Shown piece after piece: positions 1-64,000 of a stretch of DNA of 64,000 nucleotides; within the stretch, counting starts at the first letter, position 1; each line of letters opens with the position of its first letter. A model generated the notes under the pieces. That model saw only the letters and a program-made list of their open reading frames with translations, made no database searches and was not told the origin of the DNA. A program made the translations under genes and the position numbers. The DNA is from Spirochaetia bacterium (lineage in GTDB: Bacteria > Spirochaetota > Spirochaetia > CADAEX01). The stretch is from contig CAXXHA010000001.1 in the NCBI GenBank assembly GCA_963662265.2, positions 32,001-96,000 of the forward strand, written 5' to 3'.

Positions 1-1478
1 ACAGGAGCATCTTTAAGAACTGCCCTTGCAATTGAAATTCTCTGCCTTTCCCCTCCCGAGAGAGTTTTGCCCCCTTCACTGACAACAGTGTCATACCCTT
101 CAGGAAGAGATGAAATAAAATCATGGCAGCATGCAAGCCTGGCTGCTTTTTCAACTTCTTCATCTGTAGCATCTTTCCTGCCGATTTTTATATTGTTTGC
201 AATTGTATCGTTAAAAAGATAAACATCCTGAAATACCATCGATATATCCTTCAGAAGGAGATCAGGATTGATATTTCTGATATCTGTATCGCCAATCTTT
301 ATCCTGCCCCCCTGGATATCCCAGAACCTTGAGATCAAGCTTGTAATTGTTGTTTTACCTGACCCTGACACTCCTACAAGGGCAGTCATTGATTTTTCAG
401 ATGCAGAAAAATTTATACCGTCAAGTACATTTTCGTTTTTATACCTGAAAGACACATCTTCGAATTTAATTTCATGATTATCGGGAGGCATACAGTCTGA
501 GCTGTAATCAGGCTCCTGTGCACTGAATATTTCCTTGATCCTGTCTGTAGAATTGGCGGCATGCCTTAGCAGAACAAGAATAACACCGGCATTTTTTATC
601 GGTTCGAAAAAATAAAACCCGAGTATGGTGAATGTAAAAAGTTCATAAACTGCAATATCTCCAGCCAGAGTATATTTAACAGCATAATAAAGCATTGCAA
701 GATAACCCGCATCAAGAATAAACATGGCTATCTGAACCGGAATACCTGTCCATACTTCTGAAATAAAACTCAGCTTCTTGAGCTTAATCATAGCCCTGTC
801 AAGTTCAGAAAAACTTTTCCCCGTCATGCTGAATGACTTGAGAGGTTTTATTGTACGTGTGTATTCCAGGATTCTTGAAGATGCCCGGTTCACAGCTTCC
901 AGGTGTTTTTTCCCCAGCACCCTGATTATTATTCTTCCTGCAGTGAAAAAGAACAGGGAAACAGCAACTGCTGTAAAAAGGATAACAGAGAGCCTGAGAT
1001 TGATAAAACAGAGAAAAGATCCAAGCAGTACCGGAACAATAACTGCAGAAACAATATCAGGAAGGTTATGCGACAGGATTTCCTCTGCCTTGTTTACATC
1101 ATGAAGCATTCTTGATGTTACATCTCCCGGATCATTGTTTTTAAAAAATCCGAGACTCAGCCTCCTTAGTTTCTCTCCGAGCCTGAGCCTTACATCTGAC
1201 CCTATAGTATAACTCTGAATAAAATTGTTTCGCTGGCTGATTATTGTAAGGACTATGTATATTAAAAACGCCGCCGCATACATGTAGAAATACCTGTATA
1301 AAAGATCATAATCAAAATCCCTCTTTTCAATTACAGGGATGGAAATATTCATGATAATAAGAAACAGGATTCCTGTAAAAGCTCCGCGCGGAATATTTGA
1401 TACAGCGTTTCCCCCTATAAGACCGGCGATTCGCCACTTATAATTTTTGAAAAGCCTGTTTGTTTTTTCGTCTTTCAT
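1..1478 (-). CDS. ABC transporter permease/ATPase, IrtB/YbtQ-like subunit (3' end runs off window)
   Basis: Not in ORF track. Hand translation from ATG 1478 (ATGA overlap with the upstream gene's stop) gives MKDEKTNRLF..., a TM domain, Walker A GVSGSGKTT and signature LSGGERQRISIARA. Confidence 0.9.
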   Translation of the reverse strand, partial: MKDEKTNRLFKNYKWRIAGLIGGNAVSNIPRGAFTGILFLIIMNISIPVIEKRDFDYDLLYRYFYMYAAAFLIYIVLTIISQRNNFIQSYTIGSDVRLRLGEKLRRLSLGFFKNNDPGDVTSRMLHDVNKAEEILSHNLPDIVSAVIVPVLLGSFLCFINLRLSVILFTAVAVSLFFFTAGRIIIRVLGKKHLEAVNRASSRILEYTRTIKPLKSFSMTGKSFSELDRAMIKLKKLSFISEVWTGIPVQIAMFILDAGYLAMLYYAVKYTLAGDIAVYELFTFTILGFYFFEPIKNAGVILVLLRHAANSTDRIKEIFSAQEPDYSSDCMPPDNHEIKFEDVSFRYKNENVLDGINFSASEKSMTALVGVSGSGKTTITSLISRFWDIQGGRIKIGDTDIRNINPDLLLKDISMVFQDVYLFNDTIANNIKIGRKDATDEEVEKAARLACCHDFISSLPEGYDTVVSEGGKTLSGGERQRISIARAVLKDAP

Positions 1479-3256
1479 GCAATGATCTCCTCTTTAACAT
1501 CTTCAAGTTTCCAGTTTTTTGCATCAGTATGGGCCTTCCACATGCCTGAATATATTCCTCCGGAGGAAATAAGCTCATCATGCCTTCCCTGCTGGACAAT
1601 CCTTCCTTTATCAACAACAACTATGTTATCCGCATGAATAATTGTTGAAAGACGGTGCGCGATTACAATTACAGTTCTGTCCCTCATGACATTTGAAAAA
1701 GCATTCTGGATTTTCACCTCATTATCTGCATCCGCGTAACAGCTGGCTTCATCAAGAAGAATTACAGGGGGATTTTTCAGTATTACTCTGGCAATAGATA
1801 TTCTCTGTTTTTCTCCGCCGCTTAAATGAACATCTCCACCCTCTCCAATTACTGTGTCATATCCGTCAGGAAGAGACATTATAAAATCATGGCAGCACGC
1901 AGTTTCAGCTGCTTTTCGGACCTCTTCATCTGTCGCATCAGATCTGTTCATGCATATATTTGCCCTGACTGTATCTGTAAGCATCTGAACATCCTGAAAC
2001 ACAATTCCGACATAATTGTTAAGATTTTCGCTGCCGATTTTTTTGATATTTTTACCGCCTATAAATATTCCGCCATGCTCTGTGTCCCACATCCTTGCAA
2101 TTAGCTGCACAAGTGTGGTTTTTCCCGCGCCGCTCATACCTACAACTGCTGTGAAAGACCCCTGCTCCATCTTGAGATTGATATTTTCAAGAACATTCGG
2201 CCCCCCGTTTTTATAACTGAATGAAAGATCCCTGATTTCAACATCATATTTCTGAGGTATTTCAGCACTTTCAGGTTCAGGTAATTTCTTTTCATCAAGG
2301 ATTTCACCTATCCTGTTTCCGGCGGCAAAAATCAGTTCGCAGTGCCCGGCTATTGTCATGACTTTCACAAACTCCCTGAAACAGCCAGTACCGAGAATCA
2401 GGAACAGGGAAAACGATGCAGCATCTGTCTGCCCTGTTTTAAGAAGATAAATCCCGAGAGGTATTATAAAAAGGCCTCCTCCCAGTGTTATAGCATTAAA
2501 CATGGAGTAAAACGGTGTCTGGGATTTAGACAGCATTACAGTGAAGTCCCTGTATTTTTCAACAGATTTTTTGAGGCGGTTAAATGAATCAACAGTAAGG
2601 TTGAATACCTTGACAACCGGCATCCCCTGAACAAACTCGACTATTGTTGTATGCATGTTTTCGATTGCCTTATGATATGTGTTCCACATTTCAGATCTTT
2701 TTTTACCTCCGGTTGCAATGCCCGAATACATGAGCTTTATCATGAGAAGCCCGAGAGGAAGAGGTATCAGGGTAGCTGTGGCAAGACGCCAGTCAATAAA
2801 AAACAGGACTGTTATAGTAACAACAGGAAGAACAGTGCCTGAGATAACATCGGGAACATGGTGTGCAACAAAATTCTCGATCCTTTCAACATCCTCCTGT
2901 ATGATTTTCCTGATCTTTCCGGAGCTGTTTCCGGACCAGAAACCCACAGGGAGGTGCCCGAGGTGTTCAGTAAGACGGCTTCTTATAATGTAAAGAAGAT
3001 CAAATGCCGCTATATGGCTGAAGACAAATGATGAAACCACAAAAAAATATCTCAATATAACTGCTGACAGGGCAAAAAGCAGCATTTTGATTATTAATCC
3101 TGCTTCAACAGACGAAGCATCTGTCATAAAAACCCGGATTATATAGTAAATAAGAATAAAGGGAACAATTGCAAGTACTGCTCCCAGAGAAGCAAGTACA
3201 GCGCAGAACACAAATTCCTTTTTTTTCTCTTTAATTAAACTGAATATAACATTCAT
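1475..3256 (-). CDS. ABC transporter permease/ATPase, IrtA/YbtP-like subunit
   Basis: SHIAAFDLLYIIR motif, Walker A GMSGAGKTT, LSGGEKQR, degenerate Walker B LDEASC. Start moved to ATG 3256 behind AAGGAG. Confidence 0.9.
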   Translation of the reverse strand: MNVIFSLIKEKKKEFVFCAVLASLGAVLAIVPFILIYYIIRVFMTDASSVEAGLIIKMLLFALSAVILRYFFVVSSFVFSHIAAFDLLYIIRSRLTEHLGHLPVGFWSGNSSGKIRKIIQEDVERIENFVAHHVPDVISGTVLPVVTITVLFFIDWRLATATLIPLPLGLLMIKLMYSGIATGGKKRSEMWNTYHKAIENMHTTIVEFVQGMPVVKVFNLTVDSFNRLKKSVEKYRDFTVMLSKSQTPFYSMFNAITLGGGLFIIPLGIYLLKTGQTDAASFSLFLILGTGCFREFVKVMTIAGHCELIFAAGNRIGEILDEKKLPEPESAEIPQKYDVEIRDLSFSYKNGGPNVLENINLKMEQGSFTAVVGMSGAGKTTLVQLIARMWDTEHGGIFIGGKNIKKIGSENLNNYVGIVFQDVQMLTDTVRANICMNRSDATDEEVRKAAETACCHDFIMSLPDGYDTVIGEGGDVHLSGGEKQRISIARVILKNPPVILLDEASCYADADNEVKIQNAFSNVMRDRTVIVIAHRLSTIIHADNIVVVDKGRIVQQGRHDELISSGGIYSGMWKAHTDAKNWKLEDVKEEIIA

Positions 3257-3272
3257 AAAAACTCCTTTTCTT

Positions 3273-4088
3273 CTAAGATTCAATTCTCAGATGCACCATT
3301 AAGCAAACACCCAGCAGATCAGGAATAGACAGTATGAGTTTAGTCTTGAAACTGAGTCCTTTTTTCATTCCCTTATGCATGGGTTTTGAATCTATGACTT
3401 TTATCCTGTTATCCCATTTTTCAATGGATTCAACATCTTTCAGCCCCCAGCCACCTGAAAAACCGCCCATCCCTCCAGATTCAAGAACTTTCCTGTTTGC
3501 AATTTTCATTCCGAAAGGAGAAAGGGCGTCAAAATATATTTCACAACATCCGAAATAATCTGCTGTAGATATAAAAAATCTTTTTATTTGTTCTTCATTG
3601 AAATAACAGAATACTCCTCCCGAGATAAAGAGCAATCCGTCTGAACTTTTCACCTGTTCAAACCACCGGGTTTCGAGAAAAGAGGACGCAATGCTTATAT
3701 GCTTTTCACTGTCTTTTATAAGCTGTTTCCTGAGTTCAATAACATCAGGGAGATCCAGTTCGTAAAAAGTGATTTTTCCGTTATCTACACGGTTGAAGGT
3801 TGTATCCAGGCCGCAGCCAATATTGACAATTGATCCCTCAGGGTGCTTTTTAATAAAATCGCGAACCTTCTTATCTATATGCAGGCATCGTGCTACCCAT
3901 CCATGCTGCGACATCGACTGTGTATCCTCAATAGCTGAAAAATCGTAATCAAGTTTTTTAATGATTTCCACAGCTTTGTTATCTATCAACCTGGGTTTGT
4001 CTTTTTGAGTTTCAAAAGCTCTTCCCCATAAAGGCAGCAGAAGTGTTTCCTGTATATTGCCTTTTTCAACTTTAATTTTTCCATCCAT
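3273..4088 (-). CDS. Class I SAM-dependent methyltransferase, TcmP/leucine-carboxyl-methyltransferase family
   Basis: QETLLLPLWGRA, VNIGCGLDT and ELDLPDVIELR motifs. Confidence 0.85.
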   Translation of the reverse strand: MDGKIKVEKGNIQETLLLPLWGRAFETQKDKPRLIDNKAVEIIKKLDYDFSAIEDTQSMSQHGWVARCLHIDKKVRDFIKKHPEGSIVNIGCGLDTTFNRVDNGKITFYELDLPDVIELRKQLIKDSEKHISIASSFLETRWFEQVKSSDGLLFISGGVFCYFNEEQIKRFFISTADYFGCCEIYFDALSPFGMKIANRKVLESGGMGGFSGGWGLKDVESIEKWDNRIKVIDSKPMHKGMKKGLSFKTKLILSIPDLLGVCLMVHLRIES

Positions 4089-4201
4089 TATTAATTCCTC
4101 CGATCTTTAATAAATAAAAACATCAGGGTTGTTTTTCATGAATCCAAAGCTGACCTGCAGAAACTCTGCAAGTCAGTCTTTTTCAAAAAACTTTATGTAA
4201 A

Positions 4202-6652
4202 TTATGATCTGCTGCCCGATTCCCGGGGCAGACCTGTTTTATCAGCAGAAGTTTTTCTCCTTCTCTCCTTTAAAACCATTACCGCCGGTGTCACTAAAAG
4301 GTCGGCAGCAAGAGCTGTAAAAATTCCGGCTCCAGTGAGTATTCCGAAATGGATATAAAACTTTGCAACAGACAATGTGTAGACAGAGAAATTCAGGACA
4401 AGGACAATTGAAGTCATGATAAGCGCCGGAGTGACCCTCCGATAAGTCCTTACTATACCCTCCCGGATATTTCCTGTTTTCTGAAATTCAAACTGGGAAT
4501 GATTGATAAAATGAATAGTATCATCTACAGCAAGCCCCATAATCATGGGCATGACTGTGCATGTCATCATATCAAGGGGGATATTAAAAAAGCCCATAAT
4601 TCCCCCGACTACCAGGGCAGGGGAAATATTGGGTATCATCCCGATTAACCCTGTAGTAAAGCTTCCGAAAACAATCATCATCAGGACAGCAATGATTAGA
4701 ATTGAAATAAGAAACGCCTTTATCTGCCCCCAGGAAACCTTATACATCATGTCGGTAAATTTAGGCATTGACCCGTAAAGCACAATATTGGAACCAGGAA
4801 ACATCTCTGATGCGGTTTTCCTTATTTCGTCAAACTCCCTTATCGCCTCGCTGCTGTTGTAATACTTGAGATTGACAGCAACATGGAGCCTTTGATAGTC
4901 GTAATCGACCCATTTCTCAGCCTCCGTCCCCCCGGCATTTTCATAAAGAAGCAGAGCCTGGGCAATCATTTCCCTTGTATCAGGTATTCTGTAATATGCA
5001 CCGTTATTGCTGTTGAGAACTGAATAGATATCCTTGATTACATCAAGAAGAGATGATGTGTTTTTTGTAAGAGGATATTTTTCAATCATCTTGACAAGAG
5101 TGTCAAACTTTTTCAGGTTTTCAGGGTCTTTCGCATCATTAATGCCGGGAAATTCTATCCCCACATCATATGAATATATAGATCCCAGCGAAGAATCCCC
5201 GACATGAAGGTTTCTTTTCACATAGGGAATCCCCTCCCCCATTGAGTCCTTTATATCAAATGAAACTTCAATCATTGTGAGTCCGATTATGCAGAATACG
5301 GAGAAAACCGCATAAAAAGCTGTTATTTTTACCGGATTTTCAGTTGTCCATGTTCCAATCTTTTCCAGCATGCTGCCCCCGTACCGATTTCCGGCTTTTG
5401 CGAGTTTCATCCTGCCGGTTTTTCCGAAACTCAGGAGTGCCGGAAAAAAGAAAACAGAGAGAACATAAGTCACAGCAACCATCAGAGACGATGTCATCCC
5501 GACCCACCTCAAGGTTTTTACCTGTATAAACTGGAATGATGAAAGCGCGGCAATTGTTGTAAGAGCTGTAAACAGGAGAGGCCAGCCTATTTCCTCAATA
5601 GCGGTAACAGCCGCATCTCTCCTGTTGCCTGAAAGAATCAGGTTCTGCCTGAAAAAACTGAAAACATGGATAGAATACCCTATGGAAACAGCAAGCCCCA
5701 GAAAAGCGGGGATCAGTATCATTGAAGGATCAAACTCTGCCTTGAAATACCCCTCTATTCCAAAAGTAATTATCATTGAAGAAACAGCTGTAATAACAGG
5801 AAACAATACACCCCGCAGCGACCTGAGGCTTGCCGCAAGAACAAGAACAGACACAAGGAGGCCCAGCATCATCAGGCGGGGGGTTTCCTGAGAAAAAAAT
5901 TCCCTCTTGTCTGATATCAGCACAGGAAGCCCTGCAGCTGTGCTGTTAAGAATATCATACTTGTCCTGCCTTACTATCCGCTTGAAAATAATTCCCGCAA
6001 TATCTTCAGGATCAAGCGGCTTTGAAACATCTATCCCGGAGTAAAGCTCAGGGTTCCTCTCTGCTTCCCGCACAATATATTCAAAATGATTATTATCCTC
6101 TGTCCAGTTTTCGGGATAATTCAAAAGCCTAAGGACAAGCCAGCTTTCTCTTGAATCAGAAGAGACAAGCTTGTTTCTGATAGCAGGCTTTGAAAGGGCT
6201 TTAACTTTCAGCACTTCAAGCAGTTTCCTGTCTGAAGGTATATCATCAGGTATAAGCTGTCCGACTTCCATCCCCCAGTCAGTTCCTTCAATATATTCAA
6301 GATCTGCTATTGAAATCACATCATCAGCATACGGGACATTTTCCTCAACCTCGCTTCCCAGCTCCCTTATTTTTTCAAGTATATTCTTTTCAAATATCTC
6401 ATCGACTTCAATCAGGGCTGCGCAGTTGGTGTTGTTTCCGAAAATATCCTTGAGCCTGTTTTCAACCTTAATAAGAGGATCATTATCAAGAAACCAGCTG
6501 TCATTAGAATAGTTTGCTTTTAATCCTTTCATTCCGGGAAATGAAACTGCGACAAGAAGAATAAAAGTCAAAAGGAACAGGATTCTTTTTTTTATTACAA
6601 GCAATCCCAGGCTGCGGAATTTAATGTTAATTCTTTCTATATTTATTCCCAT
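4202..6652 (-). CDS. MMPL/RND family transporter
   Basis: 816 aa, two repeats of a periplasmic domain + TM bundle; GLAVSIGYSIH and GLAVDDTIHF motifs. Confidence 0.85.
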   Translation of the reverse strand: MGINIERINIKFRSLGLLVIKKRILFLLTFILLVAVSFPGMKGLKANYSNDSWFLDNDPLIKVENRLKDIFGNNTNCAALIEVDEIFEKNILEKIRELGSEVEENVPYADDVISIADLEYIEGTDWGMEVGQLIPDDIPSDRKLLEVLKVKALSKPAIRNKLVSSDSRESWLVLRLLNYPENWTEDNNHFEYIVREAERNPELYSGIDVSKPLDPEDIAGIIFKRIVRQDKYDILNSTAAGLPVLISDKREFFSQETPRLMMLGLLVSVLVLAASLRSLRGVLFPVITAVSSMIITFGIEGYFKAEFDPSMILIPAFLGLAVSIGYSIHVFSFFRQNLILSGNRRDAAVTAIEEIGWPLLFTALTTIAALSSFQFIQVKTLRWVGMTSSLMVAVTYVLSVFFFPALLSFGKTGRMKLAKAGNRYGGSMLEKIGTWTTENPVKITAFYAVFSVFCIIGLTMIEVSFDIKDSMGEGIPYVKRNLHVGDSSLGSIYSYDVGIEFPGINDAKDPENLKKFDTLVKMIEKYPLTKNTSSLLDVIKDIYSVLNSNNGAYYRIPDTREMIAQALLLYENAGGTEAEKWVDYDYQRLHVAVNLKYYNSSEAIREFDEIRKTASEMFPGSNIVLYGSMPKFTDMMYKVSWGQIKAFLISILIIAVLMMIVFGSFTTGLIGMIPNISPALVVGGIMGFFNIPLDMMTCTVMPMIMGLAVDDTIHFINHSQFEFQKTGNIREGIVRTYRRVTPALIMTSIVLVLNFSVYTLSVAKFYIHFGILTGAGIFTALAADLLVTPAVMVLKERRRKTSADKTGLPRESGSRS

Positions 6653-6662
6653 AATACTTTAC

Positions 6663-7433
6663 CTATCTGATTCTTCCCTTCTTGATGGAAGCAACTGTAA
6701 AAAGGCTGTCTTTAACAGGACTGTTGTACCTGATATCTGAAAATTCCATAACAGTTTTATGTTTTTCCTGGATATTCTCCATGACCATTTCCCCGGCTGT
6801 CCAGATACCGTCAATCTGCTCTATCCTTCCGCATGAAAGGACTTTCAAAAGACCGACCCTGTTGTAATATTCAACATGAACAACCATGAAATTATCCCTG
6901 CGGACCCACACCTTCTTGTATGTGTATTCCCCCTTTTCAACTGGAACAGACTTGATTACCCAGCAGTCGCGTCCTTCATAAACATCTTCACTCTCAAGAG
7001 TATGGTTATCTTCATCAACATTACGGTCTCCCATATCATCATAGGTAAAGTCAGTTCCCATGAAATAATCATTGCTGCTTTTCCCGCTGATTCTTCTTTC
7101 CTTCCTGAGGGCCGGCATATAAAGCCACTTATCATCCTCTTTTGAAACATCATCGTATTCCCAGCTCAGGAAACATGTCCCCTTTACATCTTCAGGTTTT
7201 GTAAAATACATGACTTTCTTCGAATCTTTTCCATAATCCTTGCTGTAGGAAATAACATTTCGAACCCTCCTGCTTCCCCTTTTATTGACAAGAGTCATTG
7301 TCATTGAAGAATTACGGGTATCCCCGTCATCTCTTTCATCAACCTGAACCATAATATCTCTGCCTGACAGAGCACCTGCGTAAAAAGAAGCAAACACAGA
7401 TACTGCAGCTATCAGAATAATCCGCTTAAACAT
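6663..7433 (-). CDS. Outer-membrane lipoprotein-sorting (LolA-like, DUF1329-type) protein
   Basis: Signal peptide; WLYMPALRKERRI and FMGTDFTYDD motifs; typical partner of MMPL. Start ATG 7433 after GGAGG. Confidence 0.8.
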   Translation of the reverse strand: MFKRIILIAAVSVFASFYAGALSGRDIMVQVDERDDGDTRNSSMTMTLVNKRGSRRVRNVISYSKDYGKDSKKVMYFTKPEDVKGTCFLSWEYDDVSKEDDKWLYMPALRKERRISGKSSNDYFMGTDFTYDDMGDRNVDEDNHTLESEDVYEGRDCWVIKSVPVEKGEYTYKKVWVRRDNFMVVHVEYYNRVGLLKVLSCGRIEQIDGIWTAGEMVMENIQEKHKTVMEFSDIRYNSPVKDSLFTVASIKKGRIR

Positions 7434-7450
7434 ACAAACCTCCATTTAAT

Positions 7451-7467
7451 AACGAACACAGTTCGTT
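7451..7467. promoter_or_regulatory. Putative TetR operator AACGAAC-N3-GTTCGTT
   Basis: Perfect 7-bp inverted repeat between tetR and the LolA-like gene; near copy at 33528-33544. Confidence 0.6.
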
Positions 7468-7486
7468 TTTTGTTCAAAAAAAAATA

Positions 7487-8104
7487 TCAGACAAGCACCT
7501 TATATTTAAAAAGACCTTTCCATCCCCTGTAAGAAAAAGTCATTACTTTCCTGGCTGAATCAACAAACTCATCTCCCTCTGTGCCATGCATCAGGGCCTC
7601 CCTGAAAAACTGTATCCATATTCCGGAAATATTATGCAGAACAAAGCGATCGACACTGATTTCATCAACATTAAAATGAGCTGACATCCACGGTAAAAAA
7701 CCTGCTGTCATATCTGTATACCATTCAGTAATACCATCTATATAATCTTCATATACAGATCCTGCAGAATTAAAAAACAGAAGCTTGAAAATGTTCCTGT
7801 TTTTTTCGACATATTCTATTACAGATGTTATCATTTTCAGATGATCATCAAGATCAGATATCTCTTTAGCAGCCCTGGGACTTTCAAGAAAACTCTTTCC
7901 CTTCTCAATATCAGAAAGAACAGGATTAAGTACAGCCTCAAAGAGTTCATCTTTGCTCCGGAAATAATTATACATGTTCGCAGCTGACACACCGGCCCTT
8001 TTTGCTATTCCCCGGATAGAAGTATGCATATAACCTTTCAGGCAAAACTCATCTTCAGCAGTCTTTAATATAAGATTTTTCACCAGTGTTTTTTTCCTCT
8101 GCAT
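7487..8104 (-). CDS. TetR/AcrR family transcriptional regulator (TetR-1)
   Basis: HTH TSIRGIAKRAGVSAANMYNYFRSKDELF. Start ATG 8104 after GGTGGAG. Confidence 0.9.
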   Translation of the reverse strand: MQRKKTLVKNLILKTAEDEFCLKGYMHTSIRGIAKRAGVSAANMYNYFRSKDELFEAVLNPVLSDIEKGKSFLESPRAAKEISDLDDHLKMITSVIEYVEKNRNIFKLLFFNSAGSVYEDYIDGITEWYTDMTAGFLPWMSAHFNVDEISVDRFVLHNISGIWIQFFREALMHGTEGDEFVDSARKVMTFSYRGWKGLFKYKVLV

Positions 8105-8105
8105 A

Positions 8106-8140
8106 CTCCACCCATCTAACTTAATTAGCACTATCTAATT
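8106..8140. promoter_or_regulatory. DtxR/MntR-type metal box upstream of TetR-1 operon
   Basis: AATTAG-CACTAT-CTAATT (8123-8140) plus a CTAA half-site 19 bp away (8116); -35-like TTGGCA at 8161-8166 (minus). Confidence 0.7.
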
Positions 8141-8267
8141 TTATCACCATAATCCAATTATGCCAAGACTGAACAGTGTTTTTTTTAACATTTCATTTCT
8201 TCCGTTTTTTTATGTTGCATGTTTCGACAGTTAACAACCTTGAAAGAAAAATTGAGATACAATAATA

Positions 8268-8930
8268 CTACTTGAGAATATATCTGACTGGAATTTTCAC
8301 AGAAAATGCCGTCAGCAGTTCCTGATGAAAGCTTTGTATCAACAAGCTGTCTCATCACTTTTTCTGCTGATTTTTTCAGAATACTGCTGTCATACGCATC
8401 AATTGAAAAACCCGATATTACCGAGGAACTGTTTATATGAATAATAATTTCAACAGTCCCTGTTATATTTCTTCTTCTGGCTGATGAGGGATAGCGTTTT
8501 TTTTTATTTATAAGTTCTACAAGCTCTGCAATTATTATATTTTTTACATTTACTGATGACTGCTCAGAACTGATTTCTTCTGATACTGCTAACTCAGAAG
8601 AGTCTTCTGCATTCTGACATATTTCTTCTTTATCATTAAATACTTCTTCAGGTTCTTTATCTAAAGGCTCTTCAACTGATGGCTTCTTCTCTACGGGATT
8701 TTTTTTCTCTAATGATTTATCCTCCTTTTTTTTCGGTACCGCAGGTTCAGTCTTTACAGGTTCGGATATCTTATAAACTCTTTTCAGCACTGCAGCAGAA
8801 ATATTTTTTTCTGCTTTTTCATAATACCCAGGTTTATCAGGTTTAAAAATAAAAGGAAAAGCAGATACGGAAATAAGCAGAAATAAAACAGCAGTTACTG
8901 AAATAATACTGCTTTTCCTGTCATACTCAT
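8268..8930 (-). CDS. tonB: TonB energy transducer (apparent frameshift(s))
   Basis: TM anchor, Pro/Glu/Lys-rich linker, YPSSARRRNITGTV. The canonical end SVKIPVRYILK* (TAG 8268-8270) is in another frame after the run at 8303-8306. The coupled ATG at 8930 is also out of frame. Confidence 0.75.
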
Positions 8931-9328
8931 CTCTTTTTCTTTTCTGTAGATATATAGACATTATCCCGGCCTTCTTTCCTTGAACTGTCAATTACTATAA
9001 GAAAACTTTCAAAAGGAGCTTTTTCATCAACATACAGGTTAACAGGTTTCTCCATATCTGTTCTCATAAGCTCAGCAATATTATCTTCTGTATATAAAAC
9101 ACCCTCCGAAGTAATTTTCCCTTCTCGGCTGATTGAAACTGTTACTTCAGCAGTTGATGAACCAGAGACTTCCGCTGTCTCAGAAGCTGGCAGAACTATA
9201 TCAAGCACAGGTTTTGAAAAAGTGGTCGCAACTGCGAAGAAAATAATCAGTATGAATACAGCATCGAGAAGCGGAGTAAGATCAACCCCTCCCTCAAAAT
9301 CATCGTCATGTAAAAAACCGTTATCCAC
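8927..9328 (-). CDS. exbD: Biopolymer transport protein ExbD
   Basis: VDLTPLLDAVFILIIFF motif. Confidence 0.9.
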   Translation of the reverse strand: MDNGFLHDDDFEGGVDLTPLLDAVFILIIFFAVATTFSKPVLDIVLPASETAEVSGSSTAEVTVSISREGKITSEGVLYTEDNIAELMRTDMEKPVNLYVDEKAPFESFLIVIDSSRKEGRDNVYISTEKKKR

Positions 9329-9921
9329 AGCTGCTTCCCTTTTCTTTTATCCTGCTTGCAATTCTGTAGCTGAACTCAATACAGTCAAGTTTAATCCCTT
9401 TTACCTTGAGCCCAAGGTAATAATAAAAACAGATAGAAGGTATTGCGACTGCAAGTCCCATTATTGTTGTAAGCAGAGCCTCCCATATTCCCGATGCAAG
9501 AAGGGCTGTATCTGCAGCTTCTAGAGAGAGGGAACGGAACATTGACACCATCCCAAGCATTGTCCCCATAAGCCCCATAAGGGGGGGATACAGAGGATAT
9601 AAGCTTGAGAACAACAAGAGCCCTGCCTGTTTTTATAAAATATTTATTAAAAAGATATGCAACTTCAGCCCTCAGATCTCCCGAGTGGTCAATGTGTACA
9701 CCTGCAATATCTTTAAGAACAAGCATTATAGGATTCCTGCATTCAATATCATTATCAAGAATATCTTTTTCATTATTTTCAATCCGGCTGAATTCGCAGT
9801 AAAATCCTCTTTCAACCATTGTGATAAAAACCGTGTTTTTTATAAAAAGATATAAGCTTATAAGTCCGGCAGCAGAAATACAAATTCCCGAAACCCCTGT
9901 TTTCTGGAAGAAATCAATCAT
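9321..9921 (-). CDS. exbB: ExbB/MotA/TolQ proton channel, split by a +1 frameshift in a G7 run
   Basis: ORFs 9391-9921 and 9321-9617 join as ISSVSP-LMGLMGTMLGM...GIWEALLTTIMGLAVAIP if one G of 9581-9587 is removed. Confidence 0.85.
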
Positions 9922-10123
9922 ATGCCTGCCTCTTTTGAATATGTCATATCCGGTTCAATAATTATTTCATTTTTATATTCAACTTTTAGAATTACCATGA
10001 ATATTAATTTCATTATACCTGGAACCTTTTTCCTTTATATTTTTTAAAACAAAACATAGGCATATTTTACTGCAGAACACTTTGTATTTAACAAATAATT
10101 ATATCCTGATGCGGCATACCTTT

Positions 10124-10160
10124 AATTAGATATATCTTATCTTTTTAGATAATTCTAACT
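10124..10160. promoter_or_regulatory. Tandem DtxR-type boxes upstream of exbBD-tonB
   Basis: TTAG-ATATAT-CTTA (10126) and TTAG-ATAATT-CTAA (10145), 19 bp apart; TTGACA (minus) at 10172-10177. Confidence 0.75.
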
Positions 10161-10284
10161 TTTTTATATTTTGTCAAGAGGATAACATTACATAAAATAC
10201 TTTGCAGCCGATATAATAAGACACGAGTAATTAAGTCCGGAAAAATAATCCTGAATTATAAGGCAATAAAGAATAGCTGATTGC

Positions 10285-10992
10285 CTACTGCTCCTGTTCT
10301 TTTTTTATTATATCTTTGATAATTTTTCTGCTGTCTATATTGTTTCTGCTAATTAAGTAATCTGACGGAGAGTTGCAATATTCATGAATATTATCTGCAA
10401 TTAATGCGGTTATCATTCCTGCCTTTTTTGCACCTTCAATATCATGCTGGATCGAATCGCCAACAAATAAAGTATTCTCCGGATTTGATTTCATTTTCTG
10501 AAGTATATGTTTAAATACTTCAGTATCCGGTTTATAGATTCCTATTTCGCCGGATATTACTATCTCATCAAAGTATTTTACCAGTCCGGATTTCCGTATC
10601 CGGTCCATCTGTTCAGAAACATTATATGCATTAGTTAAAAGGCCTGTTTTGTAATTTCCCTGTAATGACTTCAGAAGATTTTCTACCCCTTCATATGGCC
10701 TGCAGTTATTAATAATACAGCTGCTGTAATTATTCAGATGTTCTTCAGAATACTCTATACCGAACTTCTCCAGAGCTCCTCTTAGCCGGTATTCATGCAT
10801 CTGTTGCGGATCAGCCTTATCTTTCTCTACAAGGGAATGGAATTTCATGATCTCGGAAACAGAAGTTTCTATAAACTCATCCTCGTCTATATCTTCATCA
10901 ATATTCAGGGCAAGCATTCTTAAGGCAAAAATATCTGTATTTATAAAATCCACAAGTGTTCCGTCAAAATCAAAAATTACAGTATCAATCAT
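10285..10992 (-). CDS. HAD-family hydrolase (YjjG-like)
   Basis: DFDGTL motif I, KP and GDSIQHDIEGA motifs. Confidence 0.85.
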   Translation of the reverse strand: MIDTVIFDFDGTLVDFINTDIFALRMLALNIDEDIDEDEFIETSVSEIMKFHSLVEKDKADPQQMHEYRLRGALEKFGIEYSEEHLNNYSSCIINNCRPYEGVENLLKSLQGNYKTGLLTNAYNVSEQMDRIRKSGLVKYFDEIVISGEIGIYKPDTEVFKHILQKMKSNPENTLFVGDSIQHDIEGAKKAGMITALIADNIHEYCNSPSDYLISRNNIDSRKIIKDIIKKEQEQ

Positions 10993-11026
10993 TTATCTAC
11001 ATCCATTTTTTAAAGTGCCGGATTTA

Positions 11027-11887
11027 TTATGTTATCCGGGCAAGGGCCTCTGCCCAAACTTCAAGAACAGCAGGTCTTTCCATAGGCTCAGTATGACAGC
11101 AGTGGGGAAGTGAAAAAACAGCCTGTTTTGCTATGGCCGGGACTTTCAGTATTTCCGGATTTTTTGATGCAAAACAGTTAAGTGCCTTGAGTCCGGGAGA
11201 AGCATCACATGTTAATGCAATCATATCAGGAGCTGCTTCGACAATTCCGGACAATCCCTCTACAACCCGGATAAAATGTGTCTCCTTATTTTCCTGGTCC
11301 GGTTCAATAAATTCCCCGACATTAAGGCATCTTGAAGGATTCAGTATCAGGTCATTGACGCCGCCTGCTTCTTCAACTAAAAGAAATTCCTTATCAAAGC
11401 CATTATTAGTCATTCCAAGAAGTACAAGTACTCTTTTATTCAGCTTTTCCGGAATAAGAGATGATGCTTTTTCAAGGTCTTTATTATATCTGTCAATATA
11501 TACCTGGGCTTTTCTTTCAACTCCAAGAGCTCTGCATGTTTCTTTTACAGAGTTTTCAACACCTTGAGTAAAATCTACAATCTCAACATCAAATCCCAGC
11601 TCTCTGATAAAATCCGCCCCCTTTGATGCATCAATTTCATCCTCATTATTATTTCTTTCCAGGAGAACTCTGCTTATCCCCATCTTTTTTGCGGTTCCGA
11701 AAAAAGCCTTGCTTTCAGCCCCGAGAACACAGGCTGTACACTCAATCTGGCGGGAAACAGGCATTTTTATTTCTATCATAGGAGTATGGGCTGTAGCCAT
11801 GAGACTGGGATGAAATCCCAGGAAACGGGCTGTATCAACAAGACGGTCTCCCAGAAGTGCTGTATTTATAAATTCTATTTTTTTCAC
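11027..11887 (-). CDS. Helical-backbone metal-receptor-like protein without signal peptide
   Basis: Collinear similarity to 47323-48279 (GDR, LG.P, IPAI...LP). GTG 11887 after AGGAG; no hydrophobic N-terminus. Confidence 0.6.
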   Translation of the reverse strand: MKKIEFINTALLGDRLVDTARFLGFHPSLMATAHTPMIEIKMPVSRQIECTACVLGAESKAFFGTAKKMGISRVLLERNNNEDEIDASKGADFIRELGFDVEIVDFTQGVENSVKETCRALGVERKAQVYIDRYNKDLEKASSLIPEKLNKRVLVLLGMTNNGFDKEFLLVEEAGGVNDLILNPSRCLNVGEFIEPDQENKETHFIRVVEGLSGIVEAAPDMIALTCDASPGLKALNCFASKNPEILKVPAIAKQAVFSLPHCCHTEPMERPAVLEVWAEALARIT

Positions 11888-11965
11888 AATTTTTCTCCTT
11901 ATATATTCAGACAGATGCTGTCTGTTTTCAATCAACAATCACCTGCAGAGCAGGCAGCTTTTGCT

Positions 11966-13591
11966 TCAGTAAAGCAGCTGTGTTTCTGCTTCAAAAATAT
12001 CAGCAGACTCAGCCAGTGTTCTTACATATTCATCATCCGGATTGTGAAATACCTCATCAACAGATCCGGCAGAAACAGCCTTGCCGTTTTTCATTACTAT
12101 TACATTGTGGCAGAAATTCTTCACAAGCTTCATATCATGCGTAATAAACATATAGCTGAGATCAAATTCAGACTGAAGCTTCGAAAGAAGCTCAAGAATT
12201 GTATACTGAAGCTGACTGTCTAGAGATGAGGTCGGTTCATCCAGAATAAGAAGCCGGGGTCTCATAACCAGCGCTCTTGCAATCGCAACCCTCTGCCTCT
12301 GTCCGCCGGAAAGCTCATGCGGCCACCTCATTGTATATGAATTATCAAGACCGACACAATCAAGCATATTGATGACAGTCTCATTCAGCTCTTTCCGGCT
12401 AAGGTGTGATTTTTTCGCAAGAGGACCTTCCATGATTATGTCGCCCACTGTCATCCTGGGATTAAGGCTTGCAAAAGGATCCTGAAATACGACCTGCATA
12501 GACTGTCTCAGACCGGATAATTCCTTATTATTAAGAGTCTTAAGCTCATTCCCGCTTACAAGTATTTTTCCTTCAAAAGGAAGTAATCCCAAAACTGCTT
12601 TTGCAAGAGTTGTCTTCCCGCTGCCTGATTCTCCCACAATTCCAAGCCGCTCCCCTCTCATAAGTTTTAATGAAAGATTATCAACAGCTTTTATCTCTCC
12701 CCTGGATTTCCTGAAAAGTGATTTTTTCATAAAGAAACTCACAGACAGATTTTCTACATCAAGGACAGTAGATGAACCTGAAAACGGCATCCTGCTTACA
12801 GGAGTCATGCTTAGGAGAGTTTTTGTATAGGGATGCTGCGGATCTTCAAGAACAGACCGGCAGCTGCCGCTTTCAACAACCTTTCCTTTTTCCATAACAT
12901 AGACAGTCTCAGCAATCCTGGCAACTGCCCGTAAATCATGACTTATCATCAGCACTGAAATATTCATGTTTTTCTGAAGATATTTCAGCAGCTTGAGAAT
13001 CTGGTTTGCAACAACAACATCAAGAGCAGTAGTAGGCTCATCAGCTATTACAAGTTCAGGATCATTAGCAAGCGCCATTGCAATCATAACCCGCTGCCTC
13101 TGTCCGCCGGAAAGCTGATGAGGATATGAAGCAAGCCTTTCCTCTGCCCGGTTAATTCCAACAAGCTCAAGAAGCTCAATAACTCTCTCCTTAAGTTTGC
13201 CGGGAGTTATTTTCCTGTGTACAGTAACAGCTTCAGATATCTGTTTTTCAACATTATGAAGAGGATTAAGACTGTTCATCGGCTCCTGGAAAATCATAGA
13301 AACCTTTCTGCCTCTTATCTCTCTCAGCATAGGATCATGCTGAATAATACGCTCACCATCAAAGATCACAGATCCTGACTTAACTTTTGCAACTTTGGGA
13401 AGAAGTCCCAGGACAGATCTTGCTGTAAGACTCTTACCTGAACCGGATTCTCCGACCAGTGCCGCGGTTTCACCCTTATCCAGAATCAGGGAGACATTAT
13501 CAACAGGTTTGACAACATCAGCTTTTCCGTTATCCGAAGGAGTCTCTATCTCTATACAGAGTTTTTCAATTTCAAGAAGAGCTCTTTTCAT
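11966..13591 (-). CDS. yejF: Peptide ABC transporter double ATPase (YejF-like)
   Basis: Two NBDs, GESGSGKS/T, YPHQLSGGQRQR, HPYTKTLL. Confidence 0.8.
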   Translation of the reverse strand: MKRALLEIEKLCIEIETPSDNGKADVVKPVDNVSLILDKGETAALVGESGSGKSLTARSVLGLLPKVAKVKSGSVIFDGERIIQHDPMLREIRGRKVSMIFQEPMNSLNPLHNVEKQISEAVTVHRKITPGKLKERVIELLELVGINRAEERLASYPHQLSGGQRQRVMIAMALANDPELVIADEPTTALDVVVANQILKLLKYLQKNMNISVLMISHDLRAVARIAETVYVMEKGKVVESGSCRSVLEDPQHPYTKTLLSMTPVSRMPFSGSSTVLDVENLSVSFFMKKSLFRKSRGEIKAVDNLSLKLMRGERLGIVGESGSGKTTLAKAVLGLLPFEGKILVSGNELKTLNNKELSGLRQSMQVVFQDPFASLNPRMTVGDIIMEGPLAKKSHLSRKELNETVINMLDCVGLDNSYTMRWPHELSGGQRQRVAIARALVMRPRLLILDEPTSSLDSQLQYTILELLSKLQSEFDLSYMFITHDMKLVKNFCHNVIVMKNGKAVSAGSVDEVFHNPDDEYVRTLAESADIFEAETQLLY

Positions 13592-14640
13592 CTTATTTCC
13601 TCACTGTACGGATCGATAGCATCTCTTATCCCTTCTCCGATAAAAATAAGAAATATCAGCTGAAGAGCAAGGACTGCAAATGCTGAAAGCCCTATCCAGG
13701 GAGCAGAAAGATACGCCTTCCCCTGAGCAAGAAGATCACCGAGTGACGGGGTGCCTGAAGGAAGCCCCAGCCCGAGAAAATCAAGAGATGAGAGTGATAC
13801 AATTGAACCGTTAACAACAAACGGAAGATATGTAACAGCTGCAACAACAGCATTTGGAAGAATATGCCTTATTATAATATTCCAGTCGCTTACTCCAAGA
13901 ACGCGGGCAGCTGTGACATATTCCATATTACGGCACCTGAGGAATTCCGCCCTCACTACTCCGACTAGCCCCATCCAGCTGAAGAGCAGCATTATTCCGA
14001 GAAGCATGAAGAATCCCGGAACTATAAAGCTTGAAAGAATAATAAGTATATAAGTTACCGGGATTCCTCCCCAGATCTCAATAAACCTCTGCCCTGCAAT
14101 ATCTACCCAGCCGCCCCTGTATCCGAGAAAAGCACCAACCAGTATTCCAACAACTGAAGATACAGCAGCAAGACATAATCCGAAAAAAACAGAAACCCTG
14201 TAACCGTATAATATTCTGGCAAATATATCTCTTCCCGATTCATCAGTGCCTAATATGTTTTCGAATGACGGAGGAGAGGGAAAAGGCCCTGCAGCTTCAA
14301 GATTGATTGTGTCATAGCTGAACCTTACAGGAGGCCAGATCATCCATCCTTTTTTATTAATAAGCTCCCTTACAAATGGATCCCTGTATTCCGCTTCTGT
14401 CTGGAAAACACCGCCGAAATAGCTTTCTGAATATTCATGTAAAGCAGGAAAAAGGATTTCCCCCTCAAAAGCTATTATAAGAGGGCGGTCATTTGCTATC
14501 AGTTCTGAAAAGAGAGAAAAAACAAAAAGAAATGCAAATATGTAAAAAGAGATCATTCCGCGGCGGTTTCGGGAAAATGACTGAATGCGTCTCTTCATCA
14601 TGCCTGCAGGTCTGAACCCTTTGCGTCTGTACTTAATCAT
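13588..14640 (-). CDS. yejE: Peptide ABC transporter permease (YejE-like)
   Basis: ELIANDRPL, WPPVRFSYDTIN, LGTDESGRD. Confidence 0.85.
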   Translation of the reverse strand: MIKYRRKGFRPAGMMKRRIQSFSRNRRGMISFYIFAFLFVFSLFSELIANDRPLIIAFEGEILFPALHEYSESYFGGVFQTEAEYRDPFVRELINKKGWMIWPPVRFSYDTINLEAAGPFPSPPSFENILGTDESGRDIFARILYGYRVSVFFGLCLAAVSSVVGILVGAFLGYRGGWVDIAGQRFIEIWGGIPVTYILIILSSFIVPGFFMLLGIMLLFSWMGLVGVVRAEFLRCRNMEYVTAARVLGVSDWNIIIRHILPNAVVAAVTYLPFVVNGSIVSLSSLDFLGLGLPSGTPSLGDLLAQGKAYLSAPWIGLSAFAVLALQLIFLIFIGEGIRDAIDPYSEEIR

Positions 14641-15707
14641 TATTTAATCCTGGATTCAAATGTTATTCTGGGATCAATTAGGGAATATGTAATATCGCTG
14701 ATAATCTGCATTCCAAGTCCAATAAGAGTTGAAATATAAAGATTTCCGAACATTACAGGAAAATCCCTCTGAACAGTTGCCTCAAATCCCATCAGACCCA
14801 GACCGTCAAGAGAAAACATTATCTCGATCATCATTGCGCCTGTAAAGAAAATACCGATAAAAGCAGCAGGAAATCCCGATATAACAATAAGCATTGCGTT
14901 ACGGAATACATGATGAAAAAGCACCTTTATCTCTGTTACCCCTTTTGCACGGGCTGTAACAACATAAAGCTTCCCAAGTTCATCAAGAAAACAGTTACGG
15001 GTCAGAAGAGTTAATCCTGCAAATCCTCCAACTGTCAATGCTGCCACAGGAAGAGTTATATGCCACAGGTAATCAAGGATACGTTTAAAAAAGGGAAGTT
15101 CTGATGCCCCCGGCGATGCAAGGCCCCTCAGAGGAAAAAGCTGAAGCCCGTCGCCCCCTGCAAATACTATTATAAGGAGCATTGCTGTTAGAAATGACGG
15201 AACTGCAGATGCTGTAACAACAATAAAAGAACTGTATGAATCGAAAGGAGTTCCTCTCTTTACAGCTTTCGCAATACCCAGCGGTATTGATATGCAGTAT
15301 ATAAGAAGAGTTGACCATAATCCAAGAGAAACAGAAACCGGTATTTTTTCCCGTATAAGTTCTATAACAGTCCTGTCCCGGAAAAAACTGTCTCCGAGAT
15401 CAAAACAGATATAGCTTTTAATCATCTGCAGATAACGCACATAAATCGGCTTGTCAAATCCGTAATAATGTTCAATTTCCTTAATCAGTTCAGGATCGAT
15501 TCCCTCTGCAGACTTTGACCTGTCGACAGTTTCCTCAGTCTGTCCTGTTGCTCTTTCCATATACCCGTTTGATTCTCCCTGCATACGGGCAATCATTGAT
15601 TCTACAGGTCCGCCGGGAGCAAGCTGAACAACAAAAAAATTTACAGTAAGTATTCCGATCAGTGTGGGGACTGCAAATGCCAGTCTTTTAGCTAAATAAC
15701 GGCGCAT
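14640..15707 (-). CDS. yejB: Peptide ABC transporter permease (YejB-like)
   Basis: VQLAPGGPVE, YGFDKP, FDLGDSFFRD. Confidence 0.85.
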   Translation of the reverse strand: MRRYLAKRLAFAVPTLIGILTVNFFVVQLAPGGPVESMIARMQGESNGYMERATGQTEETVDRSKSAEGIDPELIKEIEHYYGFDKPIYVRYLQMIKSYICFDLGDSFFRDRTVIELIREKIPVSVSLGLWSTLLIYCISIPLGIAKAVKRGTPFDSYSSFIVVTASAVPSFLTAMLLIIVFAGGDGLQLFPLRGLASPGASELPFFKRILDYLWHITLPVAALTVGGFAGLTLLTRNCFLDELGKLYVVTARAKGVTEIKVLFHHVFRNAMLIVISGFPAAFIGIFFTGAMMIEIMFSLDGLGLMGFEATVQRDFPVMFGNLYISTLIGLGMQIISDITYSLIDPRITFESRIK

Positions 15708-17542
15708 TAAAAATCCCCCTTTCCTGGTTCTGAATCAGCTTCAGTATCTGCTGCTATATGCGGTTCAGTTTCCGTTTCGCTGGCAGATCCGATAAACGGT
15801 TCAGCAAACAGTTCGTCATCCGCCCCTTTAAACCACCAGCTTTCCTCGCTGATCTCATAACATGCAGAGCTTTCAGGAAAAGCTATACAGTCCCTGAAAG
15901 CGATTTTATAATCTGTTGAAACACCTAAAGGGACAACATAATTACCGGACATGAGAAGTCTGTCGAGCTCCTGTGCATATTTACGAAGCTCATTTCTGCT
16001 TTGTGATGAGATTACAGCCTCGATAAGTCTGTCAGCCTCGGGATCTGACAAACCGATAAGGTTACGCCCTCCGCTGTCAGGCTGCGTATATTTTGAATGC
16101 CAGCTGAATGAGATTTCCATTCCCGGCCATAAACGCTGCCCATGTCCTGATGCAACTACATCATACCGGTAATTCTTTAGCCTGTTTATAAACTGCGAAG
16201 AATCGACAAGCTGAACAGTTGCAGTTATACCAAGCTGCTTCAATGAATTTATCCAAGGCTGGGCAAGTCTCTGCTTGTGGGTGGAATTTGTAAGTATACG
16301 GAATGTAAACGGGATCCCTTTATCATCTACAAGTCTTCCCTTTTCAACAGACCAACCTGCTTTTTCAAGGAGCCGGGATGCATTGATGAGTTTCTGCCTG
16401 CTATAAGGTGATCCTGAATATTTTCCATTATCCTTCAGCTCTGTATTGGGAAAAGCTGAAAGGTCTGAATTTGTGAAAAAACTGCTGCACTGAACATACT
16501 GGCTGTTAAGATAGTGCGTATTTATCCAGTCCCAGTCAAAGGCAAGCAGCAGTGCCTTTCTTACATCAGGATTATCAAAAGGCTTTCTTCGGATGTTGAA
16601 AAAAAATCCTTCAATACCCTGAGGCTTTAAATGCGGGATCTTAACAACAGAGATATCTGGCATCTTATTTATTGCTTTGATATTTTTGGAAGATGTGATC
16701 TCATGAATATCATAAAGACCTGCCTTGAATGCTTCCATAGCAACAGCGCTGTCCATAAAATACTCATATCTTATCCTGTCAAAATTATAAAGGTTTTTCC
16801 TTACCGGCAGGTCTTTTGCCCAGTAATCTTTTACCCTTTCATATACTATGTTTCTTCCCTGTTCAAAAGAGGCAATTCTGTAAGGACCGCTGCCTAAAGG
16901 GATTTCAAGCGTAGTGCTGTCAGTATCCCTCTTACCCCACCATTTTTCAGGATACACCTGCAGCGATGAAACTATAAGAGGCATTTCCCTTGGAGCATCC
17001 GCACTGAAGCGGAATTCTACCCTTCTGTCATCAAGAGCTTTTACTGATTCAACATGCCTGAAAAAGATCCTGATTGTATTTCCGAAATTATTAATCAGTG
17101 TCTCGAAAGAAAACACAACATCATGGGCAGTTATGCTGCTTCCGTCATGAAAGCTTGCATCAGGATGAATATTAAAGACAATACGCGACCTGTCTTTAGC
17201 AAGCTGCATGGATTCTGCTATAAGGCCGTATACAGTATAGGGCTCATCGGCAGACCTTACACAGAGCGAATCATCAGTAAGATAAAAAGCTGCGGAAGGT
17301 TTTCCCTTCATCGTAAAGGGATTGAAATTGTCGAATGTACCTAACGCATGCTTCCTGAGTTCACCTCCCTTGACAGCATTATCAGATGTATAATTAAAAG
17401 ATCTGAAGTCTGCTTCATATGCGGGAACATCTCCAAGTGACATAGCATGAACAGGCGGTTCGAGATTATCATCTGCATAAAGGTCTATTGAGATAAATAG
17501 TGTTAGAAATATTATTAGAATTCGGTGTGTTTTAAAAATCAT
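15707..17542 (-). CDS. yejA: Family 5 extracellular solute-binding protein (YejA-like)
   Basis: Signal peptide, GTFDNFNPF, PLGSGPY, DYWAKDLPV; acidic C-terminal tail. Confidence 0.85.
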   Translation of the reverse strand: MIFKTHRILIIFLTLFISIDLYADDNLEPPVHAMSLGDVPAYEADFRSFNYTSDNAVKGGELRKHALGTFDNFNPFTMKGKPSAAFYLTDDSLCVRSADEPYTVYGLIAESMQLAKDRSRIVFNIHPDASFHDGSSITAHDVVFSFETLINNFGNTIRIFFRHVESVKALDDRRVEFRFSADAPREMPLIVSSLQVYPEKWWGKRDTDSTTLEIPLGSGPYRIASFEQGRNIVYERVKDYWAKDLPVRKNLYNFDRIRYEYFMDSAVAMEAFKAGLYDIHEITSSKNIKAINKMPDISVVKIPHLKPQGIEGFFFNIRRKPFDNPDVRKALLLAFDWDWINTHYLNSQYVQCSSFFTNSDLSAFPNTELKDNGKYSGSPYSRQKLINASRLLEKAGWSVEKGRLVDDKGIPFTFRILTNSTHKQRLAQPWINSLKQLGITATVQLVDSSQFINRLKNYRYDVVASGHGQRLWPGMEISFSWHSKYTQPDSGGRNLIGLSDPEADRLIEAVISSQSRNELRKYAQELDRLLMSGNYVVPLGVSTDYKIAFRDCIAFPESSACYEISEESWWFKGADDELFAEPFIGSASETETEPHIAADTEADSEPGKGDF

Positions 17543-17637
17543 ATATAGTTTTCAATTCAGGTTGTTTTACCGATCATGGACAAAAAAATCTAAAGAATAT
17601 CACCAGCTGACAGCATGAAAACAACCTTTTTTTAAAA

Positions 17638-17666
17638 TCTTAAAGCCGGAAAACCCGGCTTTAAGA
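17638..17666. terminator. Hairpin between TBDR and yejA (terminator/attenuator)
   Basis: TCTTAAAGCCGG-N5-CCGGCTTTAAGA. Confidence 0.6.
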
Positions 17667-17673
17667 AATATTA

Positions 17674-19719
17674 CTAAAAGGATGCTGTGCAGGAGACTCT
17701 TACATCTCTTGCAGGACCTGTAGATCCCCTATAGGTTTCATATTCTTCATCAAAGATATTATTAACAGCAAGGTCTACCCTGTAATCAGCAGCAGATTTT
17801 TTTTCAGCTGTTTTCCACACCATACCAGCGCCATGAACATTGTAGGCATCATCAGAACCGCCCATTAAAGTATAATCACTTTCATCTACAAATTTAGATT
17901 TCCAGAAAAAAGCAAGACCTGCTTTTGGAACAGCAGCGCCAAGCCTCACAGTAACATTCTGGGGGACAGAACCTGTTTTTTTGTCTTTATCATCCTGATC
18001 TTCCCCTTTAATTATTCCATATGCAACATCTACAGAATAATTGCTTACCCTGATACCGGAATCAAGCTCAAAACCTGTTCTTTTAACTTCCCCTGTATTT
18101 ATATTTGTATATTCCATGATCCCGCCGTTCATAGTAAAATCAGGAGAAGCGCTTATAAAATCCTCAACAGTCTCTGTAAATACGACAGCTTTTGCCCTGA
18201 AGGCATCATCTTTTGTTATTATATTGTCAAATTTAAAACCAATACCTGCTTCATATGTTTTAGCTACTTCCGGATCAAGATCAGGATTCGCAACAACCCT
18301 GATAGGATAAGGAGCCCAATCCATCTCAAAATAAATCTCATCCATTGTAGGCGCCCTGAAAGTCTCAGCATATGATCCGTAAACATTGACCCATTCAAAA
18401 GGTGTCAGCTGCACAGCTATCTGGGGGGAGAGTCTTGATTCTTTCTGATCTTCAGCATCAAAAACAGATTCATTAGCTTCCCTTACATAATATGAATATC
18501 TTGCGGCAGGTATTATATGGACTTTGTCATAAATCCCCAGATCAAATCTCGCAAACGCACCAAGGTCTTTTGCATCTGCGTCAGGTCTTGATGAATCAGG
18601 ATTTCCCGCATCAGTTCCTTCCTGATGATCAAAAGAAGCATCTCCCCCTACTGTTATATCGTAGGTAACAGCTTCTACAAAAGCGCCTGAAAAATTATTA
18701 TAGGCATCTATTCCTATTGAATGGAAATCATCTTTGAGATCTCTTACTCCATTGTCATATTTATTAATCCGGTTCACATACTGGGAACTTAGATGAAAAT
18801 CAACAAGACCATTGTCTTCAAAAATATTATAAGAAAAATTTACTCTCTGCTGATCAGTACCGCACTCAACAGTACTTCCACATTTAAGAGCATCGTTTAA
18901 GACATTGAAAGATAATGAGAGGTCCTGGTCTTCATCAGGAAAAAGAGACAGCTTGGCAAGAGCAGAAACACTATTTCCGTCCCTCTCTACTGAATCGTTT
19001 TTTGAATCAGGACTGCTTGATTTATATTCTCCATAATTCCTTACAGAACCTGAATAAATAAAATCAGCATAATCTGACCTGCCGTAAACAGATACAACCT
19101 GTGTATATTCTTCCAGAGCCGAAGAATAACCGGAACGAAGAGAAACGCCTTTATTTTCACCCTCTTTAAGAAGATCAGCAGCATCTACTGTTTCCATTGT
19201 TATAACACCGCCGATACCCCCGCTGCCGTGAAGAACAGAAGCAGCTCCTCTGACAACTTCGACTTCCTTGATAAGCGATGGATCAATTGGAGCTGAACTT
19301 GCGCCGATACCGCTTGCAGCCTGATAAGTCTGTCTAACGCCGTCAACCTTCACTATTATTTCATCCTGATCGAGCCCTCTTAATGAATATCTTTCAATCG
19401 GACCTGCAGATGAATTGTCAAAATCCACATTCGGGATATCCTCAAGCAGATCCGCCATTGAAGTTGCCTGCGATCTTAGAATGTCTTCGTTATCAACAAC
19501 TACTGCAGAGTTTGCTGTATCAAAAGCTGTAGACTCGTCTCTTGTTGCAGCAACTATGATATTGTCAAGTTCCATCGGTTTCTCTTCGTTAACCGCTTCT
19601 TTTTTATCTTCTTCTTCCTTTATTTTATCTTCTGCATCCTGGGCCCATACCCCGTTTAAGCAGAAAAAAACAAGGAAAAGAACAGTAAAATTTTTAATAA
19701 CACTATCTTTTTTCAGCAT
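17674..19719 (-). CDS. TonB-dependent outer-membrane receptor, heme/hemoglobin-receptor-like
   Basis: Signal peptide, TonB box (DNIIVAAT), plug VEVVRGAASVLHGSGGIGGVI, FRAP and NPDL motifs, terminal Phe. Confidence 0.9.
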   Translation of the reverse strand: MLKKDSVIKNFTVLFLVFFCLNGVWAQDAEDKIKEEEDKKEAVNEEKPMELDNIIVAATRDESTAFDTANSAVVVDNEDILRSQATSMADLLEDIPNVDFDNSSAGPIERYSLRGLDQDEIIVKVDGVRQTYQAASGIGASSAPIDPSLIKEVEVVRGAASVLHGSGGIGGVITMETVDAADLLKEGENKGVSLRSGYSSALEEYTQVVSVYGRSDYADFIYSGSVRNYGEYKSSSPDSKNDSVERDGNSVSALAKLSLFPDEDQDLSLSFNVLNDALKCGSTVECGTDQQRVNFSYNIFEDNGLVDFHLSSQYVNRINKYDNGVRDLKDDFHSIGIDAYNNFSGAFVEAVTYDITVGGDASFDHQEGTDAGNPDSSRPDADAKDLGAFARFDLGIYDKVHIIPAARYSYYVREANESVFDAEDQKESRLSPQIAVQLTPFEWVNVYGSYAETFRAPTMDEIYFEMDWAPYPIRVVANPDLDPEVAKTYEAGIGFKFDNIITKDDAFRAKAVVFTETVEDFISASPDFTMNGGIMEYTNINTGEVKRTGFELDSGIRVSNYSVDVAYGIIKGEDQDDKDKKTGSVPQNVTVRLGAAVPKAGLAFFWKSKFVDESDYTLMGGSDDAYNVHGAGMVWKTAEKKSAADYRVDLAVNNIFDEEYETYRGSTGPARDVRVSCTASF

Positions 19720-19751
19720 TTTGCATATTTCCTTCTTAAAAGCTAATTTTT

Positions 19752-19801
19752 AATTAGATTAATCTAATTTTATTTGATTAATACAACTTAGAAGACATTA
19801 A
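19752..19801. promoter_or_regulatory. DtxR-type boxes upstream of TBDR-yej operon
   Basis: Perfect 18-bp palindrome AATTAGATTAATCTAATT (19752-19769), degenerate partner at +19 (19773), third site TTAG-AAGACA-TTAA (19788); TTGACA (minus) 19808-19813. Confidence 0.8.
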
Positions 19802-19965
19802 GAATATTGTCAATATATTTTAATATATTTTTATCGATTAAAATCGTGCAGTTTTGCTTTCCAGGCAAAATCATTACTGGCGGTTAAATTATCTGAAACA
19901 GTTTTACACAACCACGGATAAAAATATCATGAGTGTTTTATTATACAGGGGAATTCTAATATCAG

Positions 19966-20013
19966 AAAAAACGGCACAGTTATGGGAAACATAGATTTCC
20001 AACAGTGCCGTTT
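19966..20013 (-). terminator. Intrinsic terminator
   Basis: AAACGGCAC...GTGCCGTTT stem with a U-tract on the minus strand. Confidence 0.65.
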
Positions 20014-20028
20014 AAATAGCAGACACTA

Positions 20029-20508
20029 TCAGGGATTTGTTTTTTTCTGTTTTAATAATTTCGGCACTATAAAAACAGATAAAACAGCTGAAATTAAAAT
20101 AATAATCAACACAGGAACAGGGATAGGGATACCTGTCATATCAGATTTTTCAGGCTGCATGGATGATGCTTCAATATTTACAGTAAAGCCTTCGGGGGGC
20201 GGCGGACCATCCTTGACAACCTTATGACCCGGACCGCCATCAAAAACCAGATAATATGGTTCCTGGGGGATTTTAACTTCTATAATGCTTGTTTCCGGGA
20301 ATTTCTGCTGCACAAGCACCTTCCCTTCCAGTTTTGTCTTGACATAAAAATTCACACCTGCCGCGCCGGCGCTTGTAGAAAAACCTCCCTCAACAGTCAA
20401 AGTACCATCTTCATTATCTTCAATCATCATGAGCGGAGTGTGCGCGGAAAGAGGAGACAGTATAATGCTTAAAAATATTACCGTAAAAATATAAAAATAT
20501 TTTCTCAT
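20029..20508 (-). CDS. Exported protein, 'HTP...EDNxDG...GGFS...FDxGPGH' family, C-terminally anchored (paralog 1)
   Basis: Signal peptide ending LSA|HTPL; C-terminal TM + Lys; paralogs at 41929 and 46360; resembles NikL/CbiL-type accessory proteins. Confidence 0.75.
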   Translation of the reverse strand: MRKYFYIFTVIFLSIILSPLSAHTPLMMIEDNEDGTLTVEGGFSTSAGAAGVNFYVKTKLEGKVLVQQKFPETSIIEVKIPQEPYYLVFDGGPGHKVVKDGPPPPEGFTVNIEASSMQPEKSDMTGIPIPVPVLIIILISAVLSVFIVPKLLKQKKTNP

Positions 20509-20519
20509 AAGATTTTCAC

Positions 20520-20939
20520 CTACTTGTTGAAAGTCTTAAGAAATTTGAAAGACCATATAAGCGCAAGAATTCCCGGAACCATTTGCATAACAAATGTTGT
20601 TCCCCCATTTAATATATCGCCCTGAGCTAAATGAAGCAGTGAATGGACACCATTCAAAAGCATCACAATAAGAGCTAAAACAGACAGGGTCTTCCACCCT
20701 GTTTTACTTTTCATTACAAATGACATGAAAGCGGGAGCGATAGTCATTACTACAAAAATAAAAATCATTATCTGCATGCCAGGCTGCTTCATCATGCTGG
20801 CAATTTCATCCAATATCTTTGGATCCATGCCATGAGAAAGCATATTATGCAGGATAGAGTGCATTAAATATCCTAAAAAACTTAGTGTATAAAGACCGGC
20901 TATCTCAAGCCGCCTGATATCTTTTTTGATTTCTTCCAT
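20520..20939 (-). CDS. Four-TM membrane protein with intramembrane His residues, unknown function
   Basis: RBS GAGGA, four hydrophobic segments, MHSILHNMLSH and GVHSLLH. Confidence 0.7.
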   Translation of the reverse strand: MEEIKKDIRRLEIAGLYTLSFLGYLMHSILHNMLSHGMDPKILDEIASMMKQPGMQIMIFIFVVMTIAPAFMSFVMKSKTGWKTLSVLALIVMLLNGVHSLLHLAQGDILNGGTTFVMQMVPGILALIWSFKFLKTFNK

Positions 20940-20964
20940 AGTTCTTCCTCCATATTTTTTATAG

Positions 20965-20997
20965 TTTGATAAAAATAATAATCTCAGTAATATCTAA
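20965..20997. promoter_or_regulatory. Degenerate tandem DtxR-type boxes
   Basis: TCAG-TAATAT-CTAA (20984) and TTTG-ATAAAA-ATAA (20965), 19 bp apart; TTGACA (minus) 21016-21021. Confidence 0.55.
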
Positions 20998-21025
20998 GCA
21001 TTGATTTTTTTTCAGTGTCAATCAA

Positions 21026-21529
21026 TCATAACCTGGCCACTATTCCTTTAAACACGTCAGCTGCCCTGTCAAGGTCTTCTTCATCGGGATGAGTTTCAGC
21101 ATCTTTCCACCTTTTTCTTCTTGCCTCATCAGGGGCATGAGGATGGTCCGGGGGGAGTTTTTCCATCCACTCAGTCAGCGCCGGATCTATCCGCCCCTGG
21201 CAGATAAAATCTCCGAGTACAGTATTTCCTTCAAGGATATTTTTACCTGCATTGATGCATTCAAGGGCATGTATTGAATCCGGATATGCCCCAAGCGTTG
21301 CAAAAATTGCGACTTTTTTTTCTGCGATCTTCTTCATATATTCAAGCGATTTGCTGTCAGGGCCGCCCTTGTCCACCCAGTATCCGAATGCTATAAAATC
21401 ATAACTTTCCGGATCAGGAGCTGTTTTAACACTGTATATCTCACATCTTTCCGGCATGACTTTATAAACAGCCTCTGCAACTTTTTTTGTATTGCCGGTC
21501 TTGCTTGAATAGACCACCATTGTTTTCAT
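21026..21529 (-). CDS. Flavodoxin-family protein (HmuF/FldH-like, heme-operon type)
   Basis: YSSKTGNTKKVA, GYWVDKG, FATLGAYPDS.HA, His-containing cap PPDHPHAP...THPD. Confidence 0.8.
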   Translation of the reverse strand: MKTMVVYSSKTGNTKKVAEAVYKVMPERCEIYSVKTAPDPESYDFIAFGYWVDKGGPDSKSLEYMKKIAEKKVAIFATLGAYPDSIHALECINAGKNILEGNTVLGDFICQGRIDPALTEWMEKLPPDHPHAPDEARRKRWKDAETHPDEEDLDRAADVFKGIVARL

Positions 21530-22950
21530 GTTGTTTCCTCCCTGTCTCCTATTTCTATTTTATAATCACACGTATCCTGCATAAGCTCATAGTCATGGGT
21601 TATTATCAGAATTATTCTCCCTTTCATGGCTTCTTTCTTTAGAATCTTTTTAATTATGGAAAGATTTTTTCCGTCAAGCCCGCTTGTCGGTTCATCAAGA
21701 ATAAGAATATCTGGATCTTTCATCAGCGAACACGCAATCACAAGTCTCTGCTTCTGTCCGCCCGACAGGGACTGGGGATGTCTTTCCTTGAAATCAATAA
21801 GCCCGAGCTCATCAAGAATCATCTCTGCCTTATTCTTCTCTTCCGTTGTTTTTTTCCTTCCTGCTGTAAGTTCTTCAAAAACTGTTTTCATGTAAAGCTG
21901 ATGATCAGTGTTCTGAAAAACAACACCGGATTTTTTCAGGAGCTCCTTTCCCTTTTCAGCTTTACCGTTCAGTATTATTTCCCCATCCTTCATCTTCAAA
22001 AGTCCGGTCAGCAGTTTCGCGAATGTGGTTTTTCCCGCTCCGTTTTTTCCTACAACCGCACAGACACTGCCGGAGGGAATCCTAACAGAATAGCAGTTAA
22101 ACACAGACTTACCTTTTTTATATTTAAAATTAAGATTCTCAACTGCGAGACATTTTCCTGATGCCTCTCCATTATTTTCAGGAGAACCCACATCTTCAAG
22201 AAAACCGAATCCCTTCTTTACAGAAAGCTGCCTGAGGCCGTATTTCCCGACAACCTGATCAGATTCAAGAATACCGAAGTTCCCTTTTTCTGCAATCCGC
22301 CCCCTGTCCATTATATAAACTGTATCAATGAGGGATGAGAGCCAGTAAAGCCTGTGATCAACAACTATAATTGTTTTTCCCTCTTTTTTGAGATCTGAAA
22401 GATGGGATGCAAGCATTTCTGTTGACTGATAATCAAGGTTCGCAGTCGGTTCATCAAGAACAACTATGCAGTTGCCGGAAAGAGATAAAGAAGCAAGAGC
22501 TGTCTTCTGTTTTTCCCCTTCTGAAAGATTAAAAATAGAAGAATCAAGAACTTTATCCAGCTTATACTTTTCAGAGACTGCTTCAACTTTGATTTTTATG
22601 TCATCAGGTTCATCTCCCCGGATTTCATTAATAAGTGACAGCTCACTCCGTACTTTAAGAGTAAAAAACTGCTGTTCCGGATCCTGAAAAAGACTTCCCG
22701 CATCTTTCGCGATTTCACATACCCGGCGTTCAGAATTATCAATGTTATTAACCCTGACACTTCCTTCAAGGTTTCCGAGATAATAATGGGGAATGAGACC
22801 GTTCAACACCCTGGAAAGTGTTGACTTACCGCAGCCGGAAGGCCCTGTTATAAGAACTGCTTCCCCTTTCTTTATTTCAAGATTTATATCTTCAAGAGCT
22901 TTTGTATCTGAAAAAGGATAGCTGTATGAAAGATTTTTTACATGTATCAT
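21526..22950 (-). CDS. ECF transporter fused double ATPase
   Basis: Two NBDs (GPSGCGKST, GKNGAGKTT), FQDPEQQFF. Start ATG 22950 overlaps the T-component stop. Confidence 0.85.
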   Translation of the reverse strand: MIHVKNLSYSYPFSDTKALEDINLEIKKGEAVLITGPSGCGKSTLSRVLNGLIPHYYLGNLEGSVRVNNIDNSERRVCEIAKDAGSLFQDPEQQFFTLKVRSELSLINEIRGDEPDDIKIKVEAVSEKYKLDKVLDSSIFNLSEGEKQKTALASLSLSGNCIVVLDEPTANLDYQSTEMLASHLSDLKKEGKTIIVVDHRLYWLSSLIDTVYIMDRGRIAEKGNFGILESDQVVGKYGLRQLSVKKGFGFLEDVGSPENNGEASGKCLAVENLNFKYKKGKSVFNCYSVRIPSGSVCAVVGKNGAGKTTFAKLLTGLLKMKDGEIILNGKAEKGKELLKKSGVVFQNTDHQLYMKTVFEELTAGRKKTTEEKNKAEMILDELGLIDFKERHPQSLSGGQKQRLVIACSLMKDPDILILDEPTSGLDGKNLSIIKKILKKEAMKGRIILIITHDYELMQDTCDYKIEIGDREETT

Positions 22951-23696
22951 GAAAGTATACCCCTTTCCACTAAGAGACCAGCCGCAATAATCAGGGCTGC
23001 TGGAATCCCTATAATATAATCTTCCCTGCACGGTTTAACAGCTGCATACCTGCCTGTATCAGCGCTGTCGATTATCCCTTTTATATCAGCAGCAATTGAC
23101 AGTTCATCTGATGATCTCAATGCCCTTATCACGGCAGGAACAATCAGAAGCCTTACAGACATCAGGGGATGAATTACTATAGTTATAAAATTAACACTGA
23201 TATTCCGGACTTTCAGACTTTCCCTGATATATTTAACATCATTAATAAACGACGGAATAAATCTTATAATCACAATAAGCGGAAAATATATAAAAGAAGG
23301 AAGTCTCAGGAATTTAAGGGAATTTATCAGAGAATCCATAGATGTTGAAAACGCTATCACCATGGTTATGTTGGACATGACCGATACCCTTAAAAAAGGG
23401 ATAAGCATTGAAAAATCACTGTCCCCTGTACCGTGTCCTGACATTATTTTTCCCATAAGGAATGAGAAAAACAGTGATATTGAAAACATTACAAGAATCA
23501 TCAGGTAGTAGACAAACATGGCCTTGAATTTCTTCAGCATTCCCGCGTAAATAAATGAGGCTGCAAAAAAAATCAAAAGAGATTCCTTCTGATCAAGAAA
23601 AACAATTAAAACTGACAAAATCAGAGAAAGAATTATCTTGGTAAGAACATTTACCCTGTGGATAAAACCATCGCCCCGTATATTCTGAAATATCAT
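22947..23696 (-). CDS. ECF transporter T component
   Basis: RFIPSF..D...IRESLKVR and RALRSSDELSIAADIKG motifs. Confidence 0.85.
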   Translation of the reverse strand: MIFQNIRGDGFIHRVNVLTKIILSLILSVLIVFLDQKESLLIFFAASFIYAGMLKKFKAMFVYYLMILVMFSISLFFSFLMGKIMSGHGTGDSDFSMLIPFLRVSVMSNITMVIAFSTSMDSLINSLKFLRLPSFIYFPLIVIIRFIPSFINDVKYIRESLKVRNISVNFITIVIHPLMSVRLLIVPAVIRALRSSDELSIAADIKGIIDSADTGRYAAVKPCREDYIIGIPAALIIAAGLLVERGILS

Positions 23697-24250
23697 AACC
23701 GTATTATCCCCGCATGTTTAAGTTCTTTTGAAAAATACATACCGGTAAATATTCCTGCAATGCATCCTGTATATCCGATAGAAACAGTTATCACTGCAAA
23801 ATAGAGAAGGTTTATATTTTCCCTCATGAAGAGAAAACCGAGTCCCAGAGATGCTATTCTGTACGCAGTCTCATAGAACCCGAGTCCGATAAGAACTGCT
23901 GCAGTATTACGGTACCCCCCCAGAAGAACAATCAGCCAGTCACCGATAAGACCTGCAAGAAGAGCCATCGGGGCAATCATCATCCCCCGCCCCATCATAA
24001 CCATCGTCATTATTGAATTGATAAGAACATACAGGGAAAGAACCCCGTATTTTCTTACCCTGTATAAAAGAATAACAAGCAGGGACGTGGCAATAAGATT
24101 TTTCAGAATCATTGCCACAGGATTCATACCTCCCCCGGTTATTGAGACAAGGAAGCTGGAAATCCGTATCAGAGCGGCAAATATCCCGATCGATACAATC
24201 TCCCAGCTTTCCCAGTATTTTTTCTTTTTAATCATCTGTTTCTTTTCCAT
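23693..24250 (-). CDS. MptD/Trep_Strep-family ECF S component
   Basis: Hydrophobic 185 aa protein, IGIFAAL start, ELKHAGI end, adjacent to T and A components. Confidence 0.75.
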   Translation of the reverse strand: MEKKQMIKKKKYWESWEIVSIGIFAALIRISSFLVSITGGGMNPVAMILKNLIATSLLVILLYRVRKYGVLSLYVLINSIMTMVMMGRGMMIAPMALLAGLIGDWLIVLLGGYRNTAAVLIGLGFYETAYRIASLGLGFLFMRENINLLYFAVITVSIGYTGCIAGIFTGMYFSKELKHAGIIRL

Positions 24251-25776
24251 TTATAGTAATCAATAATATTCTGGACAATATTCACATTCCAGAATTCCCC
24301 TGCTTCTGTAAGCCTAATGTTTCCCTGTTTTTCTGAAACAATCATTCCAGCCTTTTCCCACTGTGAAAACAGCGGATTATAAAAAGCTGATTTTTCCCCT
24401 GATTCCGGGCAGGGAAGATCGCTTAAATTAAACCCGGAAAACTCTTCAATCAGACCGGTTATTCTGCCGAACTGAGAATCATCAGTATCTTTTTCCGCTA
24501 TCATCCCGACAGGCTTGCTCACCTGTTCTACCTGTCTATAATAACTGTCAAGGCTCATCCCCTGCATAAGCCGGTAATTTCCGATATTGCCCCCGGCGCC
24601 GCACCCTGAAGGAATACAGGTATACCCATATTTGGAATAAATATTATAAAGGCTTCTTTCACGGGATGAAATTTTCCAATGGCGGAGAGATGCCCTTACA
24701 GCAAACCGGTTTCGGAAAAATGCATTTGAAAATCTGAAAAAGTCAGCCTGCTGCTTAAAATCAGCTGGAGGCGGAAGCCTGCCTTCTCTGATTTTTTCAG
24801 TTATCGGGGTCCCGGGAAAAAGATTAAGCTGATAAATACTGCACCCGTCAACTGAAGTCTCTTCTGTTAAGGTTTCAAGCTCTCTTTTCCATCCTTCCAG
24901 ACTCTGTCCGGGCAGCCCATAAATGAGATCAACAGCCACAGCTGCCTGATTAAGCGATGTTATAAAGGATAGCCTGTCAAGAATTTTATCTCTTGAGAGA
25001 ATCCGTCCAACACTCTGCCTTAGCCTGGTATCAAAACTCTGAACCCCGAAAGAAAAGCGGTTAACACCTTTTTCAAGGCATACATCAATTTTTCTGTCAG
25101 AAAAACCGAATAATCGCCCCTCTAATGTAATCTCACAGTCATTTGCCATTGGATACCACTGCCTCACGGCATCAAGAAGCTTTCCAAGACTCAGTTCTGA
25201 AAGGTCTGTAGGAGTTCCTCCCCCTATGTAAACAGCATTAAGGAGAAATCCTGAAGAAAAAAGCTTTTTCCCTGTAATTTTGATCTCTTTAACAAGAGCA
25301 TCAGCATATTCATCCATTCTGTCTGCATCTGTCCTGTTTCTGTAGAAAGCACAGAAATCACAGTTTTTTATGCAGAAAGGGATATGGATGTATGCAACAG
25401 CCTTTTCTACGGGCAGTAAATTATCAAAAAGCTTCTCAGAGACTGAGGCTGCATCTTTTTCATTAAGAGACTTACCTGAAGCACCTGCATGAACAGAGGG
25501 TTTGCTGTTAAATCCGGAATAAATCGGAAGATCTCCTGTATTCGCATGAAACCTTTCTATACCTTCATGTTTTGACAGGTGACTTTTGTTGTGCACAACA
25601 TTAAAACCGCCACGAAGCTCCGCAAGGAGCTCCGTGGTAATTGTTGTAATTTTTTTTTCTGAAGCATATTTTTCCGCTTTAGCCCTGATCATAGGCTGAA
25701 CAAAATCCGGGGCCTTTCTGACCTCAGAAACAGCTTCCTCTGACCAGTTTAAAGCAACAGCTGATCTTTTACACAT
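24232..25776 (-). CDS. hutW: Class C radical SAM methyltransferase, HutW/ChuW (anaerobic heme degradation) type, with N-terminal PCP_red-like domain
   Basis: YIHIPFCIKNCDFC, YIGGGTPT, LEGR, ERSLYN, GCGAGG, FWNVN; N-terminal WSEEA...APDFVQPMIRAKAE. Confidence 0.8.
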   Translation of the reverse strand: MCKRSAVALNWSEEAVSEVRKAPDFVQPMIRAKAEKYASEKKITTITTELLAELRGGFNVVHNKSHLSKHEGIERFHANTGDLPIYSGFNSKPSVHAGASGKSLNEKDAASVSEKLFDNLLPVEKAVAYIHIPFCIKNCDFCAFYRNRTDADRMDEYADALVKEIKITGKKLFSSGFLLNAVYIGGGTPTDLSELSLGKLLDAVRQWYPMANDCEITLEGRLFGFSDRKIDVCLEKGVNRFSFGVQSFDTRLRQSVGRILSRDKILDRLSFITSLNQAAVAVDLIYGLPGQSLEGWKRELETLTEETSVDGCSIYQLNLFPGTPITEKIREGRLPPPADFKQQADFFRFSNAFFRNRFAVRASLRHWKISSRERSLYNIYSKYGYTCIPSGCGAGGNIGNYRLMQGMSLDSYYRQVEQVSKPVGMIAEKDTDDSQFGRITGLIEEFSGFNLSDLPCPESGEKSAFYNPLFSQWEKAGMIVSEKQGNIRLTEAGEFWNVNIVQNIIDYYKWKRNR

Positions 25777-27866
25777 CAGAAGCTGTATCCCGCTCCGATA
25801 AAGAATGACCTTCCGGGAGCTGTAAGTTCTCCTACAGGCTCATATTCTTCATCGAGGATATTTGTAAATCCTGTATAAACATTAAGCATATCTTTATATG
25901 AAAGAGATGTCTTGAAGTTCAGGGTTATCCACCCGTCACTTTCGGTCTCAGTGCCGCTTGAATACTCTGTTTCTGATTTTGCCGCAAACCTTGAATAAAG
26001 ATCACTGTCAAGAACAGCATCTTTTGCAAGCTTCTGCTCATGCCTTACACCGAACCTGCCTTTTAAAAGAGGCTCACCGCTCTTCCATGTATCTTCTACA
26101 GTTTTACCGCTGCCGTAATCATATTTCTTTCTGATAAGTGTAAGATCAGAGTACGGTGTAATACCAAAGAGGTGTGTATCAACTGCAACAGAAAGTTCAG
26201 CTCCGAAAGTATCTGCCCCTCCGATATTTATGTATTCTGTATTATCTGTTGAGATATAGTCTTTTGCAGTTGTAAAAAATCCCGCAAGGTCTGCATAGAA
26301 GTATTCTCCGTCATAATTTGTCCCGAGCTCAAAAGAGTGCGATGTTTCAGGGTCAAGATCAGGATTACCAGCAATAGCTGATCCCGTACCATGAGCCGGA
26401 GCTCCTATATAAAGCTCAACAAGATTGGGGTGCCTGTATCCTGAGCCGTAACTTCCTCTCACAGAGAAATCATCTGAAATGTGATAGATTGATGCAAGGC
26501 TGAAAGAAAGGTTCCAGTCTGTTGAGTCCCCCTCCTGGAGAGTCATACCGGGATCATCTGTATCAACAAGCTCGGATGAAATAAATGTGTATCTTCCCCC
26601 GGCAGTTACAGAAAAGTCATCAAGTACTTCCCATTCATCCTGAACAAAAAATGCATATGTGTTCATCCAGGAATCATATTCAAACTTTTCATCAACCTTG
26701 GATGCAGGAATTACAGCCCCTTCATATGTATATGATTTCTCGGTACCGTCAATATCATCCCTCTTGAAATCAACTCCGGAAATAATATAATGAGATCCGT
26801 AAGCAAAGTCACTCTGAAAATTCACGCCTAGTGTTTTCTGTTTATTACATGTTGCAGTATGGCTTGCATAATCCATCACAACCATTCCGGGAGGATTCTG
26901 ATACATATAATAATCCATGAAAATATCAAAATCCCTTTCTGTATACTGATAATAAGTATCAAAGCTAATAACAGGGATAAAATCATTTAGATCGAACAGT
27001 TTTATAAAAGCAGAACCTTTTGTCCTGTCCGACCCTGGAATATCCATACTCATATCCTGAATCGGTCCCGCAGGAAAACCCAGTTCTTCCAGATCTGTAT
27101 AAACCTCATACTCGCTCTGATATACTTCAAATTTTGCTCCGGTATGGAATTTATCATTTTTGTAACCGAGATATGCGCTGTATTCATCGCTTTCCGAGCC
27201 GGTACCAGAATTTCGGTCTTCACCATTATTATCAAGAGTACCGTCAGGGGTTTCTGTATCATCATATCGTGAAAGGCCGTATGCAAATGTATATTCAATA
27301 CCGTTTACATTCCCGTTAATAATATTATCGCCCCTGAAACCTCTGGTTGCTGTATCATAGCTGTAATTAATACTTCCGCCGAACGGCTTGTCCCCCCCTT
27401 TCTTTGTTATAATATTAACTACACCACCTATAGCTTCTGATCCGTAAAGGACAGAAACAGGGCCCTTAACAACCTCAATTCTTTCAATCTGGGACTTTCC
27501 AAGCATTGCCATGGGGCCGTCCATTGATTTCTGGAGTGACAGAGGCTGACCATCAATAAGAAGAAGTGTTCTTCTGCTACTCTCTCCCCTTATGCATACA
27601 TATTTCATACCGTTTGAAGCTGTTGTTGCAATTTCAACACCCGGTATATCCCTCAATATTTCCGCTATATTCTGGGCAGGAGTCTCTTTAACCTCTTTAT
27701 CATCCACTATGACAGCAGATACAGGAACATCCTGAATATTCTTTTCTTTTTTCGAAGCTGTAACAATTACTTCATCAGTTTCTTCAAAATTTGTATTTTC
27801 TTCAGCATAGATAAACACTGAACAAAATATTAAAGCTGCTGTAATTAACTTAACTTTACCTGACAC
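25776..27866 (-). CDS. TonB-dependent receptor, probable heme receptor
   Basis: Signal peptide, DEVIVTAS TonB box, IERIEVVKGPVSVLYGSEAIGGVVNIITK, YRHPNL...AH...NPDLDPE, terminal YSF. Confidence 0.9.
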   Translation of the reverse strand: MSGKVKLITAALIFCSVFIYAEENTNFEETDEVIVTASKKEKNIQDVPVSAVIVDDKEVKETPAQNIAEILRDIPGVEIATTASNGMKYVCIRGESSRRTLLLIDGQPLSLQKSMDGPMAMLGKSQIERIEVVKGPVSVLYGSEAIGGVVNIITKKGGDKPFGGSINYSYDTATRGFRGDNIINGNVNGIEYTFAYGLSRYDDTETPDGTLDNNGEDRNSGTGSESDEYSAYLGYKNDKFHTGAKFEVYQSEYEVYTDLEELGFPAGPIQDMSMDIPGSDRTKGSAFIKLFDLNDFIPVISFDTYYQYTERDFDIFMDYYMYQNPPGMVVMDYASHTATCNKQKTLGVNFQSDFAYGSHYIISGVDFKRDDIDGTEKSYTYEGAVIPASKVDEKFEYDSWMNTYAFFVQDEWEVLDDFSVTAGGRYTFISSELVDTDDPGMTLQEGDSTDWNLSFSLASIYHISDDFSVRGSYGSGYRHPNLVELYIGAPAHGTGSAIAGNPDLDPETSHSFELGTNYDGEYFYADLAGFFTTAKDYISTDNTEYINIGGADTFGAELSVAVDTHLFGITPYSDLTLIRKKYDYGSGKTVEDTWKSGEPLLKGRFGVRHEQKLAKDAVLDSDLYSRFAAKSETEYSSGTETESDGWITLNFKTSLSYKDMLNVYTGFTNILDEEYEPVGELTAPGRSFFIGAGYSF

Positions 27867-27971
27867 TTGTTTCCCCTTCTAAATATTTTTAATAACAGAC
27901 TTTTTTTGAAAAATATTAAATTAAACTTTTTTACATCCATCATTTCGCTTCTGCACTTATAGATGATACTT

Positions 27972-28008
27972 TTTTAGAGAATTCTCACTTTGTTAGTTTA
28001 GCCTAACT
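27972..28008. promoter_or_regulatory. Tandem DtxR-type boxes upstream of heme operon
   Basis: TTAG-AGAATT-CTCA (27974) and TTAG-TTTAGC-CTAA (27993), 19 bp apart; TTGACA (minus) 28040-28045. Confidence 0.8.
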
Positions 28009-28161
28009 TTAAGGACAGAATATTTCCCTGCTTTAATTTTGTCAATAGCACAGAAAAATATATCTGTTTATTATTATTATTTTTTATTATTTAAACTGAT
28101 TACAATTTCAGAATGTCATCAAACCAGTTATATAACATGTATGTTTCAATTCAGCCAACAC

Positions 28162-29907
28162 CTAAAACGCCAGCAGTTTCCTTTCCTTAATCCCGATTTC
28201 TCCTGCCAGTTTCTGCGAATCCCACAGCTTTTTATAAAGATTGTTGTTTAAAACCAGGTCAGAGTGTTTACCCTGTTCTGCAATCCTTCCATTTTCAAAA
28301 ACAATTATTTTATCGGCGCTTTTTATAGTATTAAGATGATGTGCAATAACAATGAAAGTCCTTTTTTCAGCCAGATTGCTTATTGCCTTCTGAATCTGCG
28401 ACTCATTTACCGGATCAACATTACTTGTTATCTCATCAAGTATGACAATTGGCGCATCTTTCAGAAAAGCCCTGGCAATTGAAATTCTCTGCTTCTGACC
28501 GCCCGAAAGCCCGACACCGTTTTCCCCCACCAATGTGTTATACCCGTCCGGCAGCCCCATGATATAATCATGAATCATTGCCTTTTCAGCAGCACTGACA
28601 ACCTCCTCATGTGAGGCGTTTCTTTTACCAATCAGAATATTGTTGTATATAGTATCTGAAAACAGAATCACATTCTGCATGACAATACTTATATTTGACA
28701 GAAGATAATCATACTCAATATTACAGATATCCACACCCCCGATTCTTACAAATCCGCCGGAGGGGTCCCAGAACCGGAGCAACAAATTGGTTATCGTTGT
28801 TTTCCCGGAACCTGAAGGACCTACAAGCGCTGTAAGGCTGTTCTGTTCCAGACTGAAAGAAACGTTATCAAGTTCAAACGCCCCTTCACTGTAGGAAAAA
28901 TTTACACTATCGAAATTTATGTTGAATTCATCCGGTATTTCTGTTTCTCCGGGAAGCTCGACTACAGGCGATTTCAACACAGTCTGGATACGGTTGAAGC
29001 TGTCTTTCACTTTTATGTAATTAAGCCAGTGTCCTTCCATGTTTGCAAAAGGTTTGTAGAATTCCCTGCTTAAAGCAATGAAAACAAGATATGTAAACAG
29101 GTCTATTTCCTTGACATATACAAGGTACGCTCCGGAAATAACAAGAAAAGCAAATGAAAGCTCAATAAAGAACGAGTATCTTCCAAGGTACCCTGCAACA
29201 AGTTTTGCATTTTTCCGGCTGTTATTCCCGAATTCTTCAATACTGCTGTTTAAGCGGTTCTGAAAACACCGGTTATTGCTGAAAGATTTAAACACAGGTA
29301 TACCTTTTACATATTCGGCAAAGAGGCTTACCATGTCGGCATGACTGTCCTGAGTGTTTTTCTGGTTGTCAGATGCAGAGCATATCCCCTTGCAAAGAAG
29401 AAACAGTCCGGCAGGAATAAAGAAAACCATTGCAACAGCAAGCTTCCAGTTTATACAAACAAAACATGTAAAAAGCAATGCTGTAACAACAAAATCACTG
29501 ATCATCCTTGTCCACATATGAGCAACAACTGCCTCCATGTTATCAACATCCTTGTGTATTATTGTACTGATCTCACCAAGCCTTTCTTTTGAATAAAATC
29601 CGAGGGAAAACTGCTTCAATCTGAGAATCAGCTTTTCCCTGATCCCCTGTACTATATCAAACCCGGCAAAATGCTTTGCCATGTCTGCAGCAATATTGCA
29701 AGCTGCCTTGAAAACAACCAGCAGAACAAGGAATAACCAGTAAATACTGATATCTGTTTCACTGCCCCCTGCTGCCCTGTTAATCATATCAAGTATAAGG
29801 ACAATGACAGCAGTACCGGAAAATGAATACAGGATAAAAAAAACAACTGCAGTAATTATCATCCACTTACCCCGGACAGTCATGTTATTCAATATATCTC
29901 TAATCAT
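28162..29907 (-). CDS. ABC transporter permease/ATPase, IrtB/YbtQ-like (second pair)
   Basis: TMD + NBD, GPSGSGKTT, LSGGQKQR. Confidence 0.9.
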   Translation of the reverse strand: MIRDILNNMTVRGKWMIITAVVFFILYSFSGTAVIVLILDMINRAAGGSETDISIYWLFLVLLVVFKAACNIAADMAKHFAGFDIVQGIREKLILRLKQFSLGFYSKERLGEISTIIHKDVDNMEAVVAHMWTRMISDFVVTALLFTCFVCINWKLAVAMVFFIPAGLFLLCKGICSASDNQKNTQDSHADMVSLFAEYVKGIPVFKSFSNNRCFQNRLNSSIEEFGNNSRKNAKLVAGYLGRYSFFIELSFAFLVISGAYLVYVKEIDLFTYLVFIALSREFYKPFANMEGHWLNYIKVKDSFNRIQTVLKSPVVELPGETEIPDEFNINFDSVNFSYSEGAFELDNVSFSLEQNSLTALVGPSGSGKTTITNLLLRFWDPSGGFVRIGGVDICNIEYDYLLSNISIVMQNVILFSDTIYNNILIGKRNASHEEVVSAAEKAMIHDYIMGLPDGYNTLVGENGVGLSGGQKQRISIARAFLKDAPIVILDEITSNVDPVNESQIQKAISNLAEKRTFIVIAHHLNTIKSADKIIVFENGRIAEQGKHSDLVLNNNLYKKLWDSQKLAGEIGIKERKLLAF

Positions 29908-31637
29908 CTTTCATCCTCCCTTATCTGCCAGTTGTCAACAAGATCCTGCTGCTCAACCATTTCCCTGTACAATAAAGACACATCCATAAGCTCATCATGC
30001 TTCCCTGAAGCAGAAATCCTTCCTTCATCCATGACAACAATCTGATCCGCATCAATGACAGTGTTAAGGTTATGAGCAATCATAATAACGGTTTTTTCAC
30101 GGCCCAGGTTTTCAATTGCCTTCTGTATAAGGTATTCATTAGCCGGATCTATCGCGGAAGTCGCCTCATCAAGAATAATAATCGGTGAATTTTTAAGAAT
30201 CATTCTTGCAATGGAAATACGCTGCTTTTCTCCGCCTGAAAGCCTTGCGCCCAGTTCCCCTGTCAATGTCTTATACCCTTCAGGAAGGTCTGTAATGAAA
30301 TCATGAATCCCAGCTTTTTTTGCTGCCTCTTCAACCTCTTCAAGTGTCGCATCCTGCCGCCCTATTCTTATATTCTCTTCAATTGACTGATTAAAAAGAA
30401 CAACATCCTGCTGCACTATTGAGAGAAGCTCTGAAAGGGCTTTTTCAGAAATTTGGGCTATGTCCCGGTTTCCTATACTTACAGAACCGCTGTCAGGCAG
30501 CCAGAATCCCATAATAAGCTGTGCCAGTGTTGTTTTCCCTGATCCTGATTTGCCGACTATCGCGTTTACACTTTTTTCCCTGAAAACAAGATCAATATTA
30601 TCGAGTATTTTTTTCTTTCCCGGATAACTGAAGTTTAAATTCCTTATTTCAATATCACCAGGCGCCGCCTCGTTGAAATATTCAGTTTTCCCGGGACATT
30701 CAACACAGAGAATGGAATTTATATTTTCTTTTGACTGGTTGAAAACAATACCAAAATGCTGAAATGTGGCAAGCCTTGCAAATGATGATGAAAAAAAACC
30801 ACCGAGTATCAATGAAAGAACAAACTGCTGAATATTAACATCCCCGCGTGTATAAAGCAGAGAACCTGCTATAATCATAAACACAAGACCGGCATCAAGC
30901 ATAAGCGAAATAACCCCAAGCGGGACTGATATGCTGCCCAGCACCTTTTTTACCCAGCTGATATAATCATTCATTCCCCCGAGAAGATTTTCAGTCTTGT
31001 TTTCTTCTCTACTGAAAGCCTTTATCACAGGTATTGTAGCAATATATTCAACCATATCCTCAGACATTTTTTTTGTACTTTCAGAGAATTTCCTGAAACT
31101 TTTTCCCCATAATTTATTCAAAATAGACCTGGAGAAAAACAGAAGCGGCACAGTTGAAAAAAGCGACACTGCAAGCCTCCAGTCAATAAAGAAAATAACA
31201 ACAAGAATTACCGCAGGGACAAATACTGTTGATACAATCTCCGGCAGGGCATGCGCGAGATAAAGCTCAACCTGCTCAACATCATGACTGATAATTTTTA
31301 TAAGATCCCCGGTTTTACGGCTCTGATAAAAACTGAGAGGCAGTTTTTTCAAATGCTCTGTAATATCAATGCGTATATCAGACAACACCTTATATGCTGA
31401 ATCATGGGCTTTCCATATTGAAAGTCCGTAAAACAGGGATTTTAAAACCAGGCATGTGAGTATGCCGGAACTGTAGATTAACAAGTGTTTCAATCCAAAT
31501 ACTCCCGCTGCCAGATCTCCGATCATCAGTACAACAAGTACAAAAGGGACAATTCCCAGAACAACACTGAAAAGAGACAAAACAGAAGATGTCATGCTTT
31601 TTGATTTAATATCCAGACCGGAATCACAGCTCTTCAT
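29904..31637 (-). CDS. ABC transporter permease/ATPase, IrtA/YbtP-like (second pair)
   Basis: AHDSAYKVLSDIR, GKSGSGKTT, LSGGEKQR. Confidence 0.9.
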   Translation of the reverse strand: MKSCDSGLDIKSKSMTSSVLSLFSVVLGIVPFVLVVLMIGDLAAGVFGLKHLLIYSSGILTCLVLKSLFYGLSIWKAHDSAYKVLSDIRIDITEHLKKLPLSFYQSRKTGDLIKIISHDVEQVELYLAHALPEIVSTVFVPAVILVVIFFIDWRLAVSLFSTVPLLFFSRSILNKLWGKSFRKFSESTKKMSEDMVEYIATIPVIKAFSREENKTENLLGGMNDYISWVKKVLGSISVPLGVISLMLDAGLVFMIIAGSLLYTRGDVNIQQFVLSLILGGFFSSSFARLATFQHFGIVFNQSKENINSILCVECPGKTEYFNEAAPGDIEIRNLNFSYPGKKKILDNIDLVFREKSVNAIVGKSGSGKTTLAQLIMGFWLPDSGSVSIGNRDIAQISEKALSELLSIVQQDVVLFNQSIEENIRIGRQDATLEEVEEAAKKAGIHDFITDLPEGYKTLTGELGARLSGGEKQRISIARMILKNSPIIILDEATSAIDPANEYLIQKAIENLGREKTVIMIAHNLNTVIDADQIVVMDEGRISASGKHDELMDVSLLYREMVEQQDLVDNWQIREDER

Positions 31638-31683
31638 CCCCTACCCCCTTTCTTTCATGAATTATCATATAAACCTCCTTAAT

Positions 31684-31735
31684 TACTGAACAACAATTCA
31701 ATTTTTGCTCGTTATTATTGAATAAGCGTTCAATA
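31684..31735. promoter_or_regulatory. Putative TetR-2 operators upstream of the ABC pair
   Basis: TATTGAAT-AAGC-GTTCAATA (31716-31735) and weaker TACTGAAC-AACA-ATTCAATT (31684-31703). Confidence 0.65.
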
Positions 31736-31757
31736 TTGATATAAAAAATTTTGCTGT

Positions 31758-32326
31758 TTACAAACCGGCAGTCCCGTACAGATGCTGCTTTATCAGGAGC
31801 CTGAACATCATCCCTGCCCATTCCGGGTCAACATAATGGCGGGCTATCTCAAAAACCCCCTCCATAAAGTTAGTTGCAAGTATGTGATAAAATATTCTGT
31901 CAAAAACTGCTGTCTTTAAGCACAGGTGTTTTTTTAAGATGCCTTGTAACATCATCAATAAGATCATCCTTGAATCCCGAGTACAGACTCCCGGAACTCC
32001 TGTCGACCAGTATTACAATTTCCAGGTGATACCTTGATATGCATTTAATAAATTTGGGGTAATTCGTATTCAAAAAGGTTTTCTTCCGGAATATCTGACA
32101 CAGGCTCTGATTCTATTATTGACTTCAAACCGGAATATGCGGGATAAACAACCTTCGAAAACAGGTCTTCCTTGTTTTTGAAGTAGGAATATATAAGTCC
32201 TGTAGGGATTCCGGATTTCTCTGCAATATTTTTCATTGTTGTAAATTTATATCCATTTGAATAAAACATATCGCGGGCAGCATCTTTAATCCTGTTGTAT
32301 ATTTCTTCCTTCAGTACCTGTGCCAA
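31758..32326 (-). CDS. TetR/AcrR regulator (TetR-2), interrupted by two +1 frameshifts
   Basis: MAQVLKEE...HTH. Removing one base at 32056-32059 and one at 31902-31906 gives a continuous ORF (...IVILVDRSSGSLYSGFKDDL...DSSFDRIFYHILATNFMEG...). Confidence 0.8.
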
Positions 32327-32343
32327 ATTGCAACCTTCTTCAA

Positions 32344-32363
32344 TATTGAATTCTCATTCAATA
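32344..32363. promoter_or_regulatory. Putative TetR-2 autoregulatory operator
   Basis: Perfect arms TATTGAAT-TCTC-ATTCAATA just upstream of the start. Confidence 0.7.
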
Positions 32364-32594
32364 TAAAACTATTAAATACAATCGTCAATCACTTTATAAT
32401 CACCGATTCAGCAGGCAGATGTCAAACTGCCTGCCTGGGGAACTGTCTGTGCCTTGTAAAGATAAAAAAGCAAAAGGCTACAGCTTCTGTAAGGCGTTAT
32501 CCCGGCCGCAGACCACACAACCCTGATCCCCAAAATAAGCACAGAATATCAGATCCGACCTGCAAATATTCCATGAAAATAATTTTATATCCTT

Positions 32595-33484
32595 TTAATA
32601 TGTTGCTGTAACATTTTCATCAACCGCAACTATGTAATCAGCTCTTCCAATATATTGCTCTTCCAGCTTCCCCACTTCTGCCTGAAGAACAGTTGTAAGA
32701 GTCTTTATACCTGCCCCTGGAATCTGTTTATTAATATACCAGATAATTGATTCATGATTATCTGAATGATAAGAACCGTTAAAGTGGATGAACAATTCCC
32801 CTTCTCTGCAGTTATTCAACACAATTATATGCCATAGAAGCATCCTTGACTGCCTGAGCCTCGGCAAGATGTAGTTTTTTTTCAGATCCAATCATGTTTT
32901 TCAGCTTCATTCCCATCGAAGACCCTGATATGTTTTTATAGCAGGGAAGATCACTGTCAAAAAGAACAGGCAGGGGTGGAATATATTTCTTTGCTTCATC
33001 GCTTAGAGACTCAAGAGAATCAAGCCCCCTGTAGTTCACAAATGATGCATAACGCCTCGGAATATTTGTTGCAATAAAACGAATCCCATTTTCACGGGCA
33101 AAGGTGACTATCGGTTTATAATCCGTTGAATAATTCGGCCAGAGCCTCATATTATCCTCAAACCGCTTTTCATCAATTATTCCGGCAAGATACTCATCAA
33201 GAATAAGCTGATTATCTGTCTCAAAGAATTCTGCCCCGAGAACAATGTCTTTTTTAATCCTGTAAAGGTCTTCTGATATTTCAAGTTCAAGCCAGTGGGA
33301 AACAGAATTATTGTGCAATTCCCCAAAAAAGAAATAATCACAATTGGCAATACCATCAATCATTTCAGAATATTTAATCCTTTTTCCCTCAATATCATAA
33401 AAGGCATTATAATTCTTTTGCATTGGCAGCAAAAGGACAAACTGCAGACATACAAAAAACTGATATAAACAACCTGAAAAACAC
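32595..33484 (-). CDS. ChaN/PhuW-family heme-binding exported protein, two +1 frameshifts
   Basis: FFGELHNN, GAEFFE, ATNIPR, AQAVKDASMA, NGSYHSD. GTG 33484 with RBS and signal peptide rejoins after removing single bases at 33416-33419 and 32823-32824. Confidence 0.8.
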
Positions 33485-33517
33485 TCTTCCCCCCTTATCT
33501 ATTTGACTATCTGTCAC

Positions 33518-33586
33518 TTGACAAATTAACGAACAATGTTCATTATTCATATATATAAGTTTATTAGTTATATCTAATCATGTCAA
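33518..33586. promoter_or_regulatory. Face-to-face/overlapping promoters of chaN and MATE with a TetR-1-like operator and a DtxR-type box
   Basis: TTGACA (+) 33518, AACGAAC-AAT-GTTCATT 33528-33544, TATTAG-TTATAT-CTAATC 33562-33579, TTGACA (-) 33581-33586. Confidence 0.7.
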
Positions 33587-33628
33587 TGCAACGACAGTAT
33601 AAGTTAACTATTTATAAAGCAGGTAAAT

Positions 33629-35018
33629 ATGAAAGATATGAGAAAAGATCTTCTTGAAGAAAGCATGGGGAAACTGTTCATAAAAATGGCAATCCCGGGA
33701 ATGGCAGGTATGAATAGTCATTGGACTCTACAACCTTGTAGACAGCATCTTTGTAGGGCAATTCATAGGTCCGGAGGCTGTTTCCGCGGTTACAATGGGG
33801 TATGCGGTAATCCTTGTAAACCAGGCAATCCTGAGTCTTTTTGCAACAGGAGCAACATCTGTATTTTCAAGAGCACTCGGGGCAAATGACAGAAATACAA
33901 TGAACAAGGTATTTGGAAATGTCTTCTGGCCTGTGTCATTTCTCTCACTAATCCTTACATTTTTCACATATTATTTTGCAGAGGAAATACTGCTTCTTCT
34001 GGGAGCTGAAGGGAAAATACTTGTTCTGGGAATTGAATATATGAAAATACTGTCACTTGGTTTCATATTTGGAGCACTTGGACCTGCGCTGAATTTCCTT
34101 ATCAGGGGAGAAGGAAAGATGGGCAGTGCCATGAAAATAATCGCTGCAGGGACAATTATCAACATAGCGCTTGATCCTGTATTTATCATCGTCTTTGGGA
34201 TGGGAATCAAAGGAGCCGCTGTAGCAACAATTATAGGGCAGGCTCTTATAGTTGCAGGTGACTTTATCCATTTCTTTTCAAAGAACAGCTCTATCAGTAT
34301 TTCTCCGAAAAGTTTCAGATTATCATTTGACATAATGCCGGAAATAATAAAAATCGGCATATCAGGAATGTTTATGTCTATCGCTGTTGCTGTTCAGCTG
34401 TCAATACTGCTCTCTCTGAGTTCTGTTTACAGCATTTCAAGCAATATAGTTATGAGCGTAGCTTTCAGAGTCATGAGTTTCTTTTATATTCCTATTTTCG
34501 GTATTTCATACGGGCTGCAGCCTGTAATAGGAGCCAACTACGGGGCAGGATTATATGAAAGAGTGAGAAAATCATTCTTCTTTTTCTTAAAAATATCTTC
34601 TGTTATTTCAGGTGCTCTGTGGCTCTTTTTCCAGCTTTGCGCCCCTTTCATTCTTTCATGCTTTATAACAGATACTGAAATTGTAGCAAAGGGAATTGTT
34701 CTTTTCAGAATATTCATGTCCAGTTTTATTCTTTATGGTTTTATTGCATTGGCAATAATGCTCTTTATGGCTATTGGAAATGCCGGCAAGGGAGCACTGC
34801 TGACAATGGGGAGACAGATATTTTGCTTCATTCCTCTGGCATTCATACTCCCCAGACTGATGGGAGAAAAAGGGGTATGGCTTTCCTATCCTCTTGGAGA
34901 TTTACTTGTAACAGTGTTCGGACTTATAATTGTTTCAACAGAATTAAAGATGCTTAAAAAAATACAATTACAAAAATCAACATCCCCCGCTGCAAGAAAC
35001 AGGGATGTTGATCTGTAA
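33629..35018 (+). CDS. MATE family efflux transporter (MepA-like), +1 frameshift near 33713
   Basis: MAIPGMAGM|IVIGLYNLVDSIFVG restored by removing one A; NIALDPVFI, GIKGAAVAT, QPVIGANYGA. Confidence 0.85.
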
Positions 35019-35203
35019 GGTATTGTTTGTATGACAGTATTAGTACACTTCGGACACAATGTACTATCAAAGCCATACAGTAAAATATAAAAACAGGCAG
35101 CGTGCGGGAGTAATGGCCGCATTGTAAGCGGCTCCCCCGGAAAAGTTAAGACAAGAAGTTAAAACCTTATTAAACACGCCCTGCGAATAAAGGAGACTGA
35201 ATA

Positions 35204-36217
35204 ATGTTTTTGCCTGAACTTTCAATTGATTTTAAGAAACTATACGATCTTCAATACGGAGGGATTAAAGCATGGCTTCTCATGAATGCAGTTGAATTAA
35301 ATATTTTCAACCAGACAGAAAGCTATAATTGTACGGAAAATATAGCTGAAAAACTTAATCTTCATAAAGGCAATACAGAACTGTTTTTAAATGCGCTCTG
35401 TTCTTTAAAGCTGCTGAGAAAAAAAGACAACTGCTTCATAAACACAGAACTGTCAAGCACCTTTCTTGTTGAAGGAAAAGAAACCTATATAGGTGCTTTT
35501 CTTATTATGAATAACGAATGGATACTTCAAAGCAAACAGCAGATGAAGGATTTTCTGATAAAAGGTCCCGGCTCAGGATATAATGAAACTACTTTCTCCG
35601 ATGAAAGTTTTAAAAAACATACCAGAGCTATGAGAGACTTTTCCCGTTCCGGGCCATCTCAAACAGTTTCAGAAATAATAAGCAGACTCCCTGAATTTCC
35701 AAACATGAAAAAAATGCTCGACCTTGGAGGAGCTCATGGAATTGACAGTATTGCAACTGTTCTTAAAAATCCCGGGATAAAAAGCACTGTATTTGACAAG
35801 CCCCCTATTGCAAGAACAACTGAAGAAATAATCCGGGACTACGGAATGGAAAAAAAGATAGATGTGATGGCAGGAGACTATACGACTGATTCAATCGGGA
35901 ATAATTATGATCTTGTTTATGCACGGGCGACATTCAACTTCATAAAAGACAACCTTAATCCTGTATTTAAAAAAATATACTGCGCGCTGAACAAAGGGGG
36001 AGTATTTATATCTCTTCATGACGGTTTTTCTGAAAATAAAACGGCACCGGAAGATATGGTTATCAGCTGGTTCTCTTCTTCAATATCAACATATGATTTT
36101 TCAATGCCGCAGGATCTGGTAGCAGATAAAATGCTTGAAACCGGTTTTAGAAATGTCCATACAAAAACGCTGTCTCTTTCAATAGGGACCATGGACCTTG
36201 TTATTGCAAGAAAATAA
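35204..36217 (+). CDS. SAM-dependent O-methyltransferase (dimerisation + Methyltransf_2 domain)
   Basis: AVELNIF N-terminal domain, LDLGGAHG, FDKP, AGDY. Confidence 0.85.
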   Translation: MFLPELSIDFKKLYDLQYGGIKAWLLMNAVELNIFNQTESYNCTENIAEKLNLHKGNTELFLNALCSLKLLRKKDNCFINTELSSTFLVEGKETYIGAFLIMNNEWILQSKQQMKDFLIKGPGSGYNETTFSDESFKKHTRAMRDFSRSGPSQTVSEIISRLPEFPNMKKMLDLGGAHGIDSIATVLKNPGIKSTVFDKPPIARTTEEIIRDYGMEKKIDVMAGDYTTDSIGNNYDLVYARATFNFIKDNLNPVFKKIYCALNKGGVFISLHDGFSENKTAPEDMVISWFSSSISTYDFSMPQDLVADKMLETGFRNVHTKTLSLSIGTMDLVIARK

Positions 36218-36275
36218 TTTTTTTCAACAAAAGAATAAAACCTGATTGTTCAGTTATTTCATTACAGCTAAACTT

Positions 36276-36318
36276 AAACTGCCTGGCATAATATTTTTCT
36301 TAAACCAGGCAGTTTTTT
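36276..36318 (+). terminator. Intrinsic terminator after O-methyltransferase
   Basis: AAACTGCCTGG...CCAGGCAGTTTTTT. Confidence 0.7.
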
Positions 36319-36452
36319 ATCTTTCAGCTCCCTCCCTGTATTTTATTTACAGGAGACTGTTTTCAGCTTATAAACATTACACTTAAAAAGTTTATAAAAA
36401 TCTCAAACACCCGCTGTTGCGGATTTTAACTTAGATTCCCGCCCATACAGAC

Positions 36453-36800
36453 TTATTTGATTATGCTGTTCACAATTAAAGGGGCAGCTTTTACTCCCGC
36501 GATAACAAACAAAGCGATAATAAATGTCTCAAATCCGGCCTTCACATTTATACCGCCCATTATTACCGCGGCACACAGATCTGTCAGAACACAGACTGCC
36601 AAAGCGCCGGCAATTCCAAGTTTACCAAAAACCATTACCATCAGCATTAGAATAGGAATGGAACATAATGTCCCTGTTAAAACAATCATAAGTACAGATG
36701 AATTTGTGTTTTTAGATATAAGAGGAAGCATTCCGGCCATTCTGGGACAAACAACAAAAAAACCAAATGAAAGGCTTGCAAGAAGCAGTTCTTTTGCCAT
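36453..36800 (-). CDS. Small integral membrane protein, unknown function
   Basis: AGGAG RBS, ~4 TM segments, VCPRMAGM motif. Confidence 0.7.
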   Translation of the reverse strand: MAKELLLASLSFGFFVVCPRMAGMLPLISKNTNSSVLMIVLTGTLCSIPILMLMVMVFGKLGIAGALAVCVLTDLCAAVIMGGINVKAGFETFIIALFVIAGVKAAPLIVNSIIK

Positions 36801-36972
36801 AAAAACTCCTTAATAAATAGTATTCTATTTCATTATTTAAAATTAACATTAAAAAGAGCCGGAAATTTATCCGGCCCTGATCTCATATTTTTAACAGTTA
36901 ATTCAGTACCTTAGGGGATCTCAAAAAACGCTTTAGCGTTTTTTTCCATGAAGGCCCCATCTACCTTATAAC

Positions 36973-37467
36973 CTATTTAATAAGATCTTTTATTTTTTCA
37001 GCCCATGCCTCGACTCTGCCTTCTGTAAGATCAGACTGGTTGTCCTCATCAAGCGGAAGCCCGACAAATTCTCCGTCTATAACAGCAGCTGATGATGAAT
37101 ATGAATATCCGTCTGTACTGCATTTACCCACTATATGTGCCCCTGTCTCAACAACAGCTTCATAAATAATACCCATTGCATCCACAAAAGTGTCACCCCA
37201 TCCTTCCTGGTCTCCAAATCCGAATAAAGCGACATTTTTTCCTGAAAGATCACAATTCTTCAGAGTATTGATTCCTGATTCCCAGTCATCCTGAAGATCC
37301 CCTGCTCCCCATGTTGAGGAACCGAGAACAAGAGATGAACAGCTGTTGATAAATACCTCATCAACATCTGAAATGTTTTTCACTTCAGCGCCGTTGATTT
37401 TATCAGCAATTATTCCGGCTGCTCTTTCTGTGTTTCCTGTTGATGATCCATAAATAATACCAACCAT
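36973..37467 (-). CDS. fldA: Long-chain flavodoxin
   Basis: YGSSTGNTE, STWGAGDLQDDW, FGFGDQ, FVGLPLDEDNQ. Confidence 0.92.
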   Translation of the reverse strand: MVGIIYGSSTGNTERAAGIIADKINGAEVKNISDVDEVFINSCSSLVLGSSTWGAGDLQDDWESGINTLKNCDLSGKNVALFGFGDQEGWGDTFVDAMGIIYEAVVETGAHIVGKCSTDGYSYSSSAAVIDGEFVGLPLDEDNQSDLTEGRVEAWAEKIKDLIK

Positions 37468-37544
37468 ACAAAACCTCCGTTGTACAGCAGATAACCATTA
37501 CAGGTTATCTGCAATTATTTTATTTTTATTTATTGCTTCTTTCA

Positions 37545-38489
37545 TCAGCAGACAGCTTTTATCTGCTCGCTTAAAGTACTAACAGCTGTATTTTTCAGAT
37601 ACAGAATATTCTTATTTTCCTTTTTGCATATTTTTTTCATTGATTTACAGGCTGAATGACTGATACAGTCAAGGGCACAGATAACAATATCTGCCTTAAG
37701 AGCTGTAGATGACAGTTTCTTCTTGGAATCTTCAAGACCTCCGTCATGATGAACGAAAAGGCCGTTTCCGGATTCAACAATTTCCCGGCAGTATTCTTTA
37801 AGCTTTTTACGCCCTCCCACCAGCAGTACTGTTTTACTTGAAAGATCAACAGAACTCTTTATAGAATCTATTCTATTTTTATATTCACAGTTATTCTGTT
37901 CAAAACAGCTGCATTCATCGTCATATTCAAATCCTTCAACACTGCAGTTTTCAAACTCAAGCCTGCTTATCTCTTCCTTCAGAATCATTTCATTGATTTC
38001 GTATTCTTCAATTCTGTTTTTAATAGTTTTTAAATCGTATTCATTTTTCCTGATAATGAAATCTTTTTCCTGCAGGTCTTTCTCAAGATGATTGATTTTT
38101 GTTTTGTAATTACAGGCTACTGTTTTATTCTGATCATGCTGTTCTGTCTTTATTAAATTATTTTTCCTATCCGCTCCATTCTTACGCTTCACAAATCTTC
38201 TGCACTGTATGATAAGATCATACCCAAGCATTGCGCCCAGAATAAAATCCTCGGTATCAGAAAGTTTATCAAGCTCAAGTGTTTGGAAATTACGAAGAAC
38301 ATTTATACATTCTCCGGCACCGAAAAATACATTTATTTTCTCAGAAGAAACATCATCAACAATATAACTTATTTCATGTTTTTCAAGCTTATCAATAATT
38401 CTTTCTTTTTCACTTACAGGGCCGGTGTACAAAACAAGTTTTCTCAACCCTTTTTTATATTCATATATGTGATGCACAAAGATCTTCAT
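37545..38489 (-). CDS. DUF2023 - coiled coil - DUF2325 fusion protein
   Basis: N-terminal HHIYEYKKGLRKLVL...EDFILGAMLGYD...QC.R; C-terminal LLVGGR...HHDGG.E...DCISH.AC...K..CKK. Confidence 0.7.
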   Translation of the reverse strand: MKIFVHHIYEYKKGLRKLVLYTGPVSEKERIIDKLEKHEISYIVDDVSSEKINVFFGAGECINVLRNFQTLELDKLSDTEDFILGAMLGYDLIIQCRRFVKRKNGADRKNNLIKTEQHDQNKTVACNYKTKINHLEKDLQEKDFIIRKNEYDLKTIKNRIEEYEINEMILKEEISRLEFENCSVEGFEYDDECSCFEQNNCEYKNRIDSIKSSVDLSSKTVLLVGGRKKLKEYCREIVESGNGLFVHHDGGLEDSKKKLSSTALKADIVICALDCISHSACKSMKKICKKENKNILYLKNTAVSTLSEQIKAVC

Positions 38490-39118
38490 CCATTATCTCC
38501 TTACTGCTGATATATCTTCCCAGAACATTAACCATTGATTCAACAACTTCACTGGAGTATTTTATCCCTGCCTCATTTTTTATCATCCTGACTGCTTCAG
38601 CGGGATTTACAGGATCCTTGTAAGTCCTGAAAGTTGTCATGGCATCATAGGTATCAGCAACAGCAATTATCTTAGCCCCGGTGCTGATTTTATCACCACT
38701 CAGTCCGCAGGGATAACCGCTCCCGTCAATCCGTTCATGGTGCTGAACAACTATCTCTGCAATTGATTCAAATCCAGGTATATCTTTCAGAATTTTCCAG
38801 CCTATCCTTGAATGCTCTTTTATAACTTCATACTCACAGTCTTTCAGACTTCCTGTTTTCAGCAAAATACCATCAGGTATTCCAATCTTGCCAATGTCAT
38901 GCAGATGCCCCGCAATGTGAAGACCTTCACAACTGCTTTTTGACAACCCCATATCTCCTGCTATAAGCTCAGACAGAACAGCCACCCGGTCTGAATGACC
39001 AGCTGTATACTGATCCCTCGCCTCAAGAGCATTGGTCAAACTCTCCAGAAAACTGTGAAAAGTTATCCTGTTGATATTGAAATCAGCCACAAACCATATC
39101 CATATTAACTACTGTCAT
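38461..39118 (-). CDS. HD-GYP domain phosphodiesterase (probable c-di-GMP PDE)
   Basis: ARDQYTAGHS, LHDIGKIG, HHERIDGSGYP, VADTYDAMT. The RBS-backed ATG 39118 is out of frame by one base (AAA 39091-39093); in-frame GTG at 39090. Confidence 0.85.
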
Positions 39119-39149
39119 AAGACTCCCTTAAATATCCATGTCACACTAA

Positions 39150-39184
39150 TAAGTTTTTACTATTTTTGTTAGTCTTATCTAATT
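39150..39184. promoter_or_regulatory. Tandem DtxR-type boxes upstream of HD-GYP/DUF2023/fldA operon
   Basis: TTAG-TCTTAT-CTAA (39169) and TAAG-TTTTTA-CTAT (39150); TTGACA (minus) 39205-39210. Confidence 0.75.
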
Positions 39185-39303
39185 TTATATACTACATCTC
39201 GTTGTGTCAATATTTATTTGAAAGAATAATTACTTAATCATAACTTCGACAAATATTCCTGATGAAACTCAGGCTATGATTATCCGTTTTTTTAAAAAAA
39301 AGC

Positions 39304-39339
39304 AAAAAAAGGGCCGGATATAATTATTCCGGCCCTTTT
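39304..39339 (-). terminator. Intrinsic terminator
   Basis: AAAAGGGCCGGA...TCCGGCCCTTTT with an A-tract on the plus strand. Confidence 0.7.
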
Positions 39340-39615
39340 CTATTTAAAAATACTTTTTTAATTCCGAAAAGATACATTTTACAGGAAACATATCCTTTCA
39401 CCTCCATTTCATGTCTGCAGAAAATAACGTCGGCACTTTTCAACGCAGCCATCATGGAGACCAACACAATAAGAAAATTCACAAGCTGATAAAAATGTGC
39501 ATATGGGGCAACATTTTCATCTGGCACTAACAACCTGTATAGCTGCAGAAAACTTCCGCAGCTGTCAGATCTATATCTTCGGGACGGGAAAATCCCGGAA
39601 GAAACTGTTTAATTT

Positions 39616-39792
39616 TTATTTTTTTAAATCCTTACAGGTGCAATTGTCTCCGCAGCATGTTCCCTCGCTGCAGCTGCACGATCCTTCACTGCAGCTGCAG
39701 GAACTTTCTTTTCCTGTAAACAGCCTGTATGACCGTCTGAGCAGAAATACAACAGCAATTGTTACCAATCCACCAACTAGAAATATTTTCAA
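39616..39792 (-). CDS. FeoB-associated Cys-rich membrane protein
   Basis: TTG start after GAGGAG, one TM, then SCSCSEGSCSCSEGTCCGDNCTC. Confidence 0.75.
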   Translation of the reverse strand: MKIFLVGGLVTIAVVFLLRRSYRLFTGKESSCSCSEGSCSCSEGTCCGDNCTCKDLKK

Positions 39793-39807
39793 AACACTCT
39801 CCTCGTT

Positions 39808-39844
39808 TATTAGACACATCTTATATTATTAGTTTATACTAACT
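39808..39844. promoter_or_regulatory. Tandem DtxR-type boxes
   Basis: TTAG-ACACAT-CTTA (39810) and TTAG-TTTATA-CTAA (39829); TTGACA (minus) 39859-39864. Confidence 0.8.
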
Positions 39845-39973
39845 CCAAAACTATAAGATGTCAACAAAATATTTTCTTTAAGCCCAGTCACTATTTTTAA
39901 TATTATTTAATAGCAGTTATTATAAAATATCCAGCTGGTTTTAACCTTTCGCACTGTAAGTATTTATAACTAT

Positions 39974-40813
39974 TTATTCAATCTCTTTTGCTTCTATCCA
40001 GATAACTGCATCCTGTGAAAGCTCTTTTCCATCGAATGTAAGTTCTCCGCCAGCACCAAGTGCAGCAAATCCCCAGAAACCGGCCCTGTTGGGAACAAAT
40101 GAAAAGTTTCCATTTTCATCTGCAATCAGGACTGCAGCACCATGTCCATCTTTTTTAATTTTCTTTTCACCTGTAAAAGCGTTGCTTTTCATATCGATAT
40201 CATAGTTGATATATTCTACTTCAATTTCAGCCCCTGCAACAGGATTTCCCCTGCCGTCTACAACAATACCTCTGAAAATTCCGCCTGCCCACACATCATA
40301 AGGTTTTACAAGAGGAAGTATTTCCGGGTACCCGTCTGCAACCCTGTCTGACCAGTCTGTTGCTATATCAGATTTATTAAGAATAACTTTTGTTATCTGC
40401 TGAATATAGATATCTTCAGCCCCTTCATAGTAGGGATGAGGGATTGCTGTAATTACCCAGTCGCCTGCGCCTCTGAATTTTGATTCTTTATTAAGAACAA
40501 AGTCATATGCAACACCTGAGTTCTCGAGTGATTTAAATTCAATTTCCTTAAGCTTATCTGCAGAATCTACAGTTTTACCTGCATGTGTTATATTAAGTTT
40601 TTCAATTCCCTTAACTTCCCCTTTTTCATTTTTACCAATATCCATTGTGTGGCCGGCATCAAAGGGATGTGTAAAGACAAGTTTCATTGGGACTTCTGTT
40701 GTACTTTCATCAATTACAAATGAATCTGTATGAACCAGCTGAAAATGCGCGAAAGCATTGGCGCCGCTAAAAACAAACATTAAAGCTGATAATATTAATA
40801 ATCCTTTTTTCAT
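39974..40813 (-). CDS. DUF4198-family exported metal-uptake protein (soluble paralog)
   Basis: AFA|HFQLV, FTHPFDAGHTMD, PYYEGAEDIYIQQITK, WGFAALG. Confidence 0.8.
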   Translation of the reverse strand: MKKGLLILSALMFVFSGANAFAHFQLVHTDSFVIDESTTEVPMKLVFTHPFDAGHTMDIGKNEKGEVKGIEKLNITHAGKTVDSADKLKEIEFKSLENSGVAYDFVLNKESKFRGAGDWVITAIPHPYYEGAEDIYIQQITKVILNKSDIATDWSDRVADGYPEILPLVKPYDVWAGGIFRGIVVDGRGNPVAGAEIEVEYINYDIDMKSNAFTGEKKIKKDGHGAAVLIADENGNFSFVPNRAGFWGFAALGAGGELTFDGKELSQDAVIWIEAKEIE

Positions 40814-40826
40814 TATATTACTCCTT

Positions 40827-41795
40827 TTATTTTTTCTTTTTTCTAAATACTGCTAAAGCAACAACTGCAACAAAAGCAATAACAATATAAATAACAGTAT
40901 TACTGCTCTTCTCTTCTTTTACTTCAGCTTTAGTATCTGCAGAAGGTACAGCTGCTGCTTCAACTTCAAGATTAGCAGCTTCTATCCACAACACTGCGTC
41001 TGAAGAAAGCTCTTTGCCGTCATGAGTCATTTCTCCACCTGCTCCAAGAGCTGCAAATCCCCAGTAGCCTTCTCGGGGTGGAATAAAGTCAAAACAACCT
41101 TCAGCGTTTGCAAGAATTACTGCCGCGCCGTGTCCGTCTTTTTTAATTTTCTTTTCCCCGGAAAACTTGTTTGCTGCCATATCAATATCGTAGTTCATAT
41201 ACTCAACCTCTATTTCAGCAAAAGGCACAGGCTGACCTTCAGAATCAACAACAACTCCGCTGAAAATTCCGCCTGCCCATACATCGTACGGTTTCACCAG
41301 GGGCAGTATTTCAGGATAACCGGGAGCAAGACGTTCCTGCCAGTCTGTCGCAATATCAGACTTGTTTATCATTACCTTTGTGATCTGCTGGATGTAGATA
41401 TCCTCAGCTCCCTCATAGTAGGGATGAGGAACCGCTACAAACACCCAGTCACCGCTTCCTCTCAGCCCGAATTCTTTGTTGAATGTAAAATCAAATGCTG
41501 CTCCTGAATTTTCAAGAGATGCGAATTCAATTTCTTTCAAGCCGGGTTTGATATCTGTTTTTTTCCCTTTATGAACAACAAAGAATTCCTCAAAACCTTT
41601 TACTTCACCAGATTCGTTTTTTCCGATATCCATTGTATGGCCGGCATCAAACGGATGAGTAAAAACCATTTTAAAATCAACTTCTTTCACATCTTCTGCG
41701 ATTTTTGATACAGGTGTATATATCAACTGAAAATGTGAATAAGCTGAAGTAACAGAAAAAAGCAGAAAAACTGCGAGCAATTTAACTATTTTCAT
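40827..41795 (-). CDS. DUF4198-family exported metal-uptake protein (C-terminally anchored paralog)
   Basis: AYS|HFQLI, same motifs as its neighbour, plus linker, TM and RKKKK. Confidence 0.8.
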   Translation of the reverse strand: MKIVKLLAVFLLFSVTSAYSHFQLIYTPVSKIAEDVKEVDFKMVFTHPFDAGHTMDIGKNESGEVKGFEEFFVVHKGKKTDIKPGLKEIEFASLENSGAAFDFTFNKEFGLRGSGDWVFVAVPHPYYEGAEDIYIQQITKVMINKSDIATDWQERLAPGYPEILPLVKPYDVWAGGIFSGVVVDSEGQPVPFAEIEVEYMNYDIDMAANKFSGEKKIKKDGHGAAVILANAEGCFDFIPPREGYWGFAALGAGGEMTHDGKELSSDAVLWIEAANLEVEAAAVPSADTKAEVKEEKSSNTVIYIVIAFVAVVALAVFRKKKK

Positions 41796-41928
41796 TCTGT
41801 ACCCTCCTTAAAAAATATTTTTATTAAATAATTTATTTTCATCACCACATAATTATTTTTTATGAGGTGAAGAAATCCATATTATAAAGCAAACCGATAT
41901 CAGCCTTTCACCTTTATAAAACCCACTA

Positions 41929-42483
41929 CTACTTTTTCTTTAAAACAAGGATGAGAAGACACATATTTATAAGGCTTACTACAAGTGCAATAATACTTAC
42001 AACAGGAGTTCCTGTATCAGGCATTGCCGCAGCTGTATCCAGGGGAGTCCAGTCCACAGGGGCCTGACTGCCGGAAGAGGATGATTCAGCACTTTTTTCT
42101 GCAGAACTGCCTGAAGATTCGTTTTCTGAAACTTCTGAACCTGCACCGAATCCACCGGGAGGAACAGGTCCCTCTTTTGTAACAACATGGCCGGGGCCGG
42201 CATCAAATGTAATAGTGTATGGCTCACCCGGTATATCAAGGTCCATTTCACTTATATCGGGGAGTTCACCTTCCCATAATGTTTTTCCTGTTTTTATGCT
42301 TTTTACATAAATCGCTACACCTGCAGCGCTTGAACCGTTTGAAAATCCACCCTGAACAAAAACTGTTCCATCGCCATTATCCTCAATGTAAAGAATGGGG
42401 GTATGGGCAAAAACTCCGGAAACAACAACAGCTGCCATAAAAACCACAATTAATAATCTTTTTTTGCATGCAGTCAGATTCAT
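41929..42483 (-). CDS. Exported 'HTP...FDAGPGH' family protein, anchored (paralog 2)
   Basis: VFA|HTPILYIEDNGDGT..GGFSNG, Ser-rich linker, C-terminal TM + KKK. Confidence 0.75.
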   Translation of the reverse strand: MNLTACKKRLLIVVFMAAVVVSGVFAHTPILYIEDNGDGTVFVQGGFSNGSSAAGVAIYVKSIKTGKTLWEGELPDISEMDLDIPGEPYTITFDAGPGHVVTKEGPVPPGGFGAGSEVSENESSGSSAEKSAESSSSGSQAPVDWTPLDTAAAMPDTGTPVVSIIALVVSLINMCLLILVLKKK

Positions 42484-42718
42484 TATTTAAACTCCTTTTA
42501 TATACAGACAGGTTTATTAAGTAGTCATATCCCTGCTTTAATTTCTCAGCAAAACAGACACATATAAAGCTCTGCAATACACCTGCATCTGTTTTAATTT
42601 GTTTTCAGGATCATCATCTATCAGCATACGGAGGTAATTCCGCAACAGCAATTTCAGATCCTGCAGTACAGACTGAAAGACTTCCATACTGTTTATACAG
42701 ACTGATAGAGGCCTGTTG

Positions 42719-45610
42719 TCAGAATCCAAGCAGAGTTCCGACCTGATACACAATTACAGCTATAATCCCTCCAAGAGCTACCGGGTAAACAACAGAAAAT
42801 GCCATCCACAGCCAGCTGCCAGTCTCGCTTTTTATAGTCATCATTACAGCGACACAGGGAGGGAACAACGCGATCAGAAGCATTATTACAAGACCATCCA
42901 ATGCACTGAGGCCTGTTTCGCCACCCTTAATTCTTTCTTCAAGCTGACTGCCGTCATCACCGCTTCCCGACTCAACGCTGTATATTGTTCCGAGAGTCGA
43001 GACAAGAGCTTCCTTCGCAGCAAAAGCGCCGAGCACAGCAACATTCACCCTCCAGTCAAATCCTGCAAGCCGGCTTACAGGCTCAAAAAACTTGCCGGTT
43101 CTTCCGAGAACAGATGATTCAAGAATTTCTTTTTTATATTCTCTTCTTAGCAGTTTCAAATCGGCATTAACAGAGCGGAGTACTTTTGCAGTCTTTTTAG
43201 CGTCACTATCAAGAACAGTATCACCTTTGATTTTCAAATCACCTGTCCTGACAATTGCAAAGAAATACGGATTAGCCTTCATCCATTTTGTATAGAAATC
43301 TGATTTAACCAGATCCCTGCTGCTTTCAGATGCATTGCTGTAACTTTCCTTAAACATATCAAAATCTTTTTCATATGATTCAAGATATGACTCAAAAAGC
43401 GGCATATTTTCCCCGAGAAAGATTTTCCCTTTAAGAACAATTTTTGCAAACTCGGGATTTTCGAGGAAAAACCTCGAGTTGATCTGTTTCCTGACTTTTT
43501 CAGATTTCAGAAGATTCATGGCGCTGGCAATTTTATACTTTTCTTCAAACTGCATATAATCAACAAGCTGCTTTTCTGATGCTATATACTTTGTATAGGG
43601 ATTTGACAGCTTTATACCGAATTCCTCAATCTTCCTTTCCTGTTCAGTAAAATACCTGCTTTCCGCTTCACTGCTAATACCAGGAAAAGTTATTCCGGCC
43701 CAGATAACAACAGAAACAGCAATAACAATAGTCACAACCTTCTGAATAAAATGCCAGAGTCTTTCCCAGGTTCTGACAACTATTCCGCTTAATGTCGGAA
43801 GATTGAAGGAAGGAAGCTCAAGAACAAAAGGTTCAACCTCTCCGTGAATAACATATGTACTGAGGAATTTCGCAACCAGAAGGGCAGTAATAAGGGTAAA
43901 AAAAGATAATCCTCCCAGAATAAGCCACTGGCTGTTTACAAAAAAGATACTTGTTATAAGCACATAAAACGGGATCTTCGCCATGCAGTTAAGAAGAGGA
44001 AGTATAAGTATTGTAACAAGACGTGATTTATTATCCCTGATAGTCCTGGTTGACATTACACCGGGGACAACACACCCTCCCATAATAACACCGGAGAGTA
44101 TCATGGGCAGAGTTGACTGCCCGTGAAGACCGAACTTCCTCAAGATCCTGTCCATAATAAAGGCAATTCTTGCCATATACCCGACATCTTCCAGAAATGC
44201 GACAAGAGCAAACAGGCAAAGAAATATGGGAAGGTAGTTTAGAATCATTATCGCGCCGTCTATTACACCATTAAGGAGAAGCCCCCTGAGAAGTCCCCCT
44301 TCAACAATGCCGTCAGGAGGAATAAGCTGCGACACAACTGATCTGAAAAACTGGAAAACAGGAAATACCTTGTCTGTCATCCTGTATCCGAGTATTACAG
44401 TTATCCAGTAGAACACAAGAATCAGTTCAAGCAGGATAAGTGGTCCGTAAACCCTGTGACACAGCACCTGGTCAACCCTGTCTGTCCTGTTGACAGACAA
44501 TCCCTCTCTGTAAATTTTCAAAGCTCCGTATGTAAACAGGACTGAGAAAAATGAGGAAAAAAACCATCTGAAGAGATTATAATTTCCCGGATTATCAAAA
44601 ACCGCTATCCAGGAAAATGAAAAGTTTCTTAAAAACCCGAAAACACTATCAACAATACTGTTCAGAATAAACACAGAAACAAAACACAGGATTCCCATGC
44701 CTATTGAAAGGAAGGCTTTTTCCCTGGTCCTGTTTTTTTCAATAGATTGATCATCCAGCTCAATTTTTTTAACACATTTTTTTACTATTCTTTTGGCAGC
44801 AAAAGATCTGGCAAGCGCAATTTCTATCTCGAAACTGTGGCCGTGTTCTTTTTTATGTTCTTCCTCAAGCTTGTCGACAAGAGACAGAATAGAGTCAAAA
44901 TCTGAAAAATTCTCCCGCTGCTCCTTAATAACTTTCTCATCATGCTCTATCAGCTTTACTGCAAGCCATTTTAAAGGCAGATCCCTGTCAATTCTCTCAT
45001 TACCCTCAAGAGCAGCTTCAATCTTCCTTATCTGGGGTTCCATTCTTTCACTGTAATCAAGCTGATAAGGATTTATATCTATATTCTTGCGGTAAACATC
45101 ACGAATTACATTTTTGAGATCATCTATATACTGTTTTTTCTTTGCACTTCCGGAAATTACAGGAATACCAAGTTCCTTTTCCAGAAGTTTACTGTCTACC
45201 AGAAGACCGCTGCTTTCCGCTACATCCATTTTGTTCAAGTACATTACAACAGGTCGCCCCATTTCAAGAATCTGAAATGTAAGATAAAGCTGTCTTTCAA
45301 GATTTGAACCATCAGCAATATTGACAATTACTTCAGGCTTTTCATTTAAAATAAAATCACGGGAAACTCTTTCCTCTGGAGAATATGAAGTAAGGCTGTA
45401 TGTCCCCGGAAGGTCAGTAATACAAACCTCGCTCCCGTTGTATGTATATTCTCCGGTCTTTTTCTCAACAGTTATACCGGGGTAGTTTGCAACATGCTGC
45501 CTTGCCCCTGTCATCATATTAAAAAGTGTCGATTTGCCTGAATTAGGCTGCCCTGCAAAAGCTATATTACAACTGTTAACTGCTGTGGTAATTTCTGAAG
45601 TATTACTCAT
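42719..45610 (-). CDS. feoB: Ferrous iron transporter FeoB (long form, 963 aa)
   Basis: GQPNSGKS, NYPGITVE, DLPGTYSL, NKMD, LEDVGYMARIAF, FVLELP, AAKEALVSTL, PPCVA. Confidence 0.95.
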   Translation of the reverse strand: MSNTSEITTAVNSCNIAFAGQPNSGKSTLFNMMTGARQHVANYPGITVEKKTGEYTYNGSEVCITDLPGTYSLTSYSPEERVSRDFILNEKPEVIVNIADGSNLERQLYLTFQILEMGRPVVMYLNKMDVAESSGLLVDSKLLEKELGIPVISGSAKKKQYIDDLKNVIRDVYRKNIDINPYQLDYSERMEPQIRKIEAALEGNERIDRDLPLKWLAVKLIEHDEKVIKEQRENFSDFDSILSLVDKLEEEHKKEHGHSFEIEIALARSFAAKRIVKKCVKKIELDDQSIEKNRTREKAFLSIGMGILCFVSVFILNSIVDSVFGFLRNFSFSWIAVFDNPGNYNLFRWFFSSFFSVLFTYGALKIYREGLSVNRTDRVDQVLCHRVYGPLILLELILVFYWITVILGYRMTDKVFPVFQFFRSVVSQLIPPDGIVEGGLLRGLLLNGVIDGAIMILNYLPIFLCLFALVAFLEDVGYMARIAFIMDRILRKFGLHGQSTLPMILSGVIMGGCVVPGVMSTRTIRDNKSRLVTILILPLLNCMAKIPFYVLITSIFFVNSQWLILGGLSFFTLITALLVAKFLSTYVIHGEVEPFVLELPSFNLPTLSGIVVRTWERLWHFIQKVVTIVIAVSVVIWAGITFPGISSEAESRYFTEQERKIEEFGIKLSNPYTKYIASEKQLVDYMQFEEKYKIASAMNLLKSEKVRKQINSRFFLENPEFAKIVLKGKIFLGENMPLFESYLESYEKDFDMFKESYSNASESSRDLVKSDFYTKWMKANPYFFAIVRTGDLKIKGDTVLDSDAKKTAKVLRSVNADLKLLRREYKKEILESSVLGRTGKFFEPVSRLAGFDWRVNVAVLGAFAAKEALVSTLGTIYSVESGSGDDGSQLEERIKGGETGLSALDGLVIMLLIALFPPCVAVMMTIKSETGSWLWMAFSVVYPVALGGIIAVIVYQVGTLLGF

Positions 45611-45846
45611 AATACCTCTACCTTTATCTGTTTTGCCTCATTTTCTCTTATAGCAACTTTAGATCCGCAGACCATTACATCAAACGGATCAAGAAAAGGA
45701 GCTCTTCTTACAACAACAGCCTCTTCTCCGGGAGTAAAACCGAGACTGACAAGTCTCTGCAGAGTAATACCTGAAACAGCTATTTCCCTGATAACACATT
45801 TTTCCCCCTGTTTCATCTCATTAAGTGTACTCATTATATTTCCCAT
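45607..45846 (-). CDS. feoA: FeoA
   Basis: RLVSLGFTPG, APFLDP, VAIRENEA. Confidence 0.9.
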   Translation of the reverse strand: MGNIMSTLNEMKQGEKCVIREIAVSGITLQRLVSLGFTPGEEAVVVRRAPFLDPFDVMVCGSKVAIRENEAKQIKVEVL

Positions 45847-45852
45847 CTCCTT

Positions 45853-46083
45853 CTACAAAGGCTGTACCATGATTTTTACAGCCAGATTATAGTCAATTGC
45901 ATATCTTGAGCCATTTACGCTTACAAGGACAGGTCCGTTAATATCTGCCTGTGACGTAACAACAGAAAGCGGAGTATTTATATCAATCCCCATACTTCTT
46001 ATCCTTGTAAAACTGCTTCCATTTTCTTCAAAAAATTTAACAACAGCATTATCACCGGACTGCAGCATAATTAATGGCAGCAT
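45853..46083 (-). CDS. feoA: FeoA (second copy)
   Basis: RIRSMGI, GPVLVSVNGSRYAI...A.KIMV. Start ATG 46083 after GGAGGAG. Confidence 0.85.
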   Translation of the reverse strand: MLPLIMLQSGDNAVVKFFEENGSSFTRIRSMGIDINTPLSVVTSQADINGPVLVSVNGSRYAIDYNLAVKIMVQPL

Positions 46084-46144
46084 ACCTGTCTCCTCCCCGT
46101 AAGTTATACGAACAAAATGCATCTATTACAGAACACTAGCTCAT

Positions 46145-46180
46145 TATTACTTTTCTAATATTATTAGTCAAGACTAATAA
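46145..46180. promoter_or_regulatory. DtxR-type box upstream of feoAAB
   Basis: TTATTAGTC-AA-GACTAATAA (46161-46180) with a CTAA half-site 19 bp away (46155). Confidence 0.8.
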
Positions 46181-46359
46181 TAAGGCAAAAAAATCACCAT
46201 ACCCCTGCGGATTCTTACTTACAACTCTTACAGGACATATGATTACAAATACAGCCGGGACTAAACTCCCGGCTAAGCATCATTTCATGAATTATCAGAG
46301 CCTGCCAATCTTTAAAATATCCTGAATCAATCAACTCTCAAAACAGGGAATCTGATGAA

Positions 46360-46791
46360 TTATTCTTCACCCCTGAGTTTGTTTTCCCATTTTCTTATCT
46401 TCTTCTTATTCTCTTTAATAGCAGTTTCCCAGTCCTCTTTCTCCTCATCCATAAGCTTCGGACCTTTTACAGTTGCGATATGCCCGGGACCTGCATCAAA
46501 AACAACAACATACTTTGAAGCGGAAGGCTTGACAATTTCCATACAACCTGTTTCATCGAGACTGCCTGCAAAAAGGATTTTTTTCCCCTCCCAGCTTTTT
46601 TCAGATCCTGTATAAGCTTTATCTTCAACAATCAGCACCGGAAGCCGGGAAGCTGATGCCCCGTTGGAAAATCCCCCTTCAATAAATATTGTACCGTCTT
46701 CATTATCTTCAATAAATAAAAGAGGTGTATGCGCCCATACGCATACAATGCTGAAAAACAGCAGCGCTGAACATATTGCAAACTTCTTCAT
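46360..46791 (-). CDS. Exported 'HTP...FDAGPGH' family protein, unanchored (paralog 3)
   Basis: VWA|HTPLLFIEDNEDGT..EGGFSNG...FDAGPGH; charged C-terminal helix, no TM. Confidence 0.75.
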   Translation of the reverse strand: MKKFAICSALLFFSIVCVWAHTPLLFIEDNEDGTIFIEGGFSNGASASRLPVLIVEDKAYTGSEKSWEGKKILFAGSLDETGCMEIVKPSASKYVVVFDAGPGHIATVKGPKLMDEEKEDWETAIKENKKKIRKWENKLRGEE

Positions 46792-46793
46792 AA

Positions 46794-47303
46794 TTATTCT
46801 CCTTCATAATCTGTTTCAACTGCCTGAATAATGCATTCAAGAACTGCAGCCGAAGTTATTGTAGCGCCGGAAACATCATCTATACCGCAACCATCAAATT
46901 CATACTTGTTATACGGCACATTGCTGCAGTCAAGGCCAATAAACTGATCAAGCCAGCTTTCTTTCAGGCATTTTCCTGCAATTTCCGGAGTTTCTTTTTT
47001 TGCCTCATAGGCAATCACTTTGTTTATTTTTTTTTCATTATCAAGACAGATAAGACATTTCACAGGACCGGCATACCCTTTCTCACTGCCGAAATAGGCA
47101 TATCCGAGAAGGTTGCTGCTTTTATCGCTGATTCTGTAATAAACAGATTTGCCTGATTTTATTTCATCAATACTTTTTGTGTGTTTAAAAACATATTTAA
47201 TTCTCTGAACAGAAAACCTGTCCAGAGAATTCACAGGAAATATTAAACATAAGATGAACAAAACTGAAAATAATACTGTTATTAGTTTTTTCCGATTATT
47301 CAT
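46794..47303 (-). CDS. FMN-binding (flavinylated) exported protein, RnfG/NqrC-like FMN_bind domain
   Basis: N-terminal TM/signal, GYAGP, ETP, flavinylation motif DDVSGATITS. Start ATG 47303 after AGGAG. Confidence 0.8.
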   Translation of the reverse strand: MNNRKKLITVLFSVLFILCLIFPVNSLDRFSVQRIKYVFKHTKSIDEIKSGKSVYYRISDKSSNLLGYAYFGSEKGYAGPVKCLICLDNEKKINKVIAYEAKKETPEIAGKCLKESWLDQFIGLDCSNVPYNKYEFDGCGIDDVSGATITSAAVLECIIQAVETDYEGE

Positions 47304-47322
47304 GCCTTGACTTCTCCTGTTT

Positions 47323-48279
47323 TTAAAGAGAACTGAAAGCTTCAATCCATTTTGTGAGGATTTCAGGATACTCAAAAACATCAGATCCGATAAACCACGG
47401 AAGGTCTGTGATAATTTTATTATTTTTAATTGCAGGGATATCTCCGAGTTCAGGATTTTTTGAGACAGCTTTATCAATAGCTTTTACAAGACCTTCTCTG
47501 GCTCCGAAAAGAACAATAACATCAGGATTTGCTTCTTTCAGAACAGAAAGATCAAGAACAGGAAAATAACCTTTAACAATCTGGTTTTTGTTTGTATTAA
47601 GCTTGTCACTTATATTTGAACAGCCGAATGGCTCAAGAAAGTATTGATCTGTATAAAATCCTTTTGATTCTGCGCTGATAAATATTCTGCCTGTATCAGC
47701 CTTTTCAATACCTCTCAGCACTACTACATTCGTACCTGGGTTTACAGAACTGATCTTTTTTTCCGCTGCCGCAAGATCTCTCCTGTATTTTTTTACAAGT
47801 TTTTTACCCTCTTTTTCCTTTCCGAAATATTCAGCAACAGCCATTATTCCCTCTTCCGGACTTTCGGAGAAATCAAAAGTTTCTATTTTTACATTTTTGT
47901 CTTTGATAACTGGAACTATCTTCATACAGTCTGCTTTCTTCATGAGAACACAGAAGTTGTCATTTTTCTCAACAAGTACTGTATCAAGACTGTATTTATC
48001 AATCATTGCGGGAAGAATAGTCTTGTCCTTCATTGTTACTTTAACAGGACAACCGACAAGTTTGGCAGGATATTCTTTTGCCTTTGGCCACTGGCTGGCT
48101 CTTACCGACATGACTTTCGGCATATACCCGAGCCTTGCTGCAACATTCATTACCCTGTCGCCTACAACAGCAGCATTAATTGTCTCATATACTGCTTTAT
48201 CAGCACTTTCTGAATCTTCAACTGTAGCACATCCGGCAAGCAGAATAACTGCTGCCAGCAATATTATACTTTTTTTCAA
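47323..48279 (-). CDS. Lipoprotein, helical-backbone (iron/siderophore-type) substrate-binding protein
   Basis: Lipobox LAGC; ANPDVIV and IPAIKNNKI motifs. Confidence 0.7.
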   Translation of the reverse strand: MKKSIILLAAVILLAGCATVEDSESADKAVYETINAAVVGDRVMNVAARLGYMPKVMSVRASQWPKAKEYPAKLVGCPVKVTMKDKTILPAMIDKYSLDTVLVEKNDNFCVLMKKADCMKIVPVIKDKNVKIETFDFSESPEEGIMAVAEYFGKEKEGKKLVKKYRRDLAAAEKKISSVNPGTNVVVLRGIEKADTGRIFISAESKGFYTDQYFLEPFGCSNISDKLNTNKNQIVKGYFPVLDLSVLKEANPDVIVLFGAREGLVKAIDKAVSKNPELGDIPAIKNNKIITDLPWFIGSDVFEYPEILTKWIEAFSSL

Positions 48280-48292
48280 AATAAAAACCCCT

Positions 48293-48329
48293 TATTAGAC
48301 TGGTATTTAATTATTAGATGCATCTAATT
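48293..48329. promoter_or_regulatory. DtxR-type box upstream of SBP-FMN-HTP operon
   Basis: ATTAGATGCATCTAAT perfect palindrome (48313-48328); TTAG half-site 19 bp away (48295). Confidence 0.8.
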
Positions 48330-48474
48330 CATAATGTCTAATAAAACAATTTTACTCAAGCGTTATTGCATTTTTTTTGATAGATAAAAGATAAAAACCC
48401 GCTATTTTTTATAAGGAAAAAATTCCACATGTCAGAAGATTATTATTTGAGCATTAAACCAGGTAAAGATATAT

Positions 48475-51400
48475 TTATTTCAGGGTCCTGCTGACCCGCC
48501 CGTAAAGGTCATGGTCAATGCTGTTATAGATTACAGGTGAATCAAGAGACATATTGTCGCTGCTGTAGGGAACAACGCTTTTTGCATAAGTACTGTTCTT
48601 CCATCCCGAATTGAGAAGGATCCATTTCATGTTGAGCTGTGCAAGCGGCTTTGTAAGTGTCTTATCCATAGTCACAGGATCACGCATTAAAGTATCATAA
48701 AGCTCTGATGACTGTGACAGATATACAAGAGATTTTGAATAGTATTCCTGGTTATGATTTTTCTCAGCAAGTTTAAAAAGGGTAACTCCCTGGTTGTTAT
48801 AAACCTGCATCAATTTTTCAAGAACTTCCCGCTGGTCCTTTCTTCTGTCAAGATCAAATACTTTTTCATGTTCCCGCCAGTATTCCATCTTTTCTATCAC
48901 ACGGTCATAGTAGGCCTTTGCAGGGGAGAAAACATCATAGTTGAATGAAGCATTGGCAAATGCAAACAGAGCAGCTTCATTTTCTCTCGCATTCAGCGAT
49001 ATGTCATAGAATTTTTCTGCTGCCTTGCTGTAGTTTCTGTTCTTGTAGTTGATAAACCCTATTTTATAATCAAGATTATCTGTTTTATACCCGGTATTAA
49101 ATGCCTTTGCATAATATTTAAGAGCTTCGTTGTATTTTCCCGCGTTATAATAATATACATCACCGAGATCCTCATATATATGACCGTAGGAAGCTGTATC
49201 ACCGGGAAGAGGATAATATTTTTCAAACCTGTCGACAGCTTTTTTATAATAACGCTGGGCATCCAGGATTTCATTATCATTATAATAGAATTTTCCGAGC
49301 CTGTTCTGGGTTAAAATATCCATACGGTTACGCTGGGAAACAGCATAGTTATATGAATGCGGATAATTATCGCGTATGTAACCCATATCTGTTTTATTCA
49401 AAAGATTTTCTATTGTACTCAAGGCTCTCCTTTCAAGATCTTTCTTTTCCATTCTGTTCCAGTATCTTGAAAGCTGATAGTGAGGTTCGATCAGGTTCTT
49501 GTCCTGGTTTGAAACAGAGATCAGTTTTTCTTCAACACCGTCAAGATTATCATGATCAATCATATACCTGTAATAATCTGCAATCATGTAGGAATCTGCA
49601 TATTTCTCTTTTATGTTTTCAACATAATTCCTGAATTCTCCAAGAATTGAATAATATTTTCTGGCATCAACAGATTTCGCTTCTCCTGCTTCAACATCGG
49701 AGAGTGCTTTTTCCTCTAAAATATTGATTTTACCGGAATGAAAATAATATGCCATTTTTCTGAAAATCAACCCCGGTTTGTTGCCGAATTTGGAAAGTGA
49801 ATCATTAAGAACATATTCTGCAGAATCAAACTGCTTGTTTTCCAGTTCCCCCCAGTTAAGGAAATTATCTATCCTGGCAAGGAGAGCTTCATAATCCCAC
49901 TTGTTTCCTTTCTGCAGGATAAAATCATCAAGAATCCTGTCACTTTCAGCATATTCACCCATATAGAATGTTTTTAAAACTGCAAAATCAAGAAATCCTT
50001 TCTTGTCGGTCGGGAAATAACCTGTATGCTGATCTTTCCGGCTTTTCTCCCGTTCACTGCTCAGCGCACGACCGAGCATTTCTGTATATTTCTGTTCGGC
50101 ACGTGTATATTCTCTCCTTTCAATATAACCTTCGGCATACCTGTAAAACTGTTTTTTAAACGGTTTCAGCCTGCTTGCCTTGTTAAACAGCCTGTCAGAT
50201 GCTTTGTAATTTTCATTTTCAAGCTGCTCAAACCCCCTGTTATAAAGATAGGATGAATAAACAGGATCATATACCTGCTTTTTAATGACAAAAACAGTAA
50301 AGAAAAGAGCTACTGTAAAAAGAGCAACCTTGCCTGCGTAAGGAAGAATCTGGTGCCTGAGAATATAGGCAAAAGTCTTTTTTTCCTCTTCAAGCTCTTC
50401 CCATGTTTTTCTTTCATACTGTGAAGGGATTCTTATTTTTCTGCCGGTGATTTTTTCAGCAAGACCTGCTATTTCCTTTACAGATGCACCTGTTGCAAGT
50501 TTATCCACAAGGTTATTGAGCCTTTTACCGGATAGTCCCTTGTTGCCGATTAAATCTTCGATAGTAAGTTTCAGGTTTCTCGGCAGCTGATTAAGAGTAT
50601 CTGTTACACGTCCGAGTTTCTCCTGATCTATGCTGAACTCAAGGTCTTCTTCTGCAGTCTCGGGAACAGCGTAATCCTGTCCGCCTGAAAAATCACCCGC
50701 CCCCGGGCTTTCAGGAATTATTTCCTCTTCTATCTCTTCAAGACTTGAATATTCCTCGCCAAGGTCTTCAAGGCTGAATTCATCAGCCTCTCCAGCTGAG
50801 GCTTCAGGAGCAGCGCTGATATCTCCGACATCTTCAAGATCTCCAAGATCTTCAAGACTGCCAAGGCTGTCTTCCCCTTCCAGATCATCATCAGGAGTTA
50901 TTTCAAATTCATCATCAAGGGATATATCTTCTAGCGAGCCGAGATCAAACTCTTCATCTGATTCAGCAGCCGGTTCTGCCTGGGGAAGTTCTGCGGATTC
51001 TTCCGCAGCTGTTTCAGGTTCCAGATCTGCATCAAGGTCCTCGGGAAGGTCAAAATCTTCAAATTCGGAAACATCATCCTGAGACTCCTCTGAAATATCA
51101 GGAATTTCAAAATCTTCAGTTTCACTTTCAAAACTTTCAATATCTGTATCGCCCCTTCCTTCGGCAGGTTCAGGCGGCATTTCGAATTCTTCATCAATTC
51201 CGGCATCCTGGGGAACTTCATCAAAAACAGGTTCTTCTGCTAAATCTGCTGTCTCTGCTCCATCATCAAGGTCATCAGGGAGATCAAAGGCTTCCAGTTC
51301 ACCAGCATCAAAATCAAGCCCTTCATCAAACTCATCTGAAACAGCTTCCTCCCCTTCCAGCAGTGAAAAATCTGAATCAGGAACATCAGTCATACCGGAA

Positions 51401-52224
51401 AAATCATCAGCAGAAGACTCATCGAAAGGCGGCGCAGCTTCATCCGGGGTTATAATATCATCAGGCATCAAATCTTCCGAAGTTTCTTCAGAAGAAATCA
51501 CATCTGCCTGTTCTGAATCAATATCAGGAATTGAAAAATCCTCACCAAGATCTGATATATCAAAATCTCCGGCTTCGGAAGGCTCAATATTACCGAAATC
51601 TTCTATAGTTCCGCCGATTTCCTCAGCTGATTCTTCAGGAGCTGCAAATTCCTCAGATGACGGAATATCAAAACTCTCCGGTTCAATATCACCGATATCA
51701 GAAGTGTCTGAAATTAAATCCTCATCAAGATCAAGATCTTCAGGCATATCAAACATACCCGACATATCTTCTGATAAGTCTTCAGAAGCTTCACCTTCAG
51801 CAGTTTCTGGTAATTCTTCAAGATCCGGAAGTGAAAAATCCTCTTCAGCTGTTTCAGCAACAAGCTCATCAGACATTAGATCGCTTTCAATATCAGATTC
51901 AGAACTTTCAAACATTGAATCAAGATCAGGAATACTGCCGGTTTCATCGAAAGCAGAAGTCTCAGGACCTGTTTCACCTTCATCGGGCAAAGATCCAAGA
52001 TCAGTATCAAAAACATCGGGAGATTCGCCTTCACCGGGAATTACATCAGAAGATTCAGCAACATCTGAGATATCATTGAGAAGGGCAGAAATATCATCAG
52101 GCACACCCTGTTCAGGAGGGGGTATATCTACAATTTTCTCCCCGCGCTCAGCAAGTATCTGCTCTTCGTTTCCCAGTGAGTTAATTTGTCTTTTAAACTG
52201 CTCAATATCTTCTAACTTAGGCAT
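48475..52224 (-). CDS. flcA: Periplasmic flagellar collar protein FlcA-like
   Basis: MPKLEDIEQFK..I.SLGNE start, very long acidic low-complexity region, LPRNLK..IE.LI, single TM, then TPR repeats; architecture typical of spirochetes. Confidence 0.75.
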   Translation of the reverse strand: MPKLEDIEQFKRQINSLGNEEQILAERGEKIVDIPPPEQGVPDDISALLNDISDVAESSDVIPGEGESPDVFDTDLGSLPDEGETGPETSAFDETGSIPDLDSMFESSESDIESDLMSDELVAETAEEDFSLPDLEELPETAEGEASEDLSEDMSGMFDMPEDLDLDEDLISDTSDIGDIEPESFDIPSSEEFAAPEESAEEIGGTIEDFGNIEPSEAGDFDISDLGEDFSIPDIDSEQADVISSEETSEDLMPDDIITPDEAAPPFDESSADDFSGMTDVPDSDFSLLEGEEAVSDEFDEGLDFDAGELEAFDLPDDLDDGAETADLAEEPVFDEVPQDAGIDEEFEMPPEPAEGRGDTDIESFESETEDFEIPDISEESQDDVSEFEDFDLPEDLDADLEPETAAEESAELPQAEPAAESDEEFDLGSLEDISLDDEFEITPDDDLEGEDSLGSLEDLGDLEDVGDISAAPEASAGEADEFSLEDLGEEYSSLEEIEEEIIPESPGAGDFSGGQDYAVPETAEEDLEFSIDQEKLGRVTDTLNQLPRNLKLTIEDLIGNKGLSGKRLNNLVDKLATGASVKEIAGLAEKITGRKIRIPSQYERKTWEELEEEKKTFAYILRHQILPYAGKVALFTVALFFTVFVIKKQVYDPVYSSYLYNRGFEQLENENYKASDRLFNKASRLKPFKKQFYRYAEGYIERREYTRAEQKYTEMLGRALSSEREKSRKDQHTGYFPTDKKGFLDFAVLKTFYMGEYAESDRILDDFILQKGNKWDYEALLARIDNFLNWGELENKQFDSAEYVLNDSLSKFGNKPGLIFRKMAYYFHSGKINILEEKALSDVEAGEAKSVDARKYYSILGEFRNYVENIKEKYADSYMIADYYRYMIDHDNLDGVEEKLISVSNQDKNLIEPHYQLSRYWNRMEKKDLERRALSTIENLLNKTDMGYIRDNYPHSYNYAVSQRNRMDILTQNRLGKFYYNDNEILDAQRYYKKAVDRFEKYYPLPGDTASYGHIYEDLGDVYYYNAGKYNEALKYYAKAFNTGYKTDNLDYKIGFINYKNRNYSKAAEKFYDISLNARENEAALFAFANASFNYDVFSPAKAYYDRVIEKMEYWREHEKVFDLDRRKDQREVLEKLMQVYNNQGVTLFKLAEKNHNQEYYSKSLVYLSQSSELYDTLMRDPVTMDKTLTKPLAQLNMKWILLNSGWKNSTYAKSVVPYSSDNMSLDSPVIYNSIDHDLYGRVSRTLK

Positions 52225-52512
52225 AAATCCCTTATTCAGAATGTCGGAAAAGTGGGAATACTTACTTAGGCCGAAATTCCTAATTTTGTTATTTTATGCA
52301 ATTTTTTTACTTCATATCGAAAATATAAATTGTTATTACAAACCGCAGTATATTTTTACCCGGATAAAATTATTATTTCCAATTATAAAACAGGTAAAAC
52401 AAATACAAACTGCCGGCTCAGTTAAACTCTATACTATTTTAATAAATAAAAAAAGCTTAAAAACAATAGCGTGATCAGATGTTTATTATTGAGAACGCTG
52501 TATATGGTTATT

Positions 52513-52543
52513 AAAAAAGCGGTATTCAGGTGAATACCGCTTT
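52513..52543 (-). terminator. Intrinsic terminator of candidate sRNA
   Basis: AAAGCGGTATTCA-GG-TGAATACCGCTTT with U6 on the minus strand. Confidence 0.75.
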
Positions 52544-52686
52544 ATGAAAAAACAGGAAGTTTAATGTCTTACATTCAGCGTTTATGACGGATAAAAGCTG
52601 AATACTCTGTGTATCCCAATACACATCAATTAATAGGAGTGTGATGAGTCTAACTTTAGTTATCTATTAAAGTTAGACTCATCTAA
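52513..52686 (-). ncRNA. Candidate metal-repressed small RNA (~170 nt)
   Basis: Metal box at the 5' end, three hairpins, anti-SD single-stranded linkers, own terminator, no ORF on the minus strand. Confidence 0.55.
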
Positions 52687-52688
52687 TA
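52671..52688. promoter_or_regulatory. DtxR-type box outside the island
   Basis: AGTTAG-ACTCAT-CTAATA; possible promoter TTGCTT (52714-52719, minus), 17 bp spacer, TGn-GATATT. Confidence 0.65.
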
Positions 52689-52707
52689 AGAATATCGCAT
52701 TATTATA

Positions 52708-52747
52708 AAAAAAAAGCAAGCCGGAAAAACAAATTCCCGGCTTTTTT
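52708..52747. terminator. Terminator of coaX-pdxST (possibly bidirectional)
   Basis: AAGCCGG...CCGGCTT flanked by A- and T-tracts. Confidence 0.7.
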
Positions 52748-52764
52748 ATTAAATATTTCAATAA

Positions 52765-53340
52765 TCAGTATACAACTTCATTGAAAAAATATCTGTGAAG
52801 AGAATTATCATCTGTAAGCTCGGGATGAAAACTCGCTGCCAGTACATTTTTTTCCCGGAAAATTACTGCCTGCCTTTTTAAATACCCAAGCTTATCAACA
52901 TGCTTTCCCACACCTGTTACTTTAGGGGCTCGGATAAAAATCCCCCTTAAAATTCCGCTGCCTGACAAGGGTGTAGAAATTTCAGCATGAAAACTGTCCT
53001 TCTGCCTGCCGTAGCTGTTTCTCTCAACCTCAATATCAATAAGTCCAAGCGGTTTGAACGGGAGCCTGTCTGCATCCCTTGAAGCAATAATAAGCCCCGC
53101 ACATGTACCGAAATAGGGCAGGCCTGTTATAACAGCATCAGAAAGATATTCTCGCAATCCCCTCCTTTCCAAAAGACGGAGCATGACAGTGCTTTCCCCG
53201 CCGGGAACTATTATTGATGAAATATGATTAAAATCAGACCGGTTTTTAACCAGTCTGACCTTATAACCAAGTTTGCTGCAAACCTGCTCATGCTTTTCAA
53301 ATCCCCCCTGTAGGGCAAGTATTCCCGCAGTATGAGACAT
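52765..53340 (-). CDS. pdxT: PLP synthase glutaminase subunit
   Basis: GILALQG, PGGEST, GTCAG, RNSYGRQ, FIRAP, FHPELT. Confidence 0.95.
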   Translation of the reverse strand: MSHTAGILALQGGFEKHEQVCSKLGYKVRLVKNRSDFNHISSIIVPGGESTVMLRLLERRGLREYLSDAVITGLPYFGTCAGLIIASRDADRLPFKPLGLIDIEVERNSYGRQKDSFHAEISTPLSGSGILRGIFIRAPKVTGVGKHVDKLGYLKRQAVIFREKNVLAASFHPELTDDNSLHRYFFNEVVY

Positions 53341-53343
53341 AGG

Positions 53344-54252
53344 CTACCATCCGCGTACAGACATCTTCTGCTGTGGAATCAGCTCATCACAGTTTATTCC
53401 TGTCATCGGAACTCCGAGTGATTCTGATACTTCAGCAAGTCTGAAAGGATCATCATAACAAGTTACAGCTTCGACTATTGCCTTTGCCCTCTTTTCAGGA
53501 TTGGATGACTTGAAAATACCTGATCCGACAAAAACAGATTCAGCCCCGAGATGCATCATAAGCGCAGCATCTGCAGGTGTTGCAACACCGCCTGCGGAAA
53601 AATTAGGCACAGGAAGCTTGCCTTTCTGTGCCACTTCAAGTACCAGCTCGTAGGGAGAGCCTATTTCTTTTGCTGCTGTCATCAGAGACTCCCTGGGAAG
53701 AGCTGCTATCCGCCTGATATCTTCCTTCAAAGTCCTCATATGCCTTACTGCTTCAACTATATCGCCTGTTCCGGGTTCACCCTTTGTCCTTATAAGGGCA
53801 GCTCCTTCACCTATACGCCTCAGAGCCTCGCCAAGGTTTCGACAGCCACATACAAAAGGTACTTTAAAGCGGGATTTATCAACATGATACAAGTCATCGG
53901 CAGGGGTGAGAACTTCGCTTTCATCGACAAAATCAATTTCAAGAGCCTCAAGAATCATGGCTTCAGCAAAATGCCCGATCCGGCATTTTGCCATTACAGG
54001 AATTGATACTGCATCCTGAATACCTTTAATCATTGCGGGGTCTGACATTCTGGAAACACCGCCGGCTGCACGTATATCTGCGGGAACTCTTTCAAGCGCC
54101 ATAACTGCGCAGGCACCTGCATCCTCGGCAATTTTTGCCTGATCAGGAGTAACAACATCCATTATTACCCCCCCTTTCAGCATTTCAGCAAGGCCCAGGT
54201 TTACTCTCCATCTTTCCGGCTGCCTGTCTGACCAGTACTCTTTTTTTTCCAT
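53344..54252 (-). CDS. pdxS: PLP synthase lyase subunit
   Basis: [40 protein letters not shown]. Confidence 0.97.
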
Positions 54253-55037
54253 CTGTTTTTCTCCTCTTTTCTGTTTAACACTAACGCCTGATAAACACCG
54301 AGAAGAACAAGGTCGGGGATTATAACATCAAAAACATCTTCACGCTTGTAGAGCCCTGCATAATTACCTGTCGCAATAACAACCGGCATGCTTTCAGGAA
54401 ACAGTTCAGATATAAACCTGTTTTTAATTTCCTTGATCATACCGAGGTTGCTGAAATAGAGCCCCGACTGGATACCTTCAACTGTTGATTTGCCGCAGAC
54501 CGACTTGGGCCTTACAATTTCAACCTCGGGAAGCCTTGCTGTTTTCTTTGACATTGCTTCCATCGATATTTTCAGTCCGGGAAGGAGAACTCCCCCCAGG
54601 TATTCACTGTTTGCCGATACACCGCAAACAGTGGTTGCAGTCCCGAAATCATAAATAATAATATTTCTGCCGGGATACATGTTAACAGCTGCAATAGCAT
54701 TTGCAACCCTGTCTGATCCTACCTCTCTGGGCTGTGAATAACGGATCTTTAGTCCTGCCTTTACACCGGCCTGCAGCTGAAAAGGTTCTATATTAAAATA
54801 CCTTCTGCAGCATGAAAGCATGACCTGAATAAGTTCCGGGACTACGGAACAGAACCCTATATCAGAGATTTCTGACGGGTTATATCCGTTTTCCCTCAGG
54901 ATAGCAGTAAAAAAAAGACCAAGTTCATCAGAAGAGATAGCTTCATTGCTGACTCTGTGGAAGTCCAGACACAGCTTACCATCATTAAAGAGTCCTCCAA
55001 AAACCTGGGTATTTCCAATATCAATACACAAAATCAT
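54201..55037 (-). CDS. coaX: Type III pantothenate kinase
   Basis: [31 protein letters not shown]. Confidence 0.92.
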
Positions 55038-55099
55038 AGATTCTCCTTTTAAAACGGGTCAGAATAATAAATGTCCGGTTTTCTCTGTTTTTTCCCAAA

Positions 55100-55196
55100 C
55101 GGTACCTGTCCTCCAATCAAGATCAAGTCCGGTAAAACAAAATAAAAATAATTCCAGCTGTCACATTCTCCTGTAAACAGAGATATGTGCAGTCTG
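55100..55196 (-). ncRNA. pan RNA motif-like cis-regulatory element (two hairpins with opposed bulged A's)
   Basis: CUG-CACAU-A-UCUC.../...GAGA-AUGUG-A-CAG and CGG-ACUUG-A-UCUU/AGGA-CAGGU-A-CCG; promoter TTGACC (55225-55230), 17 bp, TAAAGT directly upstream. Confidence 0.7.
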
Positions 55197-55397
55197 ATAA
55201 AACTTTAATAAGTATATTATGAAAGGTCAAGAAGGTGACTGGAAAGATTCAGTTCCTGATTTCCGGCACTTTTTTCATATCAGAAAAAATCTGATAAAAC
55301 CTTTTTAAAATACAGAGAACTGCCTGAGCCGTAAATATCCCGCAAATTATATATGATAAAAATCAAGCCCTGTCATATTTCAGCCGAAAAAAAGAAT

Positions 55398-56096
55398 ATG
55401 AAGAGATTTCTCACAGGACTCGCTGCATTTACAGTATTGCTTGTGTTGCCTCTAACAGCAGGTGCAATAGAACTTGAAGGATATAATATAAACAAGAAAC
55501 TCATTAATCTTGATAAATCAGGTCCTCCGGATCTTGTTGACAATTATATTATATTTTCTCTTGAAAGCAATGATAAACCTGCATTTGTCGGGGCTGCATT
55601 TGATTTTGAAAACTATACAAAAATCCACCAGTACAAAAGAACACATGAGGGAATATATTATCTTGTGATCAATAAACCCGATGTAAGTGAAATAAAATAC
55701 AGGGTAATAGTTGACGGAATCTGGCAGGCAGACCCCCATTCAGTCCATATTCTTAAAAAACCGAACGGTGTGGAAATTTCATTATACAAACTCCCGGAAA
55801 TTCCTGACAATGAAGCTGTATATCCCTATACCGAGGATCATTACACATACTTCTACCACAGGGGAAATCCGGGCAGCAGCGTATATCTTTCAGGAAGCTT
55901 CAACAACTGGGATCCTTTCATGTATTATATGAAGGAAAAAAAACCGGGTGAGTACTATATAAGACTCAGGCTGAACCCGGGACAGCATCATTATTATTTC
56001 ATTGAAAACGGCGTTAAAATTTCCGACAGGAGAAACCCTGAACTTGTCTGGGATGCTGATTTTGACGAAATATCAGTTTTTTCAATAGAAAAATAA
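55398..56096 (+). CDS. Exported glycogen-binding (CBM48/isoamylase early set) protein
   Basis: Signal peptide MKRFLTG..., YRVIVDGIWQADP, VYLSGSFNNWDPF. Confidence 0.75.
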   Translation: MKRFLTGLAAFTVLLVLPLTAGAIELEGYNINKKLINLDKSGPPDLVDNYIIFSLESNDKPAFVGAAFDFENYTKIHQYKRTHEGIYYLVINKPDVSEIKYRVIVDGIWQADPHSVHILKKPNGVEISLYKLPEIPDNEAVYPYTEDHYTYFYHRGNPGSSVYLSGSFNNWDPFMYYMKEKKPGEYYIRLRLNPGQHHYYFIENGVKISDRRNPELVWDADFDEISVFSIEK

Positions 56097-56248
56097 TCGC
56101 CTCATCTCTCTTATCTTTAGAGCAGGGTATTCTGTGTAAGCGTCCTGCAACCGGTGATTTTCCAAGCTACCCGCCCCTGCATACTGCTTACTTCACTCAC
56201 CCCTCTTAATAAGCTATAATAGACAAAAATCAATTCAGGAGTAATTTT

Positions 56249-57211
56249 ATCAAAGTATTAATCATCGGCGGAGCCGGATATATAGGATCACATGTAGCAA
56301 GAAAATTTCTTGACAATAACCACTCAGTAACTGTTTTTGATAATTTCTCATCAGGATGCAGGGAGAATATATTTGAGGATGAAACTCTTATGGAAGGAGA
56401 TATCCTGAATACAGATGATCTTGATTCTGTCATGAAAGAGGGATTTGACGGAATAATACATCTTGCGGCATTCAAGGCAGCAGGAGAATCAATGATAAAG
56501 CCGGAAAAATATTCAGTTAACAATATTACAGGGACAATAAATATACTCAACTCGGCAGTAAAAGCCGGGATAAAAAACATAGTTTTTTCATCTTCAGCAG
56601 CAATTTACGGGGAACCTGCCTATCTCCCTATAGATGAAGAACATCCAAAAAACCCTGAAAACTACTACGGGTTCACAAAACTGGAAATTGAAGGATTTCT
56701 CGAATGGTACGACAGGCTGAAGGGGCTAAAATATGCATCGCTCCGGTATTTCAATGCAGCAGGTTATGACATAAACGGAAAAATAAAAGGGCTTGAGAAA
56801 AACCCTGCAAACCTGCTGCCTGTGATAATGGAAGTTGCATGCGGAATGAGGGAGCAGCTTGAAGTATTCGGCAATGACTACCCTACCCCGGACGGGACCT
56901 GTATAAGGGATTATATCCATGTTACAGACCTTGCAGAGGGACACCTCAAGGCAATGGAATATATTGCAGAGAAAAAAGAAAGCATAAAAGTAAACCTTGG
57001 AAGCGAAAGCGGGATAAGCGTCACTGAAATGCTTGAGTCAGCAAGAAAAATAACCGGAAAAGAAATCAAGTCCAAAATATCTGGAAGAAGAGCAGGAGAT
57101 CCGGTAAAACTGATAGCAAAATCCGTCCTTGCGGAAAAAATACTCGGATGGAAAGCAGAGTACTCTGATGTTGATACTCTTATCAGGACTTCATGGGAAG
57201 TCTATAAATAA
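56249..57211 (+). CDS. galE: UDP-glucose 4-epimerase (apparent ATC start codon)
   Basis: AGGAG-7 nt-ATC AAA GTA TTA ATC ATC GGC GGA GCC GGA TAT = (M)KVLIIGGAGYIGSH; YGFTK, LRYFNAAG, DGTCIRDYIHV. Confidence 0.92.
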   Translation: MKVLIIGGAGYIGSHVARKFLDNNHSVTVFDNFSSGCRENIFEDETLMEGDILNTDDLDSVMKEGFDGIIHLAAFKAAGESMIKPEKYSVNNITGTINILNSAVKAGIKNIVFSSSAAIYGEPAYLPIDEEHPKNPENYYGFTKLEIEGFLEWYDRLKGLKYASLRYFNAAGYDINGKIKGLEKNPANLLPVIMEVACGMREQLEVFGNDYPTPDGTCIRDYIHVTDLAEGHLKAMEYIAEKKESIKVNLGSESGISVTEMLESARKITGKEIKSKISGRRAGDPVKLIAKSVLAEKILGWKAEYSDVDTLIRTSWEVYK

Positions 57212-57280
57212 ACATTCAGAATAAATATGCCGGAACAGTCTTTCGGCAGGCAGCGAAATAAAACTGTAAACCAATATCAG

Positions 57281-57322
57281 AAAAATCCCGGATCACAGAT
57301 TGTGAATACCGGGATTTTTTTT
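57281..57322 (+). terminator. Terminator after galE
   Basis: AAAATCCCGG...CCGGGATTTTTTT. Confidence 0.7.
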
Positions 57323-57488
57323 ATCCGGATTTATATTATATACCTGGAAACAAACAATCCCCCTTTCAACTCATAACTCCAAATTAGACTTTATATTTTA
57401 TCAATAAACTGAAGTTATCAAAAAAAGATTAAATAATTTGATTTAAGCCTATCTATAAACTACAATAATTGCAGGAGGATAACTTTAA

Positions 57489-58658
57489 ATGGAGAGCAGA
57501 ATACCTGATATTGCAGCTGATCTTCCAGAACTTGAATCCCGGATAAATGAACTGAGGGAAACTCTTCTTGCAAATCTTGTAATGATCAGCGAAATACCTG
57601 CACCTACATTCAACGAAAGGGAAAGAGTTGAATTTATACTCGACAAATTCACAGAAAGCAACCTGCAGAATACTTCAACAGATGAAACAGGCAACGCGCT
57701 GGGGCTTCTGCCCGGAACAGAGGGGGATAAGAATATACTTCTTGTTTCACACCTTGACACCCTCTTCAGTGAAAAGATTGACCACTCGGTAAGTGTTGAA
57801 TCAGACCGAATAACTGGGGCCGGAATAGGCCACAATGCTGTGGGGCTTGCAACACTGACAGTTCTACCAATGATTCTTGAAAAACTGGATATCAAGCTGA
57901 AATCAAACCTTATCCTGATGGGATCGGCAAGAAGCCTTGGCAAGGGCAGCATAGGAGGAATAAGGTTTTTTCTTTCAAACACAAAATACCCGATTAAAGC
58001 GGGAATATGTGTCGATGGAGTCAAACTCGGAAAAATAAGCCACAGTTCAGTAGGTATGATGAGGTTTGAGATTACCTATCATCTGCCTGAAGACTATGAC
58101 TGGAAGAGGTTCGGTACAATCGGGGCTATTCCGACTTTAAGCGAGATAGTAACACAGATACAGCAGATCCCTATCCCGAGCAAGCCGAGGACAACCATAA
58201 TTCTTGGATCAATGGAATGCGGAACTGCATTCAACACAATACCTACAGAAGGTGTTCTGAGGTTTGAAATCAGAAGTGAATCGGAAGAAATGGTAAACAA
58301 CCTTAAATACAGGATACAGAATATTGTTGCTGAAGTTTCCTCATTTTACGGAATTGATATTGCATTGAATATTATTGCACAGAGAAAACCCGGAGGCATT
58401 CCCTTTTCCCACCCTCTTACAAACTGTGCCAGAAACATGCTCAGGCACCTTGATATAAAAAGCTGGATACAGCCTGATACATCTGAGCTGTCAGCCTTCA
58501 GCGACCGGGGAATACCTGCAATAACCATAGGAATGACAAGAGGCATGAGAAAAGACAAGATATATGAACATGTTGATATTTCTCTGATTACAAAAGGGCT
58601 TATACAGCTGATTGGAATAATTGTATCAATTGACAGGGGGTACTGCGATGAATCCTGA
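57489..58658 (+). CDS. M20/M28-family peptidase-like protein
   Basis: IPAPTFNE, SHLDT, GAGIG, FNTIP, FEIRS; several metal-ligand positions look degenerate. Confidence 0.75.
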   Translation: MESRIPDIAADLPELESRINELRETLLANLVMISEIPAPTFNERERVEFILDKFTESNLQNTSTDETGNALGLLPGTEGDKNILLVSHLDTLFSEKIDHSVSVESDRITGAGIGHNAVGLATLTVLPMILEKLDIKLKSNLILMGSARSLGKGSIGGIRFFLSNTKYPIKAGICVDGVKLGKISHSSVGMMRFEITYHLPEDYDWKRFGTIGAIPTLSEIVTQIQQIPIPSKPRTTIILGSMECGTAFNTIPTEGVLRFEIRSESEEMVNNLKYRIQNIVAEVSSFYGIDIALNIIAQRKPGGIPFSHPLTNCARNMLRHLDIKSWIQPDTSELSAFSDRGIPAITIGMTRGMRKDKIYEHVDISLITKGLIQLIGIIVSIDRGYCDES

Positions 58659-59625
58659 TAAATGGCTGCAAAACAATACTTTTCATCATTCGGAATTTGT
58701 AGACCTGAAAGCCCTTGTTAAGGAAAAAGAGAAAAAAGGTCTTAAGATATCCCTTTGTATTCCCACCCTGAATGAGGAAAAAACAATAGGCAAGGAAATA
58801 ATTATTTTCAAATCAGAACTGATGACACGTGTTCCCCTGCTTGATGAAATCGCAGTAATAGATTCAGGTTCAGAAGACAAAACACTTGAAACAGCTGCAT
58901 CATTCGGAGCTGACACTTACCTGGCATCGGATATTCTTCCTGATCTGGAGCCGAAGAGGGGAAAAGGAGAAAATCTCTGGAAAGCAATTTACCAGCTTAA
59001 AGGGGATATAATAGTCTATATTGATGCGGATATAAAAAACATCCATTCAAGATTTGTATACGGCCTTGTAGCGCCTCTCATCTACAAGGATGAGGTAAAA
59101 TATGTGAAAGCGTTTTATGACCGTCCGCTTGCTTTTTCCGACGGGATAAGACCGTCAGGAGGTGGGCGCGTAACAGAGATACTCATAAGGCCGCTTTTTT
59201 CACTTTTCTATCCCGCGCTCACTCCGATTATCCAGCCTCTCTCAGGAGAATACGCGGTAAAAAGAGATGTGCTTGAAAAAATACCATTCCCGATAGGCTA
59301 CGGGGTTGAAACATCCCATCTTCTCGATGTCTATAAACAATGGGGGCTTGAGGCATTTGCTCAGACAGACCTTGACCAGAGGGTGCACAGAAACCAGCCG
59401 ACCAGAGACCTCGGAAAAATGGCATTCGGCATTCTCCAGGCATTTCTGAAAAGAGCAGAAGCGCATGAGCTTATTACACTGAAAGACCACTATGCTCACA
59501 TCCTGCGGCAGTACCAGGCGCATAACAACAACTACGAATCAATTGAAATTCACATCAGGGAGGAGGAACGTCCCCCCATGATTGAAATTCCTGAATACAG
59601 GAAAAAATACAAAATAAAGGATTAA
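58648..59625 (+). CDS. gpgS: Glucosyl-3-phosphoglycerate synthase
   Basis: PTLNEEKTIG, GKGENLW, IDAD, VKAFYDRP, GGGRVTE, QPLSGEYA, GYGVE, HRNQ. Confidence 0.88.
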   Translation: MNPDKWLQNNTFHHSEFVDLKALVKEKEKKGLKISLCIPTLNEEKTIGKEIIIFKSELMTRVPLLDEIAVIDSGSEDKTLETAASFGADTYLASDILPDLEPKRGKGENLWKAIYQLKGDIIVYIDADIKNIHSRFVYGLVAPLIYKDEVKYVKAFYDRPLAFSDGIRPSGGGRVTEILIRPLFSLFYPALTPIIQPLSGEYAVKRDVLEKIPFPIGYGVETSHLLDVYKQWGLEAFAQTDLDQRVHRNQPTRDLGKMAFGILQAFLKRAEAHELITLKDHYAHILRQYQAHNNNYESIEIHIREEERPPMIEIPEYRKKYKIKD

Positions 59626-59652
59626 AAAAACGGCTCCCTGAAGGAGCCGTTT
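59624..59652. terminator. Bidirectional terminator between convergent gpgS and PEPCK
   Basis: AAACGGCTCC-CTGAA-GGAGCCGTTT. Confidence 0.75.
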
Positions 59653-59671
59653 AATTAAACACATATCTGAA

Positions 59672-62600
59672 TTATTCTTCCATACCGTAAACAGGATCAA
59701 GCCCGATAGTACCTTCGAGAAATTTAAGATACTTGTCAGATTTTACCTCTTTGAGCTGGGCTTTGCATTTCTTAAGCCTTTCATCTATACAAAGCTTAAC
59801 AGCAAGTTCACTGTTTATTTTATTTGACATGAATTTTTCAAGATAACTGATAATCTTCTTGTAGTGGGCTATATCCCTGTTCTGTTTTTTCCTGAGTCTC
59901 TCTTTATACCAGTCGCTGCCAAGGACATAGTCCCTGTCAAACAGTTTCCTGATTTCTGGATCATGAATATCCTTTCCTTCATAACTGTCATTAGCCATAA
60001 TATGAAGAAGAGCCTTCAGCGGAGGTATGGCACCTTCGACACTGCCGTCTTCAAAATAAATTTTGGAAACTCTCTTCTGGGCATCAAGAATCTCATTCAT
60101 ACCTTCGATAAAACCGTCAATATCCTGTCTTTCCGGTCTGAGCATATCCTTGTTGAAAACAGCAAGAGGCTCATCAAAAATCCTACCAAGATAATTGAAA
60201 AGGAAATTTTCAGTAATTCTGTATCCAAGCCTGCTTGTAAGTACTTTCTTTCCGTTCCATTCCATATCTTCAACTTTTTCGAGAGAACCTTCTTTTATGA
60301 GTTTCGCAGGTTCTCTTTCTTCAGGCTTCAGACGGCTCCATATTTCCGGAATAAGAATACTTATATCATGGTCAAACCTTGTCTGGCTTCCTACCCATCC
60401 TGCAACAGATGTGTAGCCTGAATACCCTGTAAGAATAAATGAGAGAAGTGCGTTGTTGAGATCTGTAACCGGAGAAAGCATATTGAAAGGCCCCTTTGTA
60501 AGAGCACCTTCGCTTCCTGCCCCTGTTGTAGATGGGGACTTCCCTGAAAGGCTGCAGATAAAATCCATGAAAAGTTCAGGAAGTTCCTGATAATGGACAG
60601 GATTATATACACTCAACCCCTTGATACCTTTCTTCTTGTCAGGAGGGTTGTTTCTTCTTGACGGGAGTACAGCATCAACCGGAACATAACACGGCTGATC
60701 AAGAGGAATTTTCTTGTAGAGCCTCTGTCCTATTTCACCCCTGTAATAGAGTTCCGGATCTGTAAGGTCAGGCCTTGTCTGGAGATACCTGGGGTTTGTA
60801 CTTCGTCCGCTTGGAAGAACCCGCGGGTGGGAAGGTGCAATAAACCATGTACCCTCTTCAGCACTTGCTCCCTCTTTTATTATATCTTTGATAGGTTCTG
60901 TATATTCTTCAAAACTTATTGCGCTTTCAATAAGTTCCTTTGCGTTATCCCTGGTAAGAGGTTCATAGTTTGATATGAAGTTATTATTTCCCGCAAGGTC
61001 CTGTTCAGCTTCAATATCATAACCTCTGTGAATAGCTTCATCAGGTCTCTGGAAAAGTCTGAATTCACAGTTTTTAATCATCTTGACACTGTTTTCATAT
61101 TTCCCTGAAAGGCCTTTAAGCTTGTCAGCTCCAAGAGTAACAGATACAGAAATGTCATCCTCCTGCTGAAGTTTTTCAGATGCAATAAAGTCTGTCCTTA
61201 GTTTATGGATATACCACATATCATCCGGCGCAAAACCTACCCTAAGGTAACTTGCAGTAATTTTTCTTCCGTTGAAATGAAGAGCATTACCTTCCTTGCC
61301 GTTTATGATTCTAACAGAAAAATACTTTCTCCATTCATTACCCCATTCCGGCCTGTAGAACCGCTTGATGTAAAGGGCAAGCGCCTTTATCCGGTTTGGA
61401 TATGAGTTAAGGAAAGCATTATATTCCTTTGTATAAAGCACAGAGGGGGTGAGAAGCTTGATAACAGAGCCTACAGATCTCCTGGGACTCAGGAAAGGTC
61501 TCGAAGGCCTTGTTCTGTCTTTGTCTTTTTCCCACCTGTTTTTATAATCAAAGTTTATGATTTTCTCAACAAGATCAAAATCTTCCTTCAGATTATTTAT
61601 ATAGAAAGTATCATAAATCACAGAGTTAAGAAGGGATTTTGAAATTTCAGACTTTCCGCCTCCCGATACAGTAAACGGCTTATGACAGAAAGTACCAAGC
61701 GGATGTGTACCAATAAGTCTCCATACAGGAGCTGCAGGATGCTTCTGCATATGCACCTTGCTTCCGTCAGGAAGAATATATCTCTTTTCAGGAAGAAGTT
61801 TTATTGATTTCTCCTCCCCGTTGTATTCCCAGATTATTTTCTGCTTGTAGAGACTTACATCTGATTTTTCAGGGATATAAATGACATTAGGATATTTTTT
61901 ATCAACACCGTAATTGTCGGGATGTATATCCATGATATCGCCGTACATCTTCTTTACTTCTTCGAAAGAATACCCTTTTGCCTCTGCATAGTACTGCTCG
62001 CCAAGACTCCTTCGGGGAAATACCAAGGCGCCTCCTGCATGCTCCTCTTCTGCAAGGCCGAGGAGGTTTGCTGCAAATGAAATCTGGGTTTTAACCTCTT
62101 TCTTACTGTATCCAAAATAGTTATCACCAATAATTGTAACAACGACACCGTCGGAATTTCTGCATGTAATCTTGAAAGGAACCCCGTCATTATAAAGTTC
62201 AGCGTCATCTTTCCAGCACATGCCGTCTTTTCGCTCTCGTGCTGTTGCATCATCATAATGGGGAAGACCAAGTTCTTTCTTGGTAAGGCTTCCGGTAATA
62301 TGCGGAGCAAGAATAATACAGCCGGTATGCCCGCTCCATCTGTCAACATCGAGAGCAGAATCATTCTCAACAAGTCCAGGATCACCGGCATTGCCGAAAA
62401 TTGATTCAACAAAATCAATATTACTTATAAGGGAAGATGGAGCAAAATACCTGATCTCCATTCTCTTCTCAGACATGACACCGGGGACTTCCGGGGAAAC
62501 AAGCGGTTTCATATAAACCGAAGTAAAAAGTTGAGCCTTCTCTTCCTGCGAAGAAGTGAATGGAAGAGTCATAAGTTCATCCGGCGGATTACATGCCGCC

Positions 62601-63160
62601 TTGAGAAGCCTTGCAAAAGCAATTCTTGGAACCTCTTTCTTGTCTGCCGGAACAGGAAGCCCGTCAGCAACAATATGGAATGTCCCTATAGTAGTTCTTC
62701 TGTCATGACGGGGATTATGAAGAACCCCCTGTTTTATTCTGTATGATTCAATGTACGGATTTATAAATTCATTACGGTCAGGAGGAAGACTCATCTGCCT
62801 TGCAAGACCATATCTGTCAAGAACAAACGTACCGGAAGGAATATTTACAATTTCCTCCCCTATTCCGTCAAAATACCTTTTTAGAAAACTGTTGATTCTC
62901 TTGTCTGCAGCGCAGAGATAATCTGATAAAAGACGGTTTCTTTCGCTGTAGTTCTGAATCAGGTTTCCTGCTATGTCGATAAAGTTTTTGGTTGAAATTT
63001 CACCAGTTCCGTTGTCACCGACTCCATGGTCTGGTTTCAGGCTGTAAAAATAGGGTTTACCCATAGATGCCAGCTTGAAGTTAATATACTGGAGCTGGTT
63101 GTTGTCGGAGAGAAACTCCACCAGATCCCTACCAGGAATTTTATCCATAAAAAACCTCAC
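59672..63160 (-). CDS. Probable PPi-dependent phosphoenolpyruvate carboxykinase (PEP carboxytransphosphorylase)
   Basis: ~1160 aa; QGVLHNP..DRRTT.GTFH, DNYFGY.KKEVKTQIS, EEEHAGGA, CHKP.TVSGGGKSEISK, GKSPSTTGAGSEGALTKGPFN. Confidence 0.8.
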   Translation of the reverse strand: MRFFMDKIPGRDLVEFLSDNNQLQYINFKLASMGKPYFYSLKPDHGVGDNGTGEISTKNFIDIAGNLIQNYSERNRLLSDYLCAADKRINSFLKRYFDGIGEEIVNIPSGTFVLDRYGLARQMSLPPDRNEFINPYIESYRIKQGVLHNPRHDRRTTIGTFHIVADGLPVPADKKEVPRIAFARLLKAACNPPDELMTLPFTSSQEEKAQLFTSVYMKPLVSPEVPGVMSEKRMEIRYFAPSSLISNIDFVESIFGNAGDPGLVENDSALDVDRWSGHTGCIILAPHITGSLTKKELGLPHYDDATARERKDGMCWKDDAELYNDGVPFKITCRNSDGVVVTIIGDNYFGYSKKEVKTQISFAANLLGLAEEEHAGGALVFPRRSLGEQYYAEAKGYSFEEVKKMYGDIMDIHPDNYGVDKKYPNVIYIPEKSDVSLYKQKIIWEYNGEEKSIKLLPEKRYILPDGSKVHMQKHPAAPVWRLIGTHPLGTFCHKPFTVSGGGKSEISKSLLNSVIYDTFYINNLKEDFDLVEKIINFDYKNRWEKDKDRTRPSRPFLSPRRSVGSVIKLLTPSVLYTKEYNAFLNSYPNRIKALALYIKRFYRPEWGNEWRKYFSVRIINGKEGNALHFNGRKITASYLRVGFAPDDMWYIHKLRTDFIASEKLQQEDDISVSVTLGADKLKGLSGKYENSVKMIKNCEFRLFQRPDEAIHRGYDIEAEQDLAGNNNFISNYEPLTRDNAKELIESAISFEEYTEPIKDIIKEGASAEEGTWFIAPSHPRVLPSGRSTNPRYLQTRPDLTDPELYYRGEIGQRLYKKIPLDQPCYVPVDAVLPSRRNNPPDKKKGIKGLSVYNPVHYQELPELFMDFICSLSGKSPSTTGAGSEGALTKGPFNMLSPVTDLNNALLSFILTGYSGYTSVAGWVGSQTRFDHDISILIPEIWSRLKPEEREPAKLIKEGSLEKVEDMEWNGKKVLTSRLGYRITENFLFNYLGRIFDEPLAVFNKDMLRPERQDIDGFIEGMNEILDAQKRVSKIYFEDGSVEGAIPPLKALLHIMANDSYEGKDIHDPEIRKLFDRDYVLGSDWYKERLRKKQNRDIAHYKKIISYLEKFMSNKINSELAVKLCIDERLKKCKAQLKEVKSDKYLKFLEGTIGLDPVYGMEE

Positions 63161-63273
63161 ATAATTTATATTTCACACCTTTCATAAAAATTAATAGCAA
63201 AAATCAAAGAAAGATTAAACACTTTTGTCTGACAATCACCATGTTTTATTTTTTTTTGTTATATAATAATTAT

Positions 63274-63582
63274 ATGACACCTGACCGTAAATTATATAAA
63301 CTAATTCATAATTCTGACAGGATAACAACAGAGCGAATTCTCAACTCAACAGATGATAAAGAGATAGCAGTTTCTGTTATTTATTTTTCAGATTTTGAAA
63401 GGGGAATTCTCTTATCCTACCTTGCTCCCGGCAAGAAAGAGAGGGTAATTGATGAGATCAGGAGGTCTCCCGAAATAAAATACAGCACATACAAGCTGAT
63501 TATAGAAAAGCTTATCAGGGCACTGGAATCGGGAAAACAGAATAAACCGGAACAAGGATATTTCAGACCCTCAGGCAGATAA
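63274..63582 (+). CDS. Small protein resembling a FliG C-terminal domain
   Basis: ERILNSTDDKEIAVS...LLSYLAPGKKERVIDEI pattern; start uncertain. Confidence 0.5.
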   Translation: MTPDRKLYKLIHNSDRITTERILNSTDDKEIAVSVIYFSDFERGILLSYLAPGKKERVIDEIRRSPEIKYSTYKLIIEKLIRALESGKQNKPEQGYFRPSGR

Positions 63583-63661
63583 AAAAATACAGTCATATAA
63601 AATTATTTGCAGAACCGTCAGTAACAACACCGGAACTTAACCTTTTTTCAAAATATAACAA

Positions 63662-63949
63662 TCAGGTCACCGGATTGTATTTTACCCCCTCTCGCGGCAA
63701 AGCCATCATATCTTCAACTGTTTCCCGCCACTTAAGATAATGGGAAGTCTTTTTATGAGCTGCAACTGCTTCATCAGATTTATAAACTTCATAAAGAATA
63801 AATTCACTGCTGTTTTCAATTTCCTGAGAAAGATCAAACTGGATATTCCCCTCTTCTTTCCTCGTCCCTTCCCTGTTCAGGAGAGATGCTTTGATAAACG
63901 CATCTTCAAAACCGTTCTTTACATGTATTTTTACAAGATATACAACCAT
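63662..63949 (-). CDS. ABM/LsrG-like putative quinol monooxygenase
   Basis: TRKEEGNIQFD, FILYEVY, AHKKTSHYLKWRETV; AGGAG RBS. Confidence 0.8.
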   Translation of the reverse strand: MVVYLVKIHVKNGFEDAFIKASLLNREGTRKEEGNIQFDLSQEIENSSEFILYEVYKSDEAVAAHKKTSHYLKWRETVEDMMALPREGVKYNPVT

Positions 63950-64000
63950 TCACTTCTCCTTATTATAATTATAGTCCAATTCCGACAGCTTTCAACTTCG

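Follow-up and report, generated by a model that had tools for sequence, protein, structure and literature searches.

A spirochaete MATE efflux transporter gene and its neighbouring O-methyltransferase (OMT) gene raise the question of which regulator controls them, as their promoter holds a palindrome resembling one beside a distant tetR gene, tetR-1. The original prediction, made from the 64 000-nucleotide stretch of DNA analysed here (the window), had placed both genes in the circuit of TetR-1, with additional control by iron.

The MATE-OMT gene pair

The MATE gene (33629..35018, plus strand) appears in the window as two frames, 33629-33889 and 33795-35018, and its product matches Pfam MatE in two stretches (4e-28) and an NCBIfam matE subfamily above cut-off. 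The second gene (35204..36217, plus strand) encodes a COMT-like small-molecule OMT of the class I SAM type, with matches above cut-offs to Methyltransf_2 (PF00891, 1.4e-10, 41.3 bits) and to the N-terminal O-methyltransferase dimerisation domain (6.4e-08, 32.8 bits). A gap of 185 bp, containing a weak promoter-like match, separates the two genes. Downstream lies a hairpin followed by T6 (36279..36318, plus strand; ViennaRNA −17.5 kcal/mol for a 51-nt stretch), which is absent from the consensus-scan terminator list and is the likely terminator of the pair. We infer that MATE is co-transcribed with OMT. As predicted, these are the only real plus-strand genes of the island, which holds between position 1 and about 55,000.

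The split frames of MATE, chaN and tetR-2 are assembly insertions, and the annotation is hereby corrected: the three apparently broken genes are intact in independent data. Contigs of X1 and X4 lack one of the window's bases at 33713 in MATE, where frame arithmetic fits a single reading frame, and likewise at 33407 and 32814 in chaN and at 32056 and 31902 in tetR-2. An intact 450-amino-acid MATE homologue on a metagenome contig (locus L041) reveals the position of the frame break and the intact MATE N-terminus.

A rare palindrome in the predicted MATE promoter

The candidate operator upstream of MATE (33528..33544, assigned to no strand) is the 17-bp sequence AACGAACAATGTTCATT. Its counterpart, the perfect palindrome AACGAACACAGTTCGTT (7451..7467), lies between the tetR-1 stop codon and a LolA-like gene and has a 7-3-7 form, AACGAAC-N3-GTTCGTT. 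The two sites are identical at 13 of 14 arm positions, the sole difference being A for G at 33542. Both sequences, and the position of the first just after the MATE TTGACA, read as the original prediction had described them. The MATE copy is also identical in contigs from two runs of different studies, both of which span the whole region.

A window-only scan with the degenerate pattern of the original prediction was discarded as evidence; it is circular, because the pattern came from the two sites themselves. The genome-wide scan that had been proposed as a check was more informative. Scanning the 3.77-Mb genome with the perfect palindrome returned one site without mismatch, two with one mismatch, none with two and 35 with three. 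The three sites within two mismatches are spread over only 39 kb of a single contig, and a reversed-pattern control in the same genome gave one site at up to one mismatch. We then scored the genome with a weight matrix trained on 12 tetR-linked sites from seven genomes, from which the MATE site was excluded. The MATE site ranked first (26.3 bits), followed by matches of 24.0, 22.0 and 16.6 bits, while the maxima in ten order-3 Markov simulated genomes were 14.5-21.5 bits. The MATE site is the sole independent match, since the tetR-linked sites are training data. Among nine lower-ranked matches (12.6-16.6 bits), seven were inside open reading frames and none was beside an exporter gene or a tetR gene.

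Could the site be a chance near-palindrome in an AT-rich promoter? An independent-base estimate expects about 0.6 one-mismatch sites per genome, and one of the ten simulated genomes reached 21.5 bits. The score of 26.3 bits, however, exceeds all ten simulations, and the genome has no two-mismatch sites. The site moreover sits on a predicted promoter, no more than 39 kb from either of the tetR genes described below, and its central AAT is the centre preferred by the operator family. We therefore consider chance highly improbable. As the best copy in the genome lies in the MATE-OMT promoter, the cassette is very probably wired into the TetR circuit.

The palindrome accompanies a subfamily of tetR genes

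The tetR-1 gene (7487..8104, minus strand; Pfam TetR_N 3.7e-15) has a paralogue, tetR-0, located 5.5 kb to the left of the window and thus beyond the view of the original prediction. The two proteins are 42% identical (E 1e-64) and have similar recognition helices, with VS..N.YNYF common to both and to their orthologues. Compared with solved structures, TetR-1 gave HTH-level matches only, with MtrR, NalD and DarR nearest by sequence. TetR-0 and TetR-1 are two paralogues of an uncharacterised spirochaete TetR subfamily. The motif strings had no match in the literature searched, nor did anything relevant on TetR/HAE3/operator appear there.

Downstream of tetR-1, Pfam and NCBIfam assign a run of minus-strand genes (3..7433): the LolA-like gene (6663-7433; LolA_like/DUF1329), an MMPL/HAE3-type RND gene (4202-6652; Pfam MMPL, with an NCBIfam HAE3 score of 173.6, below the cut-off of 351.9), an LCM-family methyltransferase gene (3273-4088) and two ABC exporter genes (1475-3283 and 3-1478). 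Pfam matches to DUF1302, LolA_like/DUF1329 and MMPL were above cut-offs. In the relatives G002 and G009, the DUF1302, LolA/DUF1329-like and MMPL/HAE3 genes form one block; here they are divided between the two tetR paralogues.

The other two strong sites of this genome lie 16-20 nt 3' of the tetR-0 and tetR-1 stops; the MATE site is 26 kb from one of these genes and 39 kb from the other. The close relatives G001, G002 and G009 have a perfect palindrome 20-30 nt after the TetR-1-type gene; that of G001 is unchanged from 7451-7467 at the orthologous place. G001 also has a copy with one mismatch after tetR-0, and G002 and G009 have an additional copy ahead of the MMPL gene. Among eight loci of distant TetR homologues (27-35% identity) from 401 genomes of the phylum, three have five sites within two mismatches adjoining tetR, and the remaining five have no site within two mismatches. 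The tetR-linked sites of this genome (two of its three strong sites) and of six others all lie at most about 60 bp from a tetR gene encoding a TetR_N HTH.

Most sites are intergenic, and on the plus strand the consensus scan flags 7451-7467 as resembling a terminator, so that the palindromes might instead work at the RNA level, as hairpins or terminators between tetR and the gene that follows, and not as protein-binding DNA. But the genes at 7451-7467 are on the minus strand, with no T-run after the stem there, and the MATE copy lies upstream of the predicted MATE start. Across seven genomes (G000, G001, G002, G009, G073, G395 and G221) the arm sequence is conserved without compensatory changes, while the loops vary. 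We find the hairpin explanation scarcely credible.

The original prediction had also noted a weaker copy by the tetR-1 promoter. Such a sequence, ACTGAACAGTGTTTTTT, is present at 8168..8184, just upstream of the tetR-1 −35. Its score is at the genome-wide background: it has four arm mismatches and 10.8-10.9 bits (rank 21), and 34 real sites exceed 10 bits, compared with 28-37 in the simulated genomes. Even so, the corresponding position of G001 shows the identical sequence between flanks that differ. A similarly weak match overlaps the −10 of the second paralogue, tetR-0, in this genome and in G001.

The candidate operator and two predicted opposing promoters

A consensus scan predicts a sigma-70-type MATE promoter, TTGACA-17-CATTAT (33518..33546, plus strand; 10 of 12 matches). 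Its TTGACA occupies 33518-33523, and the operator begins 4 nt later, takes up the spacer and runs into the predicted −10. A hexamer starting with TTG is found exactly 4 nt upstream in six of 14 oriented sites, the MATE site among them, and 3 nt upstream in two more. The MATE-OMT promoter would thus share the layout of the tetR-linked sites, with a TTG-type −35, 4 nt and the operator running into the −10, although the −10 hexamers at tetR-linked sites (CGTTAT, CTTTAT) are poor consensus matches. At the LolA-like and MMPL genes the operator ends 6-8 nt ahead of the ribosome-binding site, which would leave almost no leader if the promoter overlaps it. Roadblock instead of promoter occlusion may therefore operate there.

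On the other side of the control region lies chaN (32595..33484, minus strand; GTG start at 33484), split into three frames in the window. It encodes a haem-binding protein of the ChaN/Tiki family (Pfam Cofac_haem_bdg 6e-46), whose N-terminus matches the ChaN of G001. Its predicted leftward promoter, TTGACA-17-TAAACT (33558..33586, minus strand; 10 of 12 matches), would place the operator at about +8 to +24 of the chaN transcript.

This arrangement leaves room for a reading in which TetR-0/1 bind the site, but the target is chaN or nothing, the palindrome being a by-product of the junction and MATE-OMT being driven from elsewhere or silent. Both promoters are consensus predictions, the operator also lies within the predicted chaN leader, and chaN lost its former operon promoter through the insertion described below. 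The −35, 4 nt, operator layout, however, agrees with that of the tetR-linked sites when read rightward, towards MATE, and the second base of the MATE −10 (CATTAT), an A, stems from the single arm change. We regard this reading as unlikely. Our preferred interpretation, which rests on sequence comparison, is that 33528-33544 is probably a functional operator through which the resident TetR-0/TetR-1 govern the inserted MATE-OMT genes.

A neighbouring TetR has its own box

Regulation by a local repressor is the usual case, and a third regulator gene of a different TetR subfamily, tetR-2 (31758..32326, minus strand; Pfam TetR_N), lies only 1.2 kb from MATE-OMT. In G002 and G009 a tetR-2 orthologue immediately precedes a MATE gene (30-31% identity to the MATE here) beside an O-methyltransferase gene. 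TetR-2 might thus regulate MATE-OMT in place of TetR-0/1. Against this, tetR-2 is flanked by a box of its own, TTGAA-N6-TTCAA (31718-31733 and 32346-32361); these are the only two copies in the window, with none in 33433-33628. The same box is found between tetR-2 and MATE in G002 and G009. The recognition helix of TetR-2 (IPTGLIYSYF) is also unlike that of TetR-0/1. Control by TetR-2 therefore seems very unlikely. As a separate observation, two TetR subfamilies in the region of the window have a strong operator placed after the tetR gene.

A likely metal box in the shared control region

A metal box had been predicted in the region shared with the opposing chaN promoter, and we find ATTAG-N6-CTAAT there (33563..33578, no strand), between the −35 and −10 of the predicted chaN promoter. 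The 3.77-Mb genome has five exact copies of this sequence, and all fall inside the window, at promoters of iron-uptake genes, of chaN/MATE and of tetR-1. The genes with the box at their promoter encode Feo, a TonB-dependent receptor, ExbB/D-TonB, flavodoxin and ChaN. The tetR-1 copy (8124..8139) lies on the promoter TTGGCA-17-TAAAAT (8166-8138), and the box upstream of tetR is kept in relatives, exactly in G001 and with one mismatch in G002. In an earlier screen of island intergenic regions for shared 12-mers, AT-rich noise was mostly what appeared before the ATTAG box surfaced.

In its full form the box reads ATTAGAT-N2-ATCTAAT (7-2-7). Like the Fur/PerR/Zur 7-1-7 and DtxR/IdeR boxes, it is a palindrome repeated at iron-gene promoters; it differs from Fur-type boxes in sequence and spacing. 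Neither the classical Fur 19-mer GATAATGATAATCATTATC (up to five mismatches) nor the 7-1-7 motif (up to three) is found in 33433-33628. Association alone links the metal box to iron genes, and it is distinct from a classical Fur box. Both Fur-family and DtxR-family proteins are encoded in the genome.

The gene pair is inserted and its wiring appears local

Comparison with G001 and G002 shows that both promoters, both boxes, MATE and OMT lie on a lineage-specific inserted segment (33489..36447, plus strand). Homology to G001 chaN stops at 33488 and picks up at 36448 after 19 bp. The 2.96-kb insertion, opposite in orientation, parts chaN from its upstream neighbour and from its former operon promoter, and is absent at this locus in both congeners compared. 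Non-coding parts of the cassette, searched by BLAST against the genome, gave no repeats and no mobile-element ends.

A class search returned 11 MATE loci, six of them 66-69% identical, and none has a site within three mismatches. In five of the genomes with these MATE orthologues, we found neither a site within one mismatch nor a TetR-1 homologue at E ≤ 1e-15. Because the genomes with the closest MATE orthologues lack both the operator and this TetR, the operator appears not to have arrived with the MATE gene, and the wiring probably arose locally. The contigs of species-representative genomes, searched for close MATE relatives, gave at best a 31% match. A scan of metagenome contigs yielded a single locus, L041, whose MATE shares about 70% identity and belongs to a tetR-ABC-ABC-MATE operon. 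We rejected L041 as an operator-bearing relative: it has no site within three mismatches, and its TetR is just 24-27% identical to TetR-0/1. Conservation cannot serve as a check on regulon membership, since the MATE site is missing from G001, the closest relative in which both TetRs occur.

Discussion

All the comparative evidence gathered here supports membership of MATE-OMT in a TetR circuit, and this part of the original prediction stands. Its attribution to TetR-1 needs amending: two paralogues share the operator, so the regulator may be either or both of TetR-0 and TetR-1. As ancestral targets, the pair would have had a hydrophobe exporter resembling AmeABCD, along with a methyltransferase and ABC exporters. 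In the ligand-free state, a TetR dimer on the spacer and −10 would block MATE-OMT transcription. It would probably block chaN too, because the predicted chaN start is a few bases away and the operator falls within the first part of the transcript. A hydrophobic ligand would dislodge the repressor, and ATTAG-N6-CTAAT would add control by a metal-responsive regulator. Severed from its former operon, chaN is probably under the same two boxes. We infer binding, repression, the ligand class and the iron response from these arrangements.

TetR repressor/efflux pump pairs are well known, and ligand-released repression is their expected mode. Like TetR-tetO, QacR-IR1, AcrR, MtrR and NalD, the system described here is predicted to combine a TetR_N HTH regulator with a 15-17-bp inverted repeat overlapping an exporter promoter. 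It differs from them in several respects. TetR-0/1 resemble the named regulators in the HTH only, with a best E of 1e-6, and they reach none of the NCBIfam models. The strong operators of TetR-0/1 follow the tetR gene instead of lying in a divergent tetR-pump promoter. Finally, one operator serves two paralogues here, and one target lies 26-39 kb off, on a later insertion.

The proposed ancestral targets resemble AmeABCD of Castellaniella defragrans, which comprises a DUF1302 outer-membrane protein, a DUF1329/LolA-like protein, AmeC and an HAE3 RND pump and acts in monoterpene efflux (PMC6394551). DUF1302, LolA_like/DUF1329 and MMPL/HAE3-type components recur here, but the HAE3 NCBIfam score is below cut-off and the setting is a spirochaete iron-uptake island.

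A bolder reading can be built on the control region of about 100 bp, in which fully overlapping opposite promoters share a TetR operator and an iron-island box. ChaN and the pump-plus-methyltransferase pair would be co-switched by a hydrophobic ligand and iron status. With the tetR genes under the iron box, the TetR-0/1 circuit would be an iron-starvation sub-routine, perhaps for a methylated metallophore or a haem-breakdown product and not for xenobiotics, and the operator after tetR would act as roadblock control inside the operon. We consider this extended scheme doubtful.

On the interpretation that we prefer, in which the resident TetR-0/TetR-1 control MATE-OMT, this is an ordinary kind of regulation in a neat case. 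Repression of an efflux pump by a TetR protein follows textbook logic and would therefore not surprise a specialist. Comparative genomics alone defines the operator and a small regulon of an uncharacterised spirochaete TetR subfamily, together with what is likely the box of an iron regulon in an uncultured lineage. The locus would further illustrate, cleanly and in nature, how a freshly inserted gene pair can bear the operator of regulators that the host already had.

A rare, probable operator marks the predicted MATE-OMT promoter

The plus-strand gene pair encoding a MATE efflux pump and an O-methyltransferase (MATE-OMT; 33629-35018 and 35204-36217) had been predicted to share the operator of TetR-1 (minus strand, 7487-8104). 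We found the three proposed sites at 33528-33544, 7451-7467 and 8168-8184. The MATE site, AACGAACAATGTTCATT, starts 4 nt past a TTGACA (33518-33523) and is unlike the tetR-1-linked site at 7451-7467 (AACGAACACAGTTCGTT, a perfect 7-3-7 palindrome) at 1 of 14 arm positions, while 8168-8184 has four arm mismatches to the operator palindrome AACGAAC-N3-GTTCGTT. Because a window scan with the degenerate pattern of the original prediction is circular, we replaced it with a perfect-palindrome scan of the whole 3.77 Mb assembly. It returned one exact site, two sites that differ at a single arm position, no two-mismatch sites and 35 sites with three mismatches; the MATE site is thus among only three genomic sites with at most one mismatch. 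All three lie within 39 kb on contig C1, of which the window covers 32001-96000. This clustering, and the jump from one mismatch straight to three, argue against a chance origin. The third site (C1:26504-26520) is 5.5 kb left of the window and 16 nt past the stop of tetR-0. The tetR-0 product aligns with TetR-1 over 200 residues at 42% identity (E = 1e-64), and the next gene encodes a DUF1302 outer-membrane protein. In the same way, 7451-7467 separates the stop of tetR-1 (7487) from a LolA-like gene that starts at 7433; further downstream are genes for an MMPL/HAE3-type pump, an LCM-family methyltransferase and two ABC exporters.

In a weight matrix built from 12 tetR-linked sites, excluding the MATE site, the latter ranked first genome-wide with 26.3 bits, ahead of the two resident tetR-linked sites (24.0 and 22.0 bits) and the fourth-ranked site (16.6 bits); maxima in ten simulated genomes (order-3 Markov) were 14.5-21.5 bits. 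Sites above 10 bits were not in excess (34 in the real genome versus 28-37 simulated), and two of them are located at the tetR promoters: 8168-8184, directly upstream of the tetR-1 -35, and C1:25841-25857, on the -10 of the predicted tetR-0 promoter TTGACA-17-TACACT. The score of 8168-8184, the proposed weaker operator copy, is therefore at simulated background, but both weak sites are conserved in G001, a relative of the same genus, despite diverging flanks. This conservation suggests that 8168-8184 is probably a real autoregulatory site. A distant TetR homolog (L054, genome G318) has a perfect palindrome, AAAGTAC-AGT-GTACTTT (1483-1499), just 5' of its start; its arms carry GTAC, a variant that recurs in the weak tetR-0 promoter sites. 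We found no close characterised or solved relative of TetR-1.

The operator is linked to tetR in related genomes

Of 41 related genomes, 4 (this one counted) encode TetR-1 homologs at E<=1e-20. In G001 (TetR-1 92% identical), the tetR-1 ortholog has a perfect palindrome behind it and the tetR-0 ortholog a one-mismatch copy. The relatives G002 and G009 have one tetR, then a perfect palindrome, LolA-like, DUF1302, a second copy and MMPL, followed by a TonB-dependent receptor, two ABC exporters, four methyltransferases, a 115-aa protein, a TetR-2 ortholog and MATE. These tetR-to-MATE genes form one conserved block (G009, L042 1770-19324; G002, L043), in which the 115-aa protein is a membrane protein and no core biosynthetic enzyme is evident; this genome and G001 have a split block and a duplicated tetR. 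Phylum-wide, 9 of 401 sampled genomes encode TetR-1 homologs at E<=1e-25. Among eight foreign homolog loci (27-35% identity), three carry five sites with at most two mismatches beside tetR, and five carry none. The operator arms are conserved in sequence and show no compensatory changes; AAT/ATT is the preferred centre. The recognition helix reads VS..N.YNYF in TetR-0, TetR-1 and their orthologs but IPTGLIYSYF in TetR-2. The operator core with other flanks, CGAAC-ATT-GTTCG, lies between DHDPS-family and FGGY kinase genes here (C39:10192-10208; L073 about 1692) and in the same context in G009 (L044:4074 and 8232), and may point to an independent conserved regulon or to an additional weak target.

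TetR-2 (minus strand, 31758-32326), of another TetR subfamily, is the local rival candidate for the control of MATE-OMT. However, TetR-2 has its own box, TTGAA-N6-TTCAA, which occurs between tetR-2 and MATE in G002 and G009 (L042 about 17870-17900) but is confined to 31718-31733 and 32346-32361 in the window and absent from 33433-33628. This box, too, lies past the tetR-2 stop codon and ahead of the following gene (ABC exporters in the window, MATE in G002/G009); operator placement after tetR thus recurs in two TetR subfamilies.

MATE-OMT lies on an inserted segment

In G001, homology on the side of chaN (minus-strand haem-binding ChaN/Tiki family gene, 32595-33484) ends at 33488 and picks up at 36448 past 19 bp, and G002 likewise lacks 33489-36447. 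The best matches in G001, G002 and G009 reach 31% identity for MATE and 25-26% for OMT. The G001 operon runs DUF2023/DUF2325 protein, flavodoxin, 115-aa protein and, last, chaN, indicating that the insertion separated chaN from its former promoter. MATE matches at E<=1e-60 were present in 28 of 401 class genomes, this one counted, among them six of other families with orthologs at 66-69% identity; the best OMT relatives (48-49%) occur in two of the MATE-ortholog genomes, about 35 kb from MATE. None of 11 MATE loci examined had an operator site with three or fewer mismatches. Five of these genomes had two-mismatch sites at best (6-11 each versus 5-22 for a reversed control) and no TetR-1 homolog at E<=1e-15. 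This argues that the operator did not come along with the MATE gene and is native to the host circuit.

The genes tetR-2, chaN and MATE are split by single extra assembly bases and are not truly broken. Contigs from two independent sequencing runs, X1 (depth 15) and X4 (from a different study, with 25 base differences across 4.9 kb), each cover 31600-36500 in one piece and have one base fewer at 31902, 32056, 32814, 33407, 33620 and 33713. Frame arithmetic agrees with this, and the expected read-through is seen in an intact MATE homolog (L041) and G001 chaN. Operator and metal box are unchanged in both contigs.

Promoter layout and a candidate iron box

When sites were oriented to the downstream gene, 6 of 14, MATE counted, had a TTG-starting hexamer exactly 4 nt before the operator, and two more had TTGAAC 3 nt before it. 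A consensus scan predicted TTGACA-17-CATTAT for MATE (10/12 matches), where the one arm change of the site provides the A at -10 position 2, and a leftward TTGACA-17-TAAACT (33586-33558) for chaN, both being consensus matches only. Transcription of chaN would then begin some 2 nt from the predicted MATE start, which would place the operator between about +8 and +24. Before the LolA-like and MMPL genes, 6-8 nt separate the end of the operator from the ribosome-binding site; since an operator-overlapping promoter would leave almost no leader there, roadblock control of tetR read-through is an alternative at these two sites.

The metal box predicted beside the MATE operator, ATTAG-N6-CTAAT, is indeed present as an exact copy at 33563, between chaN and MATE. 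All five exact copies in the genome fall inside the window, the others at 8124 (on the tetR-1 promoter), 19753 (5' of a TonB-dependent receptor gene), 46163 (5' of FeoB) and 48313 (5' of a periplasmic binding-protein gene). Copies with one mismatch map to 10125, 39168, 39809, 39828 and 52672, among them the promoter of the flavodoxin operon and further promoters of the island; that at 10125 is intergenic, just 5' of an ExbD/TonB gene block, and adjoins a downstream ORF without a Pfam match. The number of exact copies does not exceed our own independent-base estimate; what stands out is their confinement to promoters and to 1.7% of the genome. The box also precedes tetR in G001 (exact) and G002 (one mismatch). 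It is unlike classical Fur boxes, whose motifs had no match in the chaN/MATE control region, and the genome encodes Fur-family and DtxR-family proteins. We propose it as a candidate box for the iron regulon of this spirochaete lineage, the iron link coming from its association with iron-uptake genes. A radical SAM protein that carries a PCP_red domain at its N-terminus (24232-25776) and a Flavodoxin_3 protein (21026-21529) are encoded amid the ECF/ABC transporter and TonB-dependent receptor genes of the island.

A putative efflux and modification circuit

Computationally, the shared palindrome is confirmed, and its rarity, tetR linkage and top matrix rank support placing MATE-OMT in the TetR-1 circuit, with the amendment that the tetR-0 paralog is marked by the palindrome as well. 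The nearest characterised counterpart of the ancestral TetR-0/1 targets (DUF1302, LolA-like, MMPL/HAE3-type) is AmeABCD of Castellaniella defragrans, in which a DUF1302 protein, a DUF1329/LolA-like protein and an HAE3 pump export monoterpenes (PMC6394551). By this analogy, the circuit, which lies within the iron island, likely responds to hydrophobes by efflux and modification, and would have been newly extended by MATE-OMT and probably also chaN.

Follow-up and report, generated by a model that had tools for sequence, protein, structure and literature searches.

Among described small RNAs (sRNAs), the closest to the locus considered here belong to iron regulons. In RyhB, PrrF1/2 and FsrA, an iron-regulon repressor box lies over the promoter of a small gene that contains no open reading frame (ORF) and ends in an intrinsic terminator, and these RNAs are conserved in their families. 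IsrR of Staphylococcus aureus, in the portion of PMC9410917 that bears on it, is an experimentally proven RNA of 174 nt that has three stem-loops, a canonical Rho-independent terminator, three C runs and a pair of Fur boxes; it is independent of Hfq and conserved throughout its genus, Fur control included. The same portion of that paper has FsrA binding Shine-Dalgarno sites via a C-rich motif, and MrsI of Mycobacterium tuberculosis as a predicted IdeR-regulated RNA in a host without Hfq (PMC9410917). From the spirochetes, the part of PMC2628430 drawn on here describes TroR of Treponema denticola and T. pallidum, a DtxR-family metal repressor with an 18-bp dyad upstream of troA. No iron-responsive sRNA of a spirochete was found in a literature search that covered titles and the beginnings of abstracts.

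The pdxT-flcA spacer of the 64,000-nt stretch of spirochete DNA analysed here (the window) contains a candidate unit that, at the level of sequence, shares the arrangement of RyhB, PrrF1/2 and FsrA: a small gene that lacks an ORF, has a regulon operator overlapping its promoter and closes with an intrinsic terminator. It differs from them in that there is no homology (no Rfam match at gathering score), the chaperones differ, and target enrichment is not seen for the unit; nor was the gene found conserved with its box among relatives, a property usual for this class but not defining of it. Likeness to IsrR, as portrayed in that portion of its source, extends to size (174 nt against a predicted length of about 172–183 nt), to three stem-loops followed by a terminator, to metal-regulator boxes placed at the promoter and start site, and to single-stranded pyrimidine-rich regions directed at Shine-Dalgarno sequences in an AT-rich genome. 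IsrR does not need Hfq, and a search of the present genome (90.6% complete) found no Hfq gene, which would fit an Hfq-independent mode of action, should the unit act in any way. Compared with the two Fur boxes and three C runs of IsrR, however, the unit has one box of another sequence and only the motifs CUCCU and CUUCCU; it has no sequence or Rfam similarity to IsrR; and whereas IsrR is conserved genus-wide and proven, the unit is missing from both congeners and known from sequence alone. MrsI, on the account of it cited above, would become the closest precedent should a protein of the DtxR/IdeR family bind the box, the candidates here being two Fur-family and two DtxR-family genes. TroR, within the cited part of its description, offers a spirochete metal repressor with a palindromic target at a sigma-70-type promoter, but the sole operator form compared, one mutated at four bases, shows no TTAG-N6-CTAA (PMC2628430), so that the box cannot be equated with the TroR site.

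Results

A candidate minus-strand unit between pdxT and flcA

The genes pdxT (52765–53340; Pfam SNO, 154.8 bits) and flcA (48475–52224; NCBIfam FlcA_CTERM, 442.9 bits with the cut-off at 300, and FlcA_NTERM, 57.8 bits with the cut-off at 28) are both encoded on the minus strand and flank a spacer of 540 nt (52225–52764). Within this spacer, on the same strand and with the flcA start 289 nt downstream, lies what the original prediction described as a self-contained unit with no ORF, and this description held: the interval comprises three hairpins, no credible ORF and a terminator that is U-tailed on the minus strand only. Only three ORFs reach 20 aa, two on the minus strand (a 32-aa GTG ORF and a 33-aa TTG ORF) and one, of 20 aa, on the plus strand. 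Neither minus-strand ORF has an upstream Shine-Dalgarno motif, as read from the sequence, or any match among NCBIfam families, and no ORF combining a ribosome-binding site with a plausible product, as expected of a small-protein or type I toxin gene, was found in the unit. Rfam release 15 gave no match at the gathering threshold anywhere in the window; the 29 sub-threshold matches at E ≤ 10 are noise (best 25.7 bits against a cut-off of 59) and include no riboswitch family. A known housekeeping RNA or repeat family, one of the contrary findings foreseen at the outset, was not encountered, the unit being present as a single genomic copy.

Following the minus strand, the first structural element is hairpin 1 (52643–52683), whose 16-bp stem is perfect and whose loop has 9 nt (−22.0 kcal/mol; none of 200 shuffles as stable); it lies at or adjoins the predicted RNA 5' end. 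Linker 1 (52626–52642) is largely unpaired (probability about 0.5–0.9) and contains CUCCU, the complement of the Shine-Dalgarno core. Hairpins 2 and 3 (52625–52608 and 52604–52572) together reach −16.4 kcal/mol, with 5 of 200 shuffles as stable, and are followed by linker 2 (52544–52571), which is partly unpaired (again with probability about 0.5–0.9) and contains CUUCCU and UUUUUUCAU. The unit closes with an intrinsic terminator (52513–52543) that has a 12-bp stem at 52543–52516 and a U6 run to 52513 (−16.8 kcal/mol; 0/200 shuffles); its plus-strand tail reads UUUAUGAA. On the other side, the present pdxT terminator occupies 52708–52748 on the minus strand, with a stem of 10 pairs, 5 of them GC, at 52743–52718 and then a T9 run (−15.5 kcal/mol), and 52718–52743 is weaker yet usable on the plus strand (−10.6 kcal/mol, U6 tail).

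A putative sigma-70-type promoter lies at 52691–52719 on the minus strand, with TTGCTT at 52719–52714, a 17-nt spacer and TG-c-GATATT, whose −10 element is at 52696–52691; a perfect TATAAT is also present at 52707–52702, with a poor −35. The elements are those originally proposed, but as a promoter the match is weak (3/6 and 4/6 plus the TG) and is absent from the listing of a consensus scanner, as is the hairpin at 52543–52513. Its score of 8.5 is among the three lowest of ten box-associated promoters, and it lacks the TTGACA −35 typical of most promoters of the surrounding iron-uptake island.

The minus strand of the 183-nt interval folds with z = −8.49 (0/200 shuffles as stable) and the plus strand with z = −9.89, so structure alone cannot assign a strand; the pointers to the minus strand are the promoter score, 8.5 against 6.5 for the best plus-strand alternative, and the U tail of the 3' terminator. 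We consider it extremely unlikely that the unit is read in the opposite direction, from a weak promoter near 52490–52518 through mini-ORFs of 7 and 8 codons behind Shine-Dalgarno-like motifs to an end near 52750. The slightly better plus-strand fold, the two SD-N4-ATG motifs and the bidirectional character of the pdxT terminator would suit such a transcript, but the best −10, near 52513, is without the invariant final T, the scanner has no entry for a plus-strand promoter within the spacer, both mini-ORFs are buried in stems, and the box, around which the best plus-strand promoter reaches only the score just given, would be left at the 3' end without a role.

Position on the strand of both neighbours, at the distance from the flcA start given above, could also suggest an element acting in cis, whose box promoter feeds flcA by read-through or attenuation or whose hairpins shape and stabilise the 3' end of pdxT; hairpin 3 and the terminator indeed share arm sequences that could permit alternative pairing. 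However, the two-hairpin fold reaches −28.2 kcal/mol and the alternative pairings, far weaker, only −8.1 and −9.7 kcal/mol; on these energies we reject an attenuator, and no riboswitch leader is apparent. The terminator is strong, and flcA has a promoter-like stretch and 5' UTR of its own downstream of the unit, common to the congeners (38/47 and 70/73 identical to G001, one of the two). Relatives manage without the unit, and we consider a cis-acting role very unlikely.

The box and its motif family

One copy of TTAG-N6-CTAA, which has no strand, lies at 52673–52686, overlapped by the 5' arm of hairpin 1; its core is exact and it agrees with TTAGAT-nn-ATCTAA at 11/12 positions. It begins 4 nt past the −10 element of the putative promoter, and the predicted start site would thus be covered by the box. 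The earlier claim that this box is shared with promoter regions of the island is borne out: the window contains 10 copies of the motif where 1.68 ± 1.21 would be expected (0/100 shuffles reach 10), and 11 of the 23 sites in the 3.77-Mb genome fall within a 59-kb iron-uptake island (C1:40125–98808). In the two congeners the motif is found 11 and 8 times, where a reversed control pattern is found 116 and 120 times; five and three of the motif sites lie near flcA, and several congener 14-mers are identical to box sites of this genome.

Downstream of the nine other sites in the window are the genes for TetR, a 176-aa protein without a family at the head of an ExbD/TonB-C gene run, two TonB-dependent receptors, ChaN/MatE, an HD protein, a Cys-rich small ORF, feoA-feoA-feoB and a periplasmic binding protein. 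Seven of the nine adjoin a −35 of the form TTGACA or TTGGCA and a spacer of 17 nt. At these other sites the −10 starts at −23 to +14 relative to the box, a range that includes the candidate unit (−10); several island sites are tandem boxes at a 19-nt offset, and the unit has a single box. By these comparisons, we take the box to be a genuine operator-like motif, and it is a member of an iron-associated motif family. Two further ideas gained no support. The box at C1:98808, outside the window, sits in a terminator loop between convergent genes and is probably a chance match and not a second orphan unit, and the Cys-rich ORF (39616–39819), presumed to encode a FeoB-associated protein, matched no NCBIfam family.

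The box may resemble the DtxR/IdeR consensus. The genome encodes two Fur-family and two DtxR-family regulators, and none of their genes adjoins a box. Control by a DtxR-family repressor, as first proposed, must be regarded as a guess; the mutated form of the T. denticola TroR operator, the form compared here, is dissimilar to the box (PMC2628430).

Distribution and origin

Both congeners keep the pdxS-pdxT-flcA order and lack the unit, with spacers of 181 nt (G001) and 88 nt (G002). The unit is also missing from two metagenomic contigs (depth 2–4), one each from a 94%-identical and an 85%-identical relative, which are relatives solely by those flank identities; in the former, position 52269 is joined to 52775 with only 53 letters between. 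No homologue was found among 19 family genomes at E ≤ 0.001, and 400 genomes of the class gave only matches of 19–33 nt at chance level. Plasmid and phage collections gave no match, and the genome itself has no second copy (next best match 25 nt, E = 0.11). Exact-pattern scans of genome and metagenome contigs with the arms of hairpin 1 returned 0 each, own or near-identical genome records being perhaps excluded from them, and among the 80 PdxT-anchored loci listed per collection the best identity was 52% for metagenome contigs and 48% for genome contigs, with the genus absent.

Part of the stretch is present, as contigs, in nine of the ten public sequencing runs listed, none of the nine being an RNA run, and the unit shows zero variation among the four runs compared, one record (X4, record 7) being identical over 52225–52715. 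In the comparison of pdxT-flcA spacers for covariation that had been suggested, there is no related copy to align, the unit being missing in the congeners and in both metagenomic relatives.

Against the congeners, the spacer is a patchwork of indels. The terminator of the unit, which agrees at 12/13 positions with the 5' half of its pdxT counterpart in G001, is probably the ancestral pdxT terminator; in linker 2, TTCCTG aligns with ATCCTG of G001, and the 3' part of this linker may be old pdxT 3'-UTR sequence. The present pdxT terminator falls within the lineage-specific insertion. Owing to the resemblance between the 3' terminator and the older pdxT terminator, the unit looks like an insertion of about 190 nt into the pdxT 3' UTR, and on these comparisons it is orphan, recently inserted DNA. 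An origin as a MITE or other dispersed repeat is ruled out by the single genomic copy, and inspection by eye showed no terminal repeats bordering the insertion other than the two terminators.

Such an origin raises the question of whether the unit is anything more than a non-functional relic, that is, an iron-regulated promoter region left over after recombination or horizontal transfer, whose gene was lost or never carried; the box of such a relic may still bind the repressor as a decoy without any functional RNA. The layout of the insert, with terminator, promoter, operator and leader in succession, is exactly that found between two co-directional genes, the unit is confined to this lineage in a spacer shaped by indels, its promoter is among the weakest in the island, and target enrichment is lacking. 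Yet no donor sequence was found in the genome itself, its relatives, plasmids or phages, the perfect stem of hairpin 1 and the near-consensus box speak of little decay, and the unit ends neatly at a strong terminator. We regard this explanation as quite possible, if short of probable.

Linker pairing and predicted targets

The two linkers were originally proposed to be exposed and directed at translation-initiation regions, and the sequence-level results are in keeping with this. Linker 1 shows a bias towards initiation regions of −1.22 kcal/mol, matched by 0/100 random intergenic segments, and linker 2 one of −1.18 kcal/mol, matched by 1/100 controls. The absolute duplex energies are ordinary, with 42 and 23 of 100 controls equally good, and the bias is the same fact as the two plus-strand SD-N4-ATG motifs that head the 8- and 7-codon mini-ORFs, so that it could reflect a relic rather than a seed. 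The 14 initiation regions that rank highest for either linker appear generic.

With gene starts taken from our own crude gene calls, Fer4 genes (n = 17) show a modest advantage in pairing with the two linkers (p = 0.012 and 0.002). Their stronger Shine-Dalgarno sites explain this: correction for Shine-Dalgarno strength leaves p = 0.14 and 0.025, and the signal is equalled by 12/150 and 8/150 random segments. Neither radical-SAM genes (n = 26) nor rubrerythrins (n = 2) show any preference, and pooling all 44 iron genes gives p = 0.57 and 0.17; the enrichment of iron-protein mRNAs that had been anticipated is thus not significant once Shine-Dalgarno strength is allowed for.

These results bear most directly on the proposal that the unit encodes a trans-acting, iron-sparing RNA equivalent in function to RyhB, PrrF and FsrA, which a repressor of the DtxR family controls and which blocks the ribosome-binding sites of iron-protein mRNAs. 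The part of this proposal that stands is the architecture, which is that of known metal-repressed sRNAs; everything that speaks for the explanation we favour below applies here as well, as does the uncorrected Fer4 signal, and the two flavodoxin genes of the island indicate that an iron-sparing programme exists in this organism. But the predicted targets are generic, the Fer4 signal drops after correction and the other iron genes show no preference, regulators of both the Fur and DtxR families are candidates, and the unit is not conserved even within the genus. Its absence from the congeners counts against a core iron-sparing regulator, which would be expected to be at least genus-wide, and we consider this proposal improbable.

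Discussion

We favour the view that the interval is a plausible, young, candidate metal-box-controlled non-coding unit. In this model, a piece of about 190 nt (roughly 52557–52746) was inserted into the pdxT 3' UTR in this lineage, bringing with it a new pdxT terminator, a weak sigma-70-type promoter, one operator-like box and three hairpins. Placed ahead of the older, downstream pdxT terminator, the insertion completes an ORF-less minus-strand unit of about 172–183 nt. A metal-loaded repressor bound to the box, at about +1 to +14, would block transcription; when metal is scarce, the promoter would fire and yield a structured small RNA with its 5' end at or just before hairpin 1 and its 3' end at the U-tailed terminator. 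The anatomy, the insertion and the membership of the box in its iron-associated motif family are shown; that a repressor binds here and that the unit is transcribed under metal control we infer tentatively, giving it rather less than an even chance.

If the putative RNA acts at all, its likeliest mode would be that of an anti-Shine-Dalgarno sRNA independent of Hfq that pairs by way of its unpaired CUCCU and CUUCCU linkers, in the manner of IsrR and FsrA, although pairing with targets is doubtful at best. It is tempting to go further and see here an sRNA gene caught at birth, in which an inserted promoter and operator, set before an existing terminator, gave rise to a species-level, metal-repressed, Hfq-independent anti-Shine-Dalgarno riboregulator, but so complete a reading is unlikely.

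What the locus means depends on whether the unit is expressed. If it is silent, it would illustrate that promoter-plus-terminator candidates in fast-evolving spacers require conservation or expression data, and that apparent 'anti-RBS seeds' may merely mirror relic ribosome-binding sites. Regardless of the RNA, the conserved TTAG-N6-CTAA box, which is often repeated in tandem with an offset of 19 nt, serves as a marker of the genus's iron-uptake regulon, and the regulator of the box can now be searched for. If the prediction is true, the spirochetes would gain their first described iron-responsive sRNA, as judged from titles and abstract beginnings. Should the RNA be made and be controlled by metal, the unit would provide a dated example of the birth of an sRNA gene from an inserted promoter and operator plus an existing terminator, and would extend riboregulation of iron regulons to the spirochetes.

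Results

The spacer between pdxT (52765-53340, minus strand, Pfam SNO), which follows pdxS (53344-54252, minus strand), and flcA (48475-52224, minus strand; NCBIfam FlcA_CTERM, 442.9 bits with a cut-off of 300, and FlcA_NTERM, 57.8 bits with a cut-off of 28) is 540 nt long. These FlcA matches lend support to the spirochete origin taken in the original prediction. Directly after the pdxT stop lies its minus-strand terminator (stem 52743-52718, then T9; -15.5 kcal/mol), and the unit that follows has the anatomy given in the original prediction, as judged from sequence, folding and an ORF scan. On the minus strand it comprises a putative promoter at 52719-52691 (TTGCTT, 17 nt, TG-c-GATATT; a perfect TATAAT at 52707-52702 is an alternative -10), a 14-nt TTAG-N6-CTAA box (52686-52673), hairpin 1 (52683-52643; a perfect 16-bp stem of -22.0 kcal/mol, with 0/200 shuffles equally stable), an unpaired linker 1 containing CUCCU (52626-52642), hairpin 2 (52625-52608), hairpin 3 (52604-52572), linker 2 containing CUUCCU and UUUUUUCAU (52544-52571), and a terminator at 52543-52513 (a 12-bp hairpin and U6, -16.8 kcal/mol, again equalled by none of 200 shuffles). 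No credible ORF is present in the unit: minus-strand ORFs of 32 and 33 aa lack a Shine-Dalgarno sequence and match 0 NCBIfam families.

That the unit shares the box of the surrounding island was borne out. The window holds 10 copies of TTAGN6CTAA where 1.68 +/- 1.21 are expected (0/100 shuffles reach 10). The 3.77-Mb assembly as a whole has just 23, of which 11 fall within 59 kb (C1:40125-98808). The nine other window sites lie beside genes that together make up an iron-uptake set: a TetR regulator; a 176-aa protein matching no family, which is first in a run with ExbD and TonB-C genes; two TonB-dependent receptors; divergent ChaN haem-binding and MatE genes; an HD protein; feoA-feoA-feoB; a periplasmic binding protein; and a small Cys-rich membrane ORF (39616-39819, minus strand) with a TTGACA promoter and a tandem box upstream. 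The island also contains two flavodoxin genes and two DUF4198 genes. At seven of these nine sites there is a TTGACA or TTGGCA -35 with a 17-nt spacer and a -10 at -23 to +14 relative to the box, the placement expected of a repressor site, and at several sites a further, degenerate box stands in tandem at a 19-nt offset. Two genomes of the same genus, G001 and G002, hold 11 and 8 box sites versus 116 and 120 for a reversed control pattern; 5/11 and 3/8, respectively, cluster near flcA, and four of the sites, compared as 14-mers only, are identical to sites of the genome studied here. By its distribution, the palindrome (window 8125-52686; C1:40125-98808) marks an iron-uptake regulon. The unit's box begins 4 nt past the -10 and agrees with the palindromic core TTAGAT-nn-ATCTAA at 11/12 positions; the probability of meeting an exact core by chance in 190 nt is put at <1 in 100 (a rough estimate from intergenic composition), so this is very probably a genuine operator of the regulon's family, though a single box.

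Three further observations concern the box sites. The product of the Cys-rich ORF at 39616-39819 has a membrane helix and, behind it, a Cys-rich tail; it may resemble the FeoB-associated Cys-rich proteins, but matches 0 NCBIfam families. A box-bearing promoter at 10145-10180 precedes a 224-nt leader (window 9921-10158) and an ORF (9391-9921) that matches no family. Outside the window, the exact box at C1:98808-98821 is probably a chance pattern match; it sits between convergent genes, inside a terminator loop, and G001 has the same 14-mer.

Gene order pdxS-pdxT-flcA is kept in both congeners, with a spacer of just 181 nt in G001 and 88 nt in G002. The flcA 5' UTR aligns at 70/73 identical positions to G001 and 55/57 to G002, a promoter-like stretch in the spacer is 38/47 identical to G001, and pieces of the pdxT terminator are also common to the congener spacers. 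Sequence at 52544-52532 agrees at 12/13 positions with the 5' half of the pdxT terminator of G001, so the unit's terminator is most simply read as the old pdxT terminator. The stretch ~52557-52746 has the appearance of an insertion carrying a new terminator for pdxT, with borders that are approximate owing to the fragmentary alignment. Three public contigs, all of depth 2-4, agree with this. In one of 4450 nt, with 94% flank identity, just 53 other nucleotides separate 52269 from 52775; one of 6970 nt (~85% identical) is also without the unit; and one from another study carries 52225-52715 with zero differences. The comparison of related pdxT-flcA spacers proposed with the original prediction thus went against it, the unit being absent from G001, G002 and the two diverged contigs. 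Wider searches found no second copy in the rest of the genome (next best match 25 nt, E = 0.11), 0 homologues in 19 family genomes at E <= 0.001, only 19-33-nt matches in 32 of 400 class genomes (per-genome E of 6e-5 or weaker), nothing similar in plasmid and phage collections, and no match in two exact-pattern scans, of genome contigs and of metagenome contigs. No known RNA family matched the unit, Rfam giving 0 matches at the gathering score and nothing above noise at lower scores, and its single copy in the genome excludes a dispersed repeat.

Hairpin 3 (52572-52604) and the unit's terminator (52516-52543) have the arm motif GUAUUCA/UGAAUAC in common, and hairpin 3 is also similar to the G001 pdxT terminator; it may be a decayed duplicate of the old terminator. 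An attenuator is unlikely despite these common arms, the alternative folds reaching -8.1 and -9.7 kcal/mol versus -28.2 kcal/mol. Immediately upstream of the flcA start codon, ~60 nt (52225-52287) show hardly any variation within the genus, in a spacer that is otherwise unalignable; this stretch may be a conserved 5'-UTR element of the flagellar collar gene. The acidic N-terminal half of FlcA (48475-52224; L010 1564-3063; L011 1-1500) holds tandem peptide repeats with a high D, E and F content; they are species-specific, varying in unit and number among the three congeners.

The predicted 183-nt minus-strand RNA folds far better than its shuffles (z = -8.49, 0/200 as good), as does the plus strand (z = -9.89), so that the hairpins are palindromes and uninformative on strand. 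What strand information there is comes from the 3' U-tail, found on the minus strand only (the plus-strand tail is UUUAUGAA), and from the best promoter-like pair around the box, which scores 8.5 on the minus strand versus 6.5 on the plus strand. A unit read from the plus strand would have a poor promoter and would leave the box without a role. The predicted promoter is weak, with 3/6 and 4/6 consensus positions and a TG extension, and is absent from the listing of a consensus scanner.

Both linkers are mostly unpaired in the predicted fold. Duplex energies of each linker with 3180 crudely called start regions (-30 to +21) were compared with those for windows inside the same genes; 250 starts served for the controls. 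Linker 1 is biased towards translation-initiation regions by -1.22 kcal/mol (0/100 same-length random intergenic segments as biased) and linker 2 by -1.18 kcal/mol (1/100), so the proposed anti-RBS seeds have a statistically sound basis; their absolute energies, however, are ordinary (equalled by 42/100 and 23/100 controls), and the bias is the same fact as two plus-strand SD-N4-ATG motifs with mini-ORFs of 8 and 7 codons, which makes evolved seeds indistinguishable from relic ribosome-binding sites. The top-scoring target predictions are generic. The expected enrichment of iron-protein mRNAs did not appear among 44 genes (2 rubrerythrin, 17 Fer4 and 26 radical-SAM, one gene being in two sets; p = 0.57 and 0.17 for the two linkers). 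Fer4 genes prefer both linkers (p = 0.012 and 0.002) and have stronger Shine-Dalgarno sites (p = 0.02); corrected for Shine-Dalgarno strength the signal weakens to p = 0.14 and 0.025, and it is equalled by 12/150 and 8/150 random segments. The test gives no real support for iron-sparing targets and, given the crude gene starts, no strong evidence against them.

Discussion

The single most likely reading, which we hold tentatively, is that the unit is a minus-strand non-coding transcript under control of the metal box. About equally likely, it is a non-functional relic, perhaps the leftover of an acquired iron-regulated promoter region: the layout of the insertion, with terminator, promoter, operator and leader, is that of a spacer between two co-directional genes, but no donor sequence was found, and the 16-bp stem and the box are both undecayed. 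The original observation is confirmed, and its link to the iron regulon is firmer than could be read from the sequence alone; the iron-sparing interpretation is upheld in part, and the full claim of an analogue of RyhB, PrrF and FsrA is improbable. Assigning the unit to a DtxR-family repressor is a guess, since the genome has two Fur-family (C40, C29) and two DtxR-family genes (C3, C15), none of which adjoins any of the 23 boxes, and the T. denticola TroR operator, in the mutated form printed (PMC2628430), bears no likeness to the box. A rubrerythrin gene adjoins the C40 Fur-family gene (C40:3766-5645), which looks like a PerR-type pair and not the regulator of the iron genes.

If the unit is transcribed as we favor, the closest known system in architecture would be IsrR of S. 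aureus, described as a 174-nt RNA of three stem-loops and a terminator, with Fur boxes at the promoter and start site and single-stranded C-rich regions that target Shine-Dalgarno sites independently of Hfq (PMC9410917). No Hfq gene was found in the genome studied here (assembly 90.6% complete). IsrR and the unit show no homology, and whereas IsrR is described as conserved genus-wide (PMC9410917), the unit is not. If it is real, its chief appeal would lie in its very young age.
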